Origin: an uncultured bacterium
Lineage (GTDB): Bacteria; Actinomycetota; Acidimicrobiia; Spongiisociales; ZC4RG35
NCBI GenBank assembly: GCA_963792365.1
Contig: CAWBVW010000008.1
Coordinates: 132,243 to 196,242 of the forward strand
Length of the DNA: 64,000 nt
Direction: 5' to 3'
Shown: positions 1-64,000 of the stretch, piece by piece
Position numbering within the stretch: the stretch's first letter is position 1
How the letters are laid out: the number at the start of each line of letters is the position of its first letter
Notes under the pieces: generated by a model
What the model saw: only the letters and a program-made list of their open reading frames with translations
Databases searched by the model: none
What the model was told of the DNA's origin: nothing
Program-made: the position numbers and the translations under genes

Positions 1-1140
1 CCGCCACCATGATCAGGAACAGCCACAGCGGGGTCGACCAGCCGGTCCAAGGCCAGTGAAGGGCTTCAGCAACCACCTCGACGATCTCATCGGCGAGCAC
101 CATGCCCTCGTCGCTGTTCGTCATCACCACCACTGCGTCTCCCAGCTCCGGAAGCGCCCGGAACGAACCTTCGAAGCCCTCGTTGCGGCCTTCGTGCCCG
201 ATGGCGATGCCGCCCTCCTCTTCCCACACCCCGAGCCCAACCGAGCGACCCGGCGTGAGCATCGTGCGGGCCGTGTCGCCATCGATCACCACTCCCGTAC
301 CGTCCCGATATGACCGCATCATGTCGATGACGATCTCGGCGTACTCGGTGGGCGTAGCCCAAAGAGACGCCGCCGCCGTGGCGGCGTAGTCGTGCCAACC
401 AGCGGCGATCGGTACCCCATCCGACCGATAGCCAAACGCCGCCTCCGGCGTGCTGTCCGGATCGAGCAGTTGGAACGTTGCCGTGCCCAACCCGAGTGGC
501 TCGAGCACGTGCATGTCGGCGAGGTCGGCGAAATCCACTCCAGTTGCGTCCTCGACGGCGAGCTGAGCAACCATGAACCCGCCGTTCGAGTACACATACG
601 CGGAGCCCGGCTGGACGATCAGGGAAACCGGTGGCGAGGTGACGCGCTCCCCTGCGTCCAGAACGGCCGGTAGTGGGGGCAACTCCGTCCCCTGGGGGTA
701 GCCGGGCAGCCCGAACTCGTTGAAGCCACCGGTGTGGCTCAGCAGCATGGCGAGGGTGATCACATCCCCCGGCCGGGTCGGAGGCAGTTCCCACCTGGTC
801 AGCATGGAACCGACGTCGGCGTCCAGATCGATCACGCCCTCCTCGGCCAGATCGGCGATGACCATCGCGCTGACCGGCTTCGACAGAGAGGCCGCCTGGA
901 AGAGCGTGCGTTCGTCCACATCTCGGCCCGGCCGGGCTTCCCCGTAGCCAGCAGCCCACACCACCTCGAAGTCGGACACGACGGCGATGCCGACACCGGG
1001 GATCGCATACCGTTCCATGGCATCGATGACCGCCGTTTCGACCTTCGCGGTGTCGAACTCGGCCCCTCCCGACCCGCTGGCAAACACGAACCCACCGGCC
1101 GCAAGGGCGGCCACCGCGAGTACCCAGCGGCCGTATCGCA
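1..1140 (-). CDS. Beta-lactamase-related serine hydrolase (S12/class C-like), secreted; partial, 3' end beyond window start
   Basis: Reverse-complement translation from GTG at 1140 gives VRYGRWVLAVAALAAGG... (signal peptide), an S-x-x-K motif (SLSK) and LLSHTGG. The frame is continuous to position 1. The ORF track does not list it because it uses a GTG start and runs off the edge. Confidence 0.7.
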
Positions 1141-1786
1141 CGAAGCAATACTACCCGCGCGCCCTCAGCCGGAACCCGTCGTCGGTGGCCCCCCGGTCGG
1201 CAAGTGGATCGCCGAGACCACCAGGAACGCCAACGAGTCGAAGCTCCGCCCAGAAGGACACCCACCACCAGGCTCATCGCCGACGACGTCAAGGCGCTCG
1301 TCGCCAGCCTGCAAGATATCACCGCCCCACTGGCCGCAGCGGACCCGGCAGAAGCGGCCAAGGTCTATCCGGAGATGGGGATCGACATCACCTACCACCA
1401 ACACGGCCGGGTCGTCGTCGAATCCTGGGCCGCGTGTCGTCGAGTCTGGTGTTGGAGAAGCGTTCGAGATGTGGACGACACGGAGTCCAGCGCTGGTGAC
1501 ATCGTTCTCGATTGCATAGGGCGATCGCTGCCGTGTGAAGGTGTTTGGGGTGCTGCCACTATCCGGACAAACCGGACGGATGGCTCCACCTGATGGCACC
1601 GGGAATGGAGAGACGACCACCGGTGCCGCGCCCTTCATCACCGACGGTGCCCGAGGGACGCCGCGATCCGGGGAAGCCCCCGACTCGATCGCCGATACGA
1701 AGAGGGGATGAGTCCTGGAGATCATCAAGCTACAAGGGGACCCATGTGAGACCGCTACGCTGGTCACTGGTTCGCAGGGAGTCCCC

Positions 1787-3220
1787 ATGCAACGACGAGT
1801 CTTGCTCCTCAGCATTCTCATGGTACTCGCGGCCTGTGCGGGTTCGGGCACCGCGAACACGACCGACCCGCCGTCGTCAACGACCACCACCATGGACCCC
1901 GCGTCGAGCTTGGTGCCGGAGCCAGCAGGGGTGGCTGGCATCTGGCTCGCCGAGCTTCGCGGCGTCGTACTTCAGTTCCGGATTGATCTGGGACCGGATC
2001 AGGATCTGACGGGCGTTTTCGACAGCCCGCTGGAGGGGGTCACGGATCTGCCGACCACGATCATTGCGGACGGAGCCAACGTGACCATTGAGATTCCGGT
2101 TGCTGCTGTCGTGTTCGAGGCCACGGTAGAAACCGACTCGCTTTCGGGCATTTGGAAACAGGCCGGCGCCGAGGTGCCCGTGTCCTTCACCCGGCAAGTA
2201 GAGCCCTTCACACTCGTCCGAACTCAGGAGCCGCAGCCTCCCTTCCCGTACGAATCCGTTGAGGTGCGGTTCGATAACGGCCCGATCACATTGGGCGGCA
2301 CTCTCGTGATTCCCGAGGGAGCTGGACCGTTCCCGGTGGCGGTGTTGATCAGCGGTTCCGGGCAACAGGATCGAGACGAGTCGATCATGGGTCACAAGCC
2401 GTTCCTGGTGCTAGCGGACTGGCTCGCACGCCGGGGCGTCGCAACCCTGCGCTACGACGATCGCGGTGTAGGCGATTCGGGGGGTAATCCGATTGGAGCC
2501 ACCTCAGCCGACTTTGCTGAAGACGCGTTGGCCGCCGTCGTCTTCCTCGCCGATGATGAGCGGTTCTCGGCCATCGGCTTGATCGGGCACAGCGAAGGGG
2601 GACTCATCGCACCCATGGTGGCAGCCGAGGCCGACGTGGCTTTCACGGTGCTGCTCGCCGGACCCGGTGTGCCCGGGTCCGAAGTGCTGGCACAGCAAAC
2701 CGAAGACTTGATGAGCGCCGAGGGCGCTTCTCGTAGTGCTGTCGACTGGCGGGTCGGGTGGGGAACGGAGGTCATTGCGCTCGCCGCATCGGATTTGGAC
2801 TCAGCCGAAGTCGCCGCCGAGATCCGTGGGGTCCTGGAAGCAGCCGCGGATGATGTCCCGCCGGGGCTGGAACAAATGGTGAACGACGCTGCAATCGAGG
2901 AGACGGTGGCCGCATTCACCGATCCGTGGATGCGCTACTTCCTGGCCTATAACCCACAGTCCGCACTCGAGGCGCTGACTATTCCGGTGCTGGCGCTGAT
3001 CGGCGATCTCGACCTGCAGGTGTCGGCAGAGCTCAATATCCCGGCGCTCGAAGCGGCGCTCGCCGGCAACTCAGACGCCACCGTCATCGAACTCGACGGA
3101 CTCAACCATCTGTTCCAGACAGCTACCACTGGTGCCGTATCCGAGTACGGGCAGATCGAAGAGACGTTCGCCCCGGAAGCGATGGAGCTGGTGTCAGACT
3201 GGATCCTGGAGCGCTTCTGA
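1787..3220 (+). CDS. Alpha/beta hydrolase family lipoprotein (dienelactone-hydrolase/S9-like fold)
   Basis: 477-aa ORF. N-terminus has a lipobox (LAACAGSG), a Thr/Pro-rich linker and a GHSEGG nucleophile elbow (GxSxG). Confidence 0.75.
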   Translation: MQRRVLLLSILMVLAACAGSGTANTTDPPSSTTTTMDPASSLVPEPAGVAGIWLAELRGVVLQFRIDLGPDQDLTGVFDSPLEGVTDLPTTIIADGANVTIEIPVAAVVFEATVETDSLSGIWKQAGAEVPVSFTRQVEPFTLVRTQEPQPPFPYESVEVRFDNGPITLGGTLVIPEGAGPFPVAVLISGSGQQDRDESIMGHKPFLVLADWLARRGVATLRYDDRGVGDSGGNPIGATSADFAEDALAAVVFLADDERFSAIGLIGHSEGGLIAPMVAAEADVAFTVLLAGPGVPGSEVLAQQTEDLMSAEGASRSAVDWRVGWGTEVIALAASDLDSAEVAAEIRGVLEAAADDVPPGLEQMVNDAAIEETVAAFTDPWMRYFLAYNPQSALEALTIPVLALIGDLDLQVSAELNIPALEAALAGNSDATVIELDGLNHLFQTATTGAVSEYGQIEETFAPEAMELVSDWILERF

Positions 3221-3704
3221 CAGCGGGCGACGAGATGACCCTCGGACTTCGACGATTCACTTGCCGACACGGCTGCTGGGCATATCCAAGACACGCCAAC
3301 CAGTCCAGGTCATCAACTGTGCCTGAAGGGGTTGAGGGAGAAACGGAACGAAACGCGTCGGTCGGGTTGGGTGTACAGCGAGCTGGAGTTGGCCTGGTCG
3401 AGGTGCCTGGATTTCGGCCGAGCGAGCGCAATGGTGCGCTCCTTCTCAGGTGACACGACCCTCGCTTGAGCTGAGGTGATCTAGCCCGCTCGACATGTGC
3501 CGTTCGGGGACACTGCGGCGAACTGATCGATATGGCGCGAGATCAGGGCGATCTGGCACGGCAGGGTGCAGTGGCGCAATCGTTCGACTGCAGGTGCAGC
3601 GACGCTCACCAGGGCTCCCGCTGAGGGAAACCGGGTACCGTCGTCCCTTATGTCGCCGTCTACGGTTTTCGGAGTCCGCGAGGTCTGCCGAACATCTTTC
3701 CGGC

Positions 3705-3929
3705 TCAGGATCCTTTGCGCGCTGCGCGCCAACGAGCAGCGAATGCAATCGCCAAGCCCACGACCACGAGGATCGCCGTCGGCGGCACCCAATTGATCAG
3801 GGTGTCCGAAGCGGAATGGCTGGCAGAGTCGATGCGGACGAAGTTGGCGACGGAAGCGACAATTATCACCGCGGCGAGGACCCATCCGAACAGGCCGAGG
3901 CCACGGCCGGTCGGTCGGTCGCACCACAT
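3705..3929 (-). CDS. Small 2-TM membrane protein (hypothetical)
   Basis: 74 aa with two hydrophobic helices. Codon third positions are strongly G/C-biased. Sits downstream of the arginase-family gene on the same strand. Confidence 0.4.
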   Translation of the reverse strand: MWCDRPTGRGLGLFGWVLAAVIIVASVANFVRIDSASHSASDTLINWVPPTAILVVVGLAIAFAARWRAARKGS

Positions 3930-3974
3930 TGTCGTCGGACATCGAAGTCGTTCTCCTTCTGCGTGTCACGCCGC

Positions 3975-4934
3975 CTAACGCCGGGTCGGTGGGACCTGGC
4001 ACTCCTGAGAGTCGCCGGTCCGGGCGACCTTGTCGTACAACATGTCGTCCTGATGCGCGGTGACCAGGTTCTCGAGGTAGGCGACGATCAGTTCGGCGTT
4101 GGTTCCCTGGTCGAGGTCGGGGTTGTAGATCACCACCGAGGCGCCAACGCAGCCACCCTTCCCCACCGCAGCGGCGGTGAGTTCATGAAGCTGGGCCCAG
4201 GTGAGGCCGCCGCTTTGGGGATAGTCAACCGCCGGGAGGGCGTCGGTCGACAGCACGTCCAGGTCGACGTGCAGCCACCAATGACGGGAGCGTTGTTGCA
4301 GCTTCGCGACGGCGCTGGCAGCGATCTGTTCCAGATCACCGTTGGCGAGATCGTGGCCCGAGACCATGCGGACTCGAGGTGCAATGGATTCGACCGACGC
4401 ACTCGACAGTTCCGCGTGGTCTCTTGGGCCGAGGACCACGACCTGATCCGGGTCAACCAGAGGCATGTGCTGGTCAAGAGCTGCGGGTGCATGGTGTAAC
4501 CCGACCGCGATCCCCAGCTCGCAATCAGCCGCGTCCCCGGTCAGGCTCTCGTGCGGTGGCCAGGCGTCTTCGTGTCCATCGACAAACAGCAAGCCAACGG
4601 TGTCCTCTGCAAGCCGCATCCCAAGCAGCACACCGAGCAGCACAGCACAATCGCCGCCCACAACCAACGGCCACCACCCTTCCGCGACCGTCTCGGCTGT
4701 GACGGCAGCGAGGTTCTCTACCATCGAGACCAGCGACCCTTCGGCCAGCAACCCGCTAGGGCCTCGGACCGGGTCGGCACGCTCAAACGAGACCTGGTGA
4801 CCGATCACATCAGCGCGTGTGCGAAGGGCCTCATACATGCCGGCGCCGATCAGCGCAGCAGGCATACGGGCTACACCGTCGGCTGTTCCCGACGAATTGA
4901 AGGGAACCTCAACGACCGTGACACGACCAACCAC
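3975..4934 (-). CDS. Arginase/agmatinase/formiminoglutamase-family ureohydrolase
   Basis: 319 aa. Mn-binding motifs typical of the arginase fold (GGDCAV, DCELGIAVG, HVDLDVLSTDALPAVDY). Confidence 0.75.
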   Translation of the reverse strand: MVGRVTVVEVPFNSSGTADGVARMPAALIGAGMYEALRTRADVIGHQVSFERADPVRGPSGLLAEGSLVSMVENLAAVTAETVAEGWWPLVVGGDCAVLLGVLLGMRLAEDTVGLLFVDGHEDAWPPHESLTGDAADCELGIAVGLHHAPAALDQHMPLVDPDQVVVLGPRDHAELSSASVESIAPRVRMVSGHDLANGDLEQIAASAVAKLQQRSRHWWLHVDLDVLSTDALPAVDYPQSGGLTWAQLHELTAAAVGKGGCVGASVVIYNPDLDQGTNAELIVAYLENLVTAHQDDMLYDKVARTGDSQECQVPPTRR

Positions 4935-5020
4935 ACGACCAGCCTAAAGGCCCTTCGGAGCGCAGGACTCGCCGCTGCACTCTCAGTAGTCGTCGCCCGG
5001 CGAGTCTTCCGCACGCATTC

Positions 5021-5232
5021 GTGCGGCTCGGCGCTATTCGGCCATGGGAGCGTTCTGGCCTGATATCTGTTGATCGGGGGCCGGGGCCATCTTGGGCGGC
5101 CGGCTGTCGGGCGACTTGCGATCCTCAGGGCGGGGTCGACTGGTTGGACTCGGCCGAGTGGGGATCCCCGTGATCACCGACCCTCGGCGTGCCAAGCTTC
5201 GTGAAGGTCGTTGTCGATTTGGGCTGGACGTG
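5021..5232. repeat. ~212-bp intergenic repeat, copy A (upstream of yciI-like/sigma operon)
   Basis: Near-identical to 6957-7168, with only a few mismatches. Starts at cggctcggcgctattcggccatgggagcgttctggcc. Confidence 0.9.
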
Positions 5233-5282
5233 CGCGTCATAGGTGCGTCGGCGGCGGTAGCCGGCCATGGAAGAAGGAGATG

Positions 5283-5639
5283 GATGTGAAGTATTTCGTT
5301 CTGCTCGCCGGATACGGTGAGATGCCTTCGTGGGATGAGCTGTCTGCTGAGGAGCAGGAGGCGGGGATGGCCAAGCACGTCGCTTTCGATGAGGCGTGCG
5401 CAGCCAGGCCAGGAGTGGAGATTGTGGGCGGGGAGGCGTTGGGGGACGGCTCGATGGCCACGACACTGCGCACCCGGGATGGTGAGATGACGGTCACCGA
5501 TGGCCCGTTCGCCGAGGCAGCCGAGCAGATCGGAGGGTATTACGTTGTCGATGCGCCCGACCTCGACACGTTGATCGAGCTGTGCCGGATCCTGCCTGCC
5601 TATGACATCGACATCCGACCGGTCCTTGACGCCCCCTGA
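5283..5639 (+). CDS. YciI-like (DGPF domain) protein
   Basis: MDVKYFVLLAGYGEM...DGPFAEAAEQIGGYYVVDAPDLDTLIELC. A gaaggag RBS lies before the ATG at 5283. The ORF-track start at 5211 falls inside the repeat. Confidence 0.8.
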   Translation, partial: DVKYFVLLAGYGEMPSWDELSAEEQEAGMAKHVAFDEACAARPGVEIVGGEALGDGSMATTLRTRDGEMTVTDGPFAEAAEQIGGYYVVDAPDLDTLIELCRILPAYDIDIRPVLDAP

Positions 5640-6873
5640 CCGGGTCATTGAGGAGGTCTACCGGGCCGAGTGGGGCCGGTTGTTGTCGCTGCTGGTGGCG
5701 CGGACTCGGCGCCTCGACCTGGTGGAGGATGCTCTGGGTGAGGCTTTCGTTCGGGCGGCGGATCGTTGGCCGGATGAAGGGGTGCCGACCAATCCCGCTG
5801 GTTGGTTGTACACCACCGCCTACCGGCAGGTTGTTGGGCGGCTCAGGGCCGAGGGTGTCGCCGGGCGCAAGGCGCCGCTGCTTGCGGTCCGGCCCGATTG
5901 GGCGCCGTCCGACGATGCACAGGGAGAGCTCGCCGACGATCGGCTGCACCTCATTCTGTTGTGCTGTCATCCGGCGCTCCCCAAGGAATCACGCTCGGCG
6001 CTTGCGCTCCGCCTCGTCCTAGGGACACCGACTGAGCAGATCGCCCGCCTGTTTCTCGTCCCGACCGCAACGATGGCGGCGCGCCTGACACGAGCGAAGA
6101 AGAAGATCGCGGGTGCGGGCATCCCGCTTGGTGCTCCACTCGAGGACGAGCTCAGATCACGGCTCGACGAGGTGTGCCGCACCACTTACCTGGCGTTCAC
6201 CGCCGGGTACACCCCAGGTACAGGGCCCGACCTGTTGCGGGCCGACCTGGCGGGAGAAGCCGTACGGCTCGCCGCCGTGCTGGCTGACCTTCTGCCCGAC
6301 GCTGCTCAGGTTCGAGCACTGCTGGCGTTGTTGCTGCTGCAGCACTCGAGGCGTGACGCCCGGCAACGCCACGGCCACATGGTGACCCTCGCCGACCAAG
6401 ACCGCTCGCTGTGGCATCACCACGAGATACGAGCCGGGCTCACCCTCATTGGCGGCCTCGAACCAGGCGAGGGATACGCCGAAGAACTCCGACTTCAAGC
6501 CCTCATCGCAGCCGAACACGCGCGGGCACCTTCCGCTGCCGAGACGGACTGGACAGCGATCGCCGGCCACTACGCCGTCCTCGAAGCACGAACCGGATCG
6601 GCGATCGTGCGACTCAATCGCGCCGTCGCAGTCGCCGAGGCCCAGGGCCCCCGGGCCGGCCTCGATCTCCTCCAGGGACTAGACGAAGCCCTTTCTGGCA
6701 ATCACCGAGTCGCCGCTGTTCGCGCCGAATTCGCTCGACGAGTAGGCGACATCGACCTGGCGCGGGTCTCCTACGGCGAAGCGATCGAGCTCTGCACCAA
6801 CGAAGTTGAGAGAGCCCACATCCGCAACCGGCTCGATGAGCTCCCAGCCGTTGATCGACAAGCACGCATGTGA
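5602..6873 (+). CDS. ECF sigma factor with long C-terminal TPR-like extension (ECF42-like)
   Basis: 423 aa. N-terminal sigma-70 regions 2 and 4 (VIEEVYRAEWGRLLSLLVAR...), then a ~250-aa C-terminal extension. Overlaps the preceding yciI-like gene by 38 bp, the classic DGPF-ECF42 pairing. Start may be slightly downstream. Confidence 0.8.
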   Translation: MTSTSDRSLTPPDRVIEEVYRAEWGRLLSLLVARTRRLDLVEDALGEAFVRAADRWPDEGVPTNPAGWLYTTAYRQVVGRLRAEGVAGRKAPLLAVRPDWAPSDDAQGELADDRLHLILLCCHPALPKESRSALALRLVLGTPTEQIARLFLVPTATMAARLTRAKKKIAGAGIPLGAPLEDELRSRLDEVCRTTYLAFTAGYTPGTGPDLLRADLAGEAVRLAAVLADLLPDAAQVRALLALLLLQHSRRDARQRHGHMVTLADQDRSLWHHHEIRAGLTLIGGLEPGEGYAEELRLQALIAAEHARAPSAAETDWTAIAGHYAVLEARTGSAIVRLNRAVAVAEAQGPRAGLDLLQGLDEALSGNHRVAAVRAEFARRVGDIDLARVSYGEAIELCTNEVERAHIRNRLDELPAVDRQARM

Positions 6874-6956
6874 GCACCCGGGCGGAGTGCGAACGTGCAA
6901 GCGTCGCCACGCTGCGTAGCTCTCGCCATCGACCCCAGGCAAGAGCGTATGTGTCG

Positions 6957-7168
6957 GCTCGGCGCTATTCGGCCATGGGAGCGTTCTGGCCTGATATCTG
7001 TTGATCGGGGGCCGGGACCATCTTGGGCGGCCGGCTGTCGGGCGACTTGCGATCCTCAGGGCGGGGTCGACTGGTTGGACTCGGCCGAGTGGGGATCCCC
7101 GTGATCACCGACCCTCGGCGTGCCAGGCTTCGTGATGGTCGTTGTCGATTTGGGCTGAACGTGCACTG
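6957..7168. repeat. ~212-bp intergenic repeat, copy B (downstream of sigma gene)
   Basis: Near-identical direct repeat of 5021-5232. Confidence 0.9.
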
Positions 7169-7469
7169 AAGCCTTCCAACGGGACGTTCTACGGCACATG
7201 GCCAGCGAGGCCTGACGGCAGACGAGTCGACTCACCAACCACGGACAGCGACCAGAGCACCCGAACGACCAGAGCTTGAAGTGCCGCTCGGGGAGACTTG
7301 GCGAAGTGCTCGTTATCGCGCCGTATTCGGTGATCGGTGCGTCCCTTGGTTGTCGAGATCGATCGCTGTAAGCACCGGAACGTCGACCAAGCGGCAGGCG
7401 CGACGAAGTATCGGCAAGCGTCGATCTTGCGTGACTACAGGCATCAAGCCCCTCGGACGGCTGGGTATA

Positions 7470-8405
7470 GTGTCGGTGCCCTCAGCGTCTGGATATCGTG
7501 TGCTGAAGTCAAAGAACCGTTCCGGTCGTGTCTCCTGGGAGGGGTACATCACGGTCAATGGTGTGGCGCACTTCTATAGGACGGTTGGTCACGGAGAGCC
7601 GTTTGTTGTCCTTCATGGCGGTCCTGGCATGTGGCACGATGAGCTGTTCCCCTACTTCGACGACTTGGCTCGAGACCATCAGGTGATCTTCTACGACCAG
7701 CGTGGAAATGGCAGATCCCTCATGCCCGAGATCACGAAGGAGAACTTCACCGTTGACTGGTTGGTGTCAGACCTCGACGAACTTCGCAACGCCTGGGGGT
7801 TCGATCGGCTCGGCATCATCGGGCACTCGTGGGGCGGACTGCTCGGAATGTACTACGCGACCAGACACCCAAAGCGGGTCAAACGTCTGGTCCTTGTCGA
7901 TGCAGCCCCGATCAATACGGATCTCCTCATACAGTCCTACCGTGCGCTGGTCGATCGGTTCCCTACTGGCGAATGGGAACGTCTCGAGGCGATGTACGGA
8001 AGCGATGCATACCAGGCGGGTGACCCAGCGTGCCTCAACGCAGCGATGAGATTGTCCGAGGGACCCACGTTCCACGTCCCTGCTGCACGGGAGGAGTACT
8101 TCGACCTCGTGGCCTTCGACGCCGTCACGGCAAGAAACATGGTCGCAATAGCCGAACCGGCACAGATCATCAAGCAGCGTGTGACTGTTCAAGACGATCT
8201 GAGCAAGATCGATTGCCCGACCCTGATCGTGCACGGTGCCGAGGACTTCATCGTGCCGGAAGCCCCCAGGTTGGCTCAAGAACTCATTCCCGGAGCCGCA
8301 CTCGCCGTCATACCTGACAGCGGTCACTACCCGTTCATCGAACAGCCGGAAGCGTTCACCCAGGCACTGCGGTCCTTCATCGAAACCGCCGCAGCCAGCG
8401 ACTGA
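7470..8405 (+). CDS. Alpha/beta hydrolase, proline-iminopeptidase-like
   Basis: HGGPGMWHDE, GHSWGG nucleophile elbow, C-terminal HYPFIEQPE. The ORF-track start at 7281 gives an implausible Arg-rich N-terminus. In-frame GTGs at 7470, 7476 and 7500 are more likely starts. Confidence 0.7.
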   Translation: MSVPSASGYRVLKSKNRSGRVSWEGYITVNGVAHFYRTVGHGEPFVVLHGGPGMWHDELFPYFDDLARDHQVIFYDQRGNGRSLMPEITKENFTVDWLVSDLDELRNAWGFDRLGIIGHSWGGLLGMYYATRHPKRVKRLVLVDAAPINTDLLIQSYRALVDRFPTGEWERLEAMYGSDAYQAGDPACLNAAMRLSEGPTFHVPAAREEYFDLVAFDAVTARNMVAIAEPAQIIKQRVTVQDDLSKIDCPTLIVHGAEDFIVPEAPRLAQELIPGAALAVIPDSGHYPFIEQPEAFTQALRSFIETAAASD

Positions 8406-8583
8406 CCACCCTCGATCGGCACGACCTCGCATAGGGGGCGATCGAGGACAACAACGGTCACCGTGCGCGTTCGGTAGCCCGCCCGCAGTCTTGCCCCTAT
8501 GTGCTATCCGGGAGTCGGTGTGTTATCGCGCGGGATCTTTCGATCGGGTTCACACGACCAACCGTTACATGTAACATCGGGTC

Positions 8584-8805
8584 ATGGCCACACCACGCGA
8601 AGATCCCTCCGTCACGCGACGAGTCCGCAGCTACCGACAGCGGATGCGCGCGCAAGGCATGCGCCCGATCCAGATGTGGGTCGCCGACGTTCGCGCTCCC
8701 GGCTTCCCGGCAGAAGCACACCGCCAATCGGCAGCGGTTGCCGGCAGCGACCACGCCGCCGACGATCAAGCGTTCATCGATGCAGTGAGCCTCGACGAAG
8801 CGTGA
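8584..8805 (+). CDS. Type II antitoxin, DUF3018-like
   Basis: 73 aa: RVRSYRQRMRAQGMRPIQMWVADVRAPGFPAEAHRQSAAVAGS...DQAFIDAVS. Its stop overlaps the start of the PemK-like gene (GTGA). Confidence 0.6.
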   Translation: MATPREDPSVTRRVRSYRQRMRAQGMRPIQMWVADVRAPGFPAEAHRQSAAVAGSDHAADDQAFIDAVSLDEA

Positions 8806-9134
8806 GACGCGCCGAGATCTGGACGGCTGCCGCAGGCAGCGGCTACACCGGCAAGCCGCGCCCGGTGGTGATCATCCAAGACGACCGCTTCGATGCGACA
8901 GGTTCGGTGACCGTGTGCGCCTTCACCACCGACCCGACCGAGGCACCGCTGATTCGACTGCCCATCGTGCCCGACGATCAGAACGGCCTGCGAATGCCCT
9001 GCAGCGTGATGGTCGACAAGATCACCACAGTGCCACGCACAAAGCTTGGCGAGCGAGTCGGACGTCTCGCCGACGAAGACATGGTCAGGCTGGGCCGAGC
9101 CATCGTGGTCTTCTTCGGACTGGCAGGCAGCTGA
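8802..9134 (+). CDS. PemK/MazF-family toxin (endoribonuclease)
   Basis: GTG at 8802 is in frame with ORF 8499-9134. VRRAEIWTAAAGSGYTGKPRPVVIIQDDRF...MPCSVMVDKITTVPRTKL matches the PemK fold signature. Confidence 0.7.
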   Translation: MRRAEIWTAAAGSGYTGKPRPVVIIQDDRFDATGSVTVCAFTTDPTEAPLIRLPIVPDDQNGLRMPCSVMVDKITTVPRTKLGERVGRLADEDMVRLGRAIVVFFGLAGS

Positions 9135-9159
9135 CTGACCCGATCATGGATGTGCCGCT

Positions 9160-9260
9160 CGGCGCTATTCACCGTGGCGAGCGTTGTGGCTCGGTATCAG
9201 ATGATCGGCGTGGCGGGCGGTACGTGGTCCTGCCTGCGCATGTGGCGACATGCGCGGGTG
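9160..9260. repeat. Diverged partial copy C of the 212-bp repeat
   Basis: Shares an identical 14-mer (gctcggcgctattc), then roughly 65% identity over the next 60 nt to copies A and B. Lies between convergent gene ends. Confidence 0.5.
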
Positions 9261-9881
9261 CTACGTGTGGGACTCGCAGGGAAGCGACTCGTAGTCAATG
9301 CGAAGTAGGCCGCCCCATTCGTCGAAATGCGCTGTGTTGGCGAAACTCACGGGAACGGTTCGGTACCACTGCGTGCCCTCGCCCTGACCCTCGAAGACCT
9401 CGAAGTGAAGATGCGGCACCGCAGTGCCCGTTGTTCCGACAAGCCCGATCACCTGACCTGTGTCGACCTCGTCGCCGACCTCGACCAGGACACCGTCTTC
9501 GCTCATGTGGAGATAGAGCGCCATCGTTCCGTCCTCGTGCAGCACGAAGACCCCGTTCTCGTGACCACCGGTACGGTCGTTGTCGCTGTACTGATCCCTG
9601 ATCTCGGTGACCGCACCACTGCGTGCGGCGGTGATCTCGGCACCGAACGGCATGGAGAAGTCGATCGCAAACCGGCCGCGATGCGTGCCGGTGTCACCCC
9701 ATGTCTGGCTTACCGTTGCGGTCTCTCCGATCGGATAGGGAAGGCAGTACGGAGACGTCGCCGGATCGGGGAAACGCATGAACTCCAGATCCGGGAGGCT
9801 CGATTCCGACGAGCCGGAGCCGCAGCCACTCCCAACGACCACGAGAGCCATGAAGAGGAGGGCGACGAAACGCCGAGCCAT
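9261..9881 (-). CDS. M23 family metallopeptidase lipoprotein (LytM-like)
   Basis: MARRFVALLFMALVVVGSGC lipobox, HENGVFVLHEDG and HLHFEV motifs. Confidence 0.75.
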   Translation of the reverse strand: MARRFVALLFMALVVVGSGCGSGSSESSLPDLEFMRFPDPATSPYCLPYPIGETATVSQTWGDTGTHRGRFAIDFSMPFGAEITAARSGAVTEIRDQYSDNDRTGGHENGVFVLHEDGTMALYLHMSEDGVLVEVGDEVDTGQVIGLVGTTGTAVPHLHFEVFEGQGEGTQWYRTVPVSFANTAHFDEWGGLLRIDYESLPCESHT

Positions 9882-10366
9882 GGGAGGCACCTCCTGACGG
9901 CCCATGGTCCTGCGGCAGTGGTGGTCGCTCTAGAGGCCAATGGCTCTCGGCCACTATGACCGTCGGCCACGGACGGCACTGGGTTCGAGCCGAGCCGCGG
10001 TCTCGATGCGTGTGCCATGCGTGGCGAGCGGGCCGACCGCCCACAACGCTCTCGTACGGTCGTCGCCGCTGGAACAGGGATGCACATGATCGTATGGGAC
10101 AGCCCGGATCTCGTCGTGAGCGAGATCGCCGCCCCCGGCGACGCGGCGCGTTGACTTGACCACCTGCGACATCTTCGCGGCGCTGTCGGTTGAGTATCCG
10201 AGAGAGCACGGCATCGCCATCAGATGCGTCGCAGAGCCGACGGCGTCACCCCGACCTGCTCGCGAACAACTTGCCTGTCGTGATCGATCACCTCGACCGA
10301 GGAGCGATCGCGACAGCGTCGCCGCGCCACATCCGCGTTCGGGAATGCCGTTGATTACCGTTGATT

Positions 10367-10433
10367 GGCGGGGTTGGGGCCAACTCTGAAGGCTCATAAC
10401 CCGAAGGTCGTAGGTTCAATCCTACCCCCGCTA
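10367..10433 (+). tRNA. tRNA-Met(CAT)-like 67-nt sequence; 3' ~45 nt tRNA-like, 5' half non-canonical (possible pseudo-tRNA / att remnant)
   Basis: ggctCATaacccgaaggtcgtaggttcaatcctacccccgcta closely matches the anticodon-loop-to-3'-end part of bacterial initiator tRNA-Met. The 5' ggcgggg pairs with 3' ccccgct. The D-arm and anticodon stem do not pair, and the T-loop is 6 nt. Confidence 0.4.
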
Positions 10434-10440
10434 CGAGAAA

Positions 10441-10470
10441 GCCCTGGTCAGAAAGCTCTCTGACCAGGGC
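10441..10470 (+). terminator. Stem-loop (12-bp perfect stem) immediately 3' of tRNA-like sequence
   Basis: gccctggtcaga-aagc-tctgaccagggc. No U-tract, as is common in high-GC actinobacteria. Confidence 0.5.
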
Positions 10471-10625
10471 TCCTACCGGCTGAGCCGGTCTCTGACAAAC
10501 CGCCTGATTCTGTTCTGCCCGAGGACCTTCGGTGGCTGACTCGGAACGGCGACCCACCACTCTTCGTGGTCCGGTAGGCGGGCCCCTCCCTGGTCAGCCC
10601 GGTGGTTCGAATCGAACCCATGTGT

Positions 10626-11111
10626 CTACCGTCCCATCTGGATCTGCGACCGGCTGGGTTCGACGAGGCCTGGCATCGACGGTGAGGGCGTGCGGGGCCA
10701 AGTCCAGGCGGAGCGCAGGATGAAGGCCATGAGCAGCACTTCGAGTCCGATGGAGAGGCCGTAGAAGTAGGTCCAGGACTCCCCGACCGCGTTGAACACT
10801 GAGACGGGGACGTACAGCGATGCCACGACGAGGTTCGCGGCGCGGTTCGCACGGGCGGGCAGCGTCATGGAGAGCATCACCATCAGGCTCGGGATCGCTA
10901 TGAGCGCTAGGAAGCCGGTCAACAACGTCTGGCTGATGTCGAACTCCCAGACGACGCCAGCCATGATGTCGTCGACGACGCCGGGCTTGTACAGGTGGAA
11001 GTAGTCGACGTAGATGTAGAGGAACATGAAGCTGGTCCAGGCTGCGGCGAGCTTCGCTTTGACCGGAACCGGCGGATCGTGCAGGGCTGTGGTGGGGGTG
11101 TCGGTTGGCAT
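10626..11111 (-). CDS. Membrane protein (hypothetical, ~4 TM)
   Basis: The ggagag RBS precedes the MPTDTPTT start (11111). Hydrophobic helices throughout. Divergent from the sensor kinase. Confidence 0.55.
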   Translation of the reverse strand: MPTDTPTTALHDPPVPVKAKLAAAWTSFMFLYIYVDYFHLYKPGVVDDIMAGVVWEFDISQTLLTGFLALIAIPSLMVMLSMTLPARANRAANLVVASLYVPVSVFNAVGESWTYFYGLSIGLEVLLMAFILRSAWTWPRTPSPSMPGLVEPSRSQIQMGR

Positions 11112-11269
11112 GGTCTCTCCGTTCTTCATTCGGGTTGTTGACGTCACCATGACGGGATCTCTGGTCGGTGCCATCGGTCTGACGGCTTGATCTGCTCGGC
11201 CCGTGGGATGGGTTGTTTCTCAGCCTTTCGGCTGAGCCGCGACCTGCGCCGGATCTCTACGCTGGGCTG

Positions 11270-12442
11270 ATGTTGACGAACAGCCTTCGGGCGTTCTGGA
11301 ACGAACCTCGCCCTGTGCAGCCACCCGTCCGGGTGTGGCGGGACTGGGCGCTTGTCAGCGTGGCCGCGTCCGCGACGGTCGTCGAGGTGCTGCTGCGTGA
11401 GGATCGGGCCTGGCTGCCGGCCGCGGGCATGGTCAGCGCCGTGGTCGCACTCAGCCTGCTGTGGCGGCGGACCCATCCGCTGTCCGCGGTGGCCGTCGCG
11501 TTCGGGACGCTCATCGTCTTCGACCTCGCACGTATCGTCGTGATCGACACGACGCTGCTGTTCAGCATCGCGGCCGCGCTCGTGCTGCCCTACGCGCTGT
11601 TCCGTTGGGGGTCGGGCCGTGAGACCGTCATCGGGCTCGGGATCATCCTGGTGTGGTTGGGTGTCACCCATGTCGCGGATCCGACCAGGGTGTACGACGT
11701 GGTGGCTGCGTACGGGTTCTTCCTGTTCTCTGCGGCGCTGGGTGCCTCCATTCGCTTCCGCGCCACCACCCGCGTGCGCGAGATCGAGCAGGCCGAACTC
11801 CGCCAACGTCACGAGCTCGCCCGCGACCTGCACGACACCGTGGGCCATCACGTGTCGGGGATCGTCATCCAGGCCCAGGCCGGACGGGCCATGGCGGCCT
11901 CTCACCCTGACCGTGCCCTGGCAGTGCTTGCGACCATCGAGGGTGCCGCGGCACGGGCGCTGGAGGAGATGCGCGCCATCGTCGGTGTCCTGCGCGATGG
12001 GGCCGAGCCGGACCTTGCCCCACAGCCCGACATCACCAGTATCGATCGGCTCGCCCGCACCGGTGGTCCGCTCCGCATCGATGTGAACCAGTCAGGCACG
12101 CTGGACGACCTCCCCGCGGCGGTCAGCGTCGCGCTGTACCGAATCGCCCAGGAAGCGCTCACCAATGCGATGCGCCACGCCCGCAACGCCACCCGGGTGA
12201 GTATCGAGGTTTCAGGTGATCTTGAACAGGTGCGCCTGACCGTCCGCGACGACGGGGCCCCGGTGTCCGCAAGCCGCCCGCTGTCCGGGTGGGGTCTGAT
12301 CGGGATGCGCGAGCGGACCTCGCTGTTCGGCGGAACCCTCCTTGCCGGCCCGGGTCCCGACCGTGGCTGGGTCGTCGAGGCGACGCTTCCCAAACGGGAT
12401 GCTGCCACCGGCCGATCACCGGTCCCGGAACGGTCGGCGTAG
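11270..12442 (+). CDS. Two-component sensor histidine kinase (HisKA_3 / NarL-partner type)
   Basis: TM helices, then ELARDLHDTVGHHVSGIVIQAQAG (H-box) and EALTNAMRHA (HATPase). An alternative TTG start at 11213 is the ORF-track call. Confidence 0.7.
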   Translation: MLTNSLRAFWNEPRPVQPPVRVWRDWALVSVAASATVVEVLLREDRAWLPAAGMVSAVVALSLLWRRTHPLSAVAVAFGTLIVFDLARIVVIDTTLLFSIAAALVLPYALFRWGSGRETVIGLGIILVWLGVTHVADPTRVYDVVAAYGFFLFSAALGASIRFRATTRVREIEQAELRQRHELARDLHDTVGHHVSGIVIQAQAGRAMAASHPDRALAVLATIEGAAARALEEMRAIVGVLRDGAEPDLAPQPDITSIDRLARTGGPLRIDVNQSGTLDDLPAAVSVALYRIAQEALTNAMRHARNATRVSIEVSGDLEQVRLTVRDDGAPVSASRPLSGWGLIGMRERTSLFGGTLLAGPGPDRGWVVEATLPKRDAATGRSPVPERSA

Positions 12443-12444
12443 GC

Positions 12445-13101
12445 GTGGCCATTCGCGTACTCATCGCCGACGACCAGGAGATCGTCCGGGCCGGCCTGGC
12501 CATGATCCTCGAAGCACAACCCGACATCCAGGTCGTCGGTACCGCCGCCGACGGCCTCCACGCCGTCGCGCTCGCCCGCGAGCTACGGCCCGACGTGTGC
12601 CTGTTCGACATCCGCATGCCACACCTCGACGGGATCGAGGCCACCCGGCAGCTCGCCGGCCCCGATGTCCCGGACCCGCTCGCGGTCGTCATCATCACGA
12701 CCTTCGACCTCGACGAGTACGTCCACGGCGCGTTGAAGGCCGGCGCCCACGGGTTCCTGCTCAAGGATGCGGGACCTGCCCTCCTGCTCCAGGCCATCCA
12801 CGCCGCCGCGCGAGGCGATGCCCTGATCGCCCCGAACATCACCGTGCGACTCCTTGCCAGCTTCGCTGAATCGCACGCAGCGGCCCCGCCTGCGCAACCG
12901 ATCGAACCGCTCACCGCCCGCGAGGAGGAACTCCTGCTCACGGTCGCCCGTGGCCGCACCAACAGCGAGATCGCGGAGGAGCTCTACATCAGCATCGGCA
13001 CTGTCAAGACCCACCTCGCCGCACTGATGCGCAAACTCAACGCACGCAATCGCGTCGAAGTGGCGATGTGGGCCTACGAGACCGGCCGCATGAGATCCTG
13101 A
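12445..13101 (+). CDS. LuxR/NarL-family response regulator
   Basis: GTG at 12445, 3 nt after the kinase stop. REC domain (VLIADDQEIVRAGL...D...) plus C-terminal LuxR HTH (EIAEELYISIGTVKTHL). Confidence 0.8.
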   Translation: MAIRVLIADDQEIVRAGLAMILEAQPDIQVVGTAADGLHAVALARELRPDVCLFDIRMPHLDGIEATRQLAGPDVPDPLAVVIITTFDLDEYVHGALKAGAHGFLLKDAGPALLLQAIHAAARGDALIAPNITVRLLASFAESHAAAPPAQPIEPLTAREEELLLTVARGRTNSEIAEELYISIGTVKTHLAALMRKLNARNRVEVAMWAYETGRMRS

Positions 13102-13243
13102 CAGAATCTGCGCGGGGCCGGGTGCCGCTTCGTCACCGTTTCCTCAGTGGCGGAGCTGTTCATGCTGTCGAGGCGGGCTGCCGTGGCTACACGACCTTCT
13201 CGCGCTGGGTTCAGACCAGACGGCGGGCCCGATGAGCTGATGA

Positions 13244-13885
13244 TCAGTGCGTTGCGTACGCGGAGCGCAGTGCGGCGCTGAGCCACCGGGTGTCCCCGTC
13301 GATCGTGAGGGCGCTCGCCTCAGGGGAGACCTCGCCTGCGAACACGGCGGCGAGGCTTGGCGCCGAAGGGGCGTGAATTCTCAAGTCGCCGTTCGTGCGT
13401 GACTCAGTGATGTCGGCGCGGCTCCCCACAACCAGCACGTGTAGGCGGAGGTCCGGCTCGATGCTGATTTCGATTTGCAGCGGTTCGGGCGCGGGATGCC
13501 GTAGCGCGAGCCATCGGATCGGGAAGAGGGGCCAATCGGGGTCGGCCGGCTCATCGCTTCGGGACGGATCGACCAGCAGCGTTGCTCCCCAACGCAGCAA
13601 TTCGAGGACCGCCGGTTCGATGGCGGCACCGAACTCGGTGAGTTCATAGACCGCTGTGGCGATCGGGGGTGCCATGGGGGTCTTGGTGACGAGCCCATCT
13701 GCTTCCAGTCGTTTCAGCCTCTCGGCCAGCAAGTTCGTGGAGATCGCCGGCAACGAGCGCAGGAGGTCGTTGTATCGCTTCGGTCCGGTGAGGAGCTGCC
13801 GTATGACGAGCAGGGTCCAGCGGTCGCCGACGAGTTCGAGTGCTCGGGCAAGTCCGCACAGTCGCTCGTAGCTCCGCTGAGGCAT
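13244..13885 (-). CDS. HxlR-family winged-helix transcriptional regulator with C-terminal extension
   Basis: CGLARALELVGDRWTLLVIRQLLTGPKRYNDLLRSLPAISTNLLAERLKRLEADGLV. Confidence 0.7.
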   Translation of the reverse strand: MPQRSYERLCGLARALELVGDRWTLLVIRQLLTGPKRYNDLLRSLPAISTNLLAERLKRLEADGLVTKTPMAPPIATAVYELTEFGAAIEPAVLELLRWGATLLVDPSRSDEPADPDWPLFPIRWLALRHPAPEPLQIEISIEPDLRLHVLVVGSRADITESRTNGDLRIHAPSAPSLAAVFAGEVSPEASALTIDGDTRWLSAALRSAYATH

Positions 13886-14004
13886 TCCTCATCCTATCGC
13901 ACGCTTCAAATTGTGAACGTACTACTTGATATTCTGAAGTGAAGGCGGTACCGTCCCCACCAGGGAACGTCTCAGATCAGGACACAACCGGAGGCAGGGA
14001 GCAG

Positions 14005-14478
14005 ATGGCCAAGCGACGAACGATCCGCCACGAAATCCAGATCGAAGCAACTCGGGATCGAGTCTGGAACGCCATTGCCCGCCTCGACGGGTTCAGCAGC
14101 TACAGCCCGATGGTGAAATCGTCCCGGCTCCTGACCGAGCAATCAGAGGGAGTCGGGGCGGAGCGCCGATGCGACGCGTATCGGCCGGGCCACATCGATG
14201 AACGCGTCGTCGACTGGGTCGACCACGAGCGGATCGCTCTCGAGGTGATCGGCGGCATGCCGATCACGGGCATCGGCTCGTGGACGCTCAGCGGGAGCGA
14301 ACCGACCCGCGTCGTGTTCGAACTGACATATGCCCCGAGACTGGGATGGATCGGATCGATGATGGATGCGCTCATGATGCGGCGCGAGATGACCAAGGGG
14401 TTCGCGGCAAACCTCGCAGGTCTCAAACAACACGTCGAACACGGCGTGCTGATCGAGGACCGGCTCCCGAATGCATAA
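14005..14478 (+). CDS. SRPBCC (polyketide cyclase/START-like) family protein
   Basis: Start at MAKRRT with a gggagcag RBS. Divergent from the HxlR regulator, the usual pairing. Confidence 0.65.
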   Translation: MAKRRTIRHEIQIEATRDRVWNAIARLDGFSSYSPMVKSSRLLTEQSEGVGAERRCDAYRPGHIDERVVDWVDHERIALEVIGGMPITGIGSWTLSGSEPTRVVFELTYAPRLGWIGSMMDALMMRREMTKGFAANLAGLKQHVEHGVLIEDRLPNA

Positions 14479-14817
14479 TCGAGACTCGGTCTCCTCCGCT
14501 CACGATCGGGCCGGGAGTCTTCGCCGGGTTCCCTGAGGGAGTTGGCCTTCTGGCGCTCGTGGGTGAGCAGACCAAAGAGAGTTCGCCGCCGGTCATGCCC
14601 GCTGGGACGAAACGATCCGCTGACCGGCCGAGGCCCTCATCGTGATCTCGGCTGCCTTCTTCGGGCGCAGGTTTCGCCGACCATCGAAGCCGTGCCGAAG
14701 ACGAACGGTTCGCCCATGTCGATCGAAGTGCTGGCATGCAGACTCACCGGTCGAGACGCAGACTCGGCGAAGGAAACGTAGACCCTCTCGGTTCCTTTCC
14801 GGGTGCTCCGCTCCTGC

Positions 14818-15555
14818 TCACTCCCATCGGAACAGCCGAACGGCCAGCAGAGCCGTGAGGATCCCAACACCGGTGACGATCAGCCACGACCGACCCGGAT
14901 CGAGGCTCAACCAGCCATCCTGCATCACTTCGACGGCTTGGCGAAGCATCGAGTAGTCACCGACCGTTCCCATGGCACCCGTGAGGACCTCCGGCGGCGG
15001 ACCCGCCCCTCCAAGCATCAACAACACGAACCAGAGAAGGACCCCCAGAGCCTGAGCGGAGCGAGAGGACGGGAGCACAGCTCCGAAAAGGACTCCCACT
15101 GCCGCGAAAGCGAGCGCGACGAGAACGAATCCAGCGATGACCGCCGGGACGGAATCGGGAGCCACCACGTCGTAGGCGGGCATCGCCACCGAGACCAGCA
15201 CGACCGCCGACACGGCCGAAATCGTGAGGGTGACCACGATCTGGGCGCCGACCATCGCCCCGGCCGGGACACCCGACGCCCGGTATCTCTTGAGCACGCC
15301 ACGTTCGCGGTCGGAAGCGATGTGCGTGGGAAGCGAGATCAGGCCAACCGATGATGCAACCAGGGCGATGTAGGCGGGCACGTAGTAGTCCATGGCCCCG
15401 ACTCCCCGGTACACTTCGGGAGTCGATTGGTTGCCGAAGACACCTCCCATCACGAACAGGATGACCAGCGGCAACGCGAGAGCGAAGAGAACCGTGAGCG
15501 GCTCCCGGAGGAACAGCTTCTGCTCCAGCCACGTCATCTTGACCAAGAGCTTCAC
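14818..15555 (-). CDS. ABC-2 type transporter permease
   Basis: Six hydrophobic helices. GTG start overlaps the ATPase stop (GTGA). Confidence 0.7.
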   Translation of the reverse strand: MKLLVKMTWLEQKLFLREPLTVLFALALPLVILFVMGGVFGNQSTPEVYRGVGAMDYYVPAYIALVASSVGLISLPTHIASDRERGVLKRYRASGVPAGAMVGAQIVVTLTISAVSAVVLVSVAMPAYDVVAPDSVPAVIAGFVLVALAFAAVGVLFGAVLPSSRSAQALGVLLWFVLLMLGGAGPPPEVLTGAMGTVGDYSMLRQAVEVMQDGWLSLDPGRSWLIVTGVGILTALLAVRLFRWE

Positions 15556-16463
15556 GAGTCCGCCTCCGATCGCTCGGTGAGCGAAAGGAACACGTCCTCG
15601 AGCGTCGCACGCTCAACTCGCAAGTCCGTCGGTGCGATTCCGTGAGAGACGAGCGAAGCTGCCACATGAGCAAGGAGTGGCCCGTCGCCGCGAACCTCAT
15701 ATCTGCCACGGTCGCCTACGACCTCGCCGACTCCGGGGGTCTCGGACAGCCAGGAGACATCAGCTCCGTCAACACTGAAGCGAACCCGGGCGCCCCCGCC
15801 ATGGGCGTCGATCAACTGCTGCGGAGTTCCTTCGCCTTTGACGCGTCCCTCGTCGATGACGACGAGCCGGTCGCACAGATTCTCGGCTTCGTCCATGAAG
15901 TGGGTGACCAGCACGACCGTCGTGCCCCGTTCCCGGATCCGGCGGATCAGGTCCCAGGCGAGACGGCGGGAGGCAGGGTCGAGGCCGGTGGTCATCTCGT
16001 CGAGGAAGACCAGCTGGGGGTCGTTGACCAGCGCAAGTGCAACGAAGAGTCGTTGCTGTTGGCCACCCGAGAGATTCGCGAAGCGGGCGGTGCTTTTCGC
16101 TGTCAAACCCCAGTCGTCGAGGAGCGCTTCTCGTGACGGCCCCGTCGAACTCAGCGACCCGAAGAGGTCGATGGCTTCCCAGACCTTGATTCGGCTGGGC
16201 AGCGCCGACTCCTGGAGCTGCGATCCGATGAGCCTCCGGATCTCGCGGACCTGGGTCCTGGGGTCACGGCCGAGGATCGAGACCCGCCCTGCATCATGGT
16301 GGCGTAGCCCCTGGATGCATTCCACGGTCGTGGTCTTTCCCGCGCCGTTCGGCCCCAGGATCCCGAAGATCTCCCCTTTGCTCACCTCGAACGAGACGTC
16401 CCGCACCGCCACGATGGAGCCGTAGGTCTTCCGCAGGTTCTCGACCACGAGGACCGGTGTCAT
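15552..16463 (-). CDS. ABC transporter ATP-binding protein
   Basis: MTPVLVVENLRKTYG...GPNGAGKTT (Walker A), LSGGQQQR (signature), Walker B. An aagga RBS precedes the ATG at 16463. The ORF-track N-terminal extension is unlikely. Confidence 0.8.
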   Translation of the reverse strand: MTPVLVVENLRKTYGSIVAVRDVSFEVSKGEIFGILGPNGAGKTTTVECIQGLRHHDAGRVSILGRDPRTQVREIRRLIGSQLQESALPSRIKVWEAIDLFGSLSSTGPSREALLDDWGLTAKSTARFANLSGGQQQRLFVALALVNDPQLVFLDEMTTGLDPASRRLAWDLIRRIRERGTTVVLVTHFMDEAENLCDRLVVIDEGRVKGEGTPQQLIDAHGGGARVRFSVDGADVSWLSETPGVGEVVGDRGRYEVRGDGPLLAHVAASLVSHGIAPTDLRVERATLEDVFLSLTERSEADS

Positions 16464-16724
16464 CTGATCCTTATGTTGCGAGCTTGTGTGACGTGTGATG
16501 GCCCATCCAGGGGACTTGGTCCCAAGCCCTTCCCCAGCCACAGCTCGATGTCGGAGCAAGCGGGCGGTCGGGAGACCATTGTCTCTCCGCGATTGGCCGG
16601 TCCGAGCGGGTCGCAGGACGATCCACCAGGGGACCGTCCTCGCGGCGTCGTGCGACATCGGCATCGACTCGGCCCTGGCGGGTCGCGGCGATGTGTCGAA
16701 TGCGCCTGTTTATTGCAGCAAGGT

Positions 16725-16745
16725 GCACTTATACTGGTTAAGTGC
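16725..16745. promoter_or_regulatory. Inverted repeat GCACTTA-N7-TAAGTGC overlapping start of HTH-kinase gene (putative operator)
   Basis: Seen directly. 7-bp arms with a 7-bp spacer, centred on the GTG start at 16742. Confidence 0.4.
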
Positions 16746-17839
16746 TCACGGACCGGGAACAGCAGATAGTCGAGTTGCTTCGGCGTGATCCGCTGATGGG
16801 GAGCGCCGCTGTGGCGGCGACGCTGGGAACCAGCCGGGCCTCGATCAACGTGCACTTGTCCAATCTCGGCAAGAAGGGTGTGATCCTCGGCCGTGGATAT
16901 GTGCTCGCCGAGCAGCCCGGCGCCGTCGTCATCGGCGGAGCCAACGTCGACCTGAAGGCCCACAGCAAGGCCCGGGCGACCAGCCATACCAGCAACCCCG
17001 GTCACGCCTCGATGGCGCCGGGAGGGGTTGCGCGCAACATCGCCGAGAACATCGCCCGACTCGGTGACCGCGTCCACCTGATCAGCGTGGTGGGACGCGA
17101 CCCGATGGGCGACAACCTGCTCGACCACACCGCGAAAGCCGGCGTACGTGTCGAGTACGTGGCGCGCACCGATCGGCCGACCGGCACGTATACCGCGGTG
17201 CTCGACGCCGACGGTGAGCTCATCGTCGCGATCGCCGACATGGAGGCGACCGCCGAACTCGGGCCCGAACATCTCCACAACGCACGCAATGTCATTGCTA
17301 CCGCTGGGCTGCTGGTCGTAGACGGCAACCTGAGCCTCGAGGCCTTCGAGTACGTACTCGACCTGTCGGCTGGGGTTCGCACCATCTTCGAGCCCGTCAG
17401 CGTGCCCAAGGCGGCCGGTCTCAAGGACGCAATCGACGCTCGGATCTACGCCGTCACGCCCAATCGCGACGAACTCGCCGCACTCACAGGTTTGCCGGCG
17501 CGCACCGACCGCCAGGTGCGAAAAGCAGCGCAAACCCTGCACGCCCGCGGCATCGAGATGGTCTGGGTCCGGCTGGGCGAGCATGGCTCGCTGCTCAGCA
17601 CGACGGACGACATCATCGAGATTCCGGCAATGCCGGCCGTCGTGGAGGACGTCAGCGGCGCCGGTGACTCGATGCTGGGCGCGTTCTGTCACATAATGCT
17701 CGAGGGTGGGTCACCCGAGGAAGCCGCCCGATTCGGCCATGCGGCCGCTGCTCTGACCATTGCCAGTTCGCACACAGTGCGACCGGATCTGACCCCGCGG
17801 CTCGTTCGTGCGACACTCGACCAGAAGGAACCAGAGTGA
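16742..17839 (+). CDS. psuK: PfkB-family carbohydrate kinase with N-terminal winged-HTH (pseudouridine kinase-like)
   Basis: N-terminal HTH (EQQIVELLRRDPLMGSAAVAATLGTSRASINVHLSNL). Ribokinase-fold motifs (GGANVDL, DVSGAGD). Immediately upstream of, and overlapping, a pseudouridine-5'-phosphate glycosidase gene. Confidence 0.7.
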   Translation: MLTDREQQIVELLRRDPLMGSAAVAATLGTSRASINVHLSNLGKKGVILGRGYVLAEQPGAVVIGGANVDLKAHSKARATSHTSNPGHASMAPGGVARNIAENIARLGDRVHLISVVGRDPMGDNLLDHTAKAGVRVEYVARTDRPTGTYTAVLDADGELIVAIADMEATAELGPEHLHNARNVIATAGLLVVDGNLSLEAFEYVLDLSAGVRTIFEPVSVPKAAGLKDAIDARIYAVTPNRDELAALTGLPARTDRQVRKAAQTLHARGIEMVWVRLGEHGSLLSTTDDIIEIPAMPAVVEDVSGAGDSMLGAFCHIMLEGGSPEEAARFGHAAAALTIASSHTVRPDLTPRLVRATLDQKEPE

Positions 17840-18762
17840 ACACCCCACACCCCGACCTCATGCTCACGGACGAAGTGGCCCAGGCGTTGAGCGACCGCAC
17901 TCCCGTCGTTGCACTGGAGAGCACCATCATCAGCCACGGGATGCCGTTCCCACAGAACGTCGAGATGGCCACTGAGGTCGAACGGATCATCCGTGAAGGC
18001 GGAGCCGTGCCAGCCACGATCGCAGTCTTCAACGGCCGCCCCCGGATCGGATTGACCCACGAGGAACTCCATCTCATCGCAACCAGTCCCGACGTGCCCA
18101 AGGTGAGCACACGCGACCTGCCGTACGCCATCTCGCAGGGCATCCATGGCGCCACCACGGTTGCGTCCACGATGCGTTTGGCCGCGTTGGCGGGTATCTC
18201 GGTGTTCGTGACCGGCGGGATCGGCGGTGTACACCGGGGAGCAGAACGAACCTACGACGTCAGCGCCGACCTGACCGAACTGTCACAGACCAACGTGGCG
18301 GTGGTCTCCGCCGGCGTGAAGTCGATCCTCGATATCGGACTCACCCTCGAGGCCCTTGAAACACTCGCCGTACCAGTGGTGGCGTACGGAACCGATGACT
18401 TCCCGGCGTTCTTTTCACGCATCAGCGGTCACGGAGCCCCGATGAGGGTGGATACTCCCGCCGAAGTTGCCGCGCTGATGGCTGCCAAGTGGCGGCTGGG
18501 CCTCAGCGGAGGCGTAGCAATCGTCAACCCCATCCGGCTCGAAGATGAGATCCCCGCTGCGGAGATCAACGTGATGATCGAGCAGGCCCTGGCCGACATG
18601 GAAGCGAACGGTGTCCGCGGCAAGGAAGCCACCCCGTTCCTGCTCGGGCGGATCGTCGAGATCACCGGGGGAGCCAGCCTGACGGCCAACATCGCACTGG
18701 TCAACAACAACGCTCGACTGGGCGCACACGTTGCGCGCGAGTTCGCGGCCCTCGAGGGCTAG
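17836..18762 (+). CDS. psuG: Pseudouridine-5'-phosphate glycosidase
   Basis: Indigoidine-synthase-A-like family: VALESTIISHGMPFPQN...VFVTGGIGGVHRG. Confidence 0.8.
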   Translation: MNTPHPDLMLTDEVAQALSDRTPVVALESTIISHGMPFPQNVEMATEVERIIREGGAVPATIAVFNGRPRIGLTHEELHLIATSPDVPKVSTRDLPYAISQGIHGATTVASTMRLAALAGISVFVTGGIGGVHRGAERTYDVSADLTELSQTNVAVVSAGVKSILDIGLTLEALETLAVPVVAYGTDDFPAFFSRISGHGAPMRVDTPAEVAALMAAKWRLGLSGGVAIVNPIRLEDEIPAAEINVMIEQALADMEANGVRGKEATPFLLGRIVEITGGASLTANIALVNNNARLGAHVAREFAALEG

Positions 18763-18989
18763 TCCACGTCCGGACATCTCATTGCTCGAGACCCGATCCC
18801 CCGGATCGATCTCGACTGGATCCCGATCGAATCGGCGAGACAGTTCGACCGCCTCGCGGCGGACCTCCTGGGGATAGTGATGCGTGCCGAATGTGAATCC
18901 TCCCCGGAAACCGTCTCCCCAGGCTCGCGTGTTCCACGTGGCGGGGGAGTTCCACCATGTTCATGGCCCGAGATTCGACGTCAGTAGCG

Positions 18990-19215
18990 GAACGTGGCGG
19001 ACTACGCCGCCCGCGGCGGCGACTTCAGCCGGGCGACAGCACCGATCCTCGTCCACTTCGCCGGTCACGACCCTTTCGTGTCCCCGCCGCGCGGCGGACG
19101 ATGGAACGCGCCATCGCACGCCAAGGCCTCGCCTACACAGCCCACGACTACCCCGGAACCGACCACTGGTTCGCAGAATCCGACCATCGCGCGTTCGGTC
19201 CCCGGGCGGCGGTGC
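18990..19215 (+). pseudogene. Dienelactone-hydrolase-like C-terminal fragment, frameshifted
   Basis: Two overlapping frames give ...APILVHFAGHDPFVSP... and ...LAYTAHDYPGTDHWFAESDHRAFGPRAAVRAY, the C-terminal part of a DLH fold. There is no N-terminus. Confidence 0.4.
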
Positions 19216-19640
19216 GCGCCTATTAGCGAACTCTCCTATTCGTCGAAACAGCGTCGGTACCGAAACCGAACGACGCCGGTGCAACCAGCCCGGATCAGTC
19301 ACCCGATTCGATCCGCCCCAAGCCTGTGGCCATCACGCCGGCCAACGGGATCCGTCCCACTCGCGCCGCACCCTCTGCGGATTGCTCTCCGTGACGGGGC
19401 TCACCCGCGTGAGGCGCGCTGCGCCGCCCATAAGGCCGGAGTCGTGCGGGAAGTGGGCATCACGGTCGAGCCCATGTCGTGCGTTACACCGCTGCCTGCG
19501 ACGGCGACGAACTGGTCGGGTTCGGCATCGTAGTCGGGACGCCGAATCGGACTCTCCCGAGATCGTCGCTCCCTCGTTCCGGGACTGCCGGGCCGACAGA
19601 GCCAGGTCGAGCGACACTGTCCTCTCCATCGGGCCGGTGG

Positions 19641-20519
19641 TCATTCCATGAGGTGGAGGATCCGGCGGGTGGTGATGGGGCTGGGTCGGCGTCGGTTCAC
19701 TTGTTCGGGCCGGTAGGCGTCAGCGATGCGGCGTGTGCCGAGCAGAGGCCATCCACCCTCGGGAAGTCGCCACGACTCGATGAGCGCCATGGCGTCGGAC
19801 ATCGCCTCGAGGGGGACCTCGAGCCGTTGGGCGAGCTCGACGAGTTCGACGAGATCGATGACGTAGTCGAGGGGAAACGCGGGGAGCAGCCAGCGGGTGC
19901 CGGTCGGGTCGGCCTTGGTGCGACCGGACAGCGGGATGATCGTGCCGGCGCGCCCGTGGAAGAGCTGTCGGTCGGACAGGAGTTGTCGCATTGCATCGAG
20001 GTGCGCGGTGGTGGGCAGGTCGATCCCGGCGCGGCGCAGCGCGCCGATGGTGGGGACGAGGCCGAGTAGACAGGTTGTGTCGGCCATGCAGCCGCCGTAG
20101 CGGTTGCGGAGGTAGCCGCCCCATGGCGGAGCGGATGGTTGGTGGTACGTGGTGCCGCCGAATGCGACCTGCTGGTAGGTGATGATCCAGTCGAGCAGCG
20201 GCGTGGCCGTCTCGATACGGCCGGTGCCGATGAGGAGGCGGGCGAGCATACCGGTGTAGCAGCAGAGCACACCATCGCGGTGGCCGTCGATGCTGCAGCC
20301 GCCACGTATGGCGGCCCGGGCGAGAAGACCCAGTGCGAGAGCGAGACTGGGGTGATCGCTGAGTCCAGCCTCGTGCAGGGACCGGGCCGCGAAGACCGTC
20401 GACACGATGCGACCTTCGGCGGTTTGCTGGCTGCCGAACGAGCCGTCGGGATGCTGGCGCTTCGCGAGGTCGTCGGCGGTCACGATCGCCATGCCGGCAT
20501 GCTGGATGTGCCCGGTCAC
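19641..20519 (-). CDS. Prenyltransferase/squalene-oxidase repeat-like protein
   Basis: 292 aa. HPDGSFGSQQ and repeated aromatic-rich alpha-alpha toroid-like segments. Assignment is tentative. Confidence 0.45.
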   Translation of the reverse strand: MTGHIQHAGMAIVTADDLAKRQHPDGSFGSQQTAEGRIVSTVFAARSLHEAGLSDHPSLALALGLLARAAIRGGCSIDGHRDGVLCCYTGMLARLLIGTGRIETATPLLDWIITYQQVAFGGTTYHQPSAPPWGGYLRNRYGGCMADTTCLLGLVPTIGALRRAGIDLPTTAHLDAMRQLLSDRQLFHGRAGTIIPLSGRTKADPTGTRWLLPAFPLDYVIDLVELVELAQRLEVPLEAMSDAMALIESWRLPEGGWPLLGTRRIADAYRPEQVNRRRPSPITTRRILHLME

Positions 20520-20597
20520 GTCAGCGCCGCCGCCCTGCCGGGGCGACGGGTTGGCAGATCGCCGTGGACACCCCCGTCTTCAGCGCGCGCCACGATC

Positions 20598-20855
20598 TCA
20601 ACCCGATTGCTGGGCCAGGAAGATCCCGAGGGCGCTGAACGCGAGTCGCAGGATCAGACCGGCGTACGTGTTGAGAATGCCCAGTTGGCGCATGACCAGG
20701 TATTGGGGGATCAGCAGTACGAGAAACCCGTACATCGCGGCGACCACCAGCCGGAACATGACTCGTCGTCCCGGGAACCTGAGCCGTGCCAGGGCGTATC
20801 CGGCGGTGGCGTCGAGAGCATTCCGGAGGATCACCACTGCGACGATGGTGATCAC
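20598..20855 (-). pseudogene. C-terminal fragment of carbohydrate ABC transporter permease
   Basis: 85 aa: AGYALARLRFPGRRVMFRLVVAAMYGFLVLLIPQYLVMRQLGILNTYAGLIL is the EAA-loop region of MalG/UgpE-type permeases, with no upstream portion. Confidence 0.5.
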
Positions 20856-20931
20856 CGAGGTCGTCGACCCTGAGACCGACTAGTTCGAGTCGGAGGTGAC
20901 AGGGGGAAATCCCTCATGGTGGATGATCGCT

Positions 20932-21950
20932 CCACCGGCCAGAGTGGTCCGCATGAGTCTCGACTCGCTCCGAGCCGCCGCTTCGAGCATGGCCTTCGTG
21001 GTGGTGTCTTCGCTCGTGCTGGTCTCAGCATCTGAGCGTCTGTACTGGTACCTGGATGGTGTGTCCCTGGCGGCCTTCGCCGAAGTGGCTGTCTTCTACA
21101 TCATCCCCACGGTCGCGACGTTGTGGGTGTTCGGATCGGGACCGTCGGCGAACCTGCACCAAGTCGTGCTGGTGGGAGCCGTCTACGGATTCATGGTGGA
21201 GGGCGTCTTGACCGCCGTCGTGTACGAAGACGGCCCGCTTCCACTTCTCGCATTCATATTCGTGGGGTGGCACGGACTGCTGGCAGTCGGATGGTTCTGG
21301 TTCGGCATACGTCGGTTGCTCGTCACGGGTCGGACCCGCCTGCTCGCGATCGGTTCGGCGACGGTGGGGGCCTATTGGGGGTCTGGTCGACGACGTGGAT
21401 GCTCCCCGAGGCGACGAGGGGCTTCGACAGAGCATTCGAGGTGATGACGCCAGGGCCGTTCGCCGCGTATGCGATGACGGTGGGGGCGGTGGTGGTGGCC
21501 GCTCATCTGCTGTTGGATCGTGTGTGGCCGGAATCCTTCGTCCTCGGGCGACGTGCCAGGGCGGTCGTGGTCCTGGTCGTGGCCGGCTACGGCGCCATCG
21601 CCGTTGTGCCCTTGGTGTGGTGGGCACCCTTCAAGTTCGCGGTCCTGATCGGTGGTACATTGTGGCTGCTCAACCGCAGCCGTCGGGTCGACCCCGGCGC
21701 CGAGACCATCATCGTATCGCTCGCAGGGCGGGTCGCTCCTCGGAGTGCCGCTGCGGTGATGGCGATGCCCTTCATGGCCACGCTGGTCTATGCCGGCTTG
21801 TGGGGAGTTGGGATGTCCGAAGATGGGGTGCGGCTCCTCCACGAGGCGATGTACTGGTCGCAGGTGGTCATCGGTGCGATCGCCTACTCGTGGGCAGCGG
21901 CGCGTTCGATTCGCTCGGCGACCGTGGCGCCCGCCCCGCAGTCGAACTGA
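20932..21950 (+). pseudogene. Polytopic membrane protein interrupted by a frameshift near 21366-21381
   Basis: ORFs 20896-21444 and 21123-21950 are contiguous hydrophobic sequence in two frames. The switch is at a pair of GGGGG runs. This is either a true pseudogene or a sequencing indel. Confidence 0.45.
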
Positions 21951-22134
21951 ACTGCGACACATGCCGGTGCTGAGTGCGACGGCACTCCCCGGGCGAACGG
22001 CTGCCTCTGCGTCGGCGATGTGGCTCTCGAGTGCAACGGAACTTGGACACCGTGGGTACCCCGAGGTCGCCCCTCGCGTTTCAGGTCCGGGTGCGTTCCA
22101 AGAGAGGTGACGCAGTCCGATGGTTGGAGCTTCG

Positions 22135-22767
22135 CTAGGTCGAGAGAACGCCCTTCTCGTACGCTCGTGCGACGGCCGCCGCTCGGTCCGATACCGCGAG
22201 CTTGTCGTATATGTGGATCAGATGGGTCTTGACGGTTGCTTCGCTGATGTAGAGACTTGCGGCGATCTCGGCGTTGGTGTTGCCGTTGGCGACTTCCCGT
22301 AGGACATCGATCTCTCGTGACGTCAGGGCGTCGGGCGACGTCTTGTGTGTTCGTTCGGCCAGTCGCTTGGTGATCGGAGGGGAGAGCACGGTCTCTCCTG
22401 CCGCGGCTCGTCGGACGGCGTCGACCAGGTCTTGGGTGGGCGAGTCCTTCAGCATGTAGCCCGCTGCTCCGGCTTCGACCGCTCGCACGATCGCCTCGTC
22501 GGTGTCGTAGGTGGTCACCACGAGGACGGCGACTTCGGGACGGCGTTCTCTGACTGCCCTGGTCGCCTCGACGCCATCCATCTCGGGCATCCTCAGATCC
22601 ATCAGGATGACGTCGGGGTCCTCTGCCAACACTGCCGAGAGTGCGGCGCGACCGTCGGCCACGTCGGCAACGACCTCGATGTCCGGCTCGTCTCGGAGCA
22701 GCGCGACCACGCCCTGTCGCACGATCGGATGGTCGTCCGCCACGATCACTCTGATGATCTTGCTCAC
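22135..22767 (-). CDS. LuxR/NarL-family response regulator
   Basis: GTG start at 22767 (MSKIIRVIVADDHPIVRQG...) overlaps the kinase stop (GTGA). C-terminal LuxR HTH. Confidence 0.8.
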   Translation of the reverse strand: MSKIIRVIVADDHPIVRQGVVALLRDEPDIEVVADVADGRAALSAVLAEDPDVILMDLRMPEMDGVEATRAVRERRPEVAVLVVTTYDTDEAIVRAVEAGAAGYMLKDSPTQDLVDAVRRAAAGETVLSPPITKRLAERTHKTSPDALTSREIDVLREVANGNTNAEIAASLYISEATVKTHLIHIYDKLAVSDRAAAVARAYEKGVLST

Positions 22768-23948
22768 GATCGCACCGGAAGCTGGATCGTGAGAACGGAG
22801 CCGTGATCTTCGCCAGATTCGATCGTCAAGCAACCACCGAGAGACTCGACGCGGCGGGTGAGTGTCGCCAGACCCTGTCCGCCCGTGAGGGTCCCACGAT
22901 GGTGCACCTCCCCGGTTCCGAGTCCGATGCCGTCGTCGCGTACACCCAGGGTCACCACGTCTTCGAGGTACGACAACGTCACGTCGACGCGATTGGGTCG
23001 TCCGTGGGTGCAGGCGTTGCGGATCCCTTCCTGCGCAGCGCGGAGAAGAACCGTTTCCACTGAGCCCGGCAGGGTATGCGGGGTTCCGACGATCTCGACT
23101 TCACCGCCGATCTCGTCGGGGAGCGAGGCCTGCAGGTGTCGCCGCAACGCATCAGGAAGCGAGACCTCGTCGAGTTCATCCGGCCGACTCGACTCGACGA
23201 GCCGCCGCGCCATGTCGAGGTTGAGCTGGGCGGTGGACTCGATGGAGCCGAGGATCTCGCCGGTGTCGGCCGTCGGCCGCTTGCCGGCCCGGGCCAACAG
23301 CACGATGGACGTGAACCCCTGGGCGAGCGTGTCGTGGATCTCGCCGGCCATCCGCGTGCGCTCTTCGAGGGCACCCCTCGAACGCTCGGAGGCTGCAAGA
23401 TCCTGCTGGGCTGCCTCGAGCTGCCTGATGAGTTCGGCCTGTCTGGCGGTCAGCCCGCCGATGCGATGGATGGCGTAGGCGATCGTCGAAGACCCGACGA
23501 AGACGAGGACGGGGATCACGAGCGTCCAGGCCGGCCCGCCGAGGGATGCCAGAAGCCAAATCGCCGAGACGATGCCTGCCAGAGTCACGCCGACCTGGAG
23601 ACGGTTCGAGTCGACGATGAAGCAGAGCCCGTACAACGCAAAGCTGAGGAGCGTCCAGCGCTCGTCCGATACCGCAAGGAAGAGCCAACCAGCCATGGCG
23701 CTCGAGATGCCCGTGAACCTGGCTGCGAGCGCTCGGCCCGACCACGCGAGCGCCAGCCCGCCAAGCACCAGCCACGGGACGATCGCGAGTCCGATGTTCC
23801 CGGCGGAGTCGAGCGTCGGCCGGTAGGCCAGAGCCATCGACGCGACATACACAAAACCGATCAGGCTCGCCCAGATCCCGTCCCTCGGTGAGTCGAGGAC
23901 GATGCTGGGCGAGTCGGTGTCGGTCGATGGCTGGATGGATTGGTTCAC
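22764..23948 (-). CDS. Two-component sensor histidine kinase (HisKA_3)
   Basis: Multi-TM N-terminus. H-box EIHDTLAQGFTSIVLLARAG and a HATPase_c C-terminus. Confidence 0.8.
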   Translation of the reverse strand: MNQSIQPSTDTDSPSIVLDSPRDGIWASLIGFVYVASMALAYRPTLDSAGNIGLAIVPWLVLGGLALAWSGRALAARFTGISSAMAGWLFLAVSDERWTLLSFALYGLCFIVDSNRLQVGVTLAGIVSAIWLLASLGGPAWTLVIPVLVFVGSSTIAYAIHRIGGLTARQAELIRQLEAAQQDLAASERSRGALEERTRMAGEIHDTLAQGFTSIVLLARAGKRPTADTGEILGSIESTAQLNLDMARRLVESSRPDELDEVSLPDALRRHLQASLPDEIGGEVEIVGTPHTLPGSVETVLLRAAQEGIRNACTHGRPNRVDVTLSYLEDVVTLGVRDDGIGLGTGEVHHRGTLTGGQGLATLTRRVESLGGCLTIESGEDHGSVLTIQLPVRS

Positions 23949-23969
23949 GAGACTGGTCCCGTCAGAAGC

Positions 23970-24419
23970 CTATTTCTCGACCGAGGTCCGATCCCCGGGC
24001 AGCCAGCGGGCGAGCATCCCGATCACGGGAACGGCCACGACCAGATGGAAGAGATTCAACCAGAGCGCCGTACCGATCGACGCGGCTGCGGTGAACGGGA
24101 CCACGGCATATCCCGCCAGGGCGATCAGCGCCACGGCGAGAAACGTCGGCCGGGGCCTCCGACTGAAGCGCCCGATGGCAACGGCGAGGGCAGCTCCCAC
24201 CGTGGCGCCGAAGATCGTGAATCCGGTGACGTTGCCGAGGGTGACCTCGCCCGTGCCTGCGACGACCAGTCGGTCGGCCAGCGCCTGTGCAACCAGGTAC
24301 GCCGTGGCGACCAGGAGGACAGCAGTGCTGGTTCCAGCTGCCCAGAGCTTGGCAAGCCGTGCGATGGAGAGGCCCGTCTTGGTGACGTGATTCGCTTGTC
24401 GCGTATCTGTTGCGGTCAT
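23970..24419 (-). CDS. Membrane protein (hypothetical)
   Basis: 149 aa, 4 TM. ATGA overlap with the upstream gene. Confidence 0.55.
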   Translation of the reverse strand: MTATDTRQANHVTKTGLSIARLAKLWAAGTSTAVLLVATAYLVAQALADRLVVAGTGEVTLGNVTGFTIFGATVGAALAVAIGRFSRRPRPTFLAVALIALAGYAVVPFTAAASIGTALWLNLFHLVVAVPVIGMLARWLPGDRTSVEK

Positions 24420-25075
24420 GATGTGAGTCCTTTCAATGCGGGTACGTTCACATCGTTGACCACCGGGCCGGCATCCACATCAACCGATCGGTGGATCTGC
24501 GCGGCCGTCGCATCATCGGGACGTGACCGAAGGGCGTACTCGTGACGGTCGAGGCGGAAACGCACGTAGAACATCACGAAGAAGATGACGACGCCCATCA
24601 CCGGCCAGGCCGTCAAGGTCCGTGCGACGACGAACTCCGATGCGGTGGAGACGGTGAGATGCCACCCCTCCCACGCCGTGATCGCGAGTTCGGAGAGCGC
24701 AACGACTGCGGTGACCTGTGCAGACACTTTCCGGTAGACGGGATGGTCGGGCGTCAGGTGCCGGTATGGCGTGACGAGCGGAAGCGCATAGAAGGCTGCC
24801 GGCCGCTTCGTGAAAGCAGTGGCCCCGATGCCGATGGCGACGAGGGCGCTGAGGGCCACCCCCGCTCCGAAGTAGACCTCCGACGATTCGGTGACGACTC
24901 CCGCGATGGCCTTCGCCACCACGAAGCTGAGGGAGATCGGTAGCAAGATCCCAATGCCAGCGCTGCGTCTTCTCTGCAAGACGAGCAACGCAGCCGTTGT
25001 GATGCTGGCGGCGATCATGCCTGCGGCGAGACCCAGCCAGCCGTCGAACACGAGGAACACTCCAGTGGGGAGCAT
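24416..25075 (-). CDS. DUF3159-like membrane protein
   Basis: Start at MLPTGVFLVFDGW. Several TM helices. The ORF-track N-terminal extension overlaps the next gene. Confidence 0.55.
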   Translation of the reverse strand: MLPTGVFLVFDGWLGLAAGMIAASITTAALLVLQRRRSAGIGILLPISLSFVVAKAIAGVVTESSEVYFGAGVALSALVAIGIGATAFTKRPAAFYALPLVTPYRHLTPDHPVYRKVSAQVTAVVALSELAITAWEGWHLTVSTASEFVVARTLTAWPVMGVVIFFVMFYVRFRLDRHEYALRSRPDDATAAQIHRSVDVDAGPVVNDVNVPALKGLTS

Positions 25076-25127
25076 GGACCTCAGCGCGGACGCGAGGCTC
25101 GGGCGGGTCACCTGTGATGCAAGATGT

Positions 25128-25385
25128 TCAGATGCTGCGGTCGATTTCACGCTGAATCCTCTCCTCTGCGATAGGCATGTGCCAGTCGAACAGGTGCGAC
25201 GCCTGGGCGGCGAGGCCGATTCCCCCACCGAGCAGCGGCCACACGGGCCAGAAGTCGGTGGCGCCGGACCGGGCCCAGAGGGATACGAAGTACGCCATCA
25301 GTGCAAGGTAGAACACCAGATAGATGGCGAAGTGCCGGCGAGCCCTGATGCGGTGGATGGCGTGCTGTCTCGATCGGTTGCTCAT
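25128..25385 (-). CDS. 2TM-domain small membrane protein
   Basis: 85 aa: FAIYLVFYLALMAYFVSLWA...FWPVWPLLGGGIGLAAQ. Confidence 0.55.
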   Translation of the reverse strand: MSNRSRQHAIHRIRARRHFAIYLVFYLALMAYFVSLWARSGATDFWPVWPLLGGGIGLAAQASHLFDWHMPIAEERIQREIDRSI

Positions 25386-25627
25386 GTCGATTCCTTTCGG
25401 TGGAGGTGTGAGCTGGGTCCAGTGTCAGGGCTGGAACGCCCGCCCACATCCACCGATCGGTTGATCTCGAAACCCATGGCGATGCCGTGCGGAGTTTTGG
25501 ATCCACGGCCGGGCACCGTCGAGCGTCGCCAGCAGGGCGTGGTCGGCGACCGTTGCCGCAAGCCGAAACAGGAAGAGCCGATGTTCCCTGCACGAGTCAA
25601 CATGCTTTCGTGCTGACCCTGCGACCC

Positions 25628-26044
25628 TCAATCGTTGTTGGAGCTTCGGCCTTGCTTCTTGAGCTCTCGCCAGCCTCCGGCGCGGTTGTTGGCGACTATT
25701 TGTTTGAACATGGCGAGCAGAGCCGGCTTGTTGATCGGCTCGCCCTGATAGACCGCCACGGTGCGAGCGGTGGTGTTGTCGTGTCCGCCGGTGATGATCC
25801 CGTCGGGGTCGGGCACGATCGCTCCGTCGTACAAGAAGACGTTGACGTGGTCTTTGGTGGCCAGGAGCGCGCAGATGTTGCCGTCGAGGACGAAGTAGGG
25901 CTGGACGGTGCGCTTGATCGTCTCATGTACCTCTGGGTCGGCGGCGTGTACCAGCGCCCTCACCTGGTGGCAGATGCTCTGTTGCCATTCGGGGAGGCCG
26001 TCGATGTAGTCGTCGACCCTTGGGTCGCGGTGCGGCTCATTCAT
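25628..26044 (-). CDS. DUF1801 (YdhG-like) domain protein
   Basis: 138 aa: DYIDGLPEWQQSICHQVRALVHAADPEVHETIKRTVQPYFVLDGNICALLATKDHVNVFLYDG. Confidence 0.65.
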   Translation of the reverse strand: MNEPHRDPRVDDYIDGLPEWQQSICHQVRALVHAADPEVHETIKRTVQPYFVLDGNICALLATKDHVNVFLYDGAIVPDPDGIITGGHDNTTARTVAVYQGEPINKPALLAMFKQIVANNRAGGWRELKKQGRSSNND

Positions 26045-26365
26045 CGACTTCGCTCACCGCCAGGGTTCCACGGACCAAGAGAACCATACAGGTGAGCACC
26101 ATGTGCAATCAGCTCGTCACGTCCGTCATGGCGGCGAGCCTGGAAGAACGGCAAATCACCTGCTCTGGAGCACCTCCGAACAGTGCCCTGCCTGATTCCC
26201 CGAACGAGGCAGTGGTCAGAGCGATTCCTGACCAGGGCCCTGATGGTTTGACGGAGTCGCGTCCATTGAGATCGATGAAGGTAGGAGAGAGCCGGCACGT
26301 GCCAGGACGGGATCCCGACCGCAACCCCTTGCAAAGCCGCGGCCGGGAACCTCTCGGTCAGCCTG

Positions 26366-27382
26366 TCAGTGTCGTTTCGACAGGTGCGTGTACTTCCAGA
26401 CCTCGCCGTCGATGGTCACCACGTATGCGGTGTCGCCCACGATCTCGAACGAGGTGGGACGGTCCAGGCCTTCTGCAATTGTGCTGAGGCCGTGTGGTGT
26501 GAGCCGATGAAGCGCTCCCGAGTCGGGATCGGCGGGTGTTCCTTCCACTCCGCTCGAGTGGGTACCTTGCGCCAGCAGATACAGCTGGCCCTTGCGGCCG
26601 AATTCGACGTCAACCGGCAGCCGTGCCCCCGCCGCCACGTCCCGGAGCGCCCTGCCATGCACGTTGAACGACACGACCTCACCGTCCTCCGGCAGGTGTG
26701 GCACCGGGCCGGCCTTGGCCAGGAACACTCGGCCACCTCGCAGGTCGAGACCGGTCGGCACCTCGTTGCCGAAGGCGATGATCTCTGTGACGTCGCCGTC
26801 CAACGTGACATGCAGCACCCGGTTGTGATGTCCGTCGGTCACGAGCAGCTCACCTTTGTAGGCCTGCATCGCATACTGGACGCCGGTGGGCACGATGATC
26901 GGCATATCGGGCGGGTTGGCGGCCGACCATTCCCCGAGGTCCACCACCGGTGTCGCCGATGCTGGTCCGTCGATGCGATAGACCCCGACGACATCGGTTC
27001 CGCCGACATCTGCCGCTACCAGCGTGACGATGGCGTAGGCGGTTGCGCCGATGAACTCGACGTCCATCACACCGCCAACACCGATCAGCGGCAGCGGGAA
27101 GCCCGAAGCAAACAGACTGGTCGCACCCGATTCTCGGTCGATGCGGGTGATCGTGCCCTGCATCGGTTGGGCGACGTACAGCGCCCGATCCGGCCCGATG
27201 GTCGACCCCGATCCACTGCCCAGGCCGGTGACCAGCACCTGCGGAGCCGGCGAAGGGCCGGCATTCGCTGCGCTTGTCGGCATGAGCATGCTCGCTGCGA
27301 GCGCCACCACCAGACCTATCCGTATCCTGAACTTCCCCGTCGACGACTTGTGACGTTCACGTAGCTGTTCCACTGCCGGCAC
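26366..27382 (-). CDS. Secreted beta-propeller protein (ScyD/ScyE- or NHL-like)
   Basis: Signal peptide (RIGLVVALAASMLMPTSAANA), then repeated beta-strand-rich segments of about 40 aa. Confidence 0.55.
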   Translation of the reverse strand: MPAVEQLRERHKSSTGKFRIRIGLVVALAASMLMPTSAANAGPSPAPQVLVTGLGSGSGSTIGPDRALYVAQPMQGTITRIDRESGATSLFASGFPLPLIGVGGVMDVEFIGATAYAIVTLVAADVGGTDVVGVYRIDGPASATPVVDLGEWSAANPPDMPIIVPTGVQYAMQAYKGELLVTDGHHNRVLHVTLDGDVTEIIAFGNEVPTGLDLRGGRVFLAKAGPVPHLPEDGEVVSFNVHGRALRDVAAGARLPVDVEFGRKGQLYLLAQGTHSSGVEGTPADPDSGALHRLTPHGLSTIAEGLDRPTSFEIVGDTAYVVTIDGEVWKYTHLSKRH

Positions 27383-27590
27383 CTCCCTTGTCGTCCGGTA
27401 CCGGACGAACGTATGCGTCCGCTGTCAAGAAACGTTCAAGACGCGTTGAGGGTCACGGTGTCTGTCTTTCCAAGTCGCCATGCCGCCCCGAGGCGTGGTG
27501 CTGAGGCGCAGGATCATCGGAACCAGTCAGCGTCATCGAGGTCCGCCTGGGGCGTCCATTGGAGTTTGTCATGGACCACGGGAGCGGTGC

Positions 27591-30500
27591 TCACTCCACG
27601 GTTGGTCCTGGACACTTATCGGCGCCGAAAAACCGGATGCACTCGTCGTCGTTGAACCCACGAGTCACCCGGGATCTTGCTTGAGCTGCCAGCTCGTCAG
27701 CGGTCAGCGGCACGCGCTGGAGGAGGCCGTGACCGGCGTCGTAGTAGAAGGCTGACCCGTCGGACGCCATTGCCACGCCGGACCTGCCGACGCGGCCCAC
27801 TTCCAGGAGCGGCTCACCGGTGTGAGCATCCCTGAGTCGGATCTCCGCGCTCGATGTGACGACGTAGTCGCCGTATCCAACAGCGAAACCGATCGCTCCC
27901 GCGTGACCCTGGATTGCGAACCGTACTGCCTCGTCGAGCGAGGCTCCCGCTTGGATCATCGCGGTATCGAACACCGCCAAGCGCCCGTTCTGTTCTCCGA
28001 ACACAATCGCTGAGCCGTCCTCGAAGAACCGGAGGGCGAGGATCCCGTCGAGCAGCGTGGCGTCGGGCGCGTTCCACGACGACAGTCGACTTCCGGTCGA
28101 GAGTCGCCACAGCTGCAACTCGGCTCTGGGAGCGGCGACCAGCACGAGATCTTCCGAAGGTGTCCCGGGCTCACCCACAACCACAAGGCCTTGGGGCTGG
28201 AACGGGATGTGGAGGATCAGGTCGCCCGACGCGAGATCGATCACTCCGGTCCGAGGTGGTCGGTCGGGGTCGACGCCGGCCGGGTGAACCGTGCAGTCTC
28301 CAACGACGGCGACGACGTTGGCGGCGTGATTGATGCTGCGGGGGGCTTCACACGGTCTGAGGGGAAGCAACACGCTACCGGTTTCCGTCTCCACAACCTC
28401 GGCGACTCCGGTGTCGGCGTTCAACCCAACAGCCAACTCGCCGTCTTCCGAGATCTGTGGCCAAGCCCACGGCAGTGAGGCGAAGTGGTGGCGGTGCAAT
28501 ACCCGACCCGTCGCCGTGTCCACGAGGCTGACGCTGGCGCTGTTGGCTTCGGGAGGCAACGCCATGGTGGCCGCTCTGGCTCCATCGGGAGAGAAGGCTG
28601 TCCACCACAGCTCGCCCTCGTCGAGACGTAGCGAACCGTCGCCTGGCACTGGACCGTCACTGCGCCAGATGTGGAGTCCTCGATCCCGGCTTTGCACCAG
28701 CACCCTGCCTTCGGCGGCGGCGACTGCGGTGGCGCCTCCGCCGTGGCCGGGGAGCGGTGTTCGCTCCAATGTCCGAAGGTCTATGGCGGTAGCTATGGCG
28801 GCGGTACCGCCCACGACCATGGTGGTCCCGTCAGGAGAGATGGCCAGGTCCATGGGTGAGATGAAACCGCCGAGCGACTGGACGGCGCCCGTGCTCAAGC
28901 TGATGAGATCGACTCGGGTACCTGTTCGATTCGACAACGCCAGTGTGTCGCCGTCGGGGTGGGCGGCGAGGTGAACGTACCCGTCCTCGGGCAGCTCCAC
29001 TCGGTCGACCTCGCTTCCGGTCCGGCCATCGACCAGGAGCACTGCGTCGCCGATCGCCACTGCGATCCTGCTGGTACCGGGTACGAATGTGCCACCGGTC
29101 GACCCGCCGTAGACCTCGATGGGCCGCGGGATCGCGATCTGTCTCTCCGTCGTCGGATTCGCCGTGTCCCAGATGCGGAGCGTGCCTGCCGGATCGACGC
29201 CGGCCACCAGGCTGCCATCGTCACTGAACGACAGGCCGTAGGCACCGCGACCGGCTCCGACCTCTTCTACCGTCGCAAGGGTGGCTGCGTCCACTATGAC
29301 GAGCGCGGGGCCTGCGCCGGAACTCATCTCGGGGGCGACGGCCAGGAGCGGCTCGGTCGGATGGTGAGCGACCGAGCCGATCTCGAATCCAAACTCCCGA
29401 TTGGCGATCTCCTCGCCGGATGGGACGTCGAACAGGCGCAGCACGGATCGCCTGTCGCCGTCCTCGATCGCCGCGGTGAGACCGTCGGATGAGAATACGA
29501 GCGCCCCGTGCGGTATGACACTCTCCAAATGCGAGCCGAGCAGCGTTGCCTGCAGTGCCTGGGTCACCGATGGCGGGATGGGATCGATGTCGTGCGATGC
29601 TTCGTACGCCGCCAGGGCGAGGTTGATCGCCAGGTCGGGATCCTCCTCGGTTGCCCGCTGCGCCTCGCTGGTCAGCTCTGCCACGCGGTTGTCGAGTGCC
29701 CGCAGTTCGGCGGCGCGGCCTTGAACGGCGGCGGCGATTCCCAGGGCAGTCACGATGATCAGGCCGGCGGTCAGCGCCACGATCACGTTCCTGCGCGATC
29801 GCCGTCGCCGGTGGCGCGCCAGGTCTTCAACTTTCCTTGACTCCTCGAGGAACTCCACCGCCGTCGTCCCGGGCCGGTGAGGCGATTGAGAGGCCACACC
29901 TTCGGCATGCTCCAGCCGTGCACCGCCGATGAGGAAGCTCGGATCTCGACCTGACTCTTCCCACTCCCTGCTCGCCTGTTCGACGCGTCGTGACGTGAGG
30001 AGATCGGCGCGGACCTCGTCGATCCAAGAGCGCAGCCGTTCCCACTGAGCGAGCACGGCTTCGTGCGCCAGCTCCACGGTCGGGCAGCGGCTGATCGCAT
30101 CGCGATCGAACGTGAGCAGCCGCTGAGTTGCAAACGCTTCCAACACCCGACCGATCGACCCGGGCGAGCGTTCCAGGCGTTGAAGGTCGCGCAGCGCAAC
30201 CCGGCGTCTGGTGTCCTCGACGCCCTCGGCTACCGAGACCAGCTCCGTGAACACCGCGGTGGACAACGCCTTGTCCTCTGGCGACAACCCGGCGAAGACA
30301 TCCTCGGCTCGCATGGCGATCGATCCGTGAAGCCCACCCGTTCGGGCGTAGTCCTCGAGGGTCATGCGATCTGTTCGTCGTGTCTCGAACACGCCGGCGA
30401 GGGCGTATTGCAGAAGAGGCAGTCCACCCAGCCCCTCGGCAGCATCGTGCGCCACCGTCCACACGAGGTCGTCTGCGATTTCGGCACCCACTCCCCGCGC

Positions 30501-33197
30501 CGGCTCCCGCACGACCTCTGCGAGCCCGGCAACATCCAGCGCATGCACGTTCACGACCCGATCCTGCAGCGCCTCGCCGAAGGTGGGATCCATCAACGGC
30601 CTGTCGAAGAAGTCGGCGCGTAGCGTCGCGACCACTCTGACCACGGGTTTCGCCACTCTGGCCGCATCGGACAGGACTTCGAGAAACGCCTTGCGCTCGG
30701 CCTCGCTGACGGTCTGCGTGAAGACCTCCTCGAGCTGGTCGACCAGAAGGAGAACCACTTCGCCAGGGAGCAGCGCTGCGATCACGCCGGTCAGGTTGGT
30801 GTCGCCGGTACGCATCTTCTCCACGAGAGCCTCGGGACGTGATGGTGAGATTCGGGTCAGTGCGGTTGCAAGCTGTTCGAATGGATGGGCTCCCGGGAAC
30901 ATGTCGGTGACCAGCCATTGTTCCGAACCGTCGATTGCATTGCGTCGCAAGGCGGGGATCAGTCCGGCACGGACGACGGAGGACTTGCCGACGCCGGACG
31001 GTCCTACCACCAGCGTGAGGGCACCAGTCGTGACCTTGTTGACGGTCGCCTCGGTCAGTTCGTCGCGTGCGAAGAAGTCGCCTGCGTCTGCCTCGCCGAA
31101 CGCCGCAAGGCCCTTGTACGGGTTGCGGCGCTCTGTTCGGTCGAGGGGCGAGGTCGTGGCATCACCGCTTGCTTGCACGAGGTCCTCGATGAACTCGCGC
31201 ACATCCCGATGTCGTGCGAAAGGGTCGTGGTCGGTGGCTCGTGCGATCACCGCGGCTACGGATGGCCAGCCGGCGCCCGATCGGTCCCGCAGAAGCCATT
31301 CTGCGATCTTCCCGAGTCCGTAGACATCGGTTGCGATCGTGATCTCTCGCTCCGGCGGTGCGAAGACGTCGTGACGATCTGCCACCAGCCCGTCTATGAG
31401 GTGTGCCACCCCGAAACCAGTGACGTAGGGACGGTCGCCGGAGTCCAAAACGATCGCCGCCGGCGTCAGGGCTCCGTGCAGCACGCCGGCGTCGTGGGCG
31501 TGGGCGATTCCCAGTCCGACGGCCGCGACGATCGAGGTCGTCGTGTCGATGTCTGTACCGCCCGGCAGCGCGGCCTCGAGCGATCCGTGCGTAGCCAGGC
31601 GGGAAACAACGACCGCCTGCTCCGTGTTCCGCCAGAAGTCGAGGATCGGAAGGAGGTTTGGATGGTCGAGCCGGGCCACCCTCTGAAGCTCCGCCTCGAA
31701 GCGGCGGATGAAGTTCGGTTCGGACACCAGCGGTGTCTCGAATACCTGGAGACTCACCTCCCGCCCAAGTACATGGTGATATGCGCGGTATTCGGTGCTG
31801 TGGTCGTGGACGGCGAGCCGCTCGCGCAGCTCATAGCCGGCGACGCTTCGGTGCCCTGCGGGCACGGGCGGGGGGAGCCTGTCGAGATCCAGGGCCGGAA
31901 ACGACCGTTCGACGCCATCGATCAGCCCCTCGAACACCATCAGTGGTGCGTCGACGCCGGCGAAGCGATGGCGCCCCAAGGACTTGACTGACCATCCCAC
32001 GGCTCCGGCCTTACTGAGCGCCAGCTGCGCTTGCTCCGACAGAAGAATCTGGCCGGGGTGGGCTGCGGCTGCCAGGCGGGCTGACCGGCTCATTGGTGGC
32101 CCTGTGATCTCGCTGTTGCAAATCTCGACCTCACCGAAGTCGATCGCGACATTCATGTCGCGGGACGACACCGTGCGGGCAACTTCCAGCGCATCGCTCA
32201 CGTCGACGAAGGAGGCATACGCCGCAGTGCCGCGGATCCCAACGCTCTCGCCACCGTGCCGGTGGAGCTCGGTGTCGAGATCGTCGTTGCGCAAGGCGAG
32301 CGCTCGATCGCGCTCGGCGGGGGAGGCGTTCACCAGAGAGTCCGGAAGCTCAGTCGCCAGGATCGCCCGCCGCTCGACCAACGGATGAACATCGAGATCC
32401 AACGCAGGAGCTTGCAGGAGAATGGCCTCCTCGAGGTTTCGCACGGGTCTGCTTGGCTCGATGCCCAGCTCTTCCGCCAGGAAAGCCTCGAGCCGCCCAT
32501 ACGCCCTCAGCGCCTCTTGCTGGCGACCCGACCGGTAGAGGGCGAGCATTCGCTGAGCGTGGAACCGCTCCACGAAAGGATGCTCTGTGACCAACGCCTC
32601 CAACTCGCCGACGAGATCGTCATGCATACCCAGTGCGAGATCGGCATCTATCCGGGTCTGCAGCGCTCCCAATCGCAGCTCGTTCAATCGGGCAGCCTCA
32701 CCGTCGACCAACGGGCCGGCAACGACACCGGCGTACGGATGTCCACGCCACATCCCCAGGGCAGACCTCGTCAGCCGGGCAGCATCTCGAGGATCGTCCT
32801 CGAGTACGCCGGCTCCTTCGCGGTATGTCGATTCGAAGACGCGAGCATCTATCCGGATCGCATCAGGGAGCAAGCAGTAGGTATGGCCCTCACGGACGAC
32901 CACGCCACCGAGCTCCTGTCGCAGGTTCGAGATGTACGTGTGGATCGACCGCTTGGCCGAAGGAGAGGCATCGGGGCCGTAGATCTCGGTGATGAGCCGG
33001 TCCATGCTCAAACCGTTCTCGGCCGCCACCAGATTTGCCAAGACGGCGCGTTGCTTGGGGCCGCCGACCGAGAGCCGGTGGTCTCCCCTGCACACATCCA
33101 ATGGACCCAGAACCTGGACGTCCACCAACGAAGAATATGTGGCGGTCTCGGATGTTGAGGCGTCGGTCACGGCGCCAGCGTCGCACCAGGTTGTCAA
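27591..33197 (-). CDS. Giant multidomain protein: SARP-type wHTH + BTAD + degenerate cyclase-like + pseudokinase + STAND P-loop NTPase + 1 TM helix + C-terminal beta-propeller
   Basis: Single intact 1,868-aa ORF.
- aa ~25-110: OmpR/PhoB-type DNA-binding domain (VQVLGPLDV...KQRAVLANLV...IHTYISNLRQ).
- aa ~115-260: BTAD.
- aa ~320-430: class-III cyclase-like remnant (VAIDFGEVE...SRSARLAAAAHPGQILLSE).
- aa ~455-675: protein-kinase fold lacking G-loop, HRD and DFG (HGALTPAAIVL, TGFG).
- aa ~690-1130: STAND NTPase with NPYKGLAAFGEADAGDFFARDE and Walker A GPSGVGKSS.
- aa ~1155-1178: TM helix preceded by RRRRSRR (nt ~29660-29729).
- aa ~1200-1868: SPDG/SDDG-type propeller repeats. Confidence 0.8.
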   Translation of the reverse strand: MTTWCDAGAVTDASTSETATYSSLVDVQVLGPLDVCRGDHRLSVGGPKQRAVLANLVAAENGLSMDRLITEIYGPDASPSAKRSIHTYISNLRQELGGVVVREGHTYCLLPDAIRIDARVFESTYREGAGVLEDDPRDAARLTRSALGMWRGHPYAGVVAGPLVDGEAARLNELRLGALQTRIDADLALGMHDDLVGELEALVTEHPFVERFHAQRMLALYRSGRQQEALRAYGRLEAFLAEELGIEPSRPVRNLEEAILLQAPALDLDVHPLVERRAILATELPDSLVNASPAERDRALALRNDDLDTELHRHGGESVGIRGTAAYASFVDVSDALEVARTVSSRDMNVAIDFGEVEICNSEITGPPMSRSARLAAAAHPGQILLSEQAQLALSKAGAVGWSVKSLGRHRFAGVDAPLMVFEGLIDGVERSFPALDLDRLPPPVPAGHRSVAGYELRERLAVHDHSTEYRAYHHVLGREVSLQVFETPLVSEPNFIRRFEAELQRVARLDHPNLLPILDFWRNTEQAVVVSRLATHGSLEAALPGGTDIDTTTSIVAAVGLGIAHAHDAGVLHGALTPAAIVLDSGDRPYVTGFGVAHLIDGLVADRHDVFAPPEREITIATDVYGLGKIAEWLLRDRSGAGWPSVAAVIARATDHDPFARHRDVREFIEDLVQASGDATTSPLDRTERRNPYKGLAAFGEADAGDFFARDELTEATVNKVTTGALTLVVGPSGVGKSSVVRAGLIPALRRNAIDGSEQWLVTDMFPGAHPFEQLATALTRISPSRPEALVEKMRTGDTNLTGVIAALLPGEVVLLLVDQLEEVFTQTVSEAERKAFLEVLSDAARVAKPVVRVVATLRADFFDRPLMDPTFGEALQDRVVNVHALDVAGLAEVVREPARGVGAEIADDLVWTVAHDAAEGLGGLPLLQYALAGVFETRRTDRMTLEDYARTGGLHGSIAMRAEDVFAGLSPEDKALSTAVFTELVSVAEGVEDTRRRVALRDLQRLERSPGSIGRVLEAFATQRLLTFDRDAISRCPTVELAHEAVLAQWERLRSWIDEVRADLLTSRRVEQASREWEESGRDPSFLIGGARLEHAEGVASQSPHRPGTTAVEFLEESRKVEDLARHRRRRSRRNVIVALTAGLIIVTALGIAAAVQGRAAELRALDNRVAELTSEAQRATEEDPDLAINLALAAYEASHDIDPIPPSVTQALQATLLGSHLESVIPHGALVFSSDGLTAAIEDGDRRSVLRLFDVPSGEEIANREFGFEIGSVAHHPTEPLLAVAPEMSSGAGPALVIVDAATLATVEEVGAGRGAYGLSFSDDGSLVAGVDPAGTLRIWDTANPTTERQIAIPRPIEVYGGSTGGTFVPGTSRIAVAIGDAVLLVDGRTGSEVDRVELPEDGYVHLAAHPDGDTLALSNRTGTRVDLISLSTGAVQSLGGFISPMDLAISPDGTTMVVGGTAAIATAIDLRTLERTPLPGHGGGATAVAAAEGRVLVQSRDRGLHIWRSDGPVPGDGSLRLDEGELWWTAFSPDGARAATMALPPEANSASVSLVDTATGRVLHRHHFASLPWAWPQISEDGELAVGLNADTGVAEVVETETGSVLLPLRPCEAPRSINHAANVVAVVGDCTVHPAGVDPDRPPRTGVIDLASGDLILHIPFQPQGLVVVGEPGTPSEDLVLVAAPRAELQLWRLSTGSRLSSWNAPDATLLDGILALRFFEDGSAIVFGEQNGRLAVFDTAMIQAGASLDEAVRFAIQGHAGAIGFAVGYGDYVVTSSAEIRLRDAHTGEPLLEVGRVGRSGVAMASDGSAFYYDAGHGLLQRVPLTADELAAQARSRVTRGFNDDECIRFFGADKCPGPTVE

Positions 33198-33466
33198 GGA
33201 GCGTTCAAGACGAGTGCCGACACGAGGGGTGGGTCGGCGAGCTCCTTGGGATCACGGACAACAGGAGAACGGGTGTTCGGCCCGCTCCGTTCGGGGGTGG
33301 AATTGGCAGCGGATGGATCGACCGGTTCCTCGACCCGTCTCCACGGGTCTTTGCTCGTATGCTCGAACATCGGTAGATCGTGGCCGTTCCTCCGGTCCAG
33401 CACATGGTGAACCGTAAGATCGCAGCCAGGCGGCATCACGAGCGACTGCCGAGGGAGGTGCCAGCG

Positions 33467-34597
33467 ATGAGCGCTCGTCCTACGGTTCTCGCTGTTTTGT
33501 TGGTGTTGGTGGGAGGGTTGGCTGGCTGCGTCAGTGAGCCCTCGGATGTCGCAGATACCACCGAAGTCGCAGAGCCGACAACCACGACTACGGCCCCGAT
33601 CCGAGCAGACGTCCAGACCATTCTGTCGAACTGGGTCGAGGCCGAAGAGGTCATCGGCGCAGTCGCCGCGGTCGGAAGGTCCGGTGAAGATCCTTTCATC
33701 GCCGCAGCTGGATGGTCGAATCAAGAGAGCACCTCGACGTCATCCTCGGCTGAGGCGTTCCGCATAGGTAGCGTCACCAAGCTGTTCACGGCCGCCCTGG
33801 TTCTGGATCTCGTCGAAGACGGTGTCGTCGGCCTCGAGGACCCGGTGGGCCACTACGTGGCCGACGCCCCCGACAACCTCACCATCGAACATCTGTTGAG
33901 CCACGCGAGCGGGCTGCCCGACCTGGACGTTGCTGAGAACGTGATGCCGGCGATCATGGATCCGTCCACCGTGGAAACTCCCGACGAAGTGATCGAGAAA
34001 GCCCTTGCTGAGGGCCTGAATCGCGAGCCGGGCATTCAACAGAGGTATTCCAGCACCAACTATCTGATCCTTGGCGCCATCGTCGAGTCGGCAACCGGGC
34101 AAACCTACGAATCGACCCTTCACGACAACGTGCTGGAACCGCTCGGACTCGACAACACCGGCTTCGAGGGACCTGATACCAATCTCGCGACACCGTATGA
34201 ACGGCCAGGCCCCGGACAGCCCAAGTTTCCATTGAATGAGTTTCCTACCGACATCGCGGTGCGAGCTTCGTGGTCGGCTGGGGGACTCGTTTCCACCGCG
34301 GAGGACCTGGTTGTGTTCACCGAGGCGTTGTTCGGCGGCGACCTCCTGTCGCCTGACACGCTCGCCCTGATGCTCGACACCTCATCGGGACCGCGTTCCG
34401 GCTACGGACTGGGCGTGTCCGAATACCCAATGGGAGACGGAGTCGTCTACGGGCACAACGGACGCAGCATCGGGTTTGCGAGCAGCCTCCGCCACGATCC
34501 CTCTACCGGGATCACGGTGATCGTCCTCTCCAACGACGGAACCGCGCCCACAAGCGACCTCGCCACAGAGCTCCTGCTGGCCGAGGGGCGAGGCTGA
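33467..34597 (+). CDS. Serine hydrolase lipoprotein (beta-lactamase/DD-peptidase S12 family)
   Basis: Start at MSARPTVLAVLLVLVGGLAGC (lipobox). SVTK active-site motif. Divergent from the giant gene. Confidence 0.7.
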   Translation: MSARPTVLAVLLVLVGGLAGCVSEPSDVADTTEVAEPTTTTTAPIRADVQTILSNWVEAEEVIGAVAAVGRSGEDPFIAAAGWSNQESTSTSSSAEAFRIGSVTKLFTAALVLDLVEDGVVGLEDPVGHYVADAPDNLTIEHLLSHASGLPDLDVAENVMPAIMDPSTVETPDEVIEKALAEGLNREPGIQQRYSSTNYLILGAIVESATGQTYESTLHDNVLEPLGLDNTGFEGPDTNLATPYERPGPGQPKFPLNEFPTDIAVRASWSAGGLVSTAEDLVVFTEALFGGDLLSPDTLALMLDTSSGPRSGYGLGVSEYPMGDGVVYGHNGRSIGFASSLRHDPSTGITVIVLSNDGTAPTSDLATELLLAEGRG

Positions 34598-34916
34598 CGA
34601 CGCAACGTCGCTCTCCACACCGGCACCGCCGAGTGTCTGAACGAACGATCGGCGGATCTCGGCGAGATCCTCGAGATCGCCCAGGATGAGATCGAGTCCG
34701 AACTCGAACTCGTTGTGGAAGCTGTACTCGGATGCGTCCGGTGGGCTTTTCACGCCCGCGAGATGTCTAGGCCGAAACTCAACGTGATGTCTGGTCATTG
34801 CGGGTCGGGCGTGGAGTCCAAGCCCGCTACTCGATAGCGCTTGGCTGCCGAAGCTGCAGGCTCGGGACCGGCAACGAGCCAGCAGCCGATGAATCGGCTG
34901 CCGGGCCATGGTCCGC

Positions 34917-36755
34917 TTACGTCCGTGCGCTGCGTAGTCGTTGGTGGGCCGAGATGAGGCCGAGGTGCGTGAACGCCTGGGGGAAGTTGCCCAGGAACTC
35001 CTGGGTTCCGACATCGTATTCTTCGGCGAACAGACCAAGGTCGTTGCCTGTGTCGGCCAAGTCGGCGAAGAGCTTTTCCGCTTCGTCGATCCGACCCTGG
35101 AGTGCCAGTACCTCGACCAGCCAAAACGAACAGAGGAGGAATACGCCCTCCTCGGCCCCGCCTTTGGCCCGCTCCACGGTCTCGACGGTCTCGTTGCGGA
35201 ATCGGCGCAGAAACCCGCTCGGCGGGACACCGAGTTGATCGATGATCAAATCGGTCGTGTGGCGCATGCGCTCGTCATCGGCAGCTATGAAACCGACGAG
35301 GGGCAGTTTGAGCAGGCTTGCGTCCAAATCATCGGTGCCGTAGTACTGCACGAAGTGCTGGCCGCTTGCGTCAACACCAAGCGTCTCGACGTCGCGGCGA
35401 ACCTCCTCCCGGGCTGCCCGCCACCGTTCGACCGACACATGCGCGAAGCCGTGGTCCTCGACGAGCCGTACCCCTCGATCGAGCGCCACCCAGATCATGA
35501 CCTTGGAGTGGACGTAGTGACGGGTGGGACCCCGCAGCTCCCAGATACCCGAGTCGGTCGAACCCCTGCGCGATTCGGCTTCGTCCACGATGGAGCTCAG
35601 GAATTGCCACTCGTCCTCGTCGATCGCCGCACCGCGCTTGTGCCAGAGATGAGCCGCGTCCAGCAGTTGGCCGTAGACGTCGAGTTGGGTTTGGGAGGCG
35701 GCACCGTTGCCTGAGCGCACCGGGCGTGAGCCACGCCACCCGTAGAGGTCCAGCTCGATCTCTGGCAGCAGCCGCTCACCATACGGGCCGTACATGATCT
35801 GCAGGTCGGCACCGTGACCGGCGGCCGAGCGCATGATGAAGTCACGGAACCCTCTGGCTACTTCCTGATGCCCTACTGCAGCGAGAGCGGATAGCGCCAT
35901 CGTCGAGTCTCGCACCCAGCTGTATCGGTAGTCCCAGTTGGAGCCTCCGCCCGGAATCTCGGGGAGCGAGGTGGTGGGTGCTGCGATGACGGCGCCCGTC
36001 GGGGCACACGTGAGACCCTTGAGCACGAGCGCCGATCGATCGAGCAGATCTCGGTATTCACCGTCTGCCTCGGTGCGCGTCGACCAGGCCGCCCACCATT
36101 CCACCGTTTGGGCGAGCCGACCTTCGACGTCGCCCATGCGATCCGGGTGCGTGTCCACGAGGTGAGCCGGAACCGACAAGACGCTGATCGCAACCTCGTC
36201 GCCGGCGGCGAGATCGAGCCGACCGGACAGACGACAGCGATCGCGGTCGACGGTCAGTGGGAACACACTCTCGATGATGATGGCCTCACTGCCTCCGACG
36301 GCGGTGTAGTGGCCGTGCTCGTGGCGGCGTAGCCATGGTCTCGTCGCTCCGTAGTCGAAACGTGGCTCCACCACGATCTCGACTTCAACCCGGCCGCCGA
36401 GGACTTCGACCACCCGGAGTAGCTCGCTGTTGGTCTTGGAGGCACCGCCAACCGCCATGGCAAACGCGTCCGTACACCGGATCGAACCCTCGTGGGTCGA
36501 CAGGATCGTCTCCAGTACCATCGTCCCGGGTCGATAGCGACGCTCCGCATGGACGATGGGGTCGACCGGCCGAATCGAAAAGAACCCGCCTCGTTCAGTG
36601 TCGAGAATGCGGGCGAACGTGCTGGGGGCATCGAAGCGTCGAAGACACGCCCAGTCGATCGATCCCTCGAGACTGACGAGCGCGGTCGAATGGCAATCGG
36701 ACAGGAACCCGTAGTCGGCGATCGGGCGGTATCTGGTGTGCGGGGAGTCCGTCAA
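34917..36755 (-). CDS. Glycoside hydrolase family 15 (glucoamylase/trehalase-like)
   Basis: 612 aa: YGFLSDCHSTALVS, WDYRYSWVRDS, and a characteristic (alpha/alpha)6 barrel C-terminus. Confidence 0.75.
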   Translation of the reverse strand: MTDSPHTRYRPIADYGFLSDCHSTALVSLEGSIDWACLRRFDAPSTFARILDTERGGFFSIRPVDPIVHAERRYRPGTMVLETILSTHEGSIRCTDAFAMAVGGASKTNSELLRVVEVLGGRVEVEIVVEPRFDYGATRPWLRRHEHGHYTAVGGSEAIIIESVFPLTVDRDRCRLSGRLDLAAGDEVAISVLSVPAHLVDTHPDRMGDVEGRLAQTVEWWAAWSTRTEADGEYRDLLDRSALVLKGLTCAPTGAVIAAPTTSLPEIPGGGSNWDYRYSWVRDSTMALSALAAVGHQEVARGFRDFIMRSAAGHGADLQIMYGPYGERLLPEIELDLYGWRGSRPVRSGNGAASQTQLDVYGQLLDAAHLWHKRGAAIDEDEWQFLSSIVDEAESRRGSTDSGIWELRGPTRHYVHSKVMIWVALDRGVRLVEDHGFAHVSVERWRAAREEVRRDVETLGVDASGQHFVQYYGTDDLDASLLKLPLVGFIAADDERMRHTTDLIIDQLGVPPSGFLRRFRNETVETVERAKGGAEEGVFLLCSFWLVEVLALQGRIDEAEKLFADLADTGNDLGLFAEEYDVGTQEFLGNFPQAFTHLGLISAHQRLRSART

Positions 36756-37143
36756 GAAGTGTCCTCACGGGGTGTGTCGGATCCGCCCATGCGAACGATC
36801 CTGCGACACCGGATCATACGGCGCCGGTCACCGTCCGCTTCGTCGCCGGTTGTCGTCCCCATTCGAGGGTCAGCCCGGGCCCCCCGATTCTTCGGAGTAG
36901 CGGACGCCCGCCCGACACGCCATTGCCGTGAGAAGTTCAACGGTGATCAGAGTGATCGCAGGCTACCTGGTCCAACGAAGGGTCACATTGGTGAATCGGT
37001 CCCTCGAGTAGGCGGACGAGCGGTCCCCGGCAAGCATCGATGCGTGAGGCGAGGTACTCGGCAGGCCTCTCCACCGGACGTCAGGGCCGCTAGGTCCGTC
37101 GAAGTGGACGATGATTCATCCAGGCACGACCCAGGAGGCGTCC

Positions 37144-37719
37144 ATGGAAGATGTCCGCGATCTCCACAACCGTTCGATCGCCGGGTTCACGAAGGCGGTG
37201 GCCGAAATCGGAGATGACGCCTGGGCCCGCGCGACGCCGTGTGACGGATGGTCCGTGCGCGACCTCGTCAACCATGTCGTCGCCGAAGAGCTGTGGACGG
37301 CACCATTGTTGGAGGGCCGCACCATCGTCGAAGTCGGCGACCGCTACGACGGAGACGTCCTCGGGCTCGACCCGGTCAAGGCGGCCGGTCAGGCCGGCGA
37401 AGCGGCGGTCCGAGCGGCCGAACGAGTTGATCTGGATGCCACGGTCCATCTGTCGTTCGGAGATGTCCCGGCCCGGTTCTACCTCGAGCAGCTCTTTGCC
37501 GACCACGTGGTCCACGCGTGGGACCTCAGTGCAGCAACCGGCGGCGCCTATCCGATGGAGGCCGATCTCGTGGACGAGTGCACCCGCTGGTTCGAACGGC
37601 ACGAGGATGAGTATCGAGCGGCCGGCGTCATCGGGAATCGGCCGACGGAGCTTCCCGATGGCGGGTTGGCGCGGTTGCTCGTCATGTTCGGACGCGAACC
37701 GAACTGGGCAAGTCAGTGA
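37144..37719 (+). CDS. TIGR03086/DinB_2-like (mycothiol-dependent maleylpyruvate isomerase N-terminal domain) protein
   Basis: An aggagg RBS precedes the ATG at 37144. CDGWSVRDLVNHVVAEELW motif. Confidence 0.6.
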   Translation: MEDVRDLHNRSIAGFTKAVAEIGDDAWARATPCDGWSVRDLVNHVVAEELWTAPLLEGRTIVEVGDRYDGDVLGLDPVKAAGQAGEAAVRAAERVDLDATVHLSFGDVPARFYLEQLFADHVVHAWDLSAATGGAYPMEADLVDECTRWFERHEDEYRAAGVIGNRPTELPDGGLARLLVMFGREPNWASQ

Positions 37720-38057
37720 CCCCTTCGCAGGTGGTGGCGGCGTTCAACGGCGCCGTCGAACGGAAGGACCTCGCCGCCGTCGCCGACCTGCTGACCGATG
37801 ACACGGTGTTCGAGTCGACGGGCGCGCCCGACGGAGTCACGCACCGTGGCCGCGAAGCTGTGGTGGCGTTCTGGGCGGCGTTCTTCGCCGACAATCCAGA
37901 CGCGAGCTTCGATATCGAAGAAGAACTCGTGATCGGTGACCGGGTGGTGACACGGTGGTCGTATCGGTGGACGCCGTCGGATCACGTCCGCGGTGTGGAC
38001 CTCTTCAAGGTCAGCGGTGACGGCATCGCCGAGAAGCTCTCGTATGTGAAGGGCTGA
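37716..38057 (+). CDS. SnoaL-like / NTF2-fold protein
   Basis: GTGA overlap with the preceding gene. VVAAFNGAVERKDLAAVADLLTDDTVFES. Confidence 0.6.
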   Translation: MTPSQVVAAFNGAVERKDLAAVADLLTDDTVFESTGAPDGVTHRGREAVVAFWAAFFADNPDASFDIEEELVIGDRVVTRWSYRWTPSDHVRGVDLFKVSGDGIAEKLSYVKG

Positions 38058-38102
38058 CGAGGGCTACCGCTGTCCGACCTGGGGCAAGCCTCGCAGACGC
38101 CC

Positions 38103-38489
38103 GTGCGAGACTCGCTCCGAGACCAAAACTACGATCGGAGTCCTGTGATACCCGATGACGACCTCGCGGTGATCCGGCGTTGGATCGATGGACGGAACGA
38201 CGCCCTCCCGGAAGTGGCTCGAGGTGAGGTCCGGTTCGAGATCGATGTGACCGACGAATCGATCACCATTCTCGAGTGCCGGCCACCCTGGACCGACGAC
38301 ATGGGGCCTGAGTGGACCAGGCACCCGGCTGCACGTCTTCGCTACTCCATGCCTCGCAAGGAGTGGTCGCTGTACTGGCTGGACCGGGACCTCGGGTTCC
38401 ATGAATACGACCTCGTGCGCCCGACCAGACACGTCGAACGACTCCTCGCCGAAATCGACAGCGACCCCACGGCGATCTTCTGGGGCTGA
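38103..38489 (+). CDS. DUF3024-like protein
   Basis: 128 aa: VRFEIDVTDESITILECRPPW...EWSLYWLDRDLGFHEYD. Confidence 0.5.
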   Translation: MRDSLRDQNYDRSPVIPDDDLAVIRRWIDGRNDALPEVARGEVRFEIDVTDESITILECRPPWTDDMGPEWTRHPAARLRYSMPRKEWSLYWLDRDLGFHEYDLVRPTRHVERLLAEIDSDPTAIFWG

Positions 38490-38638
38490 GAGGCGGACCC
38501 TGCGGGACTCCGAATGGACGACCCCGACCCAGGTCGCCAGGAATCGTTTGACTCCGACGTGGGCCTGACCTGGTGTCTCGGACCCAGCGCATGTCATCGG
38601 GGGAGTCAACAGATCCTCTAGAAACTCGATCACCCCCC

Positions 38639-38668
38639 TTGACAACAGTTAGCCGAATGGCTTATAGT
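38639..38668 (+). promoter_or_regulatory. Near-consensus sigma-A promoter (TTGACA-18-TATAGT) giving leaderless arsR-like transcript
   Basis: TTGACA at 38639-38644 and TATAGT at 38663-38668. The ATG at 38675 is 7 nt downstream, which implies a leaderless mRNA. Confidence 0.5.
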
Positions 38669-38674
38669 TAGCTC

Positions 38675-39040
38675 ATGCGGAAACTATCCGGGAGCGATCA
38701 GACCTCATCTCAGCTCGACGCCGTGTTCTTCGCCCTGTCAGATCCCACCCGGCGGGCGATCCTCGAGCGTCTCGCCCTGGGGGAGGCGACGGTGGGGACG
38801 GTGGCGGAGCCACACGACATGGCGATGCCGTCGATCTCCAAACACGTCAAGGTTCTCGAAACGGCCGGTCTGATCAACAGGCGGGTCGAAGGACGCGAGC
38901 ACTGGCTGCGTCTTGCGCCGGAGGGGTTTGCGACACCCGCGGAGTGGTTCACCCACTACCAGCAGTTCTGGTCTGGCAGTGTCGACCGGCTGGAGCGGCT
39001 GCTCGATGAGCTCGAAACAGAGAGAGGACACGACACATGA
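38675..39040 (+). CDS. ArsR/SmtB-family transcriptional regulator
   Basis: LSDPTRRAILERLALGEATVGTVAEPHDMAMPSISKHVKVLETAGLI. Confidence 0.75.
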   Translation: MRKLSGSDQTSSQLDAVFFALSDPTRRAILERLALGEATVGTVAEPHDMAMPSISKHVKVLETAGLINRRVEGREHWLRLAPEGFATPAEWFTHYQQFWSGSVDRLERLLDELETERGHDT

Positions 39041-39468
39041 GTGCTCGAGACCTGCTGGTTGCAATCGACCGGGTTCTTCCCGCACCACCCGAGAGGGTCT
39101 ACGAGGCCCTGACCAAACCGGATCTGTTCGCACGTTGGATGGGCCCGGAGGGTTCTGAGGTCACCGTCGAAGAGCTGACTCTGACCCTGGGGGGTCGGCT
39201 GGCCTTTGTGGTGGCGCTGCCCGATGGGGGCCCGCAGTTCCGGTTGTTCGGGTTCTACGAGGAGATCGATCCGCCTCACAGGTTGGTCCACAGTTGGGCC
39301 ATGGAAGGGGACGATGAAGTCTCCACCGTGGTCTTCGAGTTGGAGCCGCACGGAGAAGGCACCCGCCTGCAGCTGAAGCATCACGGGCTGACCCGTCCCG
39401 AGGACGTGGCCCAGAACGAGGGCGGCTGGCAGCACCAACTGGACAGGCTCGAAGCACTCCTCACCTAG
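39037..39468 (+). CDS. SRPBCC / AHSA1 (activator of Hsp90 ATPase homolog)-like protein
   Basis: ATGA overlap with arsR, the canonical ArsR-AHSA1 pair. Confidence 0.7.
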   Translation: MSARDLLVAIDRVLPAPPERVYEALTKPDLFARWMGPEGSEVTVEELTLTLGGRLAFVVALPDGGPQFRLFGFYEEIDPPHRLVHSWAMEGDDEVSTVVFELEPHGEGTRLQLKHHGLTRPEDVAQNEGGWQHQLDRLEALLT

Positions 39469-39549
39469 CTGCGACCCACCTCCGAACACGACACGGGGCC
39501 ACCGGCCCCTGATTCAACCTGCCCTCATGGCGAACGAAAGGACTCAGCA

Positions 39550-40035
39550 ATGAGGACGAACGCAATCACCTCACCTGCCACCCGAAAGCGGAGACGGTGG
39601 GAACGGGAGACGACAGTGGCGCTCCTCCTCTGGGGTCTGCTCCACATGGTCGGAGGCGCCTCCTTGATGGCAATGGCCGCCTCCGACCCCTTGTCCGCGT
39701 TGCAGTCGCTGGGCTCCGCAGCCCCGTCGGGCGACTTCCCGATCGATCCGGGTCCGGTCACGCAGGCGCTGATCGGATTTCACGGCCTCAACCTGCTCTT
39801 CGCCGGGCTGGCAGTGACCATTCTCAGCATCGTTTGGTCATGGCGGCACTACCCACGGGGCGTACCGACGAGCCTGCTCATCGCGACCGTGGCCGACCTC
39901 GGCCTCATCGCCTATCTGCTGGTCCCGGGGTGGATGAAGCTCACCGATGGGGTTTGGGGGCCTCCTCTGCTGGCGTTGGCCGCCGCCGGCGCAGCCCTGG
40001 CTCGTCGCAACTCGGTGGCGACGGAGCACATCTGA
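39550..40035 (+). CDS. Membrane protein (hypothetical, 4 TM)
   Basis: 161 aa, hydrophobic helices. Confidence 0.5.
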   Translation: MRTNAITSPATRKRRRWERETTVALLLWGLLHMVGGASLMAMAASDPLSALQSLGSAAPSGDFPIDPGPVTQALIGFHGLNLLFAGLAVTILSIVWSWRHYPRGVPTSLLIATVADLGLIAYLLVPGWMKLTDGVWGPPLLALAAAGAALARRNSVATEHI

Positions 40036-40086
40036 CAAGCCGTACCCCATCCACGAGAAGTGACCGATCGCGAAAGGACATTCAAC

Positions 40087-40842
40087 ATGACGGGATTCGA
40101 CAGCAAGGTCGCCCTGGTCACGGGCGCCGGACAGGGCATCGGACAAGGCATCGCCTACGCCCTCGCCAGGAACGGAGCCGCAGTGGCCGTATCGGGCAGG
40201 ACCGAATCCAAGCTCGAGGCCACCGTCGCCGAGATCGAAACTCGAGGCGGCCGGGCCATCCCGGTGCTCTGTGACGTAACCGAAGCCGACCAGATCAACA
40301 AGGCCGTCGACCACACCGTGTCCGCGTTGGGCAGCCTCGACGTGCTGGTCAACAACGCGCAGGAGTTCAATTTCGGCACCATCCTCGACATCCCCATCGA
40401 CCTGGTCGATGTGGGCTGGCGGTCGGGCCCGCTGGCAACTCTGCTCTTCATGCGGGCCGCCTATCCACATCTCAAGGGCGGCGGAGTGGTGGTCAACGTC
40501 TCGTCTGGTGCAGCGGTGGACACCGGCATCGCCGGGGTCGGCGCCTACAGCGCCGTGAAGAGCGCCATCGAAAGCCTGAGCAGGGCCGCAGCGGTCGAGT
40601 GGGCCGACGATGGCATCAGGGTCAACACCCTGATCCCACTGGCGCTCACCCCCGCCGTGCAGGAGGTGTTCGATGCCAACCCCGGCCTCCACGAGCATCT
40701 CGCTTCCGAAGTCCCGCTCGGGCGGTTCGGTGACGCCGAGGCAGACATCGGCCCGGCCGTCGCCTTCCTGGCGAGCTCGGATGCCGGGTTCATCACCGGC
40801 ACCAGCCTCTCCGTCGATGGCGGGAGCGTGCGGCTCCGCTGA
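40087..40842 (+). CDS. SDR-family oxidoreductase
   Basis: KVALVTGAGQGIGQGIA (Rossmann TGxxxGxG), NNAQ, and a Y-x3-K catalytic pattern. Confidence 0.75.
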   Translation: MTGFDSKVALVTGAGQGIGQGIAYALARNGAAVAVSGRTESKLEATVAEIETRGGRAIPVLCDVTEADQINKAVDHTVSALGSLDVLVNNAQEFNFGTILDIPIDLVDVGWRSGPLATLLFMRAAYPHLKGGGVVVNVSSGAAVDTGIAGVGAYSAVKSAIESLSRAAAVEWADDGIRVNTLIPLALTPAVQEVFDANPGLHEHLASEVPLGRFGDAEADIGPAVAFLASSDAGFITGTSLSVDGGSVRLR

Positions 40843-41093
40843 CGGCCGATCAACCGGCTGGTCGCCGTCGCTCGTGCCCGAACCGGCGACGGTTGGTCGT
40901 CCCCCACAGGGCGGGGAGCTCGATCGGTGCACGGTCAATCCCCGCGTGTCCCCGTACGGTGAGCGGTCGGCGCTGACCCCGACGCTTCTGCGCCGAGATT
41001 CGACGGTCCGACAGTTCGGACGGTCGTCGCCCTCGCCGCATCGGGCGGCGGCATCGCGTAGGGTGCTGTGTGGGTGTGGTGGAAGGAGAGCTG

Positions 41094-41288
41094 ATGTCAT
41101 TCAGCGACGCCTACCGAGCGATTCGATACCGGGCCCACGATCCGCTCCGCTACGTCCATGTTCCACGGCGTGAGCGCCTGGAATCCGACCCGCCCCGCGA
41201 CCCGGATCTCGATGTGTGGGACGACCCCGACGCCGACCTCGAACCTTCATTCACGAGTGCGATCGTTCCGGAAGCGGAGCTGACCTGA
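41094..41288 (+). CDS. Small acidic hypothetical protein, translationally coupled to endolysin-like gene
   Basis: A ggagag RBS precedes the ATG at 41094. TGATG overlap with the next gene. Confidence 0.35.
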   Translation: MSFSDAYRAIRYRAHDPLRYVHVPRRERLESDPPRDPDLDVWDDPDADLEPSFTSAIVPEAELT

Positions 41289-42256
41289 TGGCGTTCACCT
41301 TCGCTCCCTGGGAGGCGGCCACCCGCAACGCTGGGGGGCCCACGCCGGGTGCCAGGGCGCTGATGGCATATCTCCGGAATCGGTGGGCGTACGCCGCGGA
41401 CTGGGGCATCTACGAGCCCCGGACGGTGAGCGGCAGAACAACGCTCAGTCACCACGCCGAGGGAAGGGCGCTGGACATCGGGATCACACCGCTCAGTCCG
41501 AAGGCGGCAGATCTCGTCAAGGGAATGCCGATAGTCGAGGCCATCGGTGCGCATGGCCGCCGACTGGGCATCGACCAGTTGATCTTCAACAAAAGAATCT
41601 GGTCGGCCTCCGCGCCTTCGAGCAAGCAGTTCCCGGGTGCTCACCCGCACTACGACCACATCCACATCGGGCTCACCCGCCAGGCCGGAGCCAACCTGAA
41701 CCCCGCCACGATACAGGCGGTGTTGGGTGGCACCGGAGCGGCCGGGGACCAGTCCGTGACGCTGCCGTCGAAGTCTGCCACCCATCGAGTGTCGGCAACC
41801 AGTCTTCGGGTACGCGCCGAGCCATCTCTTTCGGCGCCCATCACGGCTGGATTGGGCAACGAGACGGCCGTGGAGCAGTTGCCCGACACGCCGAGAGACA
41901 TCGACGGTTATCGCTGGGTTCGAGTCAGGGCACCCAGCGGTGGTCGACTCGTCACCGGGTGGGTGGCGAGCGAATACCTGACACCGATCGGAGATGACGG
42001 GAAGCAGCCGACCGACGACACGTCTGGGATGTCCGAGAACACCCATCGAGTCACGGCGACCAGCCTCCGACTGCGGACCGAACCGTCGACGTCGGCAGAC
42101 ATCACGGTCGAGCTGGTCAACGGGACGGTGGTCGTGCGGCTCGCCGACCCGGCGAGAGAGGGCGACGGCCACCGCTGGGTGAGAGTCAGGACCACCGCTG
42201 ACGGTCGCTCGGTCGAAGGATGGGTGGCCAGCGAGTATCTCGCCCAAGGAGGCTGA
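41288..42256 (+). CDS. M15-family (VanY/LAS-type) zinc peptidase fused to two bacterial SH3 domains (endolysin/autolysin-like)
   Basis: SHHAEGRALDI and DHIHIG (H-x6-D...H-x-H Zn ligands). Two ~70-aa repeats with ...HRVTATSLRxR..GWVASEYL (SH3b). Confidence 0.65.
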   Translation: MAFTFAPWEAATRNAGGPTPGARALMAYLRNRWAYAADWGIYEPRTVSGRTTLSHHAEGRALDIGITPLSPKAADLVKGMPIVEAIGAHGRRLGIDQLIFNKRIWSASAPSSKQFPGAHPHYDHIHIGLTRQAGANLNPATIQAVLGGTGAAGDQSVTLPSKSATHRVSATSLRVRAEPSLSAPITAGLGNETAVEQLPDTPRDIDGYRWVRVRAPSGGRLVTGWVASEYLTPIGDDGKQPTDDTSGMSENTHRVTATSLRLRTEPSTSADITVELVNGTVVVRLADPAREGDGHRWVRVRTTADGRSVEGWVASEYLAQGG

Positions 42257-42423
42257 CGAACCGGCGTCGACGTCCACCGATCTGACTCCGGTGCCGTCTG
42301 CGCCATGCCGAGGGGTGCGCGGTGACCCGGGCATGTTGGTGACCGGACCGTTCCACGGTGGCGCCCAGGTTCCGGCCCGCTGCCGATCCAGAAGGTATGC
42401 ATGTCGACGGTCGCCTGTCGTGC

Positions 42424-43098
42424 TCACTCGACGGGAGAGAGGTCTTTGTCCTCCATCTCCCATGCGTGGTCCATCACGTGGAATGCGCTGTGGCGGATGA
42501 GAAACGGCAGGTTCCACGATCGCATTCGTTTGCCCTCGCCGGCGTTGTATGAACGCATGGTCGCGACATAGGTCGTTCGGAAGTCGCGTAGACCTTCCGG
42601 GGTCAGCGCGCCTTCCTCGGGGATCCGCAAGCCCAACCGTTTGGCGAAGTCCTCGCTCTCGGTTCGGATGGTGTGCCGGATGATGCGGTCGCGGTCGCGG
42701 CCGCCACCACGCGGTCCTCGACGCATCTCCGCCGACACCCGCACCGCCACTTCGTCGAAGAATCCCCAGCACGCACGCAGCAGCGCAATCTTGCGGTCGA
42801 TGTCGGTGTCGTCCATCGGCTCGCCTTCGAGACCACATGGAGAGAAGGAGATGCCCCAGAAGTCGGTCGACCCCGTACCGACGCGGTCTTCGACGACTTC
42901 GAGGGGTCCGGCTGCGTCGAACTCGTCGGCCATACCTGCGGCATCGGCGATGGGTCGGTACCTCTCCCGGTAGGAGCCGAGTGTCTCGAGCGCCATCTCG
43001 GGAGTCTTCGCCCCTCGACTCCAACCGGGCCAGTCGACGGCGAAGGCGACCGCTTTCTTGCCCTTCGGCCCACGCTCGACGACGGTCCGCACTGGCAT
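42424..43098 (-). CDS. Hypothetical protein
   Basis: Start at MPVRTVVERG. The ORF-track extension is Arg-rich and unlikely. Confidence 0.45.
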   Translation of the reverse strand: MPVRTVVERGPKGKKAVAFAVDWPGWSRGAKTPEMALETLGSYRERYRPIADAAGMADEFDAAGPLEVVEDRVGTGSTDFWGISFSPCGLEGEPMDDTDIDRKIALLRACWGFFDEVAVRVSAEMRRGPRGGGRDRDRIIRHTIRTESEDFAKRLGLRIPEEGALTPEGLRDFRTTYVATMRSYNAGEGKRMRSWNLPFLIRHSAFHVMDHAWEMEDKDLSPVE

Positions 43099-43175
43099 GG
43101 CGGGATGGTACCCATCACGGGCTCGGCTCGATCCTGGTTCGACGTCGAAAGAGAGGGGAGCGCTCGCTGCCAGGC

Positions 43176-44096
43176 TCAGTTCGTGAGCGCCTGTCGGACG
43201 TCGTCGGAGGTCAGATCGGCGTTGATGGCGATCGCCGCTGCGGAACCGGCTCCTGCGGACGTGATCACCTGAGCGCGTGGATCCACGACGTTGCCGGCTG
43301 CCCACACGCCGGGAACGCTCGTGCGCCCCCCTTCGTCCACGGTCACGAACCCGAGGTCGTCGACGTGGCATCCAAGGGCCGCGATCAGATCAGCTCCGGA
43401 TGGCCGGTTGACGGTCCGGACGAACACTGCGTCGCGGGGGACCACACGCCCGTCTTCCATTTCCACGCCCACCAGCCGGTCGTTCTCGACGACGAGCCGT
43501 GCAACGGGCCCCTCCACGATCGTGATTCCACGCGCTCGCATCGCGGAGCGATCCGAGCCGTCCACGTTCAGGACGTGGGGAAACAAGATCACGTCGTCGG
43601 ACCATTGCCGAACCAGTTGTGCATGCGCCGTCGCTGCCGGATGAGTCCCCAACACGCCGATCGGTCGATCGCGTACCTCCCATCCGTGGCAATACGGGCA
43701 GTGGAGCAGATCCCGACCCCATCGCTCGGCGACGCCCGGCAGGTCGGGCAACATATCGATTGCGCCGGTCGCCAGGAGGATCCGACGGGCCTGGAGGAAA
43801 TCGCCTCGATCGAGCCGAACCTCGAACCCGGGCTCCACACCTTCGACCGTGTCGTCGATCAGGGCGACACCGTATCGGGCGATCTCGGATCTTCCGGTTC
43901 GGAGCAGCTCGGCGGGTGGCATGCCGTCACGTGATAGGACTCCTTGCATGTGTGCCGCAGGTGCGTTGCGTGGAGATCCGGCATCCACCACGGCCACTCG
44001 ACGGCGGGCACGTCCGAGGACGAGCGCCGCGCTCAGGCCGGCTGCACCACCGCCGACGACAACCACGTCGTATGCCGATGCCCGGACGTCAGGCAT
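43176..44096 (-). CDS. FAD/NAD(P)-dependent oxidoreductase (thioredoxin-reductase-like)
   Basis: YDVVVVGGGAAGLSAAL (GxGxxG), CPYCHGWE redox motif. Confidence 0.7.
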   Translation of the reverse strand: MPDVRASAYDVVVVGGGAAGLSAALVLGRARRRVAVVDAGSPRNAPAAHMQGVLSRDGMPPAELLRTGRSEIARYGVALIDDTVEGVEPGFEVRLDRGDFLQARRILLATGAIDMLPDLPGVAERWGRDLLHCPYCHGWEVRDRPIGVLGTHPAATAHAQLVRQWSDDVILFPHVLNVDGSDRSAMRARGITIVEGPVARLVVENDRLVGVEMEDGRVVPRDAVFVRTVNRPSGADLIAALGCHVDDLGFVTVDEGGRTSVPGVWAAGNVVDPRAQVITSAGAGSAAAIAINADLTSDDVRQALTN

Positions 44097-44769
44097 GGGC
44101 TGCCTCCCCGGTCGAGTCCTGGAGCTGCGCGCCCGACGAGGTACCCGCTTGCGTGTCGGCCCACAGGGCGAACCCCATCCAGGCGAGCCCGAGACCGATG
44201 GGAGCTGCTCCCATCCGGTGAAGGTCGAAGGGGAGCAGCGCGGTCACGATGGCGCTGACCGGCAGGCCAAATCCGAACAGCGCTGCTGCAGCGCCAGGAA
44301 GGATCCTCGCCTTCAACGTGGCCGTCCCGAACACGAGACAGCCCCCGAGGAACAACACGCCAGATGCCGACCACAGCACCGGGATGACGCCCAGGGACAG
44401 CGAGGTGGGCGTTCCGGCCACGACGGCCAGCAGCGCCTCGACGAACTCGGGATCGGTGTCGACGAGCACCGGCGAGATGAAGGCCTCGACGAACACGAAC
44501 GCGGCCGTCAGAAGCAGGCCCAGGCCGAGCGCACCGAGTCCGACACGCCCGAGCAACCCGGCCTCGTGCCTCTGGCGGGATTGGATCCCGACGACGCCGA
44601 TCCCGAAGAGCATCGTCATCACGAGCGTGGCGACATGGACCGCCGCCCAGGTGTCGGTCGACACCGAAGCGAGGGTTTCGGGTGGATGGATCGGCTGGAT
44701 GCCGATGAACAGGAGTCCGGCGAGAATCGCTGCGAGTGCCGCCGGTCGATGGAATCTGAACTGGTTCAT
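44089..44769 (-). CDS. Membrane protein (hypothetical, ~6 TM)
   Basis: 226 aa, hydrophobic. Confidence 0.5.
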   Translation of the reverse strand: MNQFRFHRPAALAAILAGLLFIGIQPIHPPETLASVSTDTWAAVHVATLVMTMLFGIGVVGIQSRQRHEAGLLGRVGLGALGLGLLLTAAFVFVEAFISPVLVDTDPEFVEALLAVVAGTPTSLSLGVIPVLWSASGVLFLGGCLVFGTATLKARILPGAAAALFGFGLPVSAIVTALLPFDLHRMGAAPIGLGLAWMGFALWADTQAGTSSGAQLQDSTGEAAHA

Positions 44770-44773
44770 CTCA

Positions 44774-45298
44774 TCACCTCTCGATGGTCGAGCCGGAGTG
44801 CGTGTTCTTGCCCCGGTCCTCTGCTGAAACCGGCTCGAGGACGACGATCGCGGTCTCTCTGGACCTCATGGCTGACAGTGCGTCGAGGTTGTCACCCCAT
44901 CCGGGGTACTGGTCGAACAGGTCCCAGAGTCGATCCCGCTCGGGGCCCATTGCGGAACGAGCTCGAACGTGGCGCGTTCCATCCTTCATGGCAACCGTGG
45001 CGTCGGGATGTGCCTGGAGGTTCAGCCACCACGCCGGGTCGTCTTCGGCCCAGCCGTTCATGGCGAGCGTGACGAGGTTGGAGCCGTCCTCGAAGTACCC
45101 GACGATCACGCTGCGCTTGGACCCCGAGCGCCGGCCGATGGTTTCGAGCTGCATCATGCCGAAGCGCTTTCCGATCTTCGGGCGGGGGAGGCCGAGGCGG
45201 CCTCCGCTCAGGCGGACCATCGTGCGATGCAGGGCCCAGGCGGCACGGACGAACAGTCGAGGAGGCATTGTCGTCTGCGGATGATCCGAGGTCGCCAT
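44774..45298 (-). CDS. Deazaflavin (F420)-dependent nitroreductase family protein (DUF385)
   Basis: Start at the ATG at 45298, overlapping the upstream stop (ATGA). LETIGRRSGSKRSVIVGYFEDG. Confidence 0.6.
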   Translation of the reverse strand: MATSDHPQTTMPPRLFVRAAWALHRTMVRLSGGRLGLPRPKIGKRFGMMQLETIGRRSGSKRSVIVGYFEDGSNLVTLAMNGWAEDDPAWWLNLQAHPDATVAMKDGTRHVRARSAMGPERDRLWDLFDQYPGWGDNLDALSAMRSRETAIVVLEPVSAEDRGKNTHSGSTIER

Positions 45299-46071
45299 CA
45301 AGCACCTACCCCGGCCATCGGACCGTCCACGGAAACCGGAGCCGGTGCCGGGACCGCCAACAGCGGTGATGTGGATCGGAACCCTTTGAACGTCATCCAC
45401 AGCCCCAGCGACAGCTCCCAGAAGAAGATCGGGGCGGTGGCGACCGTCGACCACAGGGAAACCGTTTGGTTCACACCGAACATCGTTCCGATCGTGGACG
45501 AGATCAACAACGGTGCGCCGATCAGTCCCATCATCGGGATCACCCGTGGGACGAGCTTCGAGCGGTACATCAGCGTGCCCAACAGCAGGGCATTGAAGGC
45601 CGGCATGAGTCCAGGTCCGAGCACGAAGGTCCAGTCCCGGGTCGCCACCAGAGCTTGTCCGGTTGCGACCAAGGCAGCGGCTTCAACTCCTGTCACTCCG
45701 TCCTGCCGCTGGGTCACCACGGCGAGCAGGCTGACGACGCCGATGGCGATGACGGCCGCTTCCATCATCCGGGTCGTCACGAAGCCGAGCGCAAGGCCTT
45801 CGTGTTGGCGCTTGACCACCGAGAACAATGCGACGGCGGTACCGATACAGGCAAGGGCATTGACGAGGTCGAGAAGCGCTCCCCATAGGACCTGCGTGTC
45901 GGCCCCGGCGCCGATGATGTAGTTCGGGTCGCTCAGCACCGGTGCGAGCAGGAAGACCGCCGGGATCGAACTGACGAACGTGACCAGATACAGGACACCG
46001 GCCACGAGGGCGGCTTTTCGGGTCGGGTCGGTCGATCGCTCTGGGGTCGGGGGACGAGAGTGGGTTTGCAT
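45298..46071 (-). CDS. DUF4386-like membrane protein
   Basis: 257 aa, 6-7 TM. Confidence 0.5.
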   Translation of the reverse strand: MQTHSRPPTPERSTDPTRKAALVAGVLYLVTFVSSIPAVFLLAPVLSDPNYIIGAGADTQVLWGALLDLVNALACIGTAVALFSVVKRQHEGLALGFVTTRMMEAAVIAIGVVSLLAVVTQRQDGVTGVEAAALVATGQALVATRDWTFVLGPGLMPAFNALLLGTLMYRSKLVPRVIPMMGLIGAPLLISSTIGTMFGVNQTVSLWSTVATAPIFFWELSLGLWMTFKGFRSTSPLLAVPAPAPVSVDGPMAGVGA

Positions 46072-46098
46072 GTTGACTCCTTTTGATGTCGGGTCGGT

Positions 46099-46368
46099 CT
46101 AGCGACGGTCGGTACAGACAACGGCGGGATCGTCGATTCGGATCACCGAGAGCAGTGGCATTCCGAGGTCTCGCACCCGCTGGAGCACCCCGTGGAGTGC
46201 GGCCTGGTCGGCGAAACGGCAGGCCACGAGGGTGGTGCCGTCACCGTTCTCGGTCACCGTCAGGCCGTCGAACCACCGTGTCCAGTGAGAGTCGATCTCC
46301 CCGCAGACCTGGATCTCGTAGTGCCCGGGTGCGGAGTGAATGCGTGCGATCGGGACTGAGCCAGCCAT
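46099..46368 (-). CDS. Small hypothetical protein
   Basis: 89 aa, balanced composition. Confidence 0.35.
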   Translation of the reverse strand: MAGSVPIARIHSAPGHYEIQVCGEIDSHWTRWFDGLTVTENGDGTTLVACRFADQAALHGVLQRVRDLGMPLLSVIRIDDPAVVCTDRR

Positions 46369-46498
46369 TCCTCTCCTCGTGCGTCGGCTCGTGGCGATGG
46401 CCTTCTCAGGTCATGGCCGGTGTACTGAGCGAACGTACGAGCTGATGTGGTGAGAGCGCATCACCACATGTGGTGATTCCGGTGGTGATGCGAGTCGG

Positions 46499-49237
46499 CT
46501 ATCGCTCCAGACGAGAGCGAGCGAGCAGATCGAGTTCGGCAGCTCGGCGAACAGCCTCACGACGGGTGCCGACACCGAGCTTGGTGTAGATGCTCTTCGT
46601 GTGAGTCCTCAGCGTGTTGAGGGACACGAACAGCTCGCGGGCGATGTCCGGACCCGCAAGATCGCCGGCGAGGAGCCGGAGGACCTGGAGCTCGCGGTCG
46701 GTGAGCGGGTCCACTATTCCGCGCTGGGCGGTGGACCTGGGCTCGTTCGCCCCGAATGCCCCGAGGAGTCGATGGACATAGCCCGTGGCATCCCGGCTGT
46801 GCCTCGCCTGGCGCAGCAGGGACGCCAGGGCATCACCCTCTTCCACGAACACCCGGACGTAGCCCTCGGGTTCGGCCAGGTGGAGTGCGGCTTCGAGACC
46901 TTCGAGAGCATCGGTTCGATCTCCGGCGGCGTCGTGCGCAAGGGCCTTGATGATCAGCATTTCGATGGTGTTGCCCGTTCTCCCGCCCATCTCGGCGGCC
47001 TCGACCAACCGATTGACGAATTCGATCACCTCGTGCCTGGTTCGATCGCCGTGTTCGCCATGACTCTTGGCGAGGAGGACCCGGGCGAGAGTGACATGTT
47101 CGTACTCACGCAGGTATGACAGATCGTCGCGCATGGACACGCCGCTGTCTTCGGCCCACCGGAGCGCATCCGACAGCCGGCCCGCGCGAGCCACCACCCT
47201 GGCCCTGATTGCGGGCACGGGGCGGACGTTTGGGAAAAAGTCGCCGAAGTAGACGCGTTCGGCTTCGTTCAGTAGTTCCAGGGCGCCGTCGAGGTCTCCC
47301 TCAGCCCGCCGAACAGAGGCCGCCGCCACACGCGATCGATAGTGGTTCTGGGGTAGGCCCATTGTGATCCCGAGCTGGTCCGCCATCGCAAGATGCGCCC
47401 GTGCACCCTCCAGATCGTTGCGCTGGCAGAGGACCTCGCACATGCCCACGTGCATGTCGGCCGCTCCGCGATGGACCGACCCGTCGTCATGCGTGGCGAG
47501 GCCCAGGCCGCGTTCGTAGATGCCCAGCGCCTCACTCAGGCGGCCCTGGGTGAGGCGGATGTCGGCGCGCGAGATGGTGCATCCGAGCACGTCCGCGCGA
47601 TGTCCTGCTTGCTCGAGGCTGTCCGCTGCGTCGGTCCATGACCGGAATGCGGCGTTCAAGTCGCCTTCAGACCAGTAGCCGAGCGCCAGGATGCCGGCCG
47701 CCCCACCCCGCAGCAGGTGATCACGCTCTCCGGCGAGCTCGAACGCCCGCATGGCGTGAGACTTGGACGCGGCCATGTCATCGAGCACACGAGCTTGCGC
47801 GGCCCGGTAGAGAGCGACCGCACTCGGAAGACGTCCGTACTCTTCCTCGTTCGCCACCACCATTGCGCTCGATCGCTCGTGTGGCCCATCGGGCTCCTCC
47901 AACCAGGCTTCCGCGTACCGGAGGAGCGGTTCGACGAGTTCGAACCGGCCACCGGCCATGAGCGCACCCACGTAGCCCACGCTCAGCACCGGCCTCGCCG
48001 GGTACATCTCGCGGGGAAGCGACTCGAACCACCGTATCAGCGTCGCCTCTTGCCGATCCCGGCGGAGGGACGGCGCGGCCCACTCCACCAGATCTGCCGC
48101 CCGCTCGAAGTCCTCCCCGGCGATGGCGTGTCGAATCGCCTCGGATGGGTCCCCGTTGCTCTCGAACCATTCGCTGGCCCGACGGTGGAGGTCTGCCACC
48201 TGGCCCGCATGCCCGTCCAGGAGTCGCGCTTGGAGAACGTCCGCAAACAGATGGTGGTAGCGATACCAGCGCCGGTGGTTGTCGAGCGGGACGACGAGCA
48301 GGTTCGAGCGCTCGAGGGTCTCCAGCATCGCCCGGCCGTCGGTGTCACCGGTCACGGCGTCGCACAAGGCTCCCGTGAGGCGCGCCAGGATCGATGTCTG
48401 CGTGAGGAAGCGGCTCACATGCTCGGGCTGGCGTTGAAGCACCTCTTCCACGAGGTAGTCGACGATGTACCTGTCGCTGCCTGCGAACCCGGCGATGAAC
48501 GCAGGAACGTCGTTTCGTCCCTGCAGCGACAACGCCGCAAGCTGGAGTGCGACCGCCCATCCTTCGGTGCGTTCCTCCAGAGCAAATACCTGAGCGTCGG
48601 TCAGTTTGAGGCCCATGGTCGTGTTCAGGTACGAAATGGCCTCGCGGTCGGTGAACCGCAGATCGGCTGCTCGGATCTCGCTCAACCGGCCCTGCGCCCG
48701 CAGACGGGCCAGCGGCAGTGCGGGGTCTGCACGCGTCGAGACGACCAGGTACAGGCGCTCGGGGAGATGCTCGACGAGGAACTCCATTCCTTCCTGGATG
48801 TCGGGAGCGTCGATCAGGTGGTAGTCGTCCAGCACGAGGGTGAGGTCGTGGCCGGCCCGGTCGATGTCGTTGACGAGGGAAGTGAGAGCCAGGTCCAGAG
48901 GTTGACGTTCCTCTAGGAGGCGGAGGGCGTCGTCACCGACTGATGGCGCTACGAGCCGCAGCGCAGCGACGACGTACGTCCAGAACCGCGTGAGCTCGTT
49001 GTCGGACCGTTCCAGGGCGAGCCACGCAGACGACCCGGTTTGGGGTGCCGACCCGATCCAGTCGGCCAGGAGGGTCGACTTCCCGGATCCTGCCGGGGCG
49101 GATATCAGCGTCAATCTGGGACCAGTTCCGCGCCCGAGCATGTCGGTGAGTCTCGAGCGAGCCATGGCTCCGGCCCGGGGTCGGGGAGGGTGGATCTTGG
49201 ACTCGAGCAGCAGGCTTCCGACCACTTCTCGGGTCAC
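46499..49237 (-). CDS. LuxR-family transcriptional regulator with AAA ATPase and TPR region (MalT-like)
   Basis: 912 aa. N-terminal P-loop (ISAPAGSGKSTLL). C-terminal LuxR HTH (LTDRELQVLRLLAGDLAGPDIARELFVSLNTLRTHTKSIYTKLGV). Confidence 0.8.
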   Translation of the reverse strand: MTREVVGSLLLESKIHPPRPRAGAMARSRLTDMLGRGTGPRLTLISAPAGSGKSTLLADWIGSAPQTGSSAWLALERSDNELTRFWTYVVAALRLVAPSVGDDALRLLEERQPLDLALTSLVNDIDRAGHDLTLVLDDYHLIDAPDIQEGMEFLVEHLPERLYLVVSTRADPALPLARLRAQGRLSEIRAADLRFTDREAISYLNTTMGLKLTDAQVFALEERTEGWAVALQLAALSLQGRNDVPAFIAGFAGSDRYIVDYLVEEVLQRQPEHVSRFLTQTSILARLTGALCDAVTGDTDGRAMLETLERSNLLVVPLDNHRRWYRYHHLFADVLQARLLDGHAGQVADLHRRASEWFESNGDPSEAIRHAIAGEDFERAADLVEWAAPSLRRDRQEATLIRWFESLPREMYPARPVLSVGYVGALMAGGRFELVEPLLRYAEAWLEEPDGPHERSSAMVVANEEEYGRLPSAVALYRAAQARVLDDMAASKSHAMRAFELAGERDHLLRGGAAGILALGYWSEGDLNAAFRSWTDAADSLEQAGHRADVLGCTISRADIRLTQGRLSEALGIYERGLGLATHDDGSVHRGAADMHVGMCEVLCQRNDLEGARAHLAMADQLGITMGLPQNHYRSRVAAASVRRAEGDLDGALELLNEAERVYFGDFFPNVRPVPAIRARVVARAGRLSDALRWAEDSGVSMRDDLSYLREYEHVTLARVLLAKSHGEHGDRTRHEVIEFVNRLVEAAEMGGRTGNTIEMLIIKALAHDAAGDRTDALEGLEAALHLAEPEGYVRVFVEEGDALASLLRQARHSRDATGYVHRLLGAFGANEPRSTAQRGIVDPLTDRELQVLRLLAGDLAGPDIARELFVSLNTLRTHTKSIYTKLGVGTRREAVRRAAELDLLARSRLER

Positions 49238-49632
49238 CAGCGAACCGTCGTCGTGGCTCGCGCGACTTCAGCCTCTGTGAGATCGCAGGTGAATGTTGCT
49301 CCCGGCACGGTTGAAGCGAGAGCCGATGTTTGGATGTCTGCGACAGTCGCCACGCGTCGTTCCATGTCTCCCATGGCCGTCCTGGATACGGCTGTGGCCG
49401 ACCGACTCGACCACGAATCGAGTGTATCTCCGGTGGTCGGGCGGAGACTGGGCCGGAAGCCTGGATTCGCAGCCATGGCCGAGTGTCTGGCTATGCCGCG
49501 AGGTCAAAGGGGCCGACGTCCCGGAGGGCGTGGTCCACCCCATGTTCCAGGACCCCCCGACCGGCAGCTCCGTCGCGGCCAGGGCGTACCGTACGCCAAC
49601 AGTGTGCCTCGTCGGCACATAGCCTTTCGGCG

Positions 49633-50106
49633 ATGGCTACATGGAAACTGATCGAGGAGGCGGAGCCCGAGTTCGCCGCACGCGTGCGGCGCTTGTTCGA
49701 CGCCGGACGGCACAAGACCATCGCCACCCTCCGGGCCGACGGGTCGCCACGGATCTCCGGGATCGAGTGTGAGTTCGTCGACGGCGAGCTTCGATTCGGA
49801 TCGATGGTCGGGGCCCGCAAGGCGGCCGACCTCGCACGTGATCCCCGCTTCGCCATCCACGGCCCGACCTTCCACCCCGAGGCGGGCAACGAAGCCGAGT
49901 GGCCGGGCGAGGCGAAGATCGCCGGTCGGGCGATCCTCGGGAGGCCCAACACCCGTGCCGCCGACGGGGAACCCGCACCCGAAGGAGAGCTGTACGTCGC
50001 CGACATCGATGAAGTCGTCGTCACCGGGCTCAACGATGACGTCACCCGGCTGGTGATCGAATCGTGGACACCGGATGGAGGCCTTCGCCGCGTCGAACGT
50101 GTCTAG
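49633..50106 (+). CDS. Pyridoxamine 5'-phosphate oxidase family (F420/FMN-binding split-barrel) protein
   Basis: In-frame ATG at 49633: MATWKLIEEAEPEFAARVRRLFDAGRHKTIATLRADGSPR. Confidence 0.6.
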   Translation: MATWKLIEEAEPEFAARVRRLFDAGRHKTIATLRADGSPRISGIECEFVDGELRFGSMVGARKAADLARDPRFAIHGPTFHPEAGNEAEWPGEAKIAGRAILGRPNTRAADGEPAPEGELYVADIDEVVVTGLNDDVTRLVIESWTPDGGLRRVERV

Positions 50107-50149
50107 GCGCCGTCGCCTGGTCGACACCATTCGTACGGGATTCCGGCCC

Positions 50150-50548
50150 TCACGATTCGTTCACCACCACGGCCGACCGGACCAGTTCCCTCAGCGCATC
50201 CTCGTCCACGGTGTCGCCCTCGAAGAAGTCGATGGCGCGACGGGTCTTGCCGTCCAGGCTCGAGTTGAACATGCCCGTCGGGTCGTCGACCGAGGCGCCC
50301 TTGGCGAAGGTCAGCTTGACCTTGTCCTTGTATATCTCGCCGGTGCAGATGATGCCGTCGTGGGACCATGTGGGGACTCCGCCCGGGTTGGAGGGCTTCC
50401 TCCACTTCACCTCCTCCACCACGTCGGGGTCGGCGGCTCGGATCACAGAGCGAAGCCCGGCCAGCATGGGCCCCCGCCAGTCGTCCAGACGCTCGATGTG
50501 GTCGTCGATCAACTCGGATGCGGGACGGTCGTCGTCGATCTCGCTCAT
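50150..50548 (-). CDS. DUF1801 domain protein
   Basis: Start at MSEIDDDRP. Confidence 0.55.
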   Translation of the reverse strand: MSEIDDDRPASELIDDHIERLDDWRGPMLAGLRSVIRAADPDVVEEVKWRKPSNPGGVPTWSHDGIICTGEIYKDKVKLTFAKGASVDDPTGMFNSSLDGKTRRAIDFFEGDTVDEDALRELVRSAVVVNES

Positions 50549-50648
50549 GATGCTTGCCTCGCTTCTGCGCTTGTTCCGATGGTTTGTGCCATCCTCGTCG
50601 ATCCGAGGTCCTCTGCCCACCTCGCCGCCGCCTCCGGAGGAGTGTCAG

Positions 50649-51620
50649 ATGAGAGCCATGGTTCTTCCGGCATACGGAGGCCCGGAGGTGTTCGAGCTCC
50701 GGGACGTGTCCGAGCCGGAGTGCGGTCCGGGACAGGTGCGAGTCGGAGTCGAATTCGCCGGGGTCAACTTCACCGACGTTCGAAACCGCCGTGGTGACGG
50801 TCTTGGCCGTCCGCCCATGATCGTGGGGATCGAGGTCTCAGGCCGGGTGCTCGAAACCAGCTCGGGCGTCGAGGGCATCTCGGTGGGTGACCCGGTGGCG
50901 GCCTTGTGCGGCGGTGGCGGATACGCCGAGCAGGTCGTCACCGAGGCGATGCGCGTCGTGCCGCTTCCGCCCCCTCTGATCGGAGACCCGGCTGCCGCTT
51001 GCGCCACGGGCGTGGTGCCGTCGGCGTTGAACCTCCTCCGGCACGGAGGGAAGGTCCGTCCAGGCGAGACGATGCTGTTCCATGGTGCCGCCGGCGGAGT
51101 CGGATCGGTGTTCGCGCAGGCGGCGCACCATCTCGGGCTGGGCAGCGTCATCGGGACCGTGGGACGGGAGTCCAAGATCACGCCGGCGCTCGGCTATGGA
51201 TACGACCACGTCCTCGTTCGCGACCGCTTCGAGGAGGATATCCGCGAGCTCACCGACGGTCGGGGGGTCGACGTCGTGTTCGATCCTATCGGCGGCGATG
51301 TGCGAGCGAGGTCTTGGGATGTGCTCGCCGATTTCGGTCGGCTCGTCCACTTCGGGAACGCCTCGCACCAGCCAGAGGTGGTACCGCCCGCCGTTGATCT
51401 CCGCGCTCGAGGGCTGAGCTACGTAGGCTACTCGGGCGGCCAGCACGCCGTCCGCGACCCCGAGACCGCGCATGCGTCGTGGGTCGAGGGCGTCGATCTC
51501 GTGGCCACCGGCGCCGTACACGTCGACGTAAGCAAGGTTTTCGCGCTCGAGGATGCCGCCCGTGCCCACGAACTGATGGAACGAGGCGACACCGTCGGCA
51601 AGGTCGTGCTCGCCGTCTGA
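50649..51620 (+). CDS. NADPH:quinone oxidoreductase / zinc-type alcohol dehydrogenase-like (MDR family)
   Basis: MRAMVLPAYGGPEVFELRDV, GAAGGVGS cofactor motif. Confidence 0.75.
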   Translation: MRAMVLPAYGGPEVFELRDVSEPECGPGQVRVGVEFAGVNFTDVRNRRGDGLGRPPMIVGIEVSGRVLETSSGVEGISVGDPVAALCGGGGYAEQVVTEAMRVVPLPPPLIGDPAAACATGVVPSALNLLRHGGKVRPGETMLFHGAAGGVGSVFAQAAHHLGLGSVIGTVGRESKITPALGYGYDHVLVRDRFEEDIRELTDGRGVDVVFDPIGGDVRARSWDVLADFGRLVHFGNASHQPEVVPPAVDLRARGLSYVGYSGGQHAVRDPETAHASWVEGVDLVATGAVHVDVSKVFALEDAARAHELMERGDTVGKVVLAV

Positions 51621-51951
51621 TCCTTCTCGCGTCCCCCGGCTTCGACATCTTCGAGACCGGCTTCCGGCGCGGTTGGCCAAACACGAGCCGAGCATGCAGT
51701 CCGATGGGCGCACCTCATCTCGCAGCCGGATTCCGGGCGTTTCCCGATCTTGACCGGCCCGCCCGCCCGAGTGGTTCACACCGTTGCGTCGCGTGAGCAG
51801 GTCGACTGCCGGCTCGCCAGGGTCATCGACGGCTGATCGCCTGACCAGGGGAGATGGTCGAGTACGACGAAGGGAATGACCCGGTTGGTCAGCATCCATA
51901 TTCGGCGAAGATCGGCCACTCGCCTCCTGGTGGTCCAGATCGGAACTCTGC

Positions 51952-52836
51952 TCATCGGGTACCAATGGTCGAGCGGATGGTTGCGGCGATCGAGGCGAAG
52001 CGGCCCGTTTGGTCGACGAGGTCTCCGTCCGGCCAGAGGATGAAGCTGTCGATACCGTGGTTGAGTGCCAGATCTGTGAGCTCGTCCACCCACTGGTCAC
52101 GCGGTCCACGCAGGAATCCTTCCGACGTGTGATCGGTGATGACGCCGTTGACATTGGCCAGCCGCCGGATGCTGGCAGGTTCCCGTCCGGCTGCCCTGGC
52201 TGCTTCGTCGATCGATTCGTGCCGTGCGTTGAGCTCTGCGACCGGCATGGAGGGGATCGAGGGGATCCAACCGTCGGCGGTCTCTCCGAGTAGCCGCAAT
52301 GCCCGGGGGCCGTAGACGCCGAGCCAGATACCGATGCGGTGTGCGGGTGGTGGCCCGGGCCTGACGCCGGCCAACTGGTGATGGACTCCCTCGTAGCGGA
52401 CCGACCTGTGGCTGCTCCACAGGAGCTTGATCACCTCGATCGCTTCGCGGAGTGCCTCGAGCGATTCGCCGGGCGTTCGCCGGGGTCCGCCCATGGCGGC
52501 GATGGCGTCCCAGAAGGCGCCGGCGCCCAGTCCGAGTTCGAAGCGGCCGCCGCTGAGCAGGTCGATCGACGACGCCGTCTTGGCCAGTACGGCTGGTGGA
52601 CGGAGGGGGAGGCTGGCCACGTCGGGGAACACTGTGATCCGCTCGGTTCGAACCGCGATGGCGGTGAGCAGGGCGAAAGTGTCTACGAATCGGCGCTGGT
52701 ACGGATGGTCCTGAATCCCGACGAGGTCGAGGCCTTCTTGGTCGGCGATGTGGACCGCTTTCCAGAGGGCATCGAGGCTGTCGGCCTCCGGTGGAGGAAA
52801 GATACCGAACGAGAGTGGGCGTCCGTAGTCGGTCAT
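51952..52836 (-). CDS. LLM-class F420-dependent (luciferase-like) oxidoreductase
   Basis: 294 aa, TIM-barrel LLM signature (LSGGRFELGLGAG). Confidence 0.7.
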   Translation of the reverse strand: MTDYGRPLSFGIFPPPEADSLDALWKAVHIADQEGLDLVGIQDHPYQRRFVDTFALLTAIAVRTERITVFPDVASLPLRPPAVLAKTASSIDLLSGGRFELGLGAGAFWDAIAAMGGPRRTPGESLEALREAIEVIKLLWSSHRSVRYEGVHHQLAGVRPGPPPAHRIGIWLGVYGPRALRLLGETADGWIPSIPSMPVAELNARHESIDEAARAAGREPASIRRLANVNGVITDHTSEGFLRGPRDQWVDELTDLALNHGIDSFILWPDGDLVDQTGRFASIAATIRSTIGTR

Positions 52837-53139
52837 TGGATGCTCGATTCAGATTGCTCGGTGCGTCTCGCCGTGTCCTGATGGCCGGCCGCGGCATTCG
52901 GACCATGGAGCAACAGCGAACGTTTCAGCATGTTGTCCGGGCTTGTCGACGTCTTCTGCGAGCCTAGAGCTGGGGGCGCCCTTCCGTCGAGCGCCTTGCG
53001 AACGTGTCCGGGGTCCCCGGCGCCTGGCCATCCGAGGTCCCCAGGCCCTGCCGACCCGAGAGGGCGGATCCAAGCGACCACGACGAATTCAGGACACAAG
53101 CCTCTGCGCCGGCCAGGTGGTCGCGGCTTCACTGGGGAC

Positions 53140-53805
53140 ATGGCACGCTCCAAGAGCCCGGTTCCCAAGCTGGATCTCCGCACGCAATACAAGGAGTTCT
53201 ACCTGCCCTCGGCCAAGAAGGTCTCTATGGTCGACGTCCCGGAGTTCATGTTCATCGCGTTGGACGGAGTGGTCGAAGCCGGCGTCCGGCCGGGTGACTC
53301 GGAGGCATTTCGGGACTCGATGGCGGCGATGTACGGCGTGGGCTATGCGCTGAAGTTCATGTCGAAGCTCCGTTCCGAAGATCCGATCGATTTCACCGTC
53401 ATGGCGGTCGAAGGTCTCTGGTCCACTGAGTCCGAGAGCAAGTTCGATTTCGATTGGAGGGAGCCCTCCCTCTACACGCTGCTCATGATGCAGCCGGACC
53501 ACATCACCTCGGCCATGTTCGAACAGGCCGTGGCAGACACCCAGGAGAAGCGGTCGAACCCGGCTCTGGACCGGATCCGGCTCGAACGCTGGCGGGAGGG
53601 CCTCTCGATCCAGATCATGCACATCGGCCCCTACGCCGACGAACCCGCCACTCTCGACAAGATGGACGCCTTCGCCGAGGCGAACGGCTGCAGGTTCCAC
53701 GGCCGCCACCACGAGATCTACATCGGGGATCCGACCAGATCGAAGCCGGAGAACCTGAAGACGGTTCTTCGCCACCCCGTGACGCCCGACCAGTCGGCCG
53801 GCTAG
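53140..53805 (+). CDS. GyrI-like small-molecule-binding domain protein
   Basis: Start at MARSKSP. Confidence 0.5.
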   Translation: MARSKSPVPKLDLRTQYKEFYLPSAKKVSMVDVPEFMFIALDGVVEAGVRPGDSEAFRDSMAAMYGVGYALKFMSKLRSEDPIDFTVMAVEGLWSTESESKFDFDWREPSLYTLLMMQPDHITSAMFEQAVADTQEKRSNPALDRIRLERWREGLSIQIMHIGPYADEPATLDKMDAFAEANGCRFHGRHHEIYIGDPTRSKPENLKTVLRHPVTPDQSAG

Positions 53806-53842
53806 CCGTCCTGTCAGTCCCAACCGGGGCCAGCGTGCACCG

Positions 53843-54265
53843 TCAGCGTCGCCCGGCCAGGTCGACCGCTTCCGGTTCGTCGATCAGGTGCCCGCCACGC
53901 ACTGTCGCGCCGATGGTGATCCCGGCGGTGGCGAGCACGATGTTCTTCAGGATGTACTGACCCTCGAGCGTCGGTACGCCGAACTCGGCCCAGGTGACCT
54001 CCGGAAACAGGACGAGTGGCGTCACCGTTCCCAGCATCTGGCCGGCCAACAGCAGCAGTGTCAGACGCAGAGCCTTCCCGAAGATGAGACCCAAGCCAAT
54101 GATCGTCTCCAGGACTGCCAGGCCCAGCCGTGCCAGCGTCGCAGGGAGCAGACCGAACGTGAGACGGTCGATCGTGTCGAGCGCCAACGCGTCGGCAGGA
54201 CTCAAACCGGGCCAGAACTTCAGCAAACCGAACCACAGGAACACGACCCCGATGCTGATCCGCAC
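53843..54265 (-). CDS. DoxX-family membrane protein
   Basis: 140 aa, 4 TM. Confidence 0.6.
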   Translation of the reverse strand: MRISIGVVFLWFGLLKFWPGLSPADALALDTIDRLTFGLLPATLARLGLAVLETIIGLGLIFGKALRLTLLLLAGQMLGTVTPLVLFPEVTWAEFGVPTLEGQYILKNIVLATAGITIGATVRGGHLIDEPEAVDLAGRR

Positions 54266-54508
54266 AGAGTGATGCCGTGATTGGCAAAGAGCCGAGTGAT
54301 CCGGCGGTCGAGTTCGGCGAAACGTTCGCGGTCCATGCCAGAAACGCTAGGTAGTGCAAGCCCGGTACCGGTAGCCAGGACGGCGACGACGCCGCCGCCC
54401 CTCACGATCGATCGAAATCCCCAAGTGATCCGGCGAGCCGGACTCAGGAGTGGGTTCTTCGGTTTACTCCGGACCTGGCGCCCCTGCACTCGCCCACGGC
54501 TCGCCTGT

Positions 54509-56863
54509 TCATCGGCCGATGTAGGCGGCCAGGTGCTCGCCGGTCAGGGTCGAACGGTCAGAGACCAGCTCGGTTGGCGTGCCCTCGAAAACGACCCGTC
54601 CACCGTCGTGGCCGGCACCCGGGCCGAGGTCGATGATCCAGTCGGCGTGGGCCATCACCGCCTGATGGTGCTCGATCACGATCACCGACGTGCCCGAGTC
54701 GACCAACTGGTCGAGCAAGCCGAGGAGGTGGTCCACATCTGCGAGGTGCAGGCCGCTCGTCGGCTCGTCGAGCACGTAGACGTCGCCCGTCTCGCCCATC
54801 TGGATTGCGAGCTTGAGCCGCTGGCGCTCGCCGCCGGACAGCGTTGTCAGAGGCTGCCCGAGCTTCAGGTAACCGATCCCGACGTCGGTCAGTCGCTGGA
54901 GGATCTTCTGGGCCGCGGCGATCCTCGTCTCGCCCGAGCCGAAGAGCTCGAGCGCTTCGGTGACCGGCATCGACATGACGTCGGCGATGTTCCGCCCACC
55001 GAAGGTGTAGTCCAGCACGGCGGCAGCGAAGCCCTTGCCTTCGCAGTCTTCGCACGGCGTGGAGACCGTGTCCATGAACCCGAGCTCAACGTCGATCACT
55101 CCGGCGCCGTTGCAGGCGGGGCATGCGCCCTCTGAGTTGGCGCTGAACAGCGCAGGCTTCACGTCGTTGGCCTTGGCGAACGCCTTGCGAATCGACTCCA
55201 GCATTCCCGTGTAGGTGGCCGGATTGCTTCTGCGGGAGCCGCGAATCGGGGTCTGGTCGACCGTGACCACGCCGTCTCGGTTGGAGACCGAGCCGTGGAT
55301 CAGGGAGCTCTTCCCGGACCCGGCCACGCCGGTGATCACCACCAGCACCCCGAGGGGGATGTCCACATCGACGTGTTGGAGGTTGTGCGTGTCGGCGTCG
55401 CGTACCTCCATCACATCGGATGCCGAGCGCACCGAGTGCTTGAGCGATGCCCGATGATCCATGTGTCGACCCGTCAGGGTGTCGCTCTTGCTCAACTCGT
55501 CCACGCTGCCTTCGAAGACGACCTCCCCGCCCGCCGTGCCCGCGCCGGGGCCGAGGTCGACGACGTGGTCGGCTATTTCGATCACCTCGGGCTTGTGCTC
55601 GACGACCAACACCGTGTTGCCCTTGTCGCGCAGCTGGTGCAAGAGCTTGTTCATTCGTTGGATGTCGTGGGGATGGAGGCCGATCGTCGGCTCGTCGAAC
55701 ACGTAGGTGATGTCGGTGAGCGCCGATCCCAGGTGGCGGATCATTTTCGTGCGCTGTGCCTCGCCACCCGATAGCGTGCCTGACGCTCGATCGAGGGAGA
55801 GGTAGCCGAGCCCGATCTCGGTGAACGAGTCGAGCGTGTGTTGCAGGTTCGCCAGTAGGGGAGCGGCGGACGGCACGTCGAGGCCTCGTACCCATGCAGC
55901 GAGGTCGCTGATCTGCATCGAGCATGCATCGGCGATGGTGATCCCATCGATCCTCGACGATCGTGCCGCCTCGCTGAGCCGGGTGCCGCCGCAGTCGGGG
56001 CAGTCGACGAAGGTTGCGGCCCGCTCGACGAACTCGCGGATGTGAGGTTGGAGCGAGTCGGGGTCCTTGGAGAAGAATGACCGCTTCACCCTCGTGAGCA
56101 GGCCCTCGTAGGTCCGGTTGATGCCGGAGAACTTGATCTTGGTCGGCTCCTTGCGAAGGAAGTCGTGCAGCTCGGTCTCCGTGTAGTCACGGATCGGCTT
56201 GTCCGGATCGAGGAATCCCGACTCCATGAACTCGCGCACCGACCACCCGCCCGGTTTGTAGCCCGGGATGATGATCGCCCCCTCGCTCAGCGATTTGGAG
56301 TCGTCGAAGAGAGCGGAGAGGTCGATGTCGGAGACCGTGCCTCGTCCCTCGCATCTCGGGCACATTCCCCCCGCCCGCGTGAACAGGATCTTCTCCGCCT
56401 TGGCCTTGCCCTCGCCTTTCTCGACCGTGATCGCACCGCTCGCCCTGACCGACGGGACGTTGAACGAGAACGCGTTGGGTGGACCGACATGCGGCTTGCC
56501 CAGCCGGCTGAACAGGATGCGCAGCATCGTGTTGGCATCGGTGGCGGTTCCAACCGTCGAACGGACGTCGCCCCCCATCCGCTCCTGGTCGACGATGATG
56601 GCCGTGGTCAAACCATCGAGCACGTCGACGTCGGGCCGAGCCAGCGACGGCATGAAACCCTGTACGAAAGCGCTGTACGTTTCGTTGATCATCCGCTGCG
56701 ACTCGGCGGCGATCGTGTCGAACACCAGCGAGCTCTTGCCCGATCCCGAGACGCCGGTGAACACCGTCAGCCGGCGCTTGGGGAGTTCGACGGTGACGTC
56801 CTTGAGGTTGTTCTGGCGGGCCCCGGTGACCCGGATCAGGTCGTGGCTGTCGGCTGCGTGCAC
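54509..56863 (-). CDS. UvrA-like ABC ATPase paralogue (class II, excinuclease ABC subunit A family)
   Basis: Two ABC modules with Zn-finger (CPRCEGRG, CEDCEGKG). GVSGSGKSSL and GVAGSGKSSL Walker A motifs. Start at the GTG at 56863. Confidence 0.75.
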   Translation of the reverse strand: MHAADSHDLIRVTGARQNNLKDVTVELPKRRLTVFTGVSGSGKSSLVFDTIAAESQRMINETYSAFVQGFMPSLARPDVDVLDGLTTAIIVDQERMGGDVRSTVGTATDANTMLRILFSRLGKPHVGPPNAFSFNVPSVRASGAITVEKGEGKAKAEKILFTRAGGMCPRCEGRGTVSDIDLSALFDDSKSLSEGAIIIPGYKPGGWSVREFMESGFLDPDKPIRDYTETELHDFLRKEPTKIKFSGINRTYEGLLTRVKRSFFSKDPDSLQPHIREFVERAATFVDCPDCGGTRLSEAARSSRIDGITIADACSMQISDLAAWVRGLDVPSAAPLLANLQHTLDSFTEIGLGYLSLDRASGTLSGGEAQRTKMIRHLGSALTDITYVFDEPTIGLHPHDIQRMNKLLHQLRDKGNTVLVVEHKPEVIEIADHVVDLGPGAGTAGGEVVFEGSVDELSKSDTLTGRHMDHRASLKHSVRSASDVMEVRDADTHNLQHVDVDIPLGVLVVITGVAGSGKSSLIHGSVSNRDGVVTVDQTPIRGSRRSNPATYTGMLESIRKAFAKANDVKPALFSANSEGACPACNGAGVIDVELGFMDTVSTPCEDCEGKGFAAAVLDYTFGGRNIADVMSMPVTEALELFGSGETRIAAAQKILQRLTDVGIGYLKLGQPLTTLSGGERQRLKLAIQMGETGDVYVLDEPTSGLHLADVDHLLGLLDQLVDSGTSVIVIEHHQAVMAHADWIIDLGPGAGHDGGRVVFEGTPTELVSDRSTLTGEHLAAYIGR

Positions 56864-57181
56864 CCGGGGCACGTTACCGCTCGACGGTGTCCGTGGTTCG
56901 AGTGAGGACGTCGAGATCCGCTCTCCGATTCGCTCGATCCGGGCCTTCGCCCATCGTGGGCAATGTGAAGAACCTGCCCCTCGTGGATCGCGTGCGCGGC
57001 CACCCACCGCGAAGACGAAACCCCCCACGAAGGCGCTGCGGTGCTTGATGTCGGCCCGGTGCTTTTCCCTCTTCGGTGAACGGCTGCGAGGATCGCGTGC
57101 CAGGCGACAGCCAACGCGAGAATGTAGGAATTGCTCGCCCCGAGAGCAGGAGATCTAACCCGGGCCGCCGGCGAGATGCCC

Positions 57182-57418
57182 TCAGTCCTCGGGGAGAGCA
57201 GCGAACTCGCGCTTGGTGGCCTTGTACCAGCCCATTCCCTTGATGGGGTTCTTCCAGCGCTTCTTCATCTCGGCGAGCGCTTCTCTGTGTGCTTCATCGC
57301 CGCCGGCCACGATCTCTTTGAGATGCTTGTCCTGGGACTGGATCACTTCGTCGGCGGTCTCGCCACGGAGAGCGAGATCACAGGCTCCACCGAGCTGTCG
57401 GCATGTCATCGTCTTCAT
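57182..57418 (-). CDS. DUF1059 small protein
   Basis: MKTMTCRQLGGACDLALRGETADE... Confidence 0.55.
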   Translation of the reverse strand: MKTMTCRQLGGACDLALRGETADEVIQSQDKHLKEIVAGGDEAHREALAEMKKRWKNPIKGMGWYKATKREFAALPED

Positions 57419-57458
57419 GAGTCTCTTTCGGTTCGTATGTTTCGGGGTGTCGAGTGCG

Positions 57459-57857
57459 TCACGCCTGTGCGATGCGCACGAGGTTGCCGGAGGGATCACG
57501 CACGGCGAAGTCGCGCACCCCCCAGAACTGGTCGGCCGGTTCCGATACGATCTCGGCGCCCGAGTCGCGCACCTTTTCGAACATGGCATCGAGGTCGTCT
57601 GAGCGGAAGTGAACACCGTTGAGTGCGCCCTTGGCGATGAGTGCGGCGACCGCCTCCGTGTCGGCGGGGCTGCCGTTGAGATAGTTCGTGAGAACGATCG
57701 ATACACCCGGTTGGGAGGTGCCTCCGACCGTGATCCAGCGGAATCCGTCGTTGGCGACGTCGTTGCGGAGCTCGAGACCGAGGGTGTCGCGGTAGAAGGC
57801 CAATGCGAGGACGGGCTCGATGACCAAGACGAAGCATTGAGAGAGCGTGATGTCCAT
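57459..57857 (-). CDS. VOC (glyoxalase/bleomycin-resistance) family protein
   Basis: 133 aa. Confidence 0.6.
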   Translation of the reverse strand: MDITLSQCFVLVIEPVLALAFYRDTLGLELRNDVANDGFRWITVGGTSQPGVSIVLTNYLNGSPADTEAVAALIAKGALNGVHFRSDDLDAMFEKVRDSGAEIVSEPADQFWGVRDFAVRDPSGNLVRIAQA

Positions 57858-57867
57858 GCGAGGCACC

Positions 57868-58455
57868 CTACGGAACCGGTACCAGCTGCGCTTCTCCGAT
57901 CCTGCTCGGTTTGTGGCTGGGTCGCGTCATCTCTCGGGCGATGCAATTCGGAACGCTCAGCAGCTCGCTGTGGTCGCGTGCCCGGTATACCGACGGGGCC
58001 TCGCCCACGAGTTGTGTGAACCGCGCACTGAACGAGCCGAGCGAGGTACATCCGACGGCCATGCAGACCTCGGTGACCGACATGTCGCCACGGCGGAGGA
58101 GCGCCTTCGCCCGCTCGATTCGCCGTGTCATGAGATATGCGTACGGCGTCTCCCCGTAGGCGGCGCGGAACTGTCGCGAGAAATGGGCGGGCGACATGAG
58201 CGCAGCGCGCGCGATCTCGGCGACCACCAGAGGTCGCTCGTATTCTCGGTCCATCAGATCGCGAGCGCGGCGCAGGTGCGCGAGGTTGGCGAGCTCATCC
58301 GGCGTCACGTTGTCAGCGTACCGGGGTTTCGTGCCGAGTCGGGGGACAGATCGAGGCTGGCAGGCGGGCGCCGGGTCATCGACTCCACTCCGCTCGTTGT
58401 TCCCTGGACCTCGGAAACAGGCAAGAGTGATTCGAAGGTCTACCGTCGGTGACAT
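57868..58455 (-). CDS. AraC-family transcriptional regulator
   Basis: HTH_18 region: LVVAEIARAALMSPAHFSRQFRAAYGETPYAYLMTRRIERAKALL. Start uncertain. Confidence 0.6.
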   Translation of the reverse strand: MSPTVDLRITLACFRGPGNNERSGVDDPAPACQPRSVPRLGTKPRYADNVTPDELANLAHLRRARDLMDREYERPLVVAEIARAALMSPAHFSRQFRAAYGETPYAYLMTRRIERAKALLRRGDMSVTEVCMAVGCTSLGSFSARFTQLVGEAPSVYRARDHSELLSVPNCIAREMTRPSHKPSRIGEAQLVPVP

Positions 58456-58515
58456 GAACCTCGGGCTCAGCGTCGATCAGGCGGTCAGCGTGGGCGGTCA
58501 CAGTTCTCGTGCCAG

Positions 58516-59514
58516 GTGGGTCAGCGTCCCGGGCCGAGCCGTATGAGCGCCGGAGATGGGCGCGCCCCGTTGGGGGCCCGTCCCAACGCCGGGATCAGGA
58601 GGCTCATCCGACCGTCACTGATGGTGCTCGTGCTCGGGTTCGCGGTCCACGTGCTGTTGCCCCAAGTGGCTGAGCTTGAGAAGGGCTTCGAGGCGTTGCG
58701 TACGGGTCGGTGGCCATTCCTCACGATTGCGGTGATCGGGGCTGTGCTCACCTACCTTGCAGGGGCATGGTCGGTTCGGGCGTCGGTCGATGCCCCACCG
58801 CCCTGGGGCCGCACCACGATCGTGCAGGTGGCGGCGTCGGCGGCTGCGATCGTGACCCCGGGTGGGGTCGGCTGGGTGGCGATCAACCAGAGTTACCTTC
58901 AGAAGGAAGGCGTGAACGAGGCAACGGCACGCGCCGCTACTGGTCTCAACATGGTGTTGACCTTCGTGTCTCATGTCGGCTTGCTGTTGATCTTGTTGCC
59001 CTTCTTGCCGGCGCTCACACTGCCAACGGTGGCCCCGCCACAGCGTCGGCTGTTCGTCGATGTGGTGGTGGCGATCACCGTGGTTGTCGGCGTACTCGTC
59101 TGGATCCCGCACGTCCGGCGGAGGACGATCTCGGCGGTCAAGCCGATTCTGGAGGCCGTGCCCGGTGTCGTCCGGAACCCCAAACGATCGGCCCGGATGA
59201 TCGTCGCTGCAGCTGGGGCCAATGCCGCCTATGCGCTGGCGCTCTTCGGGGCGGTGGCGGCGTTCGGTCCGGCGCCGCCCCCGTCGGGAGTCCTCGTGGC
59301 CTACCTGGTGGCCGCCACGGTGGCGGCCATAGCGCCGACGCCGGGCGGCCTCGGGGCCATGGAGGCGGCGCTTGTCTCCGCACTGACCAGGTTGGGAGTG
59401 GAAGGGGGTCAGGCGGTGGCAGCGACTCTGGCGTTTCGACTGGCCTCGTTTTGGCTGCCGCTTGCGGCTGGGGCTGTCGCCCTCCACCAAGTCCGGCGAC
59501 GAGGCGTGATATGA
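58516..59514 (+). CDS. Flippase-like (MprF C-terminal/UPF0104) membrane protein
   Basis: 332 aa, ~8 TM. Confidence 0.55.
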   Translation: MGQRPGPSRMSAGDGRAPLGARPNAGIRRLIRPSLMVLVLGFAVHVLLPQVAELEKGFEALRTGRWPFLTIAVIGAVLTYLAGAWSVRASVDAPPPWGRTTIVQVAASAAAIVTPGGVGWVAINQSYLQKEGVNEATARAATGLNMVLTFVSHVGLLLILLPFLPALTLPTVAPPQRRLFVDVVVAITVVVGVLVWIPHVRRRTISAVKPILEAVPGVVRNPKRSARMIVAAAGANAAYALALFGAVAAFGPAPPPSGVLVAYLVAATVAAIAPTPGGLGAMEAALVSALTRLGVEGGQAVAATLAFRLASFWLPLAAGAVALHQVRRRGVI

Positions 59515-59542
59515 GTCTTTCACCCACGGTGGGAGACACCAG

Positions 59543-60874
59543 GTGACGAGGCTCTTCGACCTGGTCGGGCCGTTCGCACCGGCTTTGGTGTTCGTTTTGG
59601 CGGCAGCAGAGAGCGCTGCGTTCGTGGGGTTCCTGATTCCCGGGGAACTCGCGGTGATCCTCGGTGGCGTCGCCGCGGGGACGGGTGCCGTGTCGCTCTG
59701 GCTGATGATTCCCGCGGCCGTGCTCGGTGCCGTTGTGGGTGATTCCGTCGGATACTCGCTCGGACATCGGATGGGCCCGACCTTGCTGTCCAGGCCGAAG
59801 ATGAGGCGCGTTTCGGCGCGAATGGACGCTGCCGCTGCGCTGCTGGCCGAACGCGGCTGGTGGGCCCTGGTGGTGGCCCGATTCGCAGCATTTCTCCGTG
59901 CCGTCGTTCCATTCGCCGCCGGCCTCGGGAAGATGCCTTACCGCAGGTTCCTGCTGGGCAACGCCATTGGAGGCGCCCTGTGGGGAACGGCATTCACGCT
60001 GGTCGGATATGCAGCCGGCACCAACTACCCGAAGGTGGAGCGATGGTTCCGTGCGGGGGGACTGGCCGTGGTCGTGTTGGTTGCGCTCGTCGGAGGGATC
60101 GTATGGGTCACACGGTGGGCTGAGCGCAACCGTCAGGCGGTTGCCGAGCGACTGGAACGAGCAGCGAACCGCCGCCCACTCCGATACCTGGCTGCCGGCA
60201 TCCGGAGATCCCACCGCCCTGGGCTCACGCTCGTGGTGACGGCCGTCGCGACCATCGTTGGGTTGTGGGTGTTCGGCGGCTTGATCCAAGACATCCTGGG
60301 GAGCGAAGAGTTCTTCTTCTTCGACGTCTCGACCATCCGCTACCTCTCGGGCAATCGGATCGCAGCCCTGATCGAGCCCGCTCGTATCATCGATGCAATC
60401 AGCACCCCGCCTTGGAGCCTCGTGCCGGTGCTGGCTCTTGTGCCACTCGCCAGGCGACGAGTTCGGTTGCTCGGCGCTGTGGTCGCCGCCCTGGTAGGCC
60501 AATGGTTGATCGTCGAACTGACCTCGACGCTGATCGCCCGGACGCCGCCGGCCGCCACCGCTCTGGCACCCCGAGTCGACTATGGGTTTCCCTCCGGGCA
60601 GGTGGCTCTCGTGGCGGCAGTAGCGTGTCTCCTCGCCTGGCCGTGGGGTCGGCCGGCGTGGCGGATCACTGTGACACAGTTCGGTGCCGCCGCACTCGTC
60701 GTCACCCTGGTAGGCGCAGCTCGGGTGCTCCTCCTCGTCGAGTACCCGAGCGATGTCATCGGTGGCGCCGCAGTGGCGGCTGCGTGGACCCTGGTCGTCT
60801 GTCTCGCTTTCGACCCACAGCCCGGGCGAGAGCTCATGCCAGGTCCTGCACGTCGCGATAGGTCGGCCAGTTAG
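59543..60874 (+). CDS. DedA-family / PAP2 phosphatase fusion membrane protein
   Basis: N-terminal DedA signature (GFLIPGELAVILGG...RF..F.R), C-terminal PAP2 (PSGQ...). Confidence 0.6.
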   Translation: MTRLFDLVGPFAPALVFVLAAAESAAFVGFLIPGELAVILGGVAAGTGAVSLWLMIPAAVLGAVVGDSVGYSLGHRMGPTLLSRPKMRRVSARMDAAAALLAERGWWALVVARFAAFLRAVVPFAAGLGKMPYRRFLLGNAIGGALWGTAFTLVGYAAGTNYPKVERWFRAGGLAVVVLVALVGGIVWVTRWAERNRQAVAERLERAANRRPLRYLAAGIRRSHRPGLTLVVTAVATIVGLWVFGGLIQDILGSEEFFFFDVSTIRYLSGNRIAALIEPARIIDAISTPPWSLVPVLALVPLARRRVRLLGAVVAALVGQWLIVELTSTLIARTPPAATALAPRVDYGFPSGQVALVAAVACLLAWPWGRPAWRITVTQFGAAALVVTLVGAARVLLLVEYPSDVIGGAAVAAAWTLVVCLAFDPQPGRELMPGPARRDRSAS

Positions 60875-60883
60875 TCTCACACC

Positions 60884-61399
60884 ATGTTCGATCTCGGGGT
60901 CGAGTGGTGGACGTTGGTGGTGCGCGGAGTGGTGGTCTACATCGCGCTCCTGCTCGGAATCCGCCTGTTCGGACGCCGAGAGCTGGGGCAGATGACGCCG
61001 TTCGACCTGGTGATGATCCTTCTCATCGCCAACGCCGTCCAGAACGCGATGGTTGGGTCCGACACATCTCTGATCGGCGGGCTCCTCGTCGCTTCGACCC
61101 TGCTCCTCATCAATCGTCTGGTTGCCGGATTCACCCGTCGGATCCCTTGGCTCCGAACCATCACAGAAGGAGAACCCATACTCCTCATCAACGGCGGCAA
61201 GGTCCTCGGAGACCGACTCAGGCGGGAAGGGGTCGATCTGGCCGATCTCGAGCAGGCGGCCCGAGAACACGGCGTCAAGGACCTCGACGACGTCGACACC
61301 GCAGTCCTCGAGGTGGATGGAACCGTCAGCATCATTCCGACTTCAGGTGCCAAGGTGCGAACTCGACGCCATCTTCGCCAGACTCACCACCAGCAGTGA
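60884..61399 (+). CDS. DUF421 (YetF-like) membrane protein
   Basis: 171 aa. Confidence 0.55.
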   Translation: MFDLGVEWWTLVVRGVVVYIALLLGIRLFGRRELGQMTPFDLVMILLIANAVQNAMVGSDTSLIGGLLVASTLLLINRLVAGFTRRIPWLRTITEGEPILLINGGKVLGDRLRREGVDLADLEQAAREHGVKDLDDVDTAVLEVDGTVSIIPTSGAKVRTRRHLRQTHHQQ

Positions 61400-61490
61400 T
61401 CAGAGACCGACACAGGTCGAACTCAGGACCTGTCCCGTGCCCTTTCCCGGTTGCCTTGCTGCGTTCGCCCACACGACCGAGAGGAACGCC

Positions 61491-61970
61491 ATGACTCAGA
61501 GGACTCCACGCCATCGCGGCATAGCCAGCCATCTTCACGGACCGTTTGGAGGTGACGGGTTCGGGCGGAGGGCTGAGGCCTTCGCGCGGTTCTTTGGGAC
61601 GCCCAGATTCCTCATCGGCCAAACTGTGGTCGTCGCCGCATGGATCATCGTCAACGTGGTGGCTGTGGCGCTGCGATGGGATCCCTATCCATTCATCTTG
61701 CTCAACCTCATGTTCTCTCTGCAGGCAGCCTATGCAGCGCCGCTGATCCTGCTGGCACAGACCCGTCAAGCGGATCGTGACAAGGCCATGTCCGACGCCG
61801 ACGCGGCTCACCGGGAAGCGCTGGCCGAGGCCGCTCTCCAACGCCAGGAGATAGCCGAGCGTCAGACCGACGGACTACGCGACCTCCTGGAGATGAACAC
61901 ACGTCTCACCGAGCAAGTCCAGCGTCTCACGACCGAGATCCACACGCGCGTGGTCGTCCCTGGAGGCTGA
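61491..61970 (+). CDS. DUF1003 membrane protein
   Basis: Start at the ATG at 61491 (MTQRTPRH). Two TM helices plus a C-terminal coiled coil. Confidence 0.55.
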   Translation: MTQRTPRHRGIASHLHGPFGGDGFGRRAEAFARFFGTPRFLIGQTVVVAAWIIVNVVAVALRWDPYPFILLNLMFSLQAAYAAPLILLAQTRQADRDKAMSDADAAHREALAEAALQRQEIAERQTDGLRDLLEMNTRLTEQVQRLTTEIHTRVVVPGG

Positions 61971-61991
61971 AACTCGCAGCCGGGATCGCCG

Positions 61992-62786
61992 CTACTGCGG
62001 GTCGGACTCCCGTGCTCGATACGCGCCGAACCCGGGCGACAAGAGAGTTCTTGCGTCATTGGTGACCAGATAGGCCTCGTAGCCCTGTCGATCCGAGATC
62101 CAGTCGAGGCCATCGATCCCCATCACGAAGACTGCGGTTGCGTAGGCGTCGGCGAGGGTGAGATCGGGTCCGACGATCGTGACGCTGGCCAACGACAGAG
62201 CGGTGAGTCCGGTGCGCGGGTCGACGATGTGGGCACCGCGCTCATAGGTGGCCGACGTCGCGACGGCCATCGGTCCTTCAGCCTCGACGATCAGCGCCAT
62301 CGAATCGGCGGAGAACGGGTGTCGAATGCCCACCCTCCAGGGGTCTTCGCCCTGCGGATGTCCACGCAGGGCGATGTCGCCGCCGGCGTTGATACAGAGG
62401 TTCGAACCTCCGTGGCGTTCGATCAAGCGTGCGGATTCCTCGATCGCCCACCCCTTGACCAGTCCTGACGGGTCGAATTGCGTGCCGTTCGGCGCCGGCA
62501 CGGCGAACACGTCGAACACACCATCGGTTTCGTACCGCATCAGCTCGCACATTCCGAGTACGTTGCGAATCTCGGCGGAGGCATCCTCGACGGCCAGATC
62601 CCCCCTTCCGATTGCGCTCACCGGACTCTCCGGGATGTACGGGCTGAACGTCTCGTCGACGTGGTGGAGCCAGGCGAGAACCTCGTCGATGATCTCTCGC
62701 GGCACGCCGACATCGCGAACGTCGATGCTGACCGCCATACCCATGACCTGTTCCACGTGATGGAGACCGAGCGCTGCGCCACTCAT
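61992..62786 (-). CDS. FAD:protein FMN transferase (ApbE family)
   Basis: 264 aa. Confidence 0.65.
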   Translation of the reverse strand: MSGAALGLHHVEQVMGMAVSIDVRDVGVPREIIDEVLAWLHHVDETFSPYIPESPVSAIGRGDLAVEDASAEIRNVLGMCELMRYETDGVFDVFAVPAPNGTQFDPSGLVKGWAIEESARLIERHGGSNLCINAGGDIALRGHPQGEDPWRVGIRHPFSADSMALIVEAEGPMAVATSATYERGAHIVDPRTGLTALSLASVTIVGPDLTLADAYATAVFVMGIDGLDWISDRQGYEAYLVTNDARTLLSPGFGAYRARESDPQ

Positions 62787-63517
62787 GCGATGCTCGTCAT
62801 GCCCTGAGCACGAGCGTCGTCGATGGCCGACTGGAGCGACTGCTCGTAGCTGTGGCTGGTGTAGGTGGCTCCGGAGATGGTGTCGACGTTTGCGCTCTGG
62901 ACGGTGAGCGCCTCGTTGTTGAGCATGGGGACCGCGATTTGGCTGATCCGAGCGCTCCTCCCATCGTGGTTCGGGGCTTGGAGCACGGCCACGTCAGCCA
63001 GGCTCCCGTCGGCGGCGAAGGTCGCCTGGACCTGAACTGTGCCGAAACGGTTCGAGATGGCATCACCGGTCACCACCGCCGGTATCGCGGCAGCGGTCGT
63101 CGAGGAGACCGTCGTTGGGTTCGATGCGCCTGTTGTGTTCGAGAGCGGAGGTGCCGCCGCAACCACCGCCGATGGCTGGGCGAGGCCTGCGCCCACACTG
63201 TTGGCGGCAAACACGACGGTGAGTCCGCTGGTGGTGACGACACTCAACGCTAGGGCCGTCAGTCGGGACCCCTTGGCTGGATGTCGACGCTTGCGACCTG
63301 AGCCGGAGGTGGATCCGCCGGCAGGCCTGCTTCGGCTGGCAGTCAGTCGTTCCAGCCGCTCTGACCTGTCCCGGTCGGAAGACGGTGCTTCCGGCGACTG
63401 CCGGGGCGCCTGTGCACCTCGGCGTGCGGCCAAGCGCTGGAGCCGGGCGGCCTGTTCCTCGGTGAGCGTGGATGAAGAACTGTCGGTGGTCATGGATCCA
63501 TTGGGCCACACAGGCAT
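62783..63517 (-). CDS. FMN-binding domain protein (covalent flavinylation target)
   Basis: Ser/Thr-rich linker, then a C-terminal FMN_bind-like segment (TISGATYTS). Overlaps the apbE stop. Confidence 0.55.
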   Translation of the reverse strand: MPVWPNGSMTTDSSSSTLTEEQAARLQRLAARRGAQAPRQSPEAPSSDRDRSERLERLTASRSRPAGGSTSGSGRKRRHPAKGSRLTALALSVVTTSGLTVVFAANSVGAGLAQPSAVVAAAPPLSNTTGASNPTTVSSTTAAAIPAVVTGDAISNRFGTVQVQATFAADGSLADVAVLQAPNHDGRSARISQIAVPMLNNEALTVQSANVDTISGATYTSHSYEQSLQSAIDDARAQGMTSIA

Positions 63518-63562
63518 TGAGCCTGCATGAATCCGAGCTGAGCGCCCGCTGTGAATGACCCA

Positions 63563-64000
63563 TCAGGCTCGTCGAAGAGCCTTCTCCAACTGGGCAAAGA
63601 GTCGCAGTCCGCCGGCATAGACACCCAGCCCAACGAGGGCGATGAGCGCCGTACGGAACGCCAGCGTCGAAGCGTCCGTGCCGATTTGATAGGCGTGGAC
63701 GAGAGCGAGCACTGCGCCACCGATCGACGTCAGGTGAATGACGCGCCACAAGGTGCGCCGTTTCATACGCTTCGGCCAGCTCGTGAACACGACGACAGAG
63801 AACAGGTAGGTCGCAAGGACTCCCCATGTGATCGCCCATCCGGCGGATGCGGTCCCAGGCACGAAGATCTGAACGAGGCCGACACCCGAGTTCGAGTCGA
63901 GCCATGACGCGACGATGTGGAGGCCGGTGAACACGAGCGACAGTCCGCCGAGCCAATTGTGGAGGTCCAGCCACCATGCTGGATGGAGCCGCTGCCCGGT
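63563..64000 (-). CDS. Ferric-reductase-like transmembrane (cytochrome b) protein, partial (5' end beyond window)
   Basis: The frame continues through 64000 (HNWLGGLSLVFTGLHIVASW...). Confidence 0.55.
   Translation of the reverse strand, partial: TGQRLHPAWWLDLHNWLGGLSLVFTGLHIVASWLDSNSGVGLVQIFVPGTASAGWAITWGVLATYLFSVVVFTSWPKRMKRRTLWRVIHLTSIGGAVLALVHAYQIGTDASTLAFRTALIALVGLGVYAGGLRLFAQLEKALRRA

Follow-up and report, generated by a model that had tools for sequence, protein, structure and literature searches.

Small, interchangeable gene modules (mostly toxin–antitoxin pairs) in Acidimicrobiia genomes are bordered by a 57-nt motif, here termed the ‘head’; the motif is previously undescribed and its copies in an array all point the same way. 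The near-identical 212-bp repeat of the window (the whole 64,000-nt stretch analysed here) begins, in both of its copies, with such a head. Copy A forms the start of an operon encoding a YCII-family protein and an ECF42-like sigma factor, and copy B, placed directly after that operon, appears to be a leftover second copy of the same operon start. The reading we favour, with some but not strong confidence, is that heads serve as directional recombination junctions in a cassette array of integron-like or SCC-like type, and that copy B is what remains of a head-to-head tandem duplication.

Anatomy of the 212-bp repeat

Copies A and B form a real direct repeat, as the initial annotation had it. 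Between 5024–5233 and 6955–7164, at an offset of 1931 bp, they differ at only 4/210 positions (A coordinates 5086, 5195, 5205 and 5227), and homology extends back to 5021/6952 once a 1-nt indel is permitted. The interval first given for B (6957–7168) lay about 5 nt too far to the right: B starts at 6952/6955 and ends at 7164. An independently assembled contig (ENA ERZ25039603, contig_44525, 146 kb), 99.96% identical to the window across positions 1–10471, contains both copies, which rules out an assembly artefact. A ‘third copy’ reported at 9160–9260 does exist, but it is shorter and lies at 9152–9208 (head E in Table 1), with 44/57 matches to A, 18/19 over the first 19 positions, and no similarity to A past position 57 (local score 12, shuffle mean 11.8). 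All copies are intergenic, again as annotated, save the weak head F: in the other assembly a doubtful minus-strand gene of 149 aa is called whose 3′ end it overlaps.

The repeat is composite, comprising the 57-nt head, approximately 100 nt of unassigned DNA and approximately 55 nt of upstream DNA belonging to the YCII–ECF42 operon. These last ~55 nt of A include the −35 box of an ECF42-type promoter (TGTCGA-N17-CGTC), and in the orthologous loci L012 and L014 homology to A begins only at ~5178–5210. A/B homology ends 1–2 nt before the −10 box, where B has CTGA instead of CGTC, so B most likely no longer fires; it is a truncated and probably promoter-dead version of the module start. The description of the repeat as a duplicated regulatory region thus applies to its 3′ part, which breaks off within the spacer of the conserved TGTCGA-N17-CGTC promoter. 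The 116 nt that follow B (7165–7280) had no match in any compared locus and contain no credible ORF.

Table 1. Positions of repeat copies, heads and gene modules in the window.
Feature	Position	Strand	Description
Head F	3497..3555	+	Diverged, 1-nt insertion; between alpha/beta-hydrolase gene and minus-strand small-protein/arginase module
Repeat copy A	5021..5233	+	Start of YCII–ECF42 module: head, ~100 nt unassigned DNA, native promoter-proximal DNA to promoter spacer
Head A	5021..5077	+	57-nt boundary motif; core = positions 1–19, GTGCGGCTCGGCGCTATTC
ECF42-type promoter	5212..5238	+	−35 TGTCGA 5212–5217, 17-nt spacer 5218–5234, −10 CGTC 5235–5238
YCII-family (DGPF-type) gene	5286..5639	+	Pfam PF03795, E=1e-14; GTG start 6 nt past AAGGAG (5274–5279), read from sequence
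ECF42-like ECF sigma factor	5626..6873	+	Long C-terminal extension; Pfam Sigma70_r2, Sigma70_r4_2, DUF6596
Sigma-module 3′ tail	6874..6951	+	Conserved in a relative up to the next head; 90% identical to L010 1588–1646
Repeat copy B	6952..7164	+	Truncated second module start; head B 6952–7008; −35 copy TGTCGA 7143–7148
116-nt tail	7165..7280	.	End of the 329-bp unit, devoid of genes, from head B to head C
Head C	7281..7337	+	Upstream of alpha/beta-hydrolase module
Alpha/beta-hydrolase module	7497..8405	+	Proline-iminopeptidase-like; Pfam, NCBIfam
Head D	8491..8547	+	Start of MazEF module
MazEF module	8549..9134	+	mazE-like 8584–8805, mazF/pemK 8802–9134
Head E	9152..9208	+	‘Copy C’ of the initial annotation; last head of array

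Members of the ECF42 family combine sigma-2 and sigma-4 domains with a C-terminal extension of ~200 aa, lack an anti-sigma gene and have a YCII/DGPF gene directly upstream (PMC8999054, PMC6180224). The operon architecture and sigma domain make-up are the same here: the 415-aa window protein carries the corresponding Pfam domains and adjoins a YCII gene, which overlaps the sigma start (the gene caller picks an ATG at 5602). Three promoter motifs of the form TGTCGG-N17-CGTC are given for the ECF42 factor RpoE10 of S. meliloti (PMC6180224, Table 1). The promoter in A agrees with these, having the exact TGTCGR-N17-CGTC motif and spacing, with the YCII start 48 nt downstream, and both boxes and their spacing are kept upstream of YCII in L012 and L014. 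Taken alone the pattern is no commoner in the window than expected (3 sites against 3.45), so the case for a promoter rests on position and conservation; by these, A carries a predicted ECF42-dependent promoter upstream of a YCII/DGPF gene, and B its −35 box only. Such a promoter would explain no more of the repeat than the last ~55 nt of A, and in S. meliloti the operon of RpoE10 was not activated by RpoE10 itself (PMC6180224). As to the suggestion that the sigma/DGPF module had been inserted, the operon is no recent arrival: its homologues number in the thousands at ~80% identity, and more distant relatives carry it with the same promoter and no heads.

A co-oriented motif at module borders

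Besides A, B and E, three further copies of the 57-nt motif occur in the window, heads C and D and the weaker F, the last recovered by nhmmer at E=2.5e-4 with a model of the five other window heads and at E=1.7e-5 with an improved model. A pattern of 21 invariant positions, allowing ≤3 mismatches, found five sites in the window against 0.01 expected. All six window heads lie at 3.5–9.2 kb on the plus strand, at spacings of 1524, 1931, 329, 1210 and 661 bp, and the other ~55–58 kb of the window contains none; a seventh, 1.7 kb to the left of the window, completes an array of seven in ~11 kb, all on the plus strand. Members of the family measure ~57–70 bp and share a 19-bp core, GTGCCGCTCGGCGCTATTC, and a conserved 3′ block, CGTT.T.GC...ATC....GATCGG. 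Four loose G.(T/C)TAT(C/T)-like repeats at roughly helical spacing can be read from the alignments.

In total, 23 heads were found in 185 kb from about ten related loci, a comparison set drawn from one narrow lineage and made up mostly of short metagenome contigs prone to breaking at repeats. Heads were present also in L010, L011, L013 and L017, loci retrieved purely through protein homology. Within each multi-head locus (7, 2, 3 and 4 heads; the arrays of L003, L006 and L007 as well as that of the window) heads are co-oriented, for which the chance probability is ~1/4096. The exact 21-position pattern is rare: of 185,579 species genomes only 2 contain it, an Acidimicrobiia MAG among them, and so do four real metagenome contigs; L004, a match from the metagenome scan, was rejected as a chance match.

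Each of the seven heads in the array at the window stands where two unrelated gene modules adjoin. The hydrolase module has a G+C content of 0.585–0.605 compared with 0.65 for the window, a difference (0.59 against 0.65) that points to a foreign origin of the modules. The MazEF module, with a promoter TTCACA-N17-TAACAT at 8549–8577 that includes the palindrome GTTACATGTAAC (8564–8575), is >90% identical between the window and L007, and the homology runs from the head to the core of the next head while the upstream neighbours are unrelated. Heads adjoining this module divide internally. Those before mazE (D, L7a in L007 and L17 in L017) differ within the core and agree over positions 20–57, where D is identical to the L007 and L017 heads at 35/38 and 36/38 positions respectively; those after mazF (E, and L7b in L007) are identical at positions 1–19 and share ~50% identity afterwards. 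Following head E are a hairpin (9236–9255) and the 3′ end of a minus-strand M23 peptidase gene (9261–9881), and in L017 the DNA flanking the M23 gene on its 3′ side retains a degenerate right half of head E, without the core.

Borders elsewhere follow the same pattern, with one departure. A head likewise follows the sigma stop codon in L010 and L011, with unrelated DNA past it: the sigma 3′ tail is kept in L010 exactly as far as the head, and beyond that point the window, L010 and L011 all differ. A reverse-strand MazF-like/RHH module common to L006 and L008 begins inside a head in both, in differing neighbourhoods; its right border, however, falls ~40 nt short of the next head, which counts against head-bounded exchange.

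Origin of copy B and competing explanations

The initial annotation had raised the possibility of recombination between repeat copies, and this was the right direction, the first 57 nt being the module-border motif and B resembling a recombination product. We infer a tandem-duplication history in two steps. In the first, the head in front of YCII would have recombined with the one that directly follows the sigma gene, a position occupied by a head in relatives too, to yield a tandem duplication of the 1931-bp unit; in the second, the remainder of the second copy would have been lost. More generally, heads would act as double-stranded sites of site-specific recombination through which an array acquires, loses or duplicates modules. 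Exchange would seem to take place near the 3′ edge of the core, given that E and L7b share positions 1–19 and that D, L7a and L17 share positions 20–57. Parallels to B are seen in L007, where the head after MazEF bears a MazEF-type right half, and in L017, where a head is followed by only the first 156 nt of the MazEF module. Counting against the recombination reading, neither circular intermediates nor empty sites were seen, and the 116-nt tail matches nothing, so that the duplication-then-deletion history cannot be retraced.

Heads could alternatively be sites for a DNA-binding protein (nucleoid, insulator or regulatory), or neutral ‘portable homology’, modules being shuffled by RecA-dependent or illegitimate recombination and B being a product of unequal crossover, with no dedicated recombinase acting at the motif. 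The conservation of primary sequence without consensus structure, the loose repeat units at helical spacing, the absence of a nearby recombinase gene and the one module border ~40 nt off a head all sit well with this. We nevertheless think it unlikely, since the strict co-orientation of arrays is to be expected of directional site-specific insertion and is not required of a binding site, and since breakpoints cluster at motif positions 19/20 in two independent comparisons. Identity over 19 bp is, moreover, at the lower limit for homologous recombination; the core could also permit such recombination, rarely, without a dedicated enzyme.

It is improbable that B is a functional duplicated regulatory region, placing the hydrolase under ECF42 control or titrating the sigma factor. 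Although B retains the −35 box TGTCGA and the hydrolase gene, co-oriented with it, lies downstream, CTGA replaces its −10 CGTC, another head and ~330 nt intervene before the hydrolase start, and no TGTCGR-N16–18-CGTC pattern occurs between the two.

Insertion of a non-autonomous mobile element on either side of the operon, the MITE/MIRU-like dispersed repeat initially proposed, is largely refuted and very improbable, despite the two near-identical intergenic copies and the related 57-nt motifs in other intergenic regions. The ends of the 212-bp unit match as an inverted repeat at only 8/25 positions, so that terminal inverted repeats are lacking, and no target-site duplication was found in the A and B flanks. 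MIRUs form head-to-tail tandem units of 40–100 bp between operon genes; the copies here are 329–1931 bp apart and none is tandem. Promoter-proximal DNA native to the operon makes up the final ~55 nt of the unit, and orthologues conserve it while lacking everything else; this implies that B was copied from this same locus rather than transposed in. Nor were extra copies found: the 212-bp body is absent from ~120 kb of related loci and from viral contigs and plasmids, the 185 kb of compared sequence yielded no extra copy of it, and the 132 nt after the head (5078–5209) occur nowhere else in those 185 kb (blastn-short, all compared loci). Viral-contig scans with the 21-position pattern and with the 19-nt consensus core gave no match, as did plasmid blastn with the whole of copy A, and a protein search with the ORF called on the repeat body returned only itself. 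REP/BIME, ERIC, Correia and MIRU repeats resemble heads in being short, non-coding, intergenic and repeated, but heads are not palindromic, have no terminal inverted repeats and are not tandem; they are strictly co-oriented and clustered in one 11-kb accessory region, whereas those repeats are dispersed.

Equally remote is a structured RNA (sRNA, riboswitch or leader) or small peptide encoded by the 212-bp element. The hairpin picked out initially (ggcca-N11-tggcc, 5040–5060) does occur in both A and B. It falls, however, where the motif varies most, and covariation lends it no support (70.8% of cells paired, compared with 69.2% in shuffles). Searches against Rfam gave no match for the window at the gathering threshold or for L009 at E≤0.1, folding was unremarkable (MFE z-scores of +0.68 and +1.11 for the two strands), and RNAalifold on 13 heads returned 0 pairs; folded as DNA, eight heads with flanks adopted differing structures (z-scores −2.8 to +1.6). 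A peptide is hinted at by the GTG with which the head begins and by some synonymous-looking changes in the first six codons. Conservation, however, does not vary with a 3-nt period (mean entropies 0.72, 0.77 and 0.71), and head-started ORFs are unrelated in length and sequence past ~19 codons. An ECF-type promoter within the head was likewise rejected: CGTT is invariant at positions 31–34, with no plausible −35 box at 16–18 nt. The 212-bp repeat itself would be a module-duplication scar with half a promoter, and no new RNA or transposon.

Relation to known cassette systems

Read as recombination junctions, heads may, more tentatively, be attachment sites of an undescribed Acidimicrobiia cassette-recombination system, comparable to integrons or SCC composites and comprising a double-stranded site of ~60–70 bp, a 19-bp crossover core and a recombinase encoded elsewhere in the genome; we hold this to be possible, at rather less than an even chance. 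Integron-type cassette capture is a major route to accessory gene assembly in bacteria. To our knowledge integrons have not been described in Actinomycetota, from which capture of this type is considered essentially absent, and the literature searched contained no paper on integrons or gene cassettes in Acidimicrobiia. Were the proposal true, small promoter-bearing modules, mostly toxin–antitoxin, would be inserted, excised and duplicated at a directional site and not at a folded attC, a second, sequence-defined way to build cassette arrays of toxin–antitoxin, hydrolase and regulator modules. The 19-bp core would, in that case, offer a simple probe for variable gene pools in an abundant uncultured environmental lineage.

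No recombinase, integrase or transposase was detected by Pfam among the ~50 window ORFs or in the 4.4 kb to the left (~68 kb together), and no Phage_integrase domain, as would mark an IntI-type tyrosine recombinase beside the array, in window or L009 ORFs. Neither the precomputed Pfam hits for L009–L017 nor the other head-bearing loci included a recombinase, except in L017, where a pseudogene fragment of a large serine recombinase adjoins a head. The array's first head is preceded, at a distance of ~110 nt, by the decayed 3′ fragment of a tRNA-fMet (L009 2545–2599; Rfam 33 bits, model positions 9–63; ARAGORN detected none).

Composite islands that grow by repeated integration at one attachment site, in which direct repeats bound the units and many units are without a recombinase of their own, resemble the array: SCCmec and pseudo-SCC composites, tRNA-adjacent islands such as tycheposons, and Xer-dependent IMEX/pdif modules. 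The tRNA fragment and the abutting recombinase fragment in L017 are further points of likeness. A tRNA-targeted island was rejected as an explanation, as heads have no similarity to the tRNA-fMet fragment and an integrase is lacking; unlike the sites of composite attachment-site islands, the head derives neither from a tRNA nor from any gene end. Composite islands differ in scale as well, the units here being very small (0.3–1.9 kb). A dif-like or palindromic recombinase site was also rejected, the consensus showing, by eye, internal direct repeats and no dyad symmetry: heads lack the 11-6-11 dyad of dif/pdif and are strictly direct, whereas pdif modules alternate in site orientation.

The likeness to integron arrays and to CALINs extends to organization. 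Short, unrelated modules rich in toxin–antitoxin pairs stand in tandem with one co-oriented repeat per border, the same cassette occurs in different arrays, cassettes are duplicated, and the gene-less unit from B to C (329 bp) resembles ORF-less integron cassettes. Co-oriented sites with short cassettes between them are a trait of integron and CALIN arrays, and as in CALINs, which are attC clusters without an integrase, no integrase neighbours the heads, an adjacent IntI being required for a complete integron but not for a CALIN. The sites themselves are of a different kind. Regular-expression searches on both strands for attC cores (RYYYAAC...GTTRRRY, 57–141 nt apart) gave 0 matches in 3400–9400 and 0 in the window, and heads have neither the conserved imperfect hairpin nor the extrahelical-base geometry of attC; their conservation is of primary sequence, with a 19-bp core, and not of structure. 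Module genes here, unlike those of integrons, lie in both orientations, and whatever lies 3′ of the core within a head moves together with the downstream module, whereas an attC belongs almost wholly to the upstream cassette.

Composition of the repeat around the YCII-ECF42 operon

The direct repeat bracketing the YCII-ECF42 sigma operon spans 210 nt at an offset of 1931 bp, with four mismatches (copy A coordinates 5086, 5195, 5205 and 5227), bearing out the initial annotation in its view that copies A and B differ at few positions. Homology begins at 5021/6952 once a 1-nt indel is allowed, and the coordinates first assigned to B (6957-7168) lay ~5 nt too far right. Both copies occur in an independently assembled 146-kb contig (ENA ERZ25039603 contig_44525; loci L001 and L009), 99.96% identical to window positions 1-10471, so the repeat is not an assembly artefact. 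A third copy, also proposed at the outset, is real, sharing 44/57 positions with A (18 of them among the first 19), but extends for only 57 nt (9152-9208); past position 57 the local alignment score of A against it equals the shuffle mean, with no similarity. We call this 57-nt motif, which opens A and B, the head, positions 1-19 being its core and 20-57 its right half.

At its 3′ end copy A carries TGTCGA (5212-5217), followed by a 17-nt spacer and CGTC (5235-5238), 48 nt upstream of the YCII GTG start. This agrees with the three promoter motifs of S. meliloti ECF42 (RpoE10), TGTCGG-N17-CGTC (Table 1 of PMC6180224), and the operon's sigma factor is organised as in ECF42 (sigma-2, sigma-4, a long C-terminal extension and a YCII partner). 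Nucleotide homology of two orthologous loci (L012 and L014, 79-81% identity) to the window starts only at ~5178-5210, and both promoter boxes and their spacing are conserved there. The stretch 5212-5238 is a predicted ECF42-type promoter; the pattern is no commoner across the window than chance would give (3 vs 3.45 expected), so this call rests on position and conservation.

As judged from these alignments, copy A is composed of a head (57 nt), ~100 nt of DNA with no match elsewhere among all compared loci, and ~55 nt of native promoter-proximal DNA. A/B homology ends 1-2 nt before the -10 box, at which place B reads CTGA. On this sequence evidence B, which holds part of the operon's own promoter, must be a copy of an A-type module start, and the same promoter DNA rules out B as an independently inserted element. 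The repeat is a partial duplication of the operon start, including half its ECF42 promoter, and is ordinary as first framed.

The MITE/MIRU-like repeat originally suggested is rejected, there being no terminal inverted repeats and B carrying the operon's own promoter DNA, as is an attC-type site, there being no attC-type cores. Folding, covariation and Rfam checks proposed for a structured RNA were run, all without support for structure: Rfam gave no match at the gathering threshold, nor across the whole array at E≤0.1, the 226-nt element folded no more stably than shuffles (z = +0.68 and +1.11 on the two strands), and RNAalifold predicted zero pairs across 13 heads. The hairpin noted at the outset paired in 70.8% of cells vs 69.2% in shuffles, and single-strand DNA folds of eight heads were mutually different. 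Conservation in heads has no codon periodicity. Nor is the head a promoter or terminator of the adjacent gene, since module genes lie on either strand relative to it.

Heads and modules in the window

A repeat search, together with an nhmmer model of the window copies, located five strong heads and one weaker head (see table), and none in the remaining 55 kb of the window. The 21 positions invariant in the strong heads, taken as a pattern allowing ≤3 mismatches, match 5 window sites vs 0.01 expected. By Pfam gene content, heads fall exactly between gene modules, and the array's content is modular, rich in toxin-antitoxin genes and compositionally foreign. L009, reaching 4.4 kb further left than the window, adds a seventh head, which precedes another RHH-PemK pair.

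Features of the array, related loci and the rest of the window (window positions unless a locus is named)
Feature	Position	Strand	Description
tRNA-fMet-like 3′ fragment	L009 2545-2599		~1.8 kb outside the left end of the window (subtract 4399 from L009 coordinates for window positions)
Weak head F	3497	plus	
Left of head A		minus	Small membrane protein and arginase-family gene (Pfam)
Head A	5021	plus	
Repeat copy A	5024-5233		
Head A to head B			YCII and ECF sigma genes (Pfam)
Head B	6952	plus	
Repeat copy B	6955-7164		
Head B to head C			329 bp, no gene
Head C	7281	plus	
Head C to head D			Alpha/beta hydrolase (Pfam); G+C 0.59 vs 0.65 for window
Hydrolase module	7201-8400		Proline-iminopeptidase-like; G+C 0.585-0.605 vs ~0.65 around
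Head D	8491	plus	
Head D to head E			MazE-MazF (Pfam); own promoter directly after head D
MazEF promoter and palindrome	8549-8586		TTCACA-N17-TAACAT
Left arm	9140-9151		
Head E	9152	plus	
Right of head E		minus	3′ end of M23 peptidase gene
ORF	27591-33197	minus	1868 aa; BTAD, protein kinase, nSTAND1 NTPase, WD40/beta-propeller domains
ORF	41150-43024	minus	624 aa; no Pfam match at E≤1e-4
ORF	44089-44769	minus	226 aa; no Pfam match at E≤1e-4
MazEF module, then head	L007 1749-2454	reverse	At contig end
MazEF remnant	L017 700-1340	minus	MazEF-type head and first 156 nt of module (90% identical to window 8492-8647), then recombinase fragment
Truncated YCII-sigma copy	L013 347-1732		93% identical to window 5381-6767
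Head 3′ of truncated copy	L013 2018-2083		

The decayed tRNA-fMet-like fragment keeps the anticodon stem-loop CGGGCTCATAACCCG, T arm and 3′ acceptor strand and lacks the 5′ acceptor (Rfam tRNA 33 bits, model positions 9-63; ARAGORN calls none); a hairpin lies 3′ of it, and the first head of the array follows after ~110 nt. Its place beside the array suggests an old integration hot spot. The low G+C of the hydrolase module is consistent with horizontal acquisition. The MazEF promoter overlaps a perfect palindrome, GTTACATGTAAC, and stops just 6 nt short of the ATG, which predicts a transcript that is leaderless or almost so, together with an operator for the antitoxin. Elsewhere, the 624-aa ORF comes from a region without any ORF passing the codon-position G+C filter (third-position G+C above 0.70).

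Boundary motifs across genomes

The exact 21-position pattern matched 2/185,579 species-representative genomes, an Acidimicrobiia MAG (L002) and an unclassified MAG (L003), and 5 metagenome contigs, 4 of them real by HMM score. Several of these loci hold further heads not selected by the pattern; L003 has two, with a minus-strand kinase gene between them, L006 three, ~1.5 kb apart, and L007 four. Heads also occur in loci fetched purely via protein homologues (sigma factor, L010, L011 and L013; M23 peptidase, L017), and none were found in three more distant or core-context loci (L012, L014 and L015). The total is 23 heads (E<0.05) in 185 kb, and within each multi-head locus (7, 2, 3 and 4 heads) all point in one direction (chance ~1 in 4096).

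Three sequence comparisons show heads coinciding with the borders of apparently interchangeable modules. The MazEF module, taken from its head as far as the core of the following one, is >90% identical between the window and L007, the upstream DNA being unrelated. A minus-strand MazF-like/RHH module common to L006 and L008 starts inside a head in both, with different neighbours, and its far border falls ~40 nt short of the next head. Finally, the 78 nt downstream of the sigma gene are conserved in L010, with conservation stopping exactly at a head; L011 likewise has a head after the sigma gene, and beyond it the window, L010 and L011 have unrelated genes. The two heads that follow mazF (window and L007) agree throughout positions 1-19, their divergence starting at position 20, whereas those before mazE (window, L007 and L017) are identical at 35-36/38 of positions 20-57 and differ in the core. 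This suggests that positions 20-57 travel with the downstream module, the 19-bp core GTGCCGCTCGGCGCTATTC being the putative shared junction.

Two recurrent left arms occupy the 12-13 nt upstream of heads (window, L006, L007, L008, L013 and L003). One, CCGATCATCGAC-like, repeats in reverse complement the TGATCGG with which the head ends; the other, GGTAGCGCACGAG-like, contains TAGCGC, the complement of the core's GCGCTA. Both seem to be part of the upstream module, at its 3′ end.

Taken together, these loci reveal an undescribed family of boundary motifs organising accessory-gene arrays in a narrow Acidimicrobiia lineage, and this is the part of the finding worth following up.

Probable origin of copy B and proposed recombination at heads

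In relatives, a head follows the sigma gene; in the window, the post-sigma head carries head A's right half and 155 further nt of module start. The 1931-bp unit would be duplicated in tandem if head A recombined with the post-sigma head of a sister chromosome, or if an excised unit were inserted again; the second of the two copies would later have been truncated within the promoter spacer. The 116-nt tail after B matched none of the loci compared.

Comparable scars exist in L007, L017 and L013. The L007 head following MazEF carries the right half of the MazEF module and is identical over its first 45 nt to the head in front of the module. It lies at the contig end and reflects either tandem duplication of the module or a break in the assembly at the repeat. 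The L017 remnant is fused straight to a large-serine-recombinase “Recombinase”-domain fragment, a pseudogene with an in-frame stop and the only recombinase-related sequence next to any head. The L013 copy, truncated at both ends, is the closest relative found, and the YCII-sigma module appears prone to duplication and decay.

Heads would act as directional recombination sites for the gain, loss and duplication of small modules, the reading that best explains their co-orientation, the highly conserved core with module-specific arms, breakpoints at the core's edge and foreign, toxin-antitoxin-rich content. As neither the ~68 kb around the array nor the other loci, apart from the L017 fragment, yielded a recombinase gene, and no circles or empty sites were seen, we infer site-specific recombination tentatively, as a plausible though somewhat doubtful reading. 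The main rival, homologous recombination between protein-bound or neutral repeats, seems unlikely.

With heads as directional sites, the arrays would resemble integron cassette arrays and SCC-type composite islands, in which modules are gained, lost and duplicated at such a site. Unlike attC, heads have neither R″/R′ cores nor a hairpin, module genes lie in both orientations, and the 3′ part of the head appears to belong to the downstream unit.

What the first reader, a model, noticed from the sequence alone, without database searches (positions are those of the whole stretch)
10348..10470. tRNA-Met 3'-half remnant with adjacent tandem 9-mer and hairpin: candidate integration-site scar
The 3' ~45 nt (anticodon loop CTCATAA through the T-arm to the acceptor CCCCGCTA) closely matches bacterial initiator tRNA-Met. 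The 5' half cannot form D or anticodon stems. A tandem ccgttgatt/accgttgatt lies just upstream. A perfect 12-bp-stem hairpin follows. Integrases that target the 3' end of a tRNA leave exactly this kind of partial duplicate (attR). That would place an island to the left, covering the M23 peptidase, the toxin-antitoxin pair, the repeats and the ECF42 module. Alternatively it is a decayed tRNA gene.
Basis: partly seen in the sequence, partly recalled or inferred. Interest (0 to 1): 0.55.

Follow-up and report, generated by a model that had tools for sequence, protein, structure and literature searches.

The report
Island-boundary copy of initiator tRNA
This is not a tRNA gene but the leftover partial copy of the genome's initiator tRNA-Met gene, marking the far end of about 17 kb of DNA inserted next to that gene by site-specific integrases; this is a common and well-understood kind of scar.

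Summary
Window 10367-10433 resembles a tRNA, but no tool calls it one: ARAGORN finds nothing, and the Rfam tRNA model scores 24.7 bits against a cut-off of 29. [quoted passage not shown] The 5' part is scrambled, the T-loop lacks one A, and a 13-bp hairpin follows.

A second assembly of the same strain (L082, 99.96% identical over window 1-10471) extends 8 kb to the left. It holds the intact tRNA-fMet 16.8 kb upstream, next to the conserved gene UPF0182. An intact tyrosine integrase lies right beside it, and a third, exact 50-nt partial copy lies in between.

The locus is therefore a tandem array:
- the intact tRNA
- a 4.5-kb integrase element, also found as a discrete unit at 87% identity in another metagenome
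- the middle copy
- a 12.2-kb decayed island with a truncated integrase, two MazEF pairs, ECF42 and M23
- the window copy

Distant relatives and 59 IMG/VR viral contigs show the same kind of 3'-half copy.

Two things remain open: no empty site was found, and the right flank (DUF6326, kinase, regulator) may itself be old island DNA. This is an ordinary new member of a known kind.

The parts
10348..10366 (+). Tandem 9-mer CCGTTGATT-A-CCGTTGATT with a 10-bp period, on the island side of the junction. It is a candidate binding site for an integrase arm domain or an accessory protein; this is inferred, not shown.
   Evidence: These are the only two exact copies in the window. One-mismatch copies are not enriched (12 found, 10.2 expected). 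Short tandem 9-mers occur 9 times in the window against about 1.8 in simulations.
10367..10390 (+). Island-side arm next to the core: GGCGGGGTTGGGGCCAACTCTGAA. It begins with an acceptor-strand-like GGCGGGG but otherwise does not resemble the tRNA's 5' half.
   Evidence: 15/30 identities to tRNA positions 1-30, not above random 24-mers (p about 0.16). The Rfam alignment shows paired acceptor strands, a short D arm and three broken anticodon-stem pairs.
10391..10433 (+). Partial duplicate of the initiator tRNA-Met gene. It runs from the last two pairs of the anticodon stem, through the anticodon loop CTCATAA, the variable region and the T arm, to the discriminator base. This is the attR-type core.
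   Evidence: 41/44 identical to the intact tRNA of the same strain, L082 1726-1800. The T-stem differs by a compensating pair of changes (GTAGG/CCTAC against GCAGG/CCTGC), and the T-loop lacks one A. It is the only tRNA-fMet-like match in the window (nhmmer E 3.6e-11, next best E 2).
10434..10478 (.). Downstream part of the repeat. It contains a perfect 13-bp hairpin (10440-10452 / 10459-10471, loop AAGCTC), followed by CTCCTACCG. It is probably the terminator of the tRNA, and also of the convergent DUF6326 gene.
   Evidence: Fold -26.1 kcal/mol, z -4.9. It is 91% identical to the sequence that follows the intact tRNA in L082. The same hairpin type follows tRNA-fMet or its partial copies in 15 metagenome contigs.
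1..10390 (.). Right-hand 10.4 kb of island B, which is 12.2 kb in all and starts 1.8 kb left of the window. Its genes in the window are:
- alpha/beta hydrolase (about 1820-3220 +)
- arginase-family gene (3975-4934 -)
- YCII (about 5280-5639 +)
- ECF42 sigma factor (5602-6873 +)
- a second alpha/beta hydrolase (about 7500-8405 +)
- MazE-like / MazF pair (8584-9134 +)
- M23 peptidase (9261-9905 -)
   Evidence: Pfam assignments come; gene calls for L082 come. A 57-75-nt repeat family is confined to this segment. Close hydrolase relatives sit in other mobile contexts. The truncated integrase of this island lies just left of the window (L082 7406 to about 8110).
10626..11174 (-). DUF6326 membrane protein, the first gene on the far side of the junction. 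It converges on the hairpin. A HisKA_3 kinase (11213-12442) and a LuxR-type regulator (to 13101) follow.
   Evidence: The same three-gene module lies next to a homologue of the IntA integrase in L017. A 92%-identical DUF6326 gene lies next to tRNA-Leu and an integrase fragment in L088. This flank may therefore also be acquired DNA.

Best explanation
The feature is an attR-type junction. It is the partial duplicate of the 3' portion of the initiator tRNA-Met gene that is left at the far end of DNA integrated into that gene by a tyrosine integrase.

Layout (shown). In this strain the single tRNA-fMet gene sits just downstream of the conserved gene UPF0182, 16.8 kb to the left of the feature and about 6.4 kb outside the window. 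Reading rightwards, the order is:
- the intact tRNA
- a hairpin
- element A, 4.5 kb, holding an intact integrase (IntA), an OmpR-type regulator, a kinase and an acidic repeat protein
- an exact 50-nt copy of the tRNA 3' part
- island B, 12.2 kb, holding a MazEF-like pair, an integrase cut short by a beta-lactamase-like gene, hydrolases, an arginase-family gene, YCII-ECF42, a second MazEF pair and the M23 peptidase
- the window copy

Mechanism (inferred from how such integrases are known to work).
- Strand exchange took place in or next to the anticodon loop. Every copy here and in relatives starts to match the tRNA at that point.
- Each incoming element supplied a new 3' half, and its own terminator, to keep the essential tRNA intact. 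The previous 3' half was pushed to the far end of the inserted DNA.
- Island B came first. It lost its integrase and so became an integrase-less element that still has both att sites.
- Element A then integrated into the rebuilt tRNA. This is tandem accretion.
- The window copy is the oldest displaced 3' half. It keeps a T-stem variant that still pairs (GTAGG/CCTAC). It has since lost one T-loop base because nothing selects for it any more.
- The hairpin is the terminator that travelled with that 3' half.
- The tandem 9-mer and the GGCGGGG stretch belong to island B's own arm of the attachment site.
For: Same strain. L082 positions 8182-18653 match window 1-10471 at 99.96%.

The three copies.
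- ARAGORN finds tRNA-Met(CAT) at L082 1726-1800.
- The integrase lies at 1848-3029 (-). It hits Phage_integrase at 93 bits, plus SAM-like and weak arm-binding domains.
- The core CTCATAACCCGAAGG occurs at exactly three places, all on the + strand: L082 1758, 6350 and 18575.
- The intact gene and the middle copy share an exact 50 nt.
- The intact gene and the window copy share 81/89 nt, running through the hairpin.

One-sided divergence.
- Identity is 41/44 on the 3' side of the junction and 15/30 on the 5' side.
- The T-stem differences compensate each other. T-stems also differ by compensating changes between lineages: GTGGG/CCCAC in L084 and GCGGG/CCCGC in L085.

Element A is a discrete unit.
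- It is 87% identical over 4,608 nt in a JGI contig (L092), where it is again bounded by tRNA 3'-half copies.
- IntA homologues at 52-90% identity lie next to a tRNA-fMet 3' half plus the same hairpin in several metagenome contigs, and at 71% in L017.

Island B looks like a decayed element.
- It carries a truncated integrase (Pfam profile positions 2-120 of 172, 51.7 bits).
- It carries two toxin-antitoxin pairs.
- A private repeat family is absent from the other 53 kb of the window.
- Its hydrolase appears at 86-91% nucleotide identity beside IS110 transposases, or beside a tRNA-Ala plus integrase, in other genomes.

The pattern recurs.
- The UPF0182 to tRNA-fMet linkage is kept in relatives that share only 68% and 58% UPF0182 identity.
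- L085 has an exact partial copy 5.7 kb downstream of its tRNA, across a defence island.
- L039 has an intact tRNA plus a partial copy. L017 has three partial copies.
- 59 of 80 IMG/VR contigs that carry this 3' half have it without the 5' half.

Literature. Tandem accretion and integrase-less elements that keep their att sites are described in PMC5704250. Anticodon-loop-to-3'-end attachment sites are described in bioRxiv 10.1101/2020.11.02.365908.
Against: - No empty site was found. The closest available relatives are too distant or not syntenic, and the first metagenome pattern found nothing.
- GC content does not differ: UPF0182 0.636, element A 0.636, island B 0.644, right flank 0.658.
- Island B has no working integrase and was not found as a unit elsewhere.
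- The hairpin after the window copy is of the type that sits in the integrase-side arm of IntA-family elements. The window copy could therefore be an internal junction rather than the terminal one.
- The flank after the middle copy resembles the flank after L085's partial copy. Which flank is ancestral is not settled.
- The GGCGGGG stretch that pairs with the acceptor strand is unexpected for an unrelated arm. My rough estimate of its chance probability is about 0.01.
- Excision was not observed.
Confidence: 0.85

Rival explanations
1. The window copy is an internal junction, not the terminal scar. Under this reading the DNA to its right (hairpin, DUF6326, kinase, regulator) is what remains of a third, older IntA-family element that lost its integrase and its own far-end copy. 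Islands would then lie on both sides.
For: - The hairpin and the CTACCG tail after the window copy match the integrase-side arm of IntA-family elements, and the similarity stops about where the integrase stop codon would be.
- In L017 an IntA homologue (71%) is followed directly by the same regulator, kinase and DUF6326 module, at 72%, 62% and 70% protein identity.
- A 92%-identical DUF6326 gene sits beside tRNA-Leu and an integrase fragment in L088.
- DUF6326 also follows a tRNA-fMet partial copy in L039.
Against: - The window holds no integrase remnant (tblastn).
- It holds no further tRNA-fMet-like copy in the 53 kb to the right.
- No mobile-element genes were found among the ORFs tested there.
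- The module is inverted relative to L017.
- The same hairpin follows intact tRNA-fMet genes with no integrase within the roughly 600 nt of contig available (L100). A related GAAAG..GGTCAGA motif follows tRNA-fMet in distant actinobacteria (L084, L039). The hairpin may therefore simply be the native terminator, copied into the element's attachment site.
Confidence: 0.3
2. It is a decayed second tRNA-fMet gene, a pseudogene formed by ordinary mutation and unrelated to integration.
For: - The Rfam tRNA model aligns over the full length, 1-71, and the acceptor stem can pair.
- The sequence has its own terminator-like hairpin.
- Single-base T-loop loss is typical of decay.
Against: - Divergence is sharply one-sided, 93% against 50%, with the break at the anticodon loop.
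- The T-stem changes compensate each other.
- Three same-strand copies bracket integrase-bearing and integrase-remnant DNA.
- Identical architecture occurs in L085, L039, L017, L092 and many viral contigs.
Confidence: 0.05
3. It is a functional tRNA-like RNA, for example a regulatory or decoy RNA expressed from the island.
For: Acceptor and T stems can form, and the fold is -27.4 kcal/mol.
Against: - The fold is not significantly better than shuffles (z -1.8, 13 of 200).
- No promoter-like site was found.
- No Rfam family reaches its threshold.
- No other partial copy in related loci keeps the 5' acceptor-like strand.
Confidence: 0.02

Closest known systems
[quoted passage not shown] Classic actinobacterial examples, from my own knowledge, are pSAM2 in tRNA-Pro and mycobacteriophage L5 in tRNA-Gly. 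The sublocation classes are summarised in bioRxiv 10.1101/2020.11.02.365908.
   Same: - There is an intact tRNA at one end with the integrase beside it.
- A direct repeat of the tRNA's 3' part lies at the other end.
- The repeat starts at the anticodon stem-loop.
- The element supplies the new 3' half of the tRNA.
   Different: - The target is the initiator tRNA-Met of an uncultured Acidimicrobiia lineage.
- The repeat extends beyond the tRNA through its terminator hairpin, about 89 nt in all.
- Integration and excision were not demonstrated.
Tandem accretion of an integrase-bearing element with an integrase-less element that keeps both att sites (CIME-IME/ICE composites in streptococci and Streptomyces, reviewed in PMC5704250; tandem ssrA islands of Dehalococcoides, PMC3146451).
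   Same: - Three same-orientation att copies delimit two adjacent segments.
- The segment nearest the tRNA has an intact integrase.
- The distal segment has only a truncated integrase of a different subfamily.
   Different: - Mobilisation of the distal segment by the neighbour's integrase is untested.
- The distal att copy has diverged: three differences within the tRNA part.
- The cargo is sensory and regulatory genes plus toxin-antitoxin pairs, not conjugation or mobilisation genes.
tRNA genes as integration hot spots with variable islands (for example Klebsiella asparagine tDNAs, PMC4891358).
   Same: The same tRNA locus, next to UPF0182, carries different islands in different lineages: a defence island in L085 and the A+B array here.
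   Different: It is seen here across very distant relatives (58-68% UPF0182 identity), not across strains of one species.

Membership tests
tRNA-targeting integrase island (attL / attR pair) | An intact target tRNA gene at one end of the inserted DNA | tested here: met
   tRNA-Met(CAT) lies at L082 1726-1800 (+), on a contig 99.96% identical to window 1-10471.
tRNA-targeting integrase island (attL / attR pair) | A same-orientation direct repeat of part of the tRNA at the other end | tested here: met
   81/89 nt between L082 1756-1844 and window 10391-10478. A middle copy shares an exact 50 nt.
tRNA-targeting integrase island (attL / attR pair) | A tyrosine (or serine) integrase gene next to an att site | tested here: met
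   IntA, 393 aa, lies at L082 1848-3029 (-), 48 nt from the tRNA end, and hits Phage_integrase at 93 bits. Island B has only a truncated integrase.
tRNA-targeting integrase island (attL / attR pair) | An empty site in related genomes, or an excised or circular form | tested here: inconclusive
   - No close relative was found. UPF0182 relatives reach at most 68% identity and DUF6326 relatives in the species collection at most about 83%.
- Hydrolase and DUF6326 relatives are not syntenic.
- The first metagenome pattern found nothing.
- Element A alone was found as a discrete unit elsewhere (L092).
tRNA-targeting integrase island (attL / attR pair) | Base composition different from the flanks (typical of islands, not strictly defining) | tested here: not met
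   GC is 0.636 (element A), 0.644 (island B), 0.636 (UPF0182) and 0.654-0.658 (right flank). The sliding-window profile shows no step at the junction.
Attachment site of the anticodon-loop type | The identity block starts at the anticodon stem-loop and runs to the tRNA's 3' end | tested here: met
   The copies begin at TCGGG|CTCATAA (middle copy) and GG|CTCATAA (window copy). Copies in L085, L017, L095, L098 and L101 begin at or within a few bases of CTCATAA.
Attachment site of the anticodon-loop type | Strand exchange within the anticodon loop | not testable with these tools
   This needs in vitro or in vivo recombination mapping.
Tandem accretion (integrase-less element with both att sites, next to an integrase-bearing element) | Three att copies in one orientation delimit two adjacent segments, and only one segment has a complete integrase | tested here: met
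   The cores lie at L082 1758, 6350 and 18575. IntA is complete, and island B's integrase covers profile positions 2-120 of 172 only.
Tandem accretion (integrase-less element with both att sites, next to an integrase-bearing element) | The integrase-less segment can be excised or moved by the neighbour's integrase | not testable with these tools
   No read-level or experimental data are available. The only hint is that the L082 contig ends inside the hairpin after the window copy.
Genuine tRNA gene | A cloverleaf accepted by tRNA finders or by the Rfam model at its curated threshold | tested here: not met
   ARAGORN finds no gene at default, -ps or 80% thresholds. RF00005 scores 24.7 bits, below the cut-off of 29, with D-arm, anticodon-stem and T-loop defects.

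The most novel reading that the evidence does not exclude
The UPF0182-linked initiator tRNA may be a clade-wide accretion hot spot in Acidimicrobiia and other Actinomycetota. At this hot spot, small integrase elements would repeatedly swap in new 3' halves, and hence new T-stem variants, of the cell's initiator tRNA. They would also shuttle sensory modules: ECF42 and ECF sigma factors, two-component systems and DUF6326-kinase-regulator. On this reading the window copy is an internal junction of a three-element array, and the integrase-less 12-kb island B can still be moved by IntA through the degenerate copy.
Probability: 0.25. Interest if true: 0.35.

Novelty: new member of a known kind. Interest (0 to 1): 0.2.

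Why it matters
For annotation:
- The sequence should be labelled as an att-site remnant or pseudo-tRNA, not as a tRNA gene.
- Window 1-10390, plus 6.4 kb to its left, should be flagged as horizontally acquired DNA. This affects how the ECF42 module, the MazEF pairs, the M23 peptidase and the hydrolases are interpreted, and how MAG bins are read: one assembly breaks exactly at this repeat.

For biology, it adds an example from a poorly studied, uncultured Acidimicrobiia lineage of two things. One is tandem island accretion at the initiator tRNA. The other is an integrase family whose attachment site carries both the tRNA 3' half and its terminator. Nothing here challenges current understanding.

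Tried and rejected
- Exact-protein look-ups of the M23, DUF6326 (182-aa ORF), P0001 and P0241 proteins found nothing on record. The source contig itself (469,006 nt) could therefore not be fetched. The left extension came from the sister assembly L082.
- The genome-contig scan with DUF6326 returned 80 loci. The best reached only about 81-83% identity and none was syntenic.
- UPF0182 homologues reach at most 68% identity, too distant for an empty-site test.
- Hydrolase relatives (79-94%) and the 91% DUF6326 relative sit in unrelated contexts.
- The first metagenome pattern, tRNA end plus exact hairpin, gave 0 hits.
- GC content and skew show no boundary.
- The tandem 9-mer has no further copies near either end of island B and is not enriched at one mismatch. 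Its role as a protein-binding site stays a guess.
- The simple consensus scans found no promoter or terminator.
- I rejected the idea that the 5' part is a diverged tRNA 5' half. Its alignment score is no better than random, and only the first 8 nt stand out.
- I considered that the one-base T-loop loss might be a scar of the roughly 75-nt T-loop insertion seen in L092-type copies. There is no evidence for this.

Full report
**1. What is in the sequence**

Window 10348-10478 reads CCGTTGATT-A-CCGTTGATT, then GGCGGGGTTGGGGCCAACTCTGAAGG, CTCATAA, CCCGAAGGTCGTAGGTTCAATCCTACCCCCGCTA, then CGAGAA, a 13-bp perfect hairpin (AGCCCTGGTCAGA / AAGCTC / TCTGACCAGGGCT) and CCTACCG.

ARAGORN finds no tRNA in the whole 64-kb window, and none at this site even with thresholds lowered to 80%. 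No Rfam family reaches its gathering score.

With permissive settings the Rfam tRNA model aligns end to end at 10367-10433, but scores 24.7 bits against a cut-off of 29 (E 0.018). The acceptor strands pair. The D arm has 9 nt instead of 13, three anticodon-stem pairs are broken, and the T-loop is one base short.

The hairpin folds at -26.1 kcal/mol (z -4.9). It has no T-run, and the simple scans find no promoter or terminator here.

The 9-mer occurs exactly twice in the window, both times here. Short tandem 9-mers are fairly common in this DNA, though: 9 against about 1.8 expected.

**2. Neighbourhood**

The genes to the left are:
- an arginase-family gene (-)
- YCII
- an ECF42-type sigma factor (Sigma70_r2/r4 plus DUF6596)
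- an alpha/beta hydrolase
- a MazE-like / MazF pair
- an M23 peptidase (-)

A 720-bp gene-free stretch then holds the feature. To the right lie DUF6326 (-), a HisKA_3 kinase and a LuxR-type regulator. No integrase is encoded in the window (tblastn; Pfam on the tested ORFs).

**3. Finding the rest of the locus**

The hydrolase at 1787-3220 has a 100%-identical product on a 146-kb ENA contig. The stretch fetched from it, L082, matches window 1-10471 at 99.96% and extends 8.2 kb further left. That contig ends inside the hairpin after the feature.

Reading left to right, L082 holds:
- UPF0182 (ends at 1674)
- an intact tRNA-Met(CAT) at 1726-1800
- a hairpin
- a complete tyrosine integrase on the minus strand at 1848-3029, here called IntA (Phage_integrase 93 bits, SAM-like domain, weak arm-binding domain)
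- an OmpR-type regulator, a kinase and an acidic repeat protein
- a second partial tRNA copy at about 6337-6394
- a MazE-like / PemK pair
- an ORF whose first 240 residues are a tyrosine recombinase matching only positions 2-120 of the 172-position Pfam profile, cut off by a convergent beta-lactamase-like gene
- the genes seen in the window, up to the window copy at L082 18549-18615

The 15-nt core CTCATAACCCGAAGG occurs at exactly three places in L082: 1758, 6350 and 18575, all on the + strand.

**4. Anatomy of the three copies**

The intact gene and the middle copy share an exact 50 nt, TCGGGCTCATAA...CCCCGCTACGA. After that their flanks differ.

The intact gene and the window copy share 81 of 89 nt. 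The match runs from GGCTCATAA through the tRNA end, through the hairpin (the stems are identical, the loops differ), and to CTACCG.

Within the tRNA part the window copy differs in three ways: C to T and G to A at paired T-stem positions, which keeps the pairing, and the loss of one A from the T-loop. Identity is 41/44 to the right of the junction. It is 15/30 to the left, which is no better than random 24-mers (p about 0.16). Uniform decay of a tRNA gene would not give such a step. A recombination junction at the anticodon loop would.

T-stems also differ by compensating changes between lineages: GCAGG/CCTGC, GTAGG/CCTAC, GTGGG/CCCAC and GCGGG/CCCGC. The window copy's T arm is therefore a once-functional variant, not random damage.

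**5. The two segments**

Element A (L082 1801-6336, 4.5 kb) is a discrete unit:
- A JGI contig (L092) holds it at 87% identity over 4,608 nt, again bounded on both sides by tRNA-fMet 3'-half copies.
- A degenerate pattern for 'tRNA end plus hairpin' found 15 metagenome contigs. In these the hairpin follows either an intact tRNA-fMet or a partial copy. In nine of them the hairpin is followed by an IntA homologue (52-90% identity) on the opposite strand.
- L017 has the same arrangement with a 71% homologue.

Island B (L082 6395-18574, 12.2 kb) looks like a decayed element:
- It has a truncated integrase of another subfamily.
- It has two toxin-antitoxin pairs.
- It has a 57-75-nt intergenic repeat family with six clear copies, all inside B and none in the other 53 kb of the window or in element A.
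- Its hydrolase appears at 86-91% nucleotide identity beside IS110 transposases, or beside tRNA-Ala plus an integrase, in other genomes.

GC content does not separate any of these segments (0.636-0.658).

**6. Recurrence elsewhere**

UPF0182 followed by tRNA-fMet is conserved in the nearest available relatives, which share 68% and 58% UPF0182 identity.
- In the 3.48-Mb genome behind L085, an exact partial copy starting at CTCATAA lies 5.7 kb downstream, across an HsdR / DUF5343 / HEPN island.
- L039 (an Aeromicrobium MAG) has an intact tRNA-fMet and a 38-nt exact partial copy 4 kb apart. The DNA between holds an ECF-type sigma factor and no integrase.
- L017 has three partial copies.
- In IMG/VR, 82 stretches carry this 3' half. 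Of the 80 examined, 59 lack the tRNA's 5' half.

The kind of feature is therefore common.

**7. Mechanism**

The layout is shown. The following steps are inferred from established knowledge of tyrosine integrases that target tRNA genes, and from the accretion model (for PMC5704250; for attachment-site sublocations):
- Island B integrated first, by exchange in or next to the anticodon loop. This displaced the original 3' half and terminator to its far end, which is the window copy.
- Island B then lost its integrase.
- Element A integrated afterwards into the rebuilt tRNA, which created the middle copy. The exact identity of the intact gene and the middle copy, against three differences in the window copy, fits this order.
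- IntA resembles phage-type integrases at 30-36% identity.

**8. What is not settled**

(a) No empty site or excision product was found.

(b) The hairpin after the window copy is of the type found in the integrase-side arm of IntA-family elements. In addition, L017's IntA homologue is followed by the same regulator, kinase and DUF6326 module that lies to the right of the window copy. A 92%-identical DUF6326 gene also sits by tRNA-Leu and an integrase fragment in L088. The right flank may therefore be an older island that lost its integrase.

Against this, the window shows no integrase remnant and no further tRNA-like copy. The same hairpin also follows intact tRNAs with no integrase in the sequence available (L100). 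A related motif follows tRNA-fMet in distant actinobacteria. This would fit a native terminator that the element family copied.

(c) The flank after the middle copy resembles the flank after L085's partial copy.

(d) The GGCGGGG stretch that can pair with the acceptor strand is unexplained. None of the other partial copies examined has it.

**9. Verdict**

The sequence is an integration-site scar of attR type, at the distal end of island DNA lying to the left. The island is a two-part tandem array of 16.8 kb whose intact tRNA and integrase lie outside the window. It is a new instance of a well-known kind and of low general interest. Its practical use is for annotating the pseudo-tRNA and for recognising window 1-10390 as acquired DNA.

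Noticed in passing
window 5012-5087, 6946-7019, 7275-7346, 8482-8558, 9143-9218 (weak 3495-3546); L082 6493-6567: A dispersed 57-75-nt intergenic repeat family lies entirely on the + strand. Its consensus is roughly GTGCCGCTCGGCGCTATTCGG..GAGCGTT.T.GC..GTATC..TGATCGG. It is confined to island B and absent from the other 53 kb of the window and from element A. It might be a shared promoter or operator, or a miniature mobile repeat.
   Followed up: partly
window 5024-5233 and 6955-7164: Two 210-nt direct repeats, 98% identical, bracket the YCII-ECF42 sigma-factor pair. That module may have been inserted or duplicated as a cassette.
   Followed up: no
L082 7406 to about 8110 (+), 70-770 nt left of the window start: A truncated tyrosine recombinase (Pfam Phage_integrase positions 2-120 of 172, 51.7 bits) lacks the catalytic C-terminal part. 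A convergent beta-lactamase-like gene overlaps it.
   Followed up: yes
L082 18653 (equivalent to window 10471): The 146-kb sister contig ends exactly inside the hairpin after the window copy. This could reflect strain-level structural variation at this junction or an assembly break at the repeat.
   Followed up: no
L092 (oriented 4503-4625 and 9175-9300); also L090, L093, L103: In these metagenome contigs the tRNA-fMet 3'-half copies that flank the element-A homologue carry an insertion of about 72-76 nt in the T-loop. It folds into a long hairpin, and the two copies differ by compensating changes in the stem. No Rfam family matches it.
   Followed up: partly
L088 9162-10429; L077 1561-2557; L039 165-1509; L017 5655-9600: DUF6326 genes repeatedly lie beside tRNA genes, tRNA partial copies or integrase fragments: tRNA-Leu plus an integrase fragment in L088, tRNA-Arg in L077, and tRNA-fMet copies in L039 and L017. 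In L088 the 92% nucleotide identity to the window is limited to the DUF6326 gene alone. This suggests the gene moves as cargo.
   Followed up: partly
L085 13786-19585: A distant Acidimicrobiia genome has a 5.7-kb island between its tRNA-fMet and an exact partial copy. The island holds an HsdR-like helicase, DUF5343 and a HEPN protein, and an AbiE-type pair lies just beyond. The same tRNA is therefore a defence-island site there.
   Followed up: partly
L091 and L094 (around the pattern match): Other decayed tRNA-fMet partial copies also have T-loop deletions (GGTTCATCCCG). Like the window copy, this shows that displaced copies lose T-loop bases.
   Followed up: no
window 22135-24419 (-): A second HisKA_3 kinase and LuxR-type regulator pair lies next to a small DUF6069 membrane protein. 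It parallels the DUF6326-kinase-regulator module at 10626-13101.
   Followed up: no
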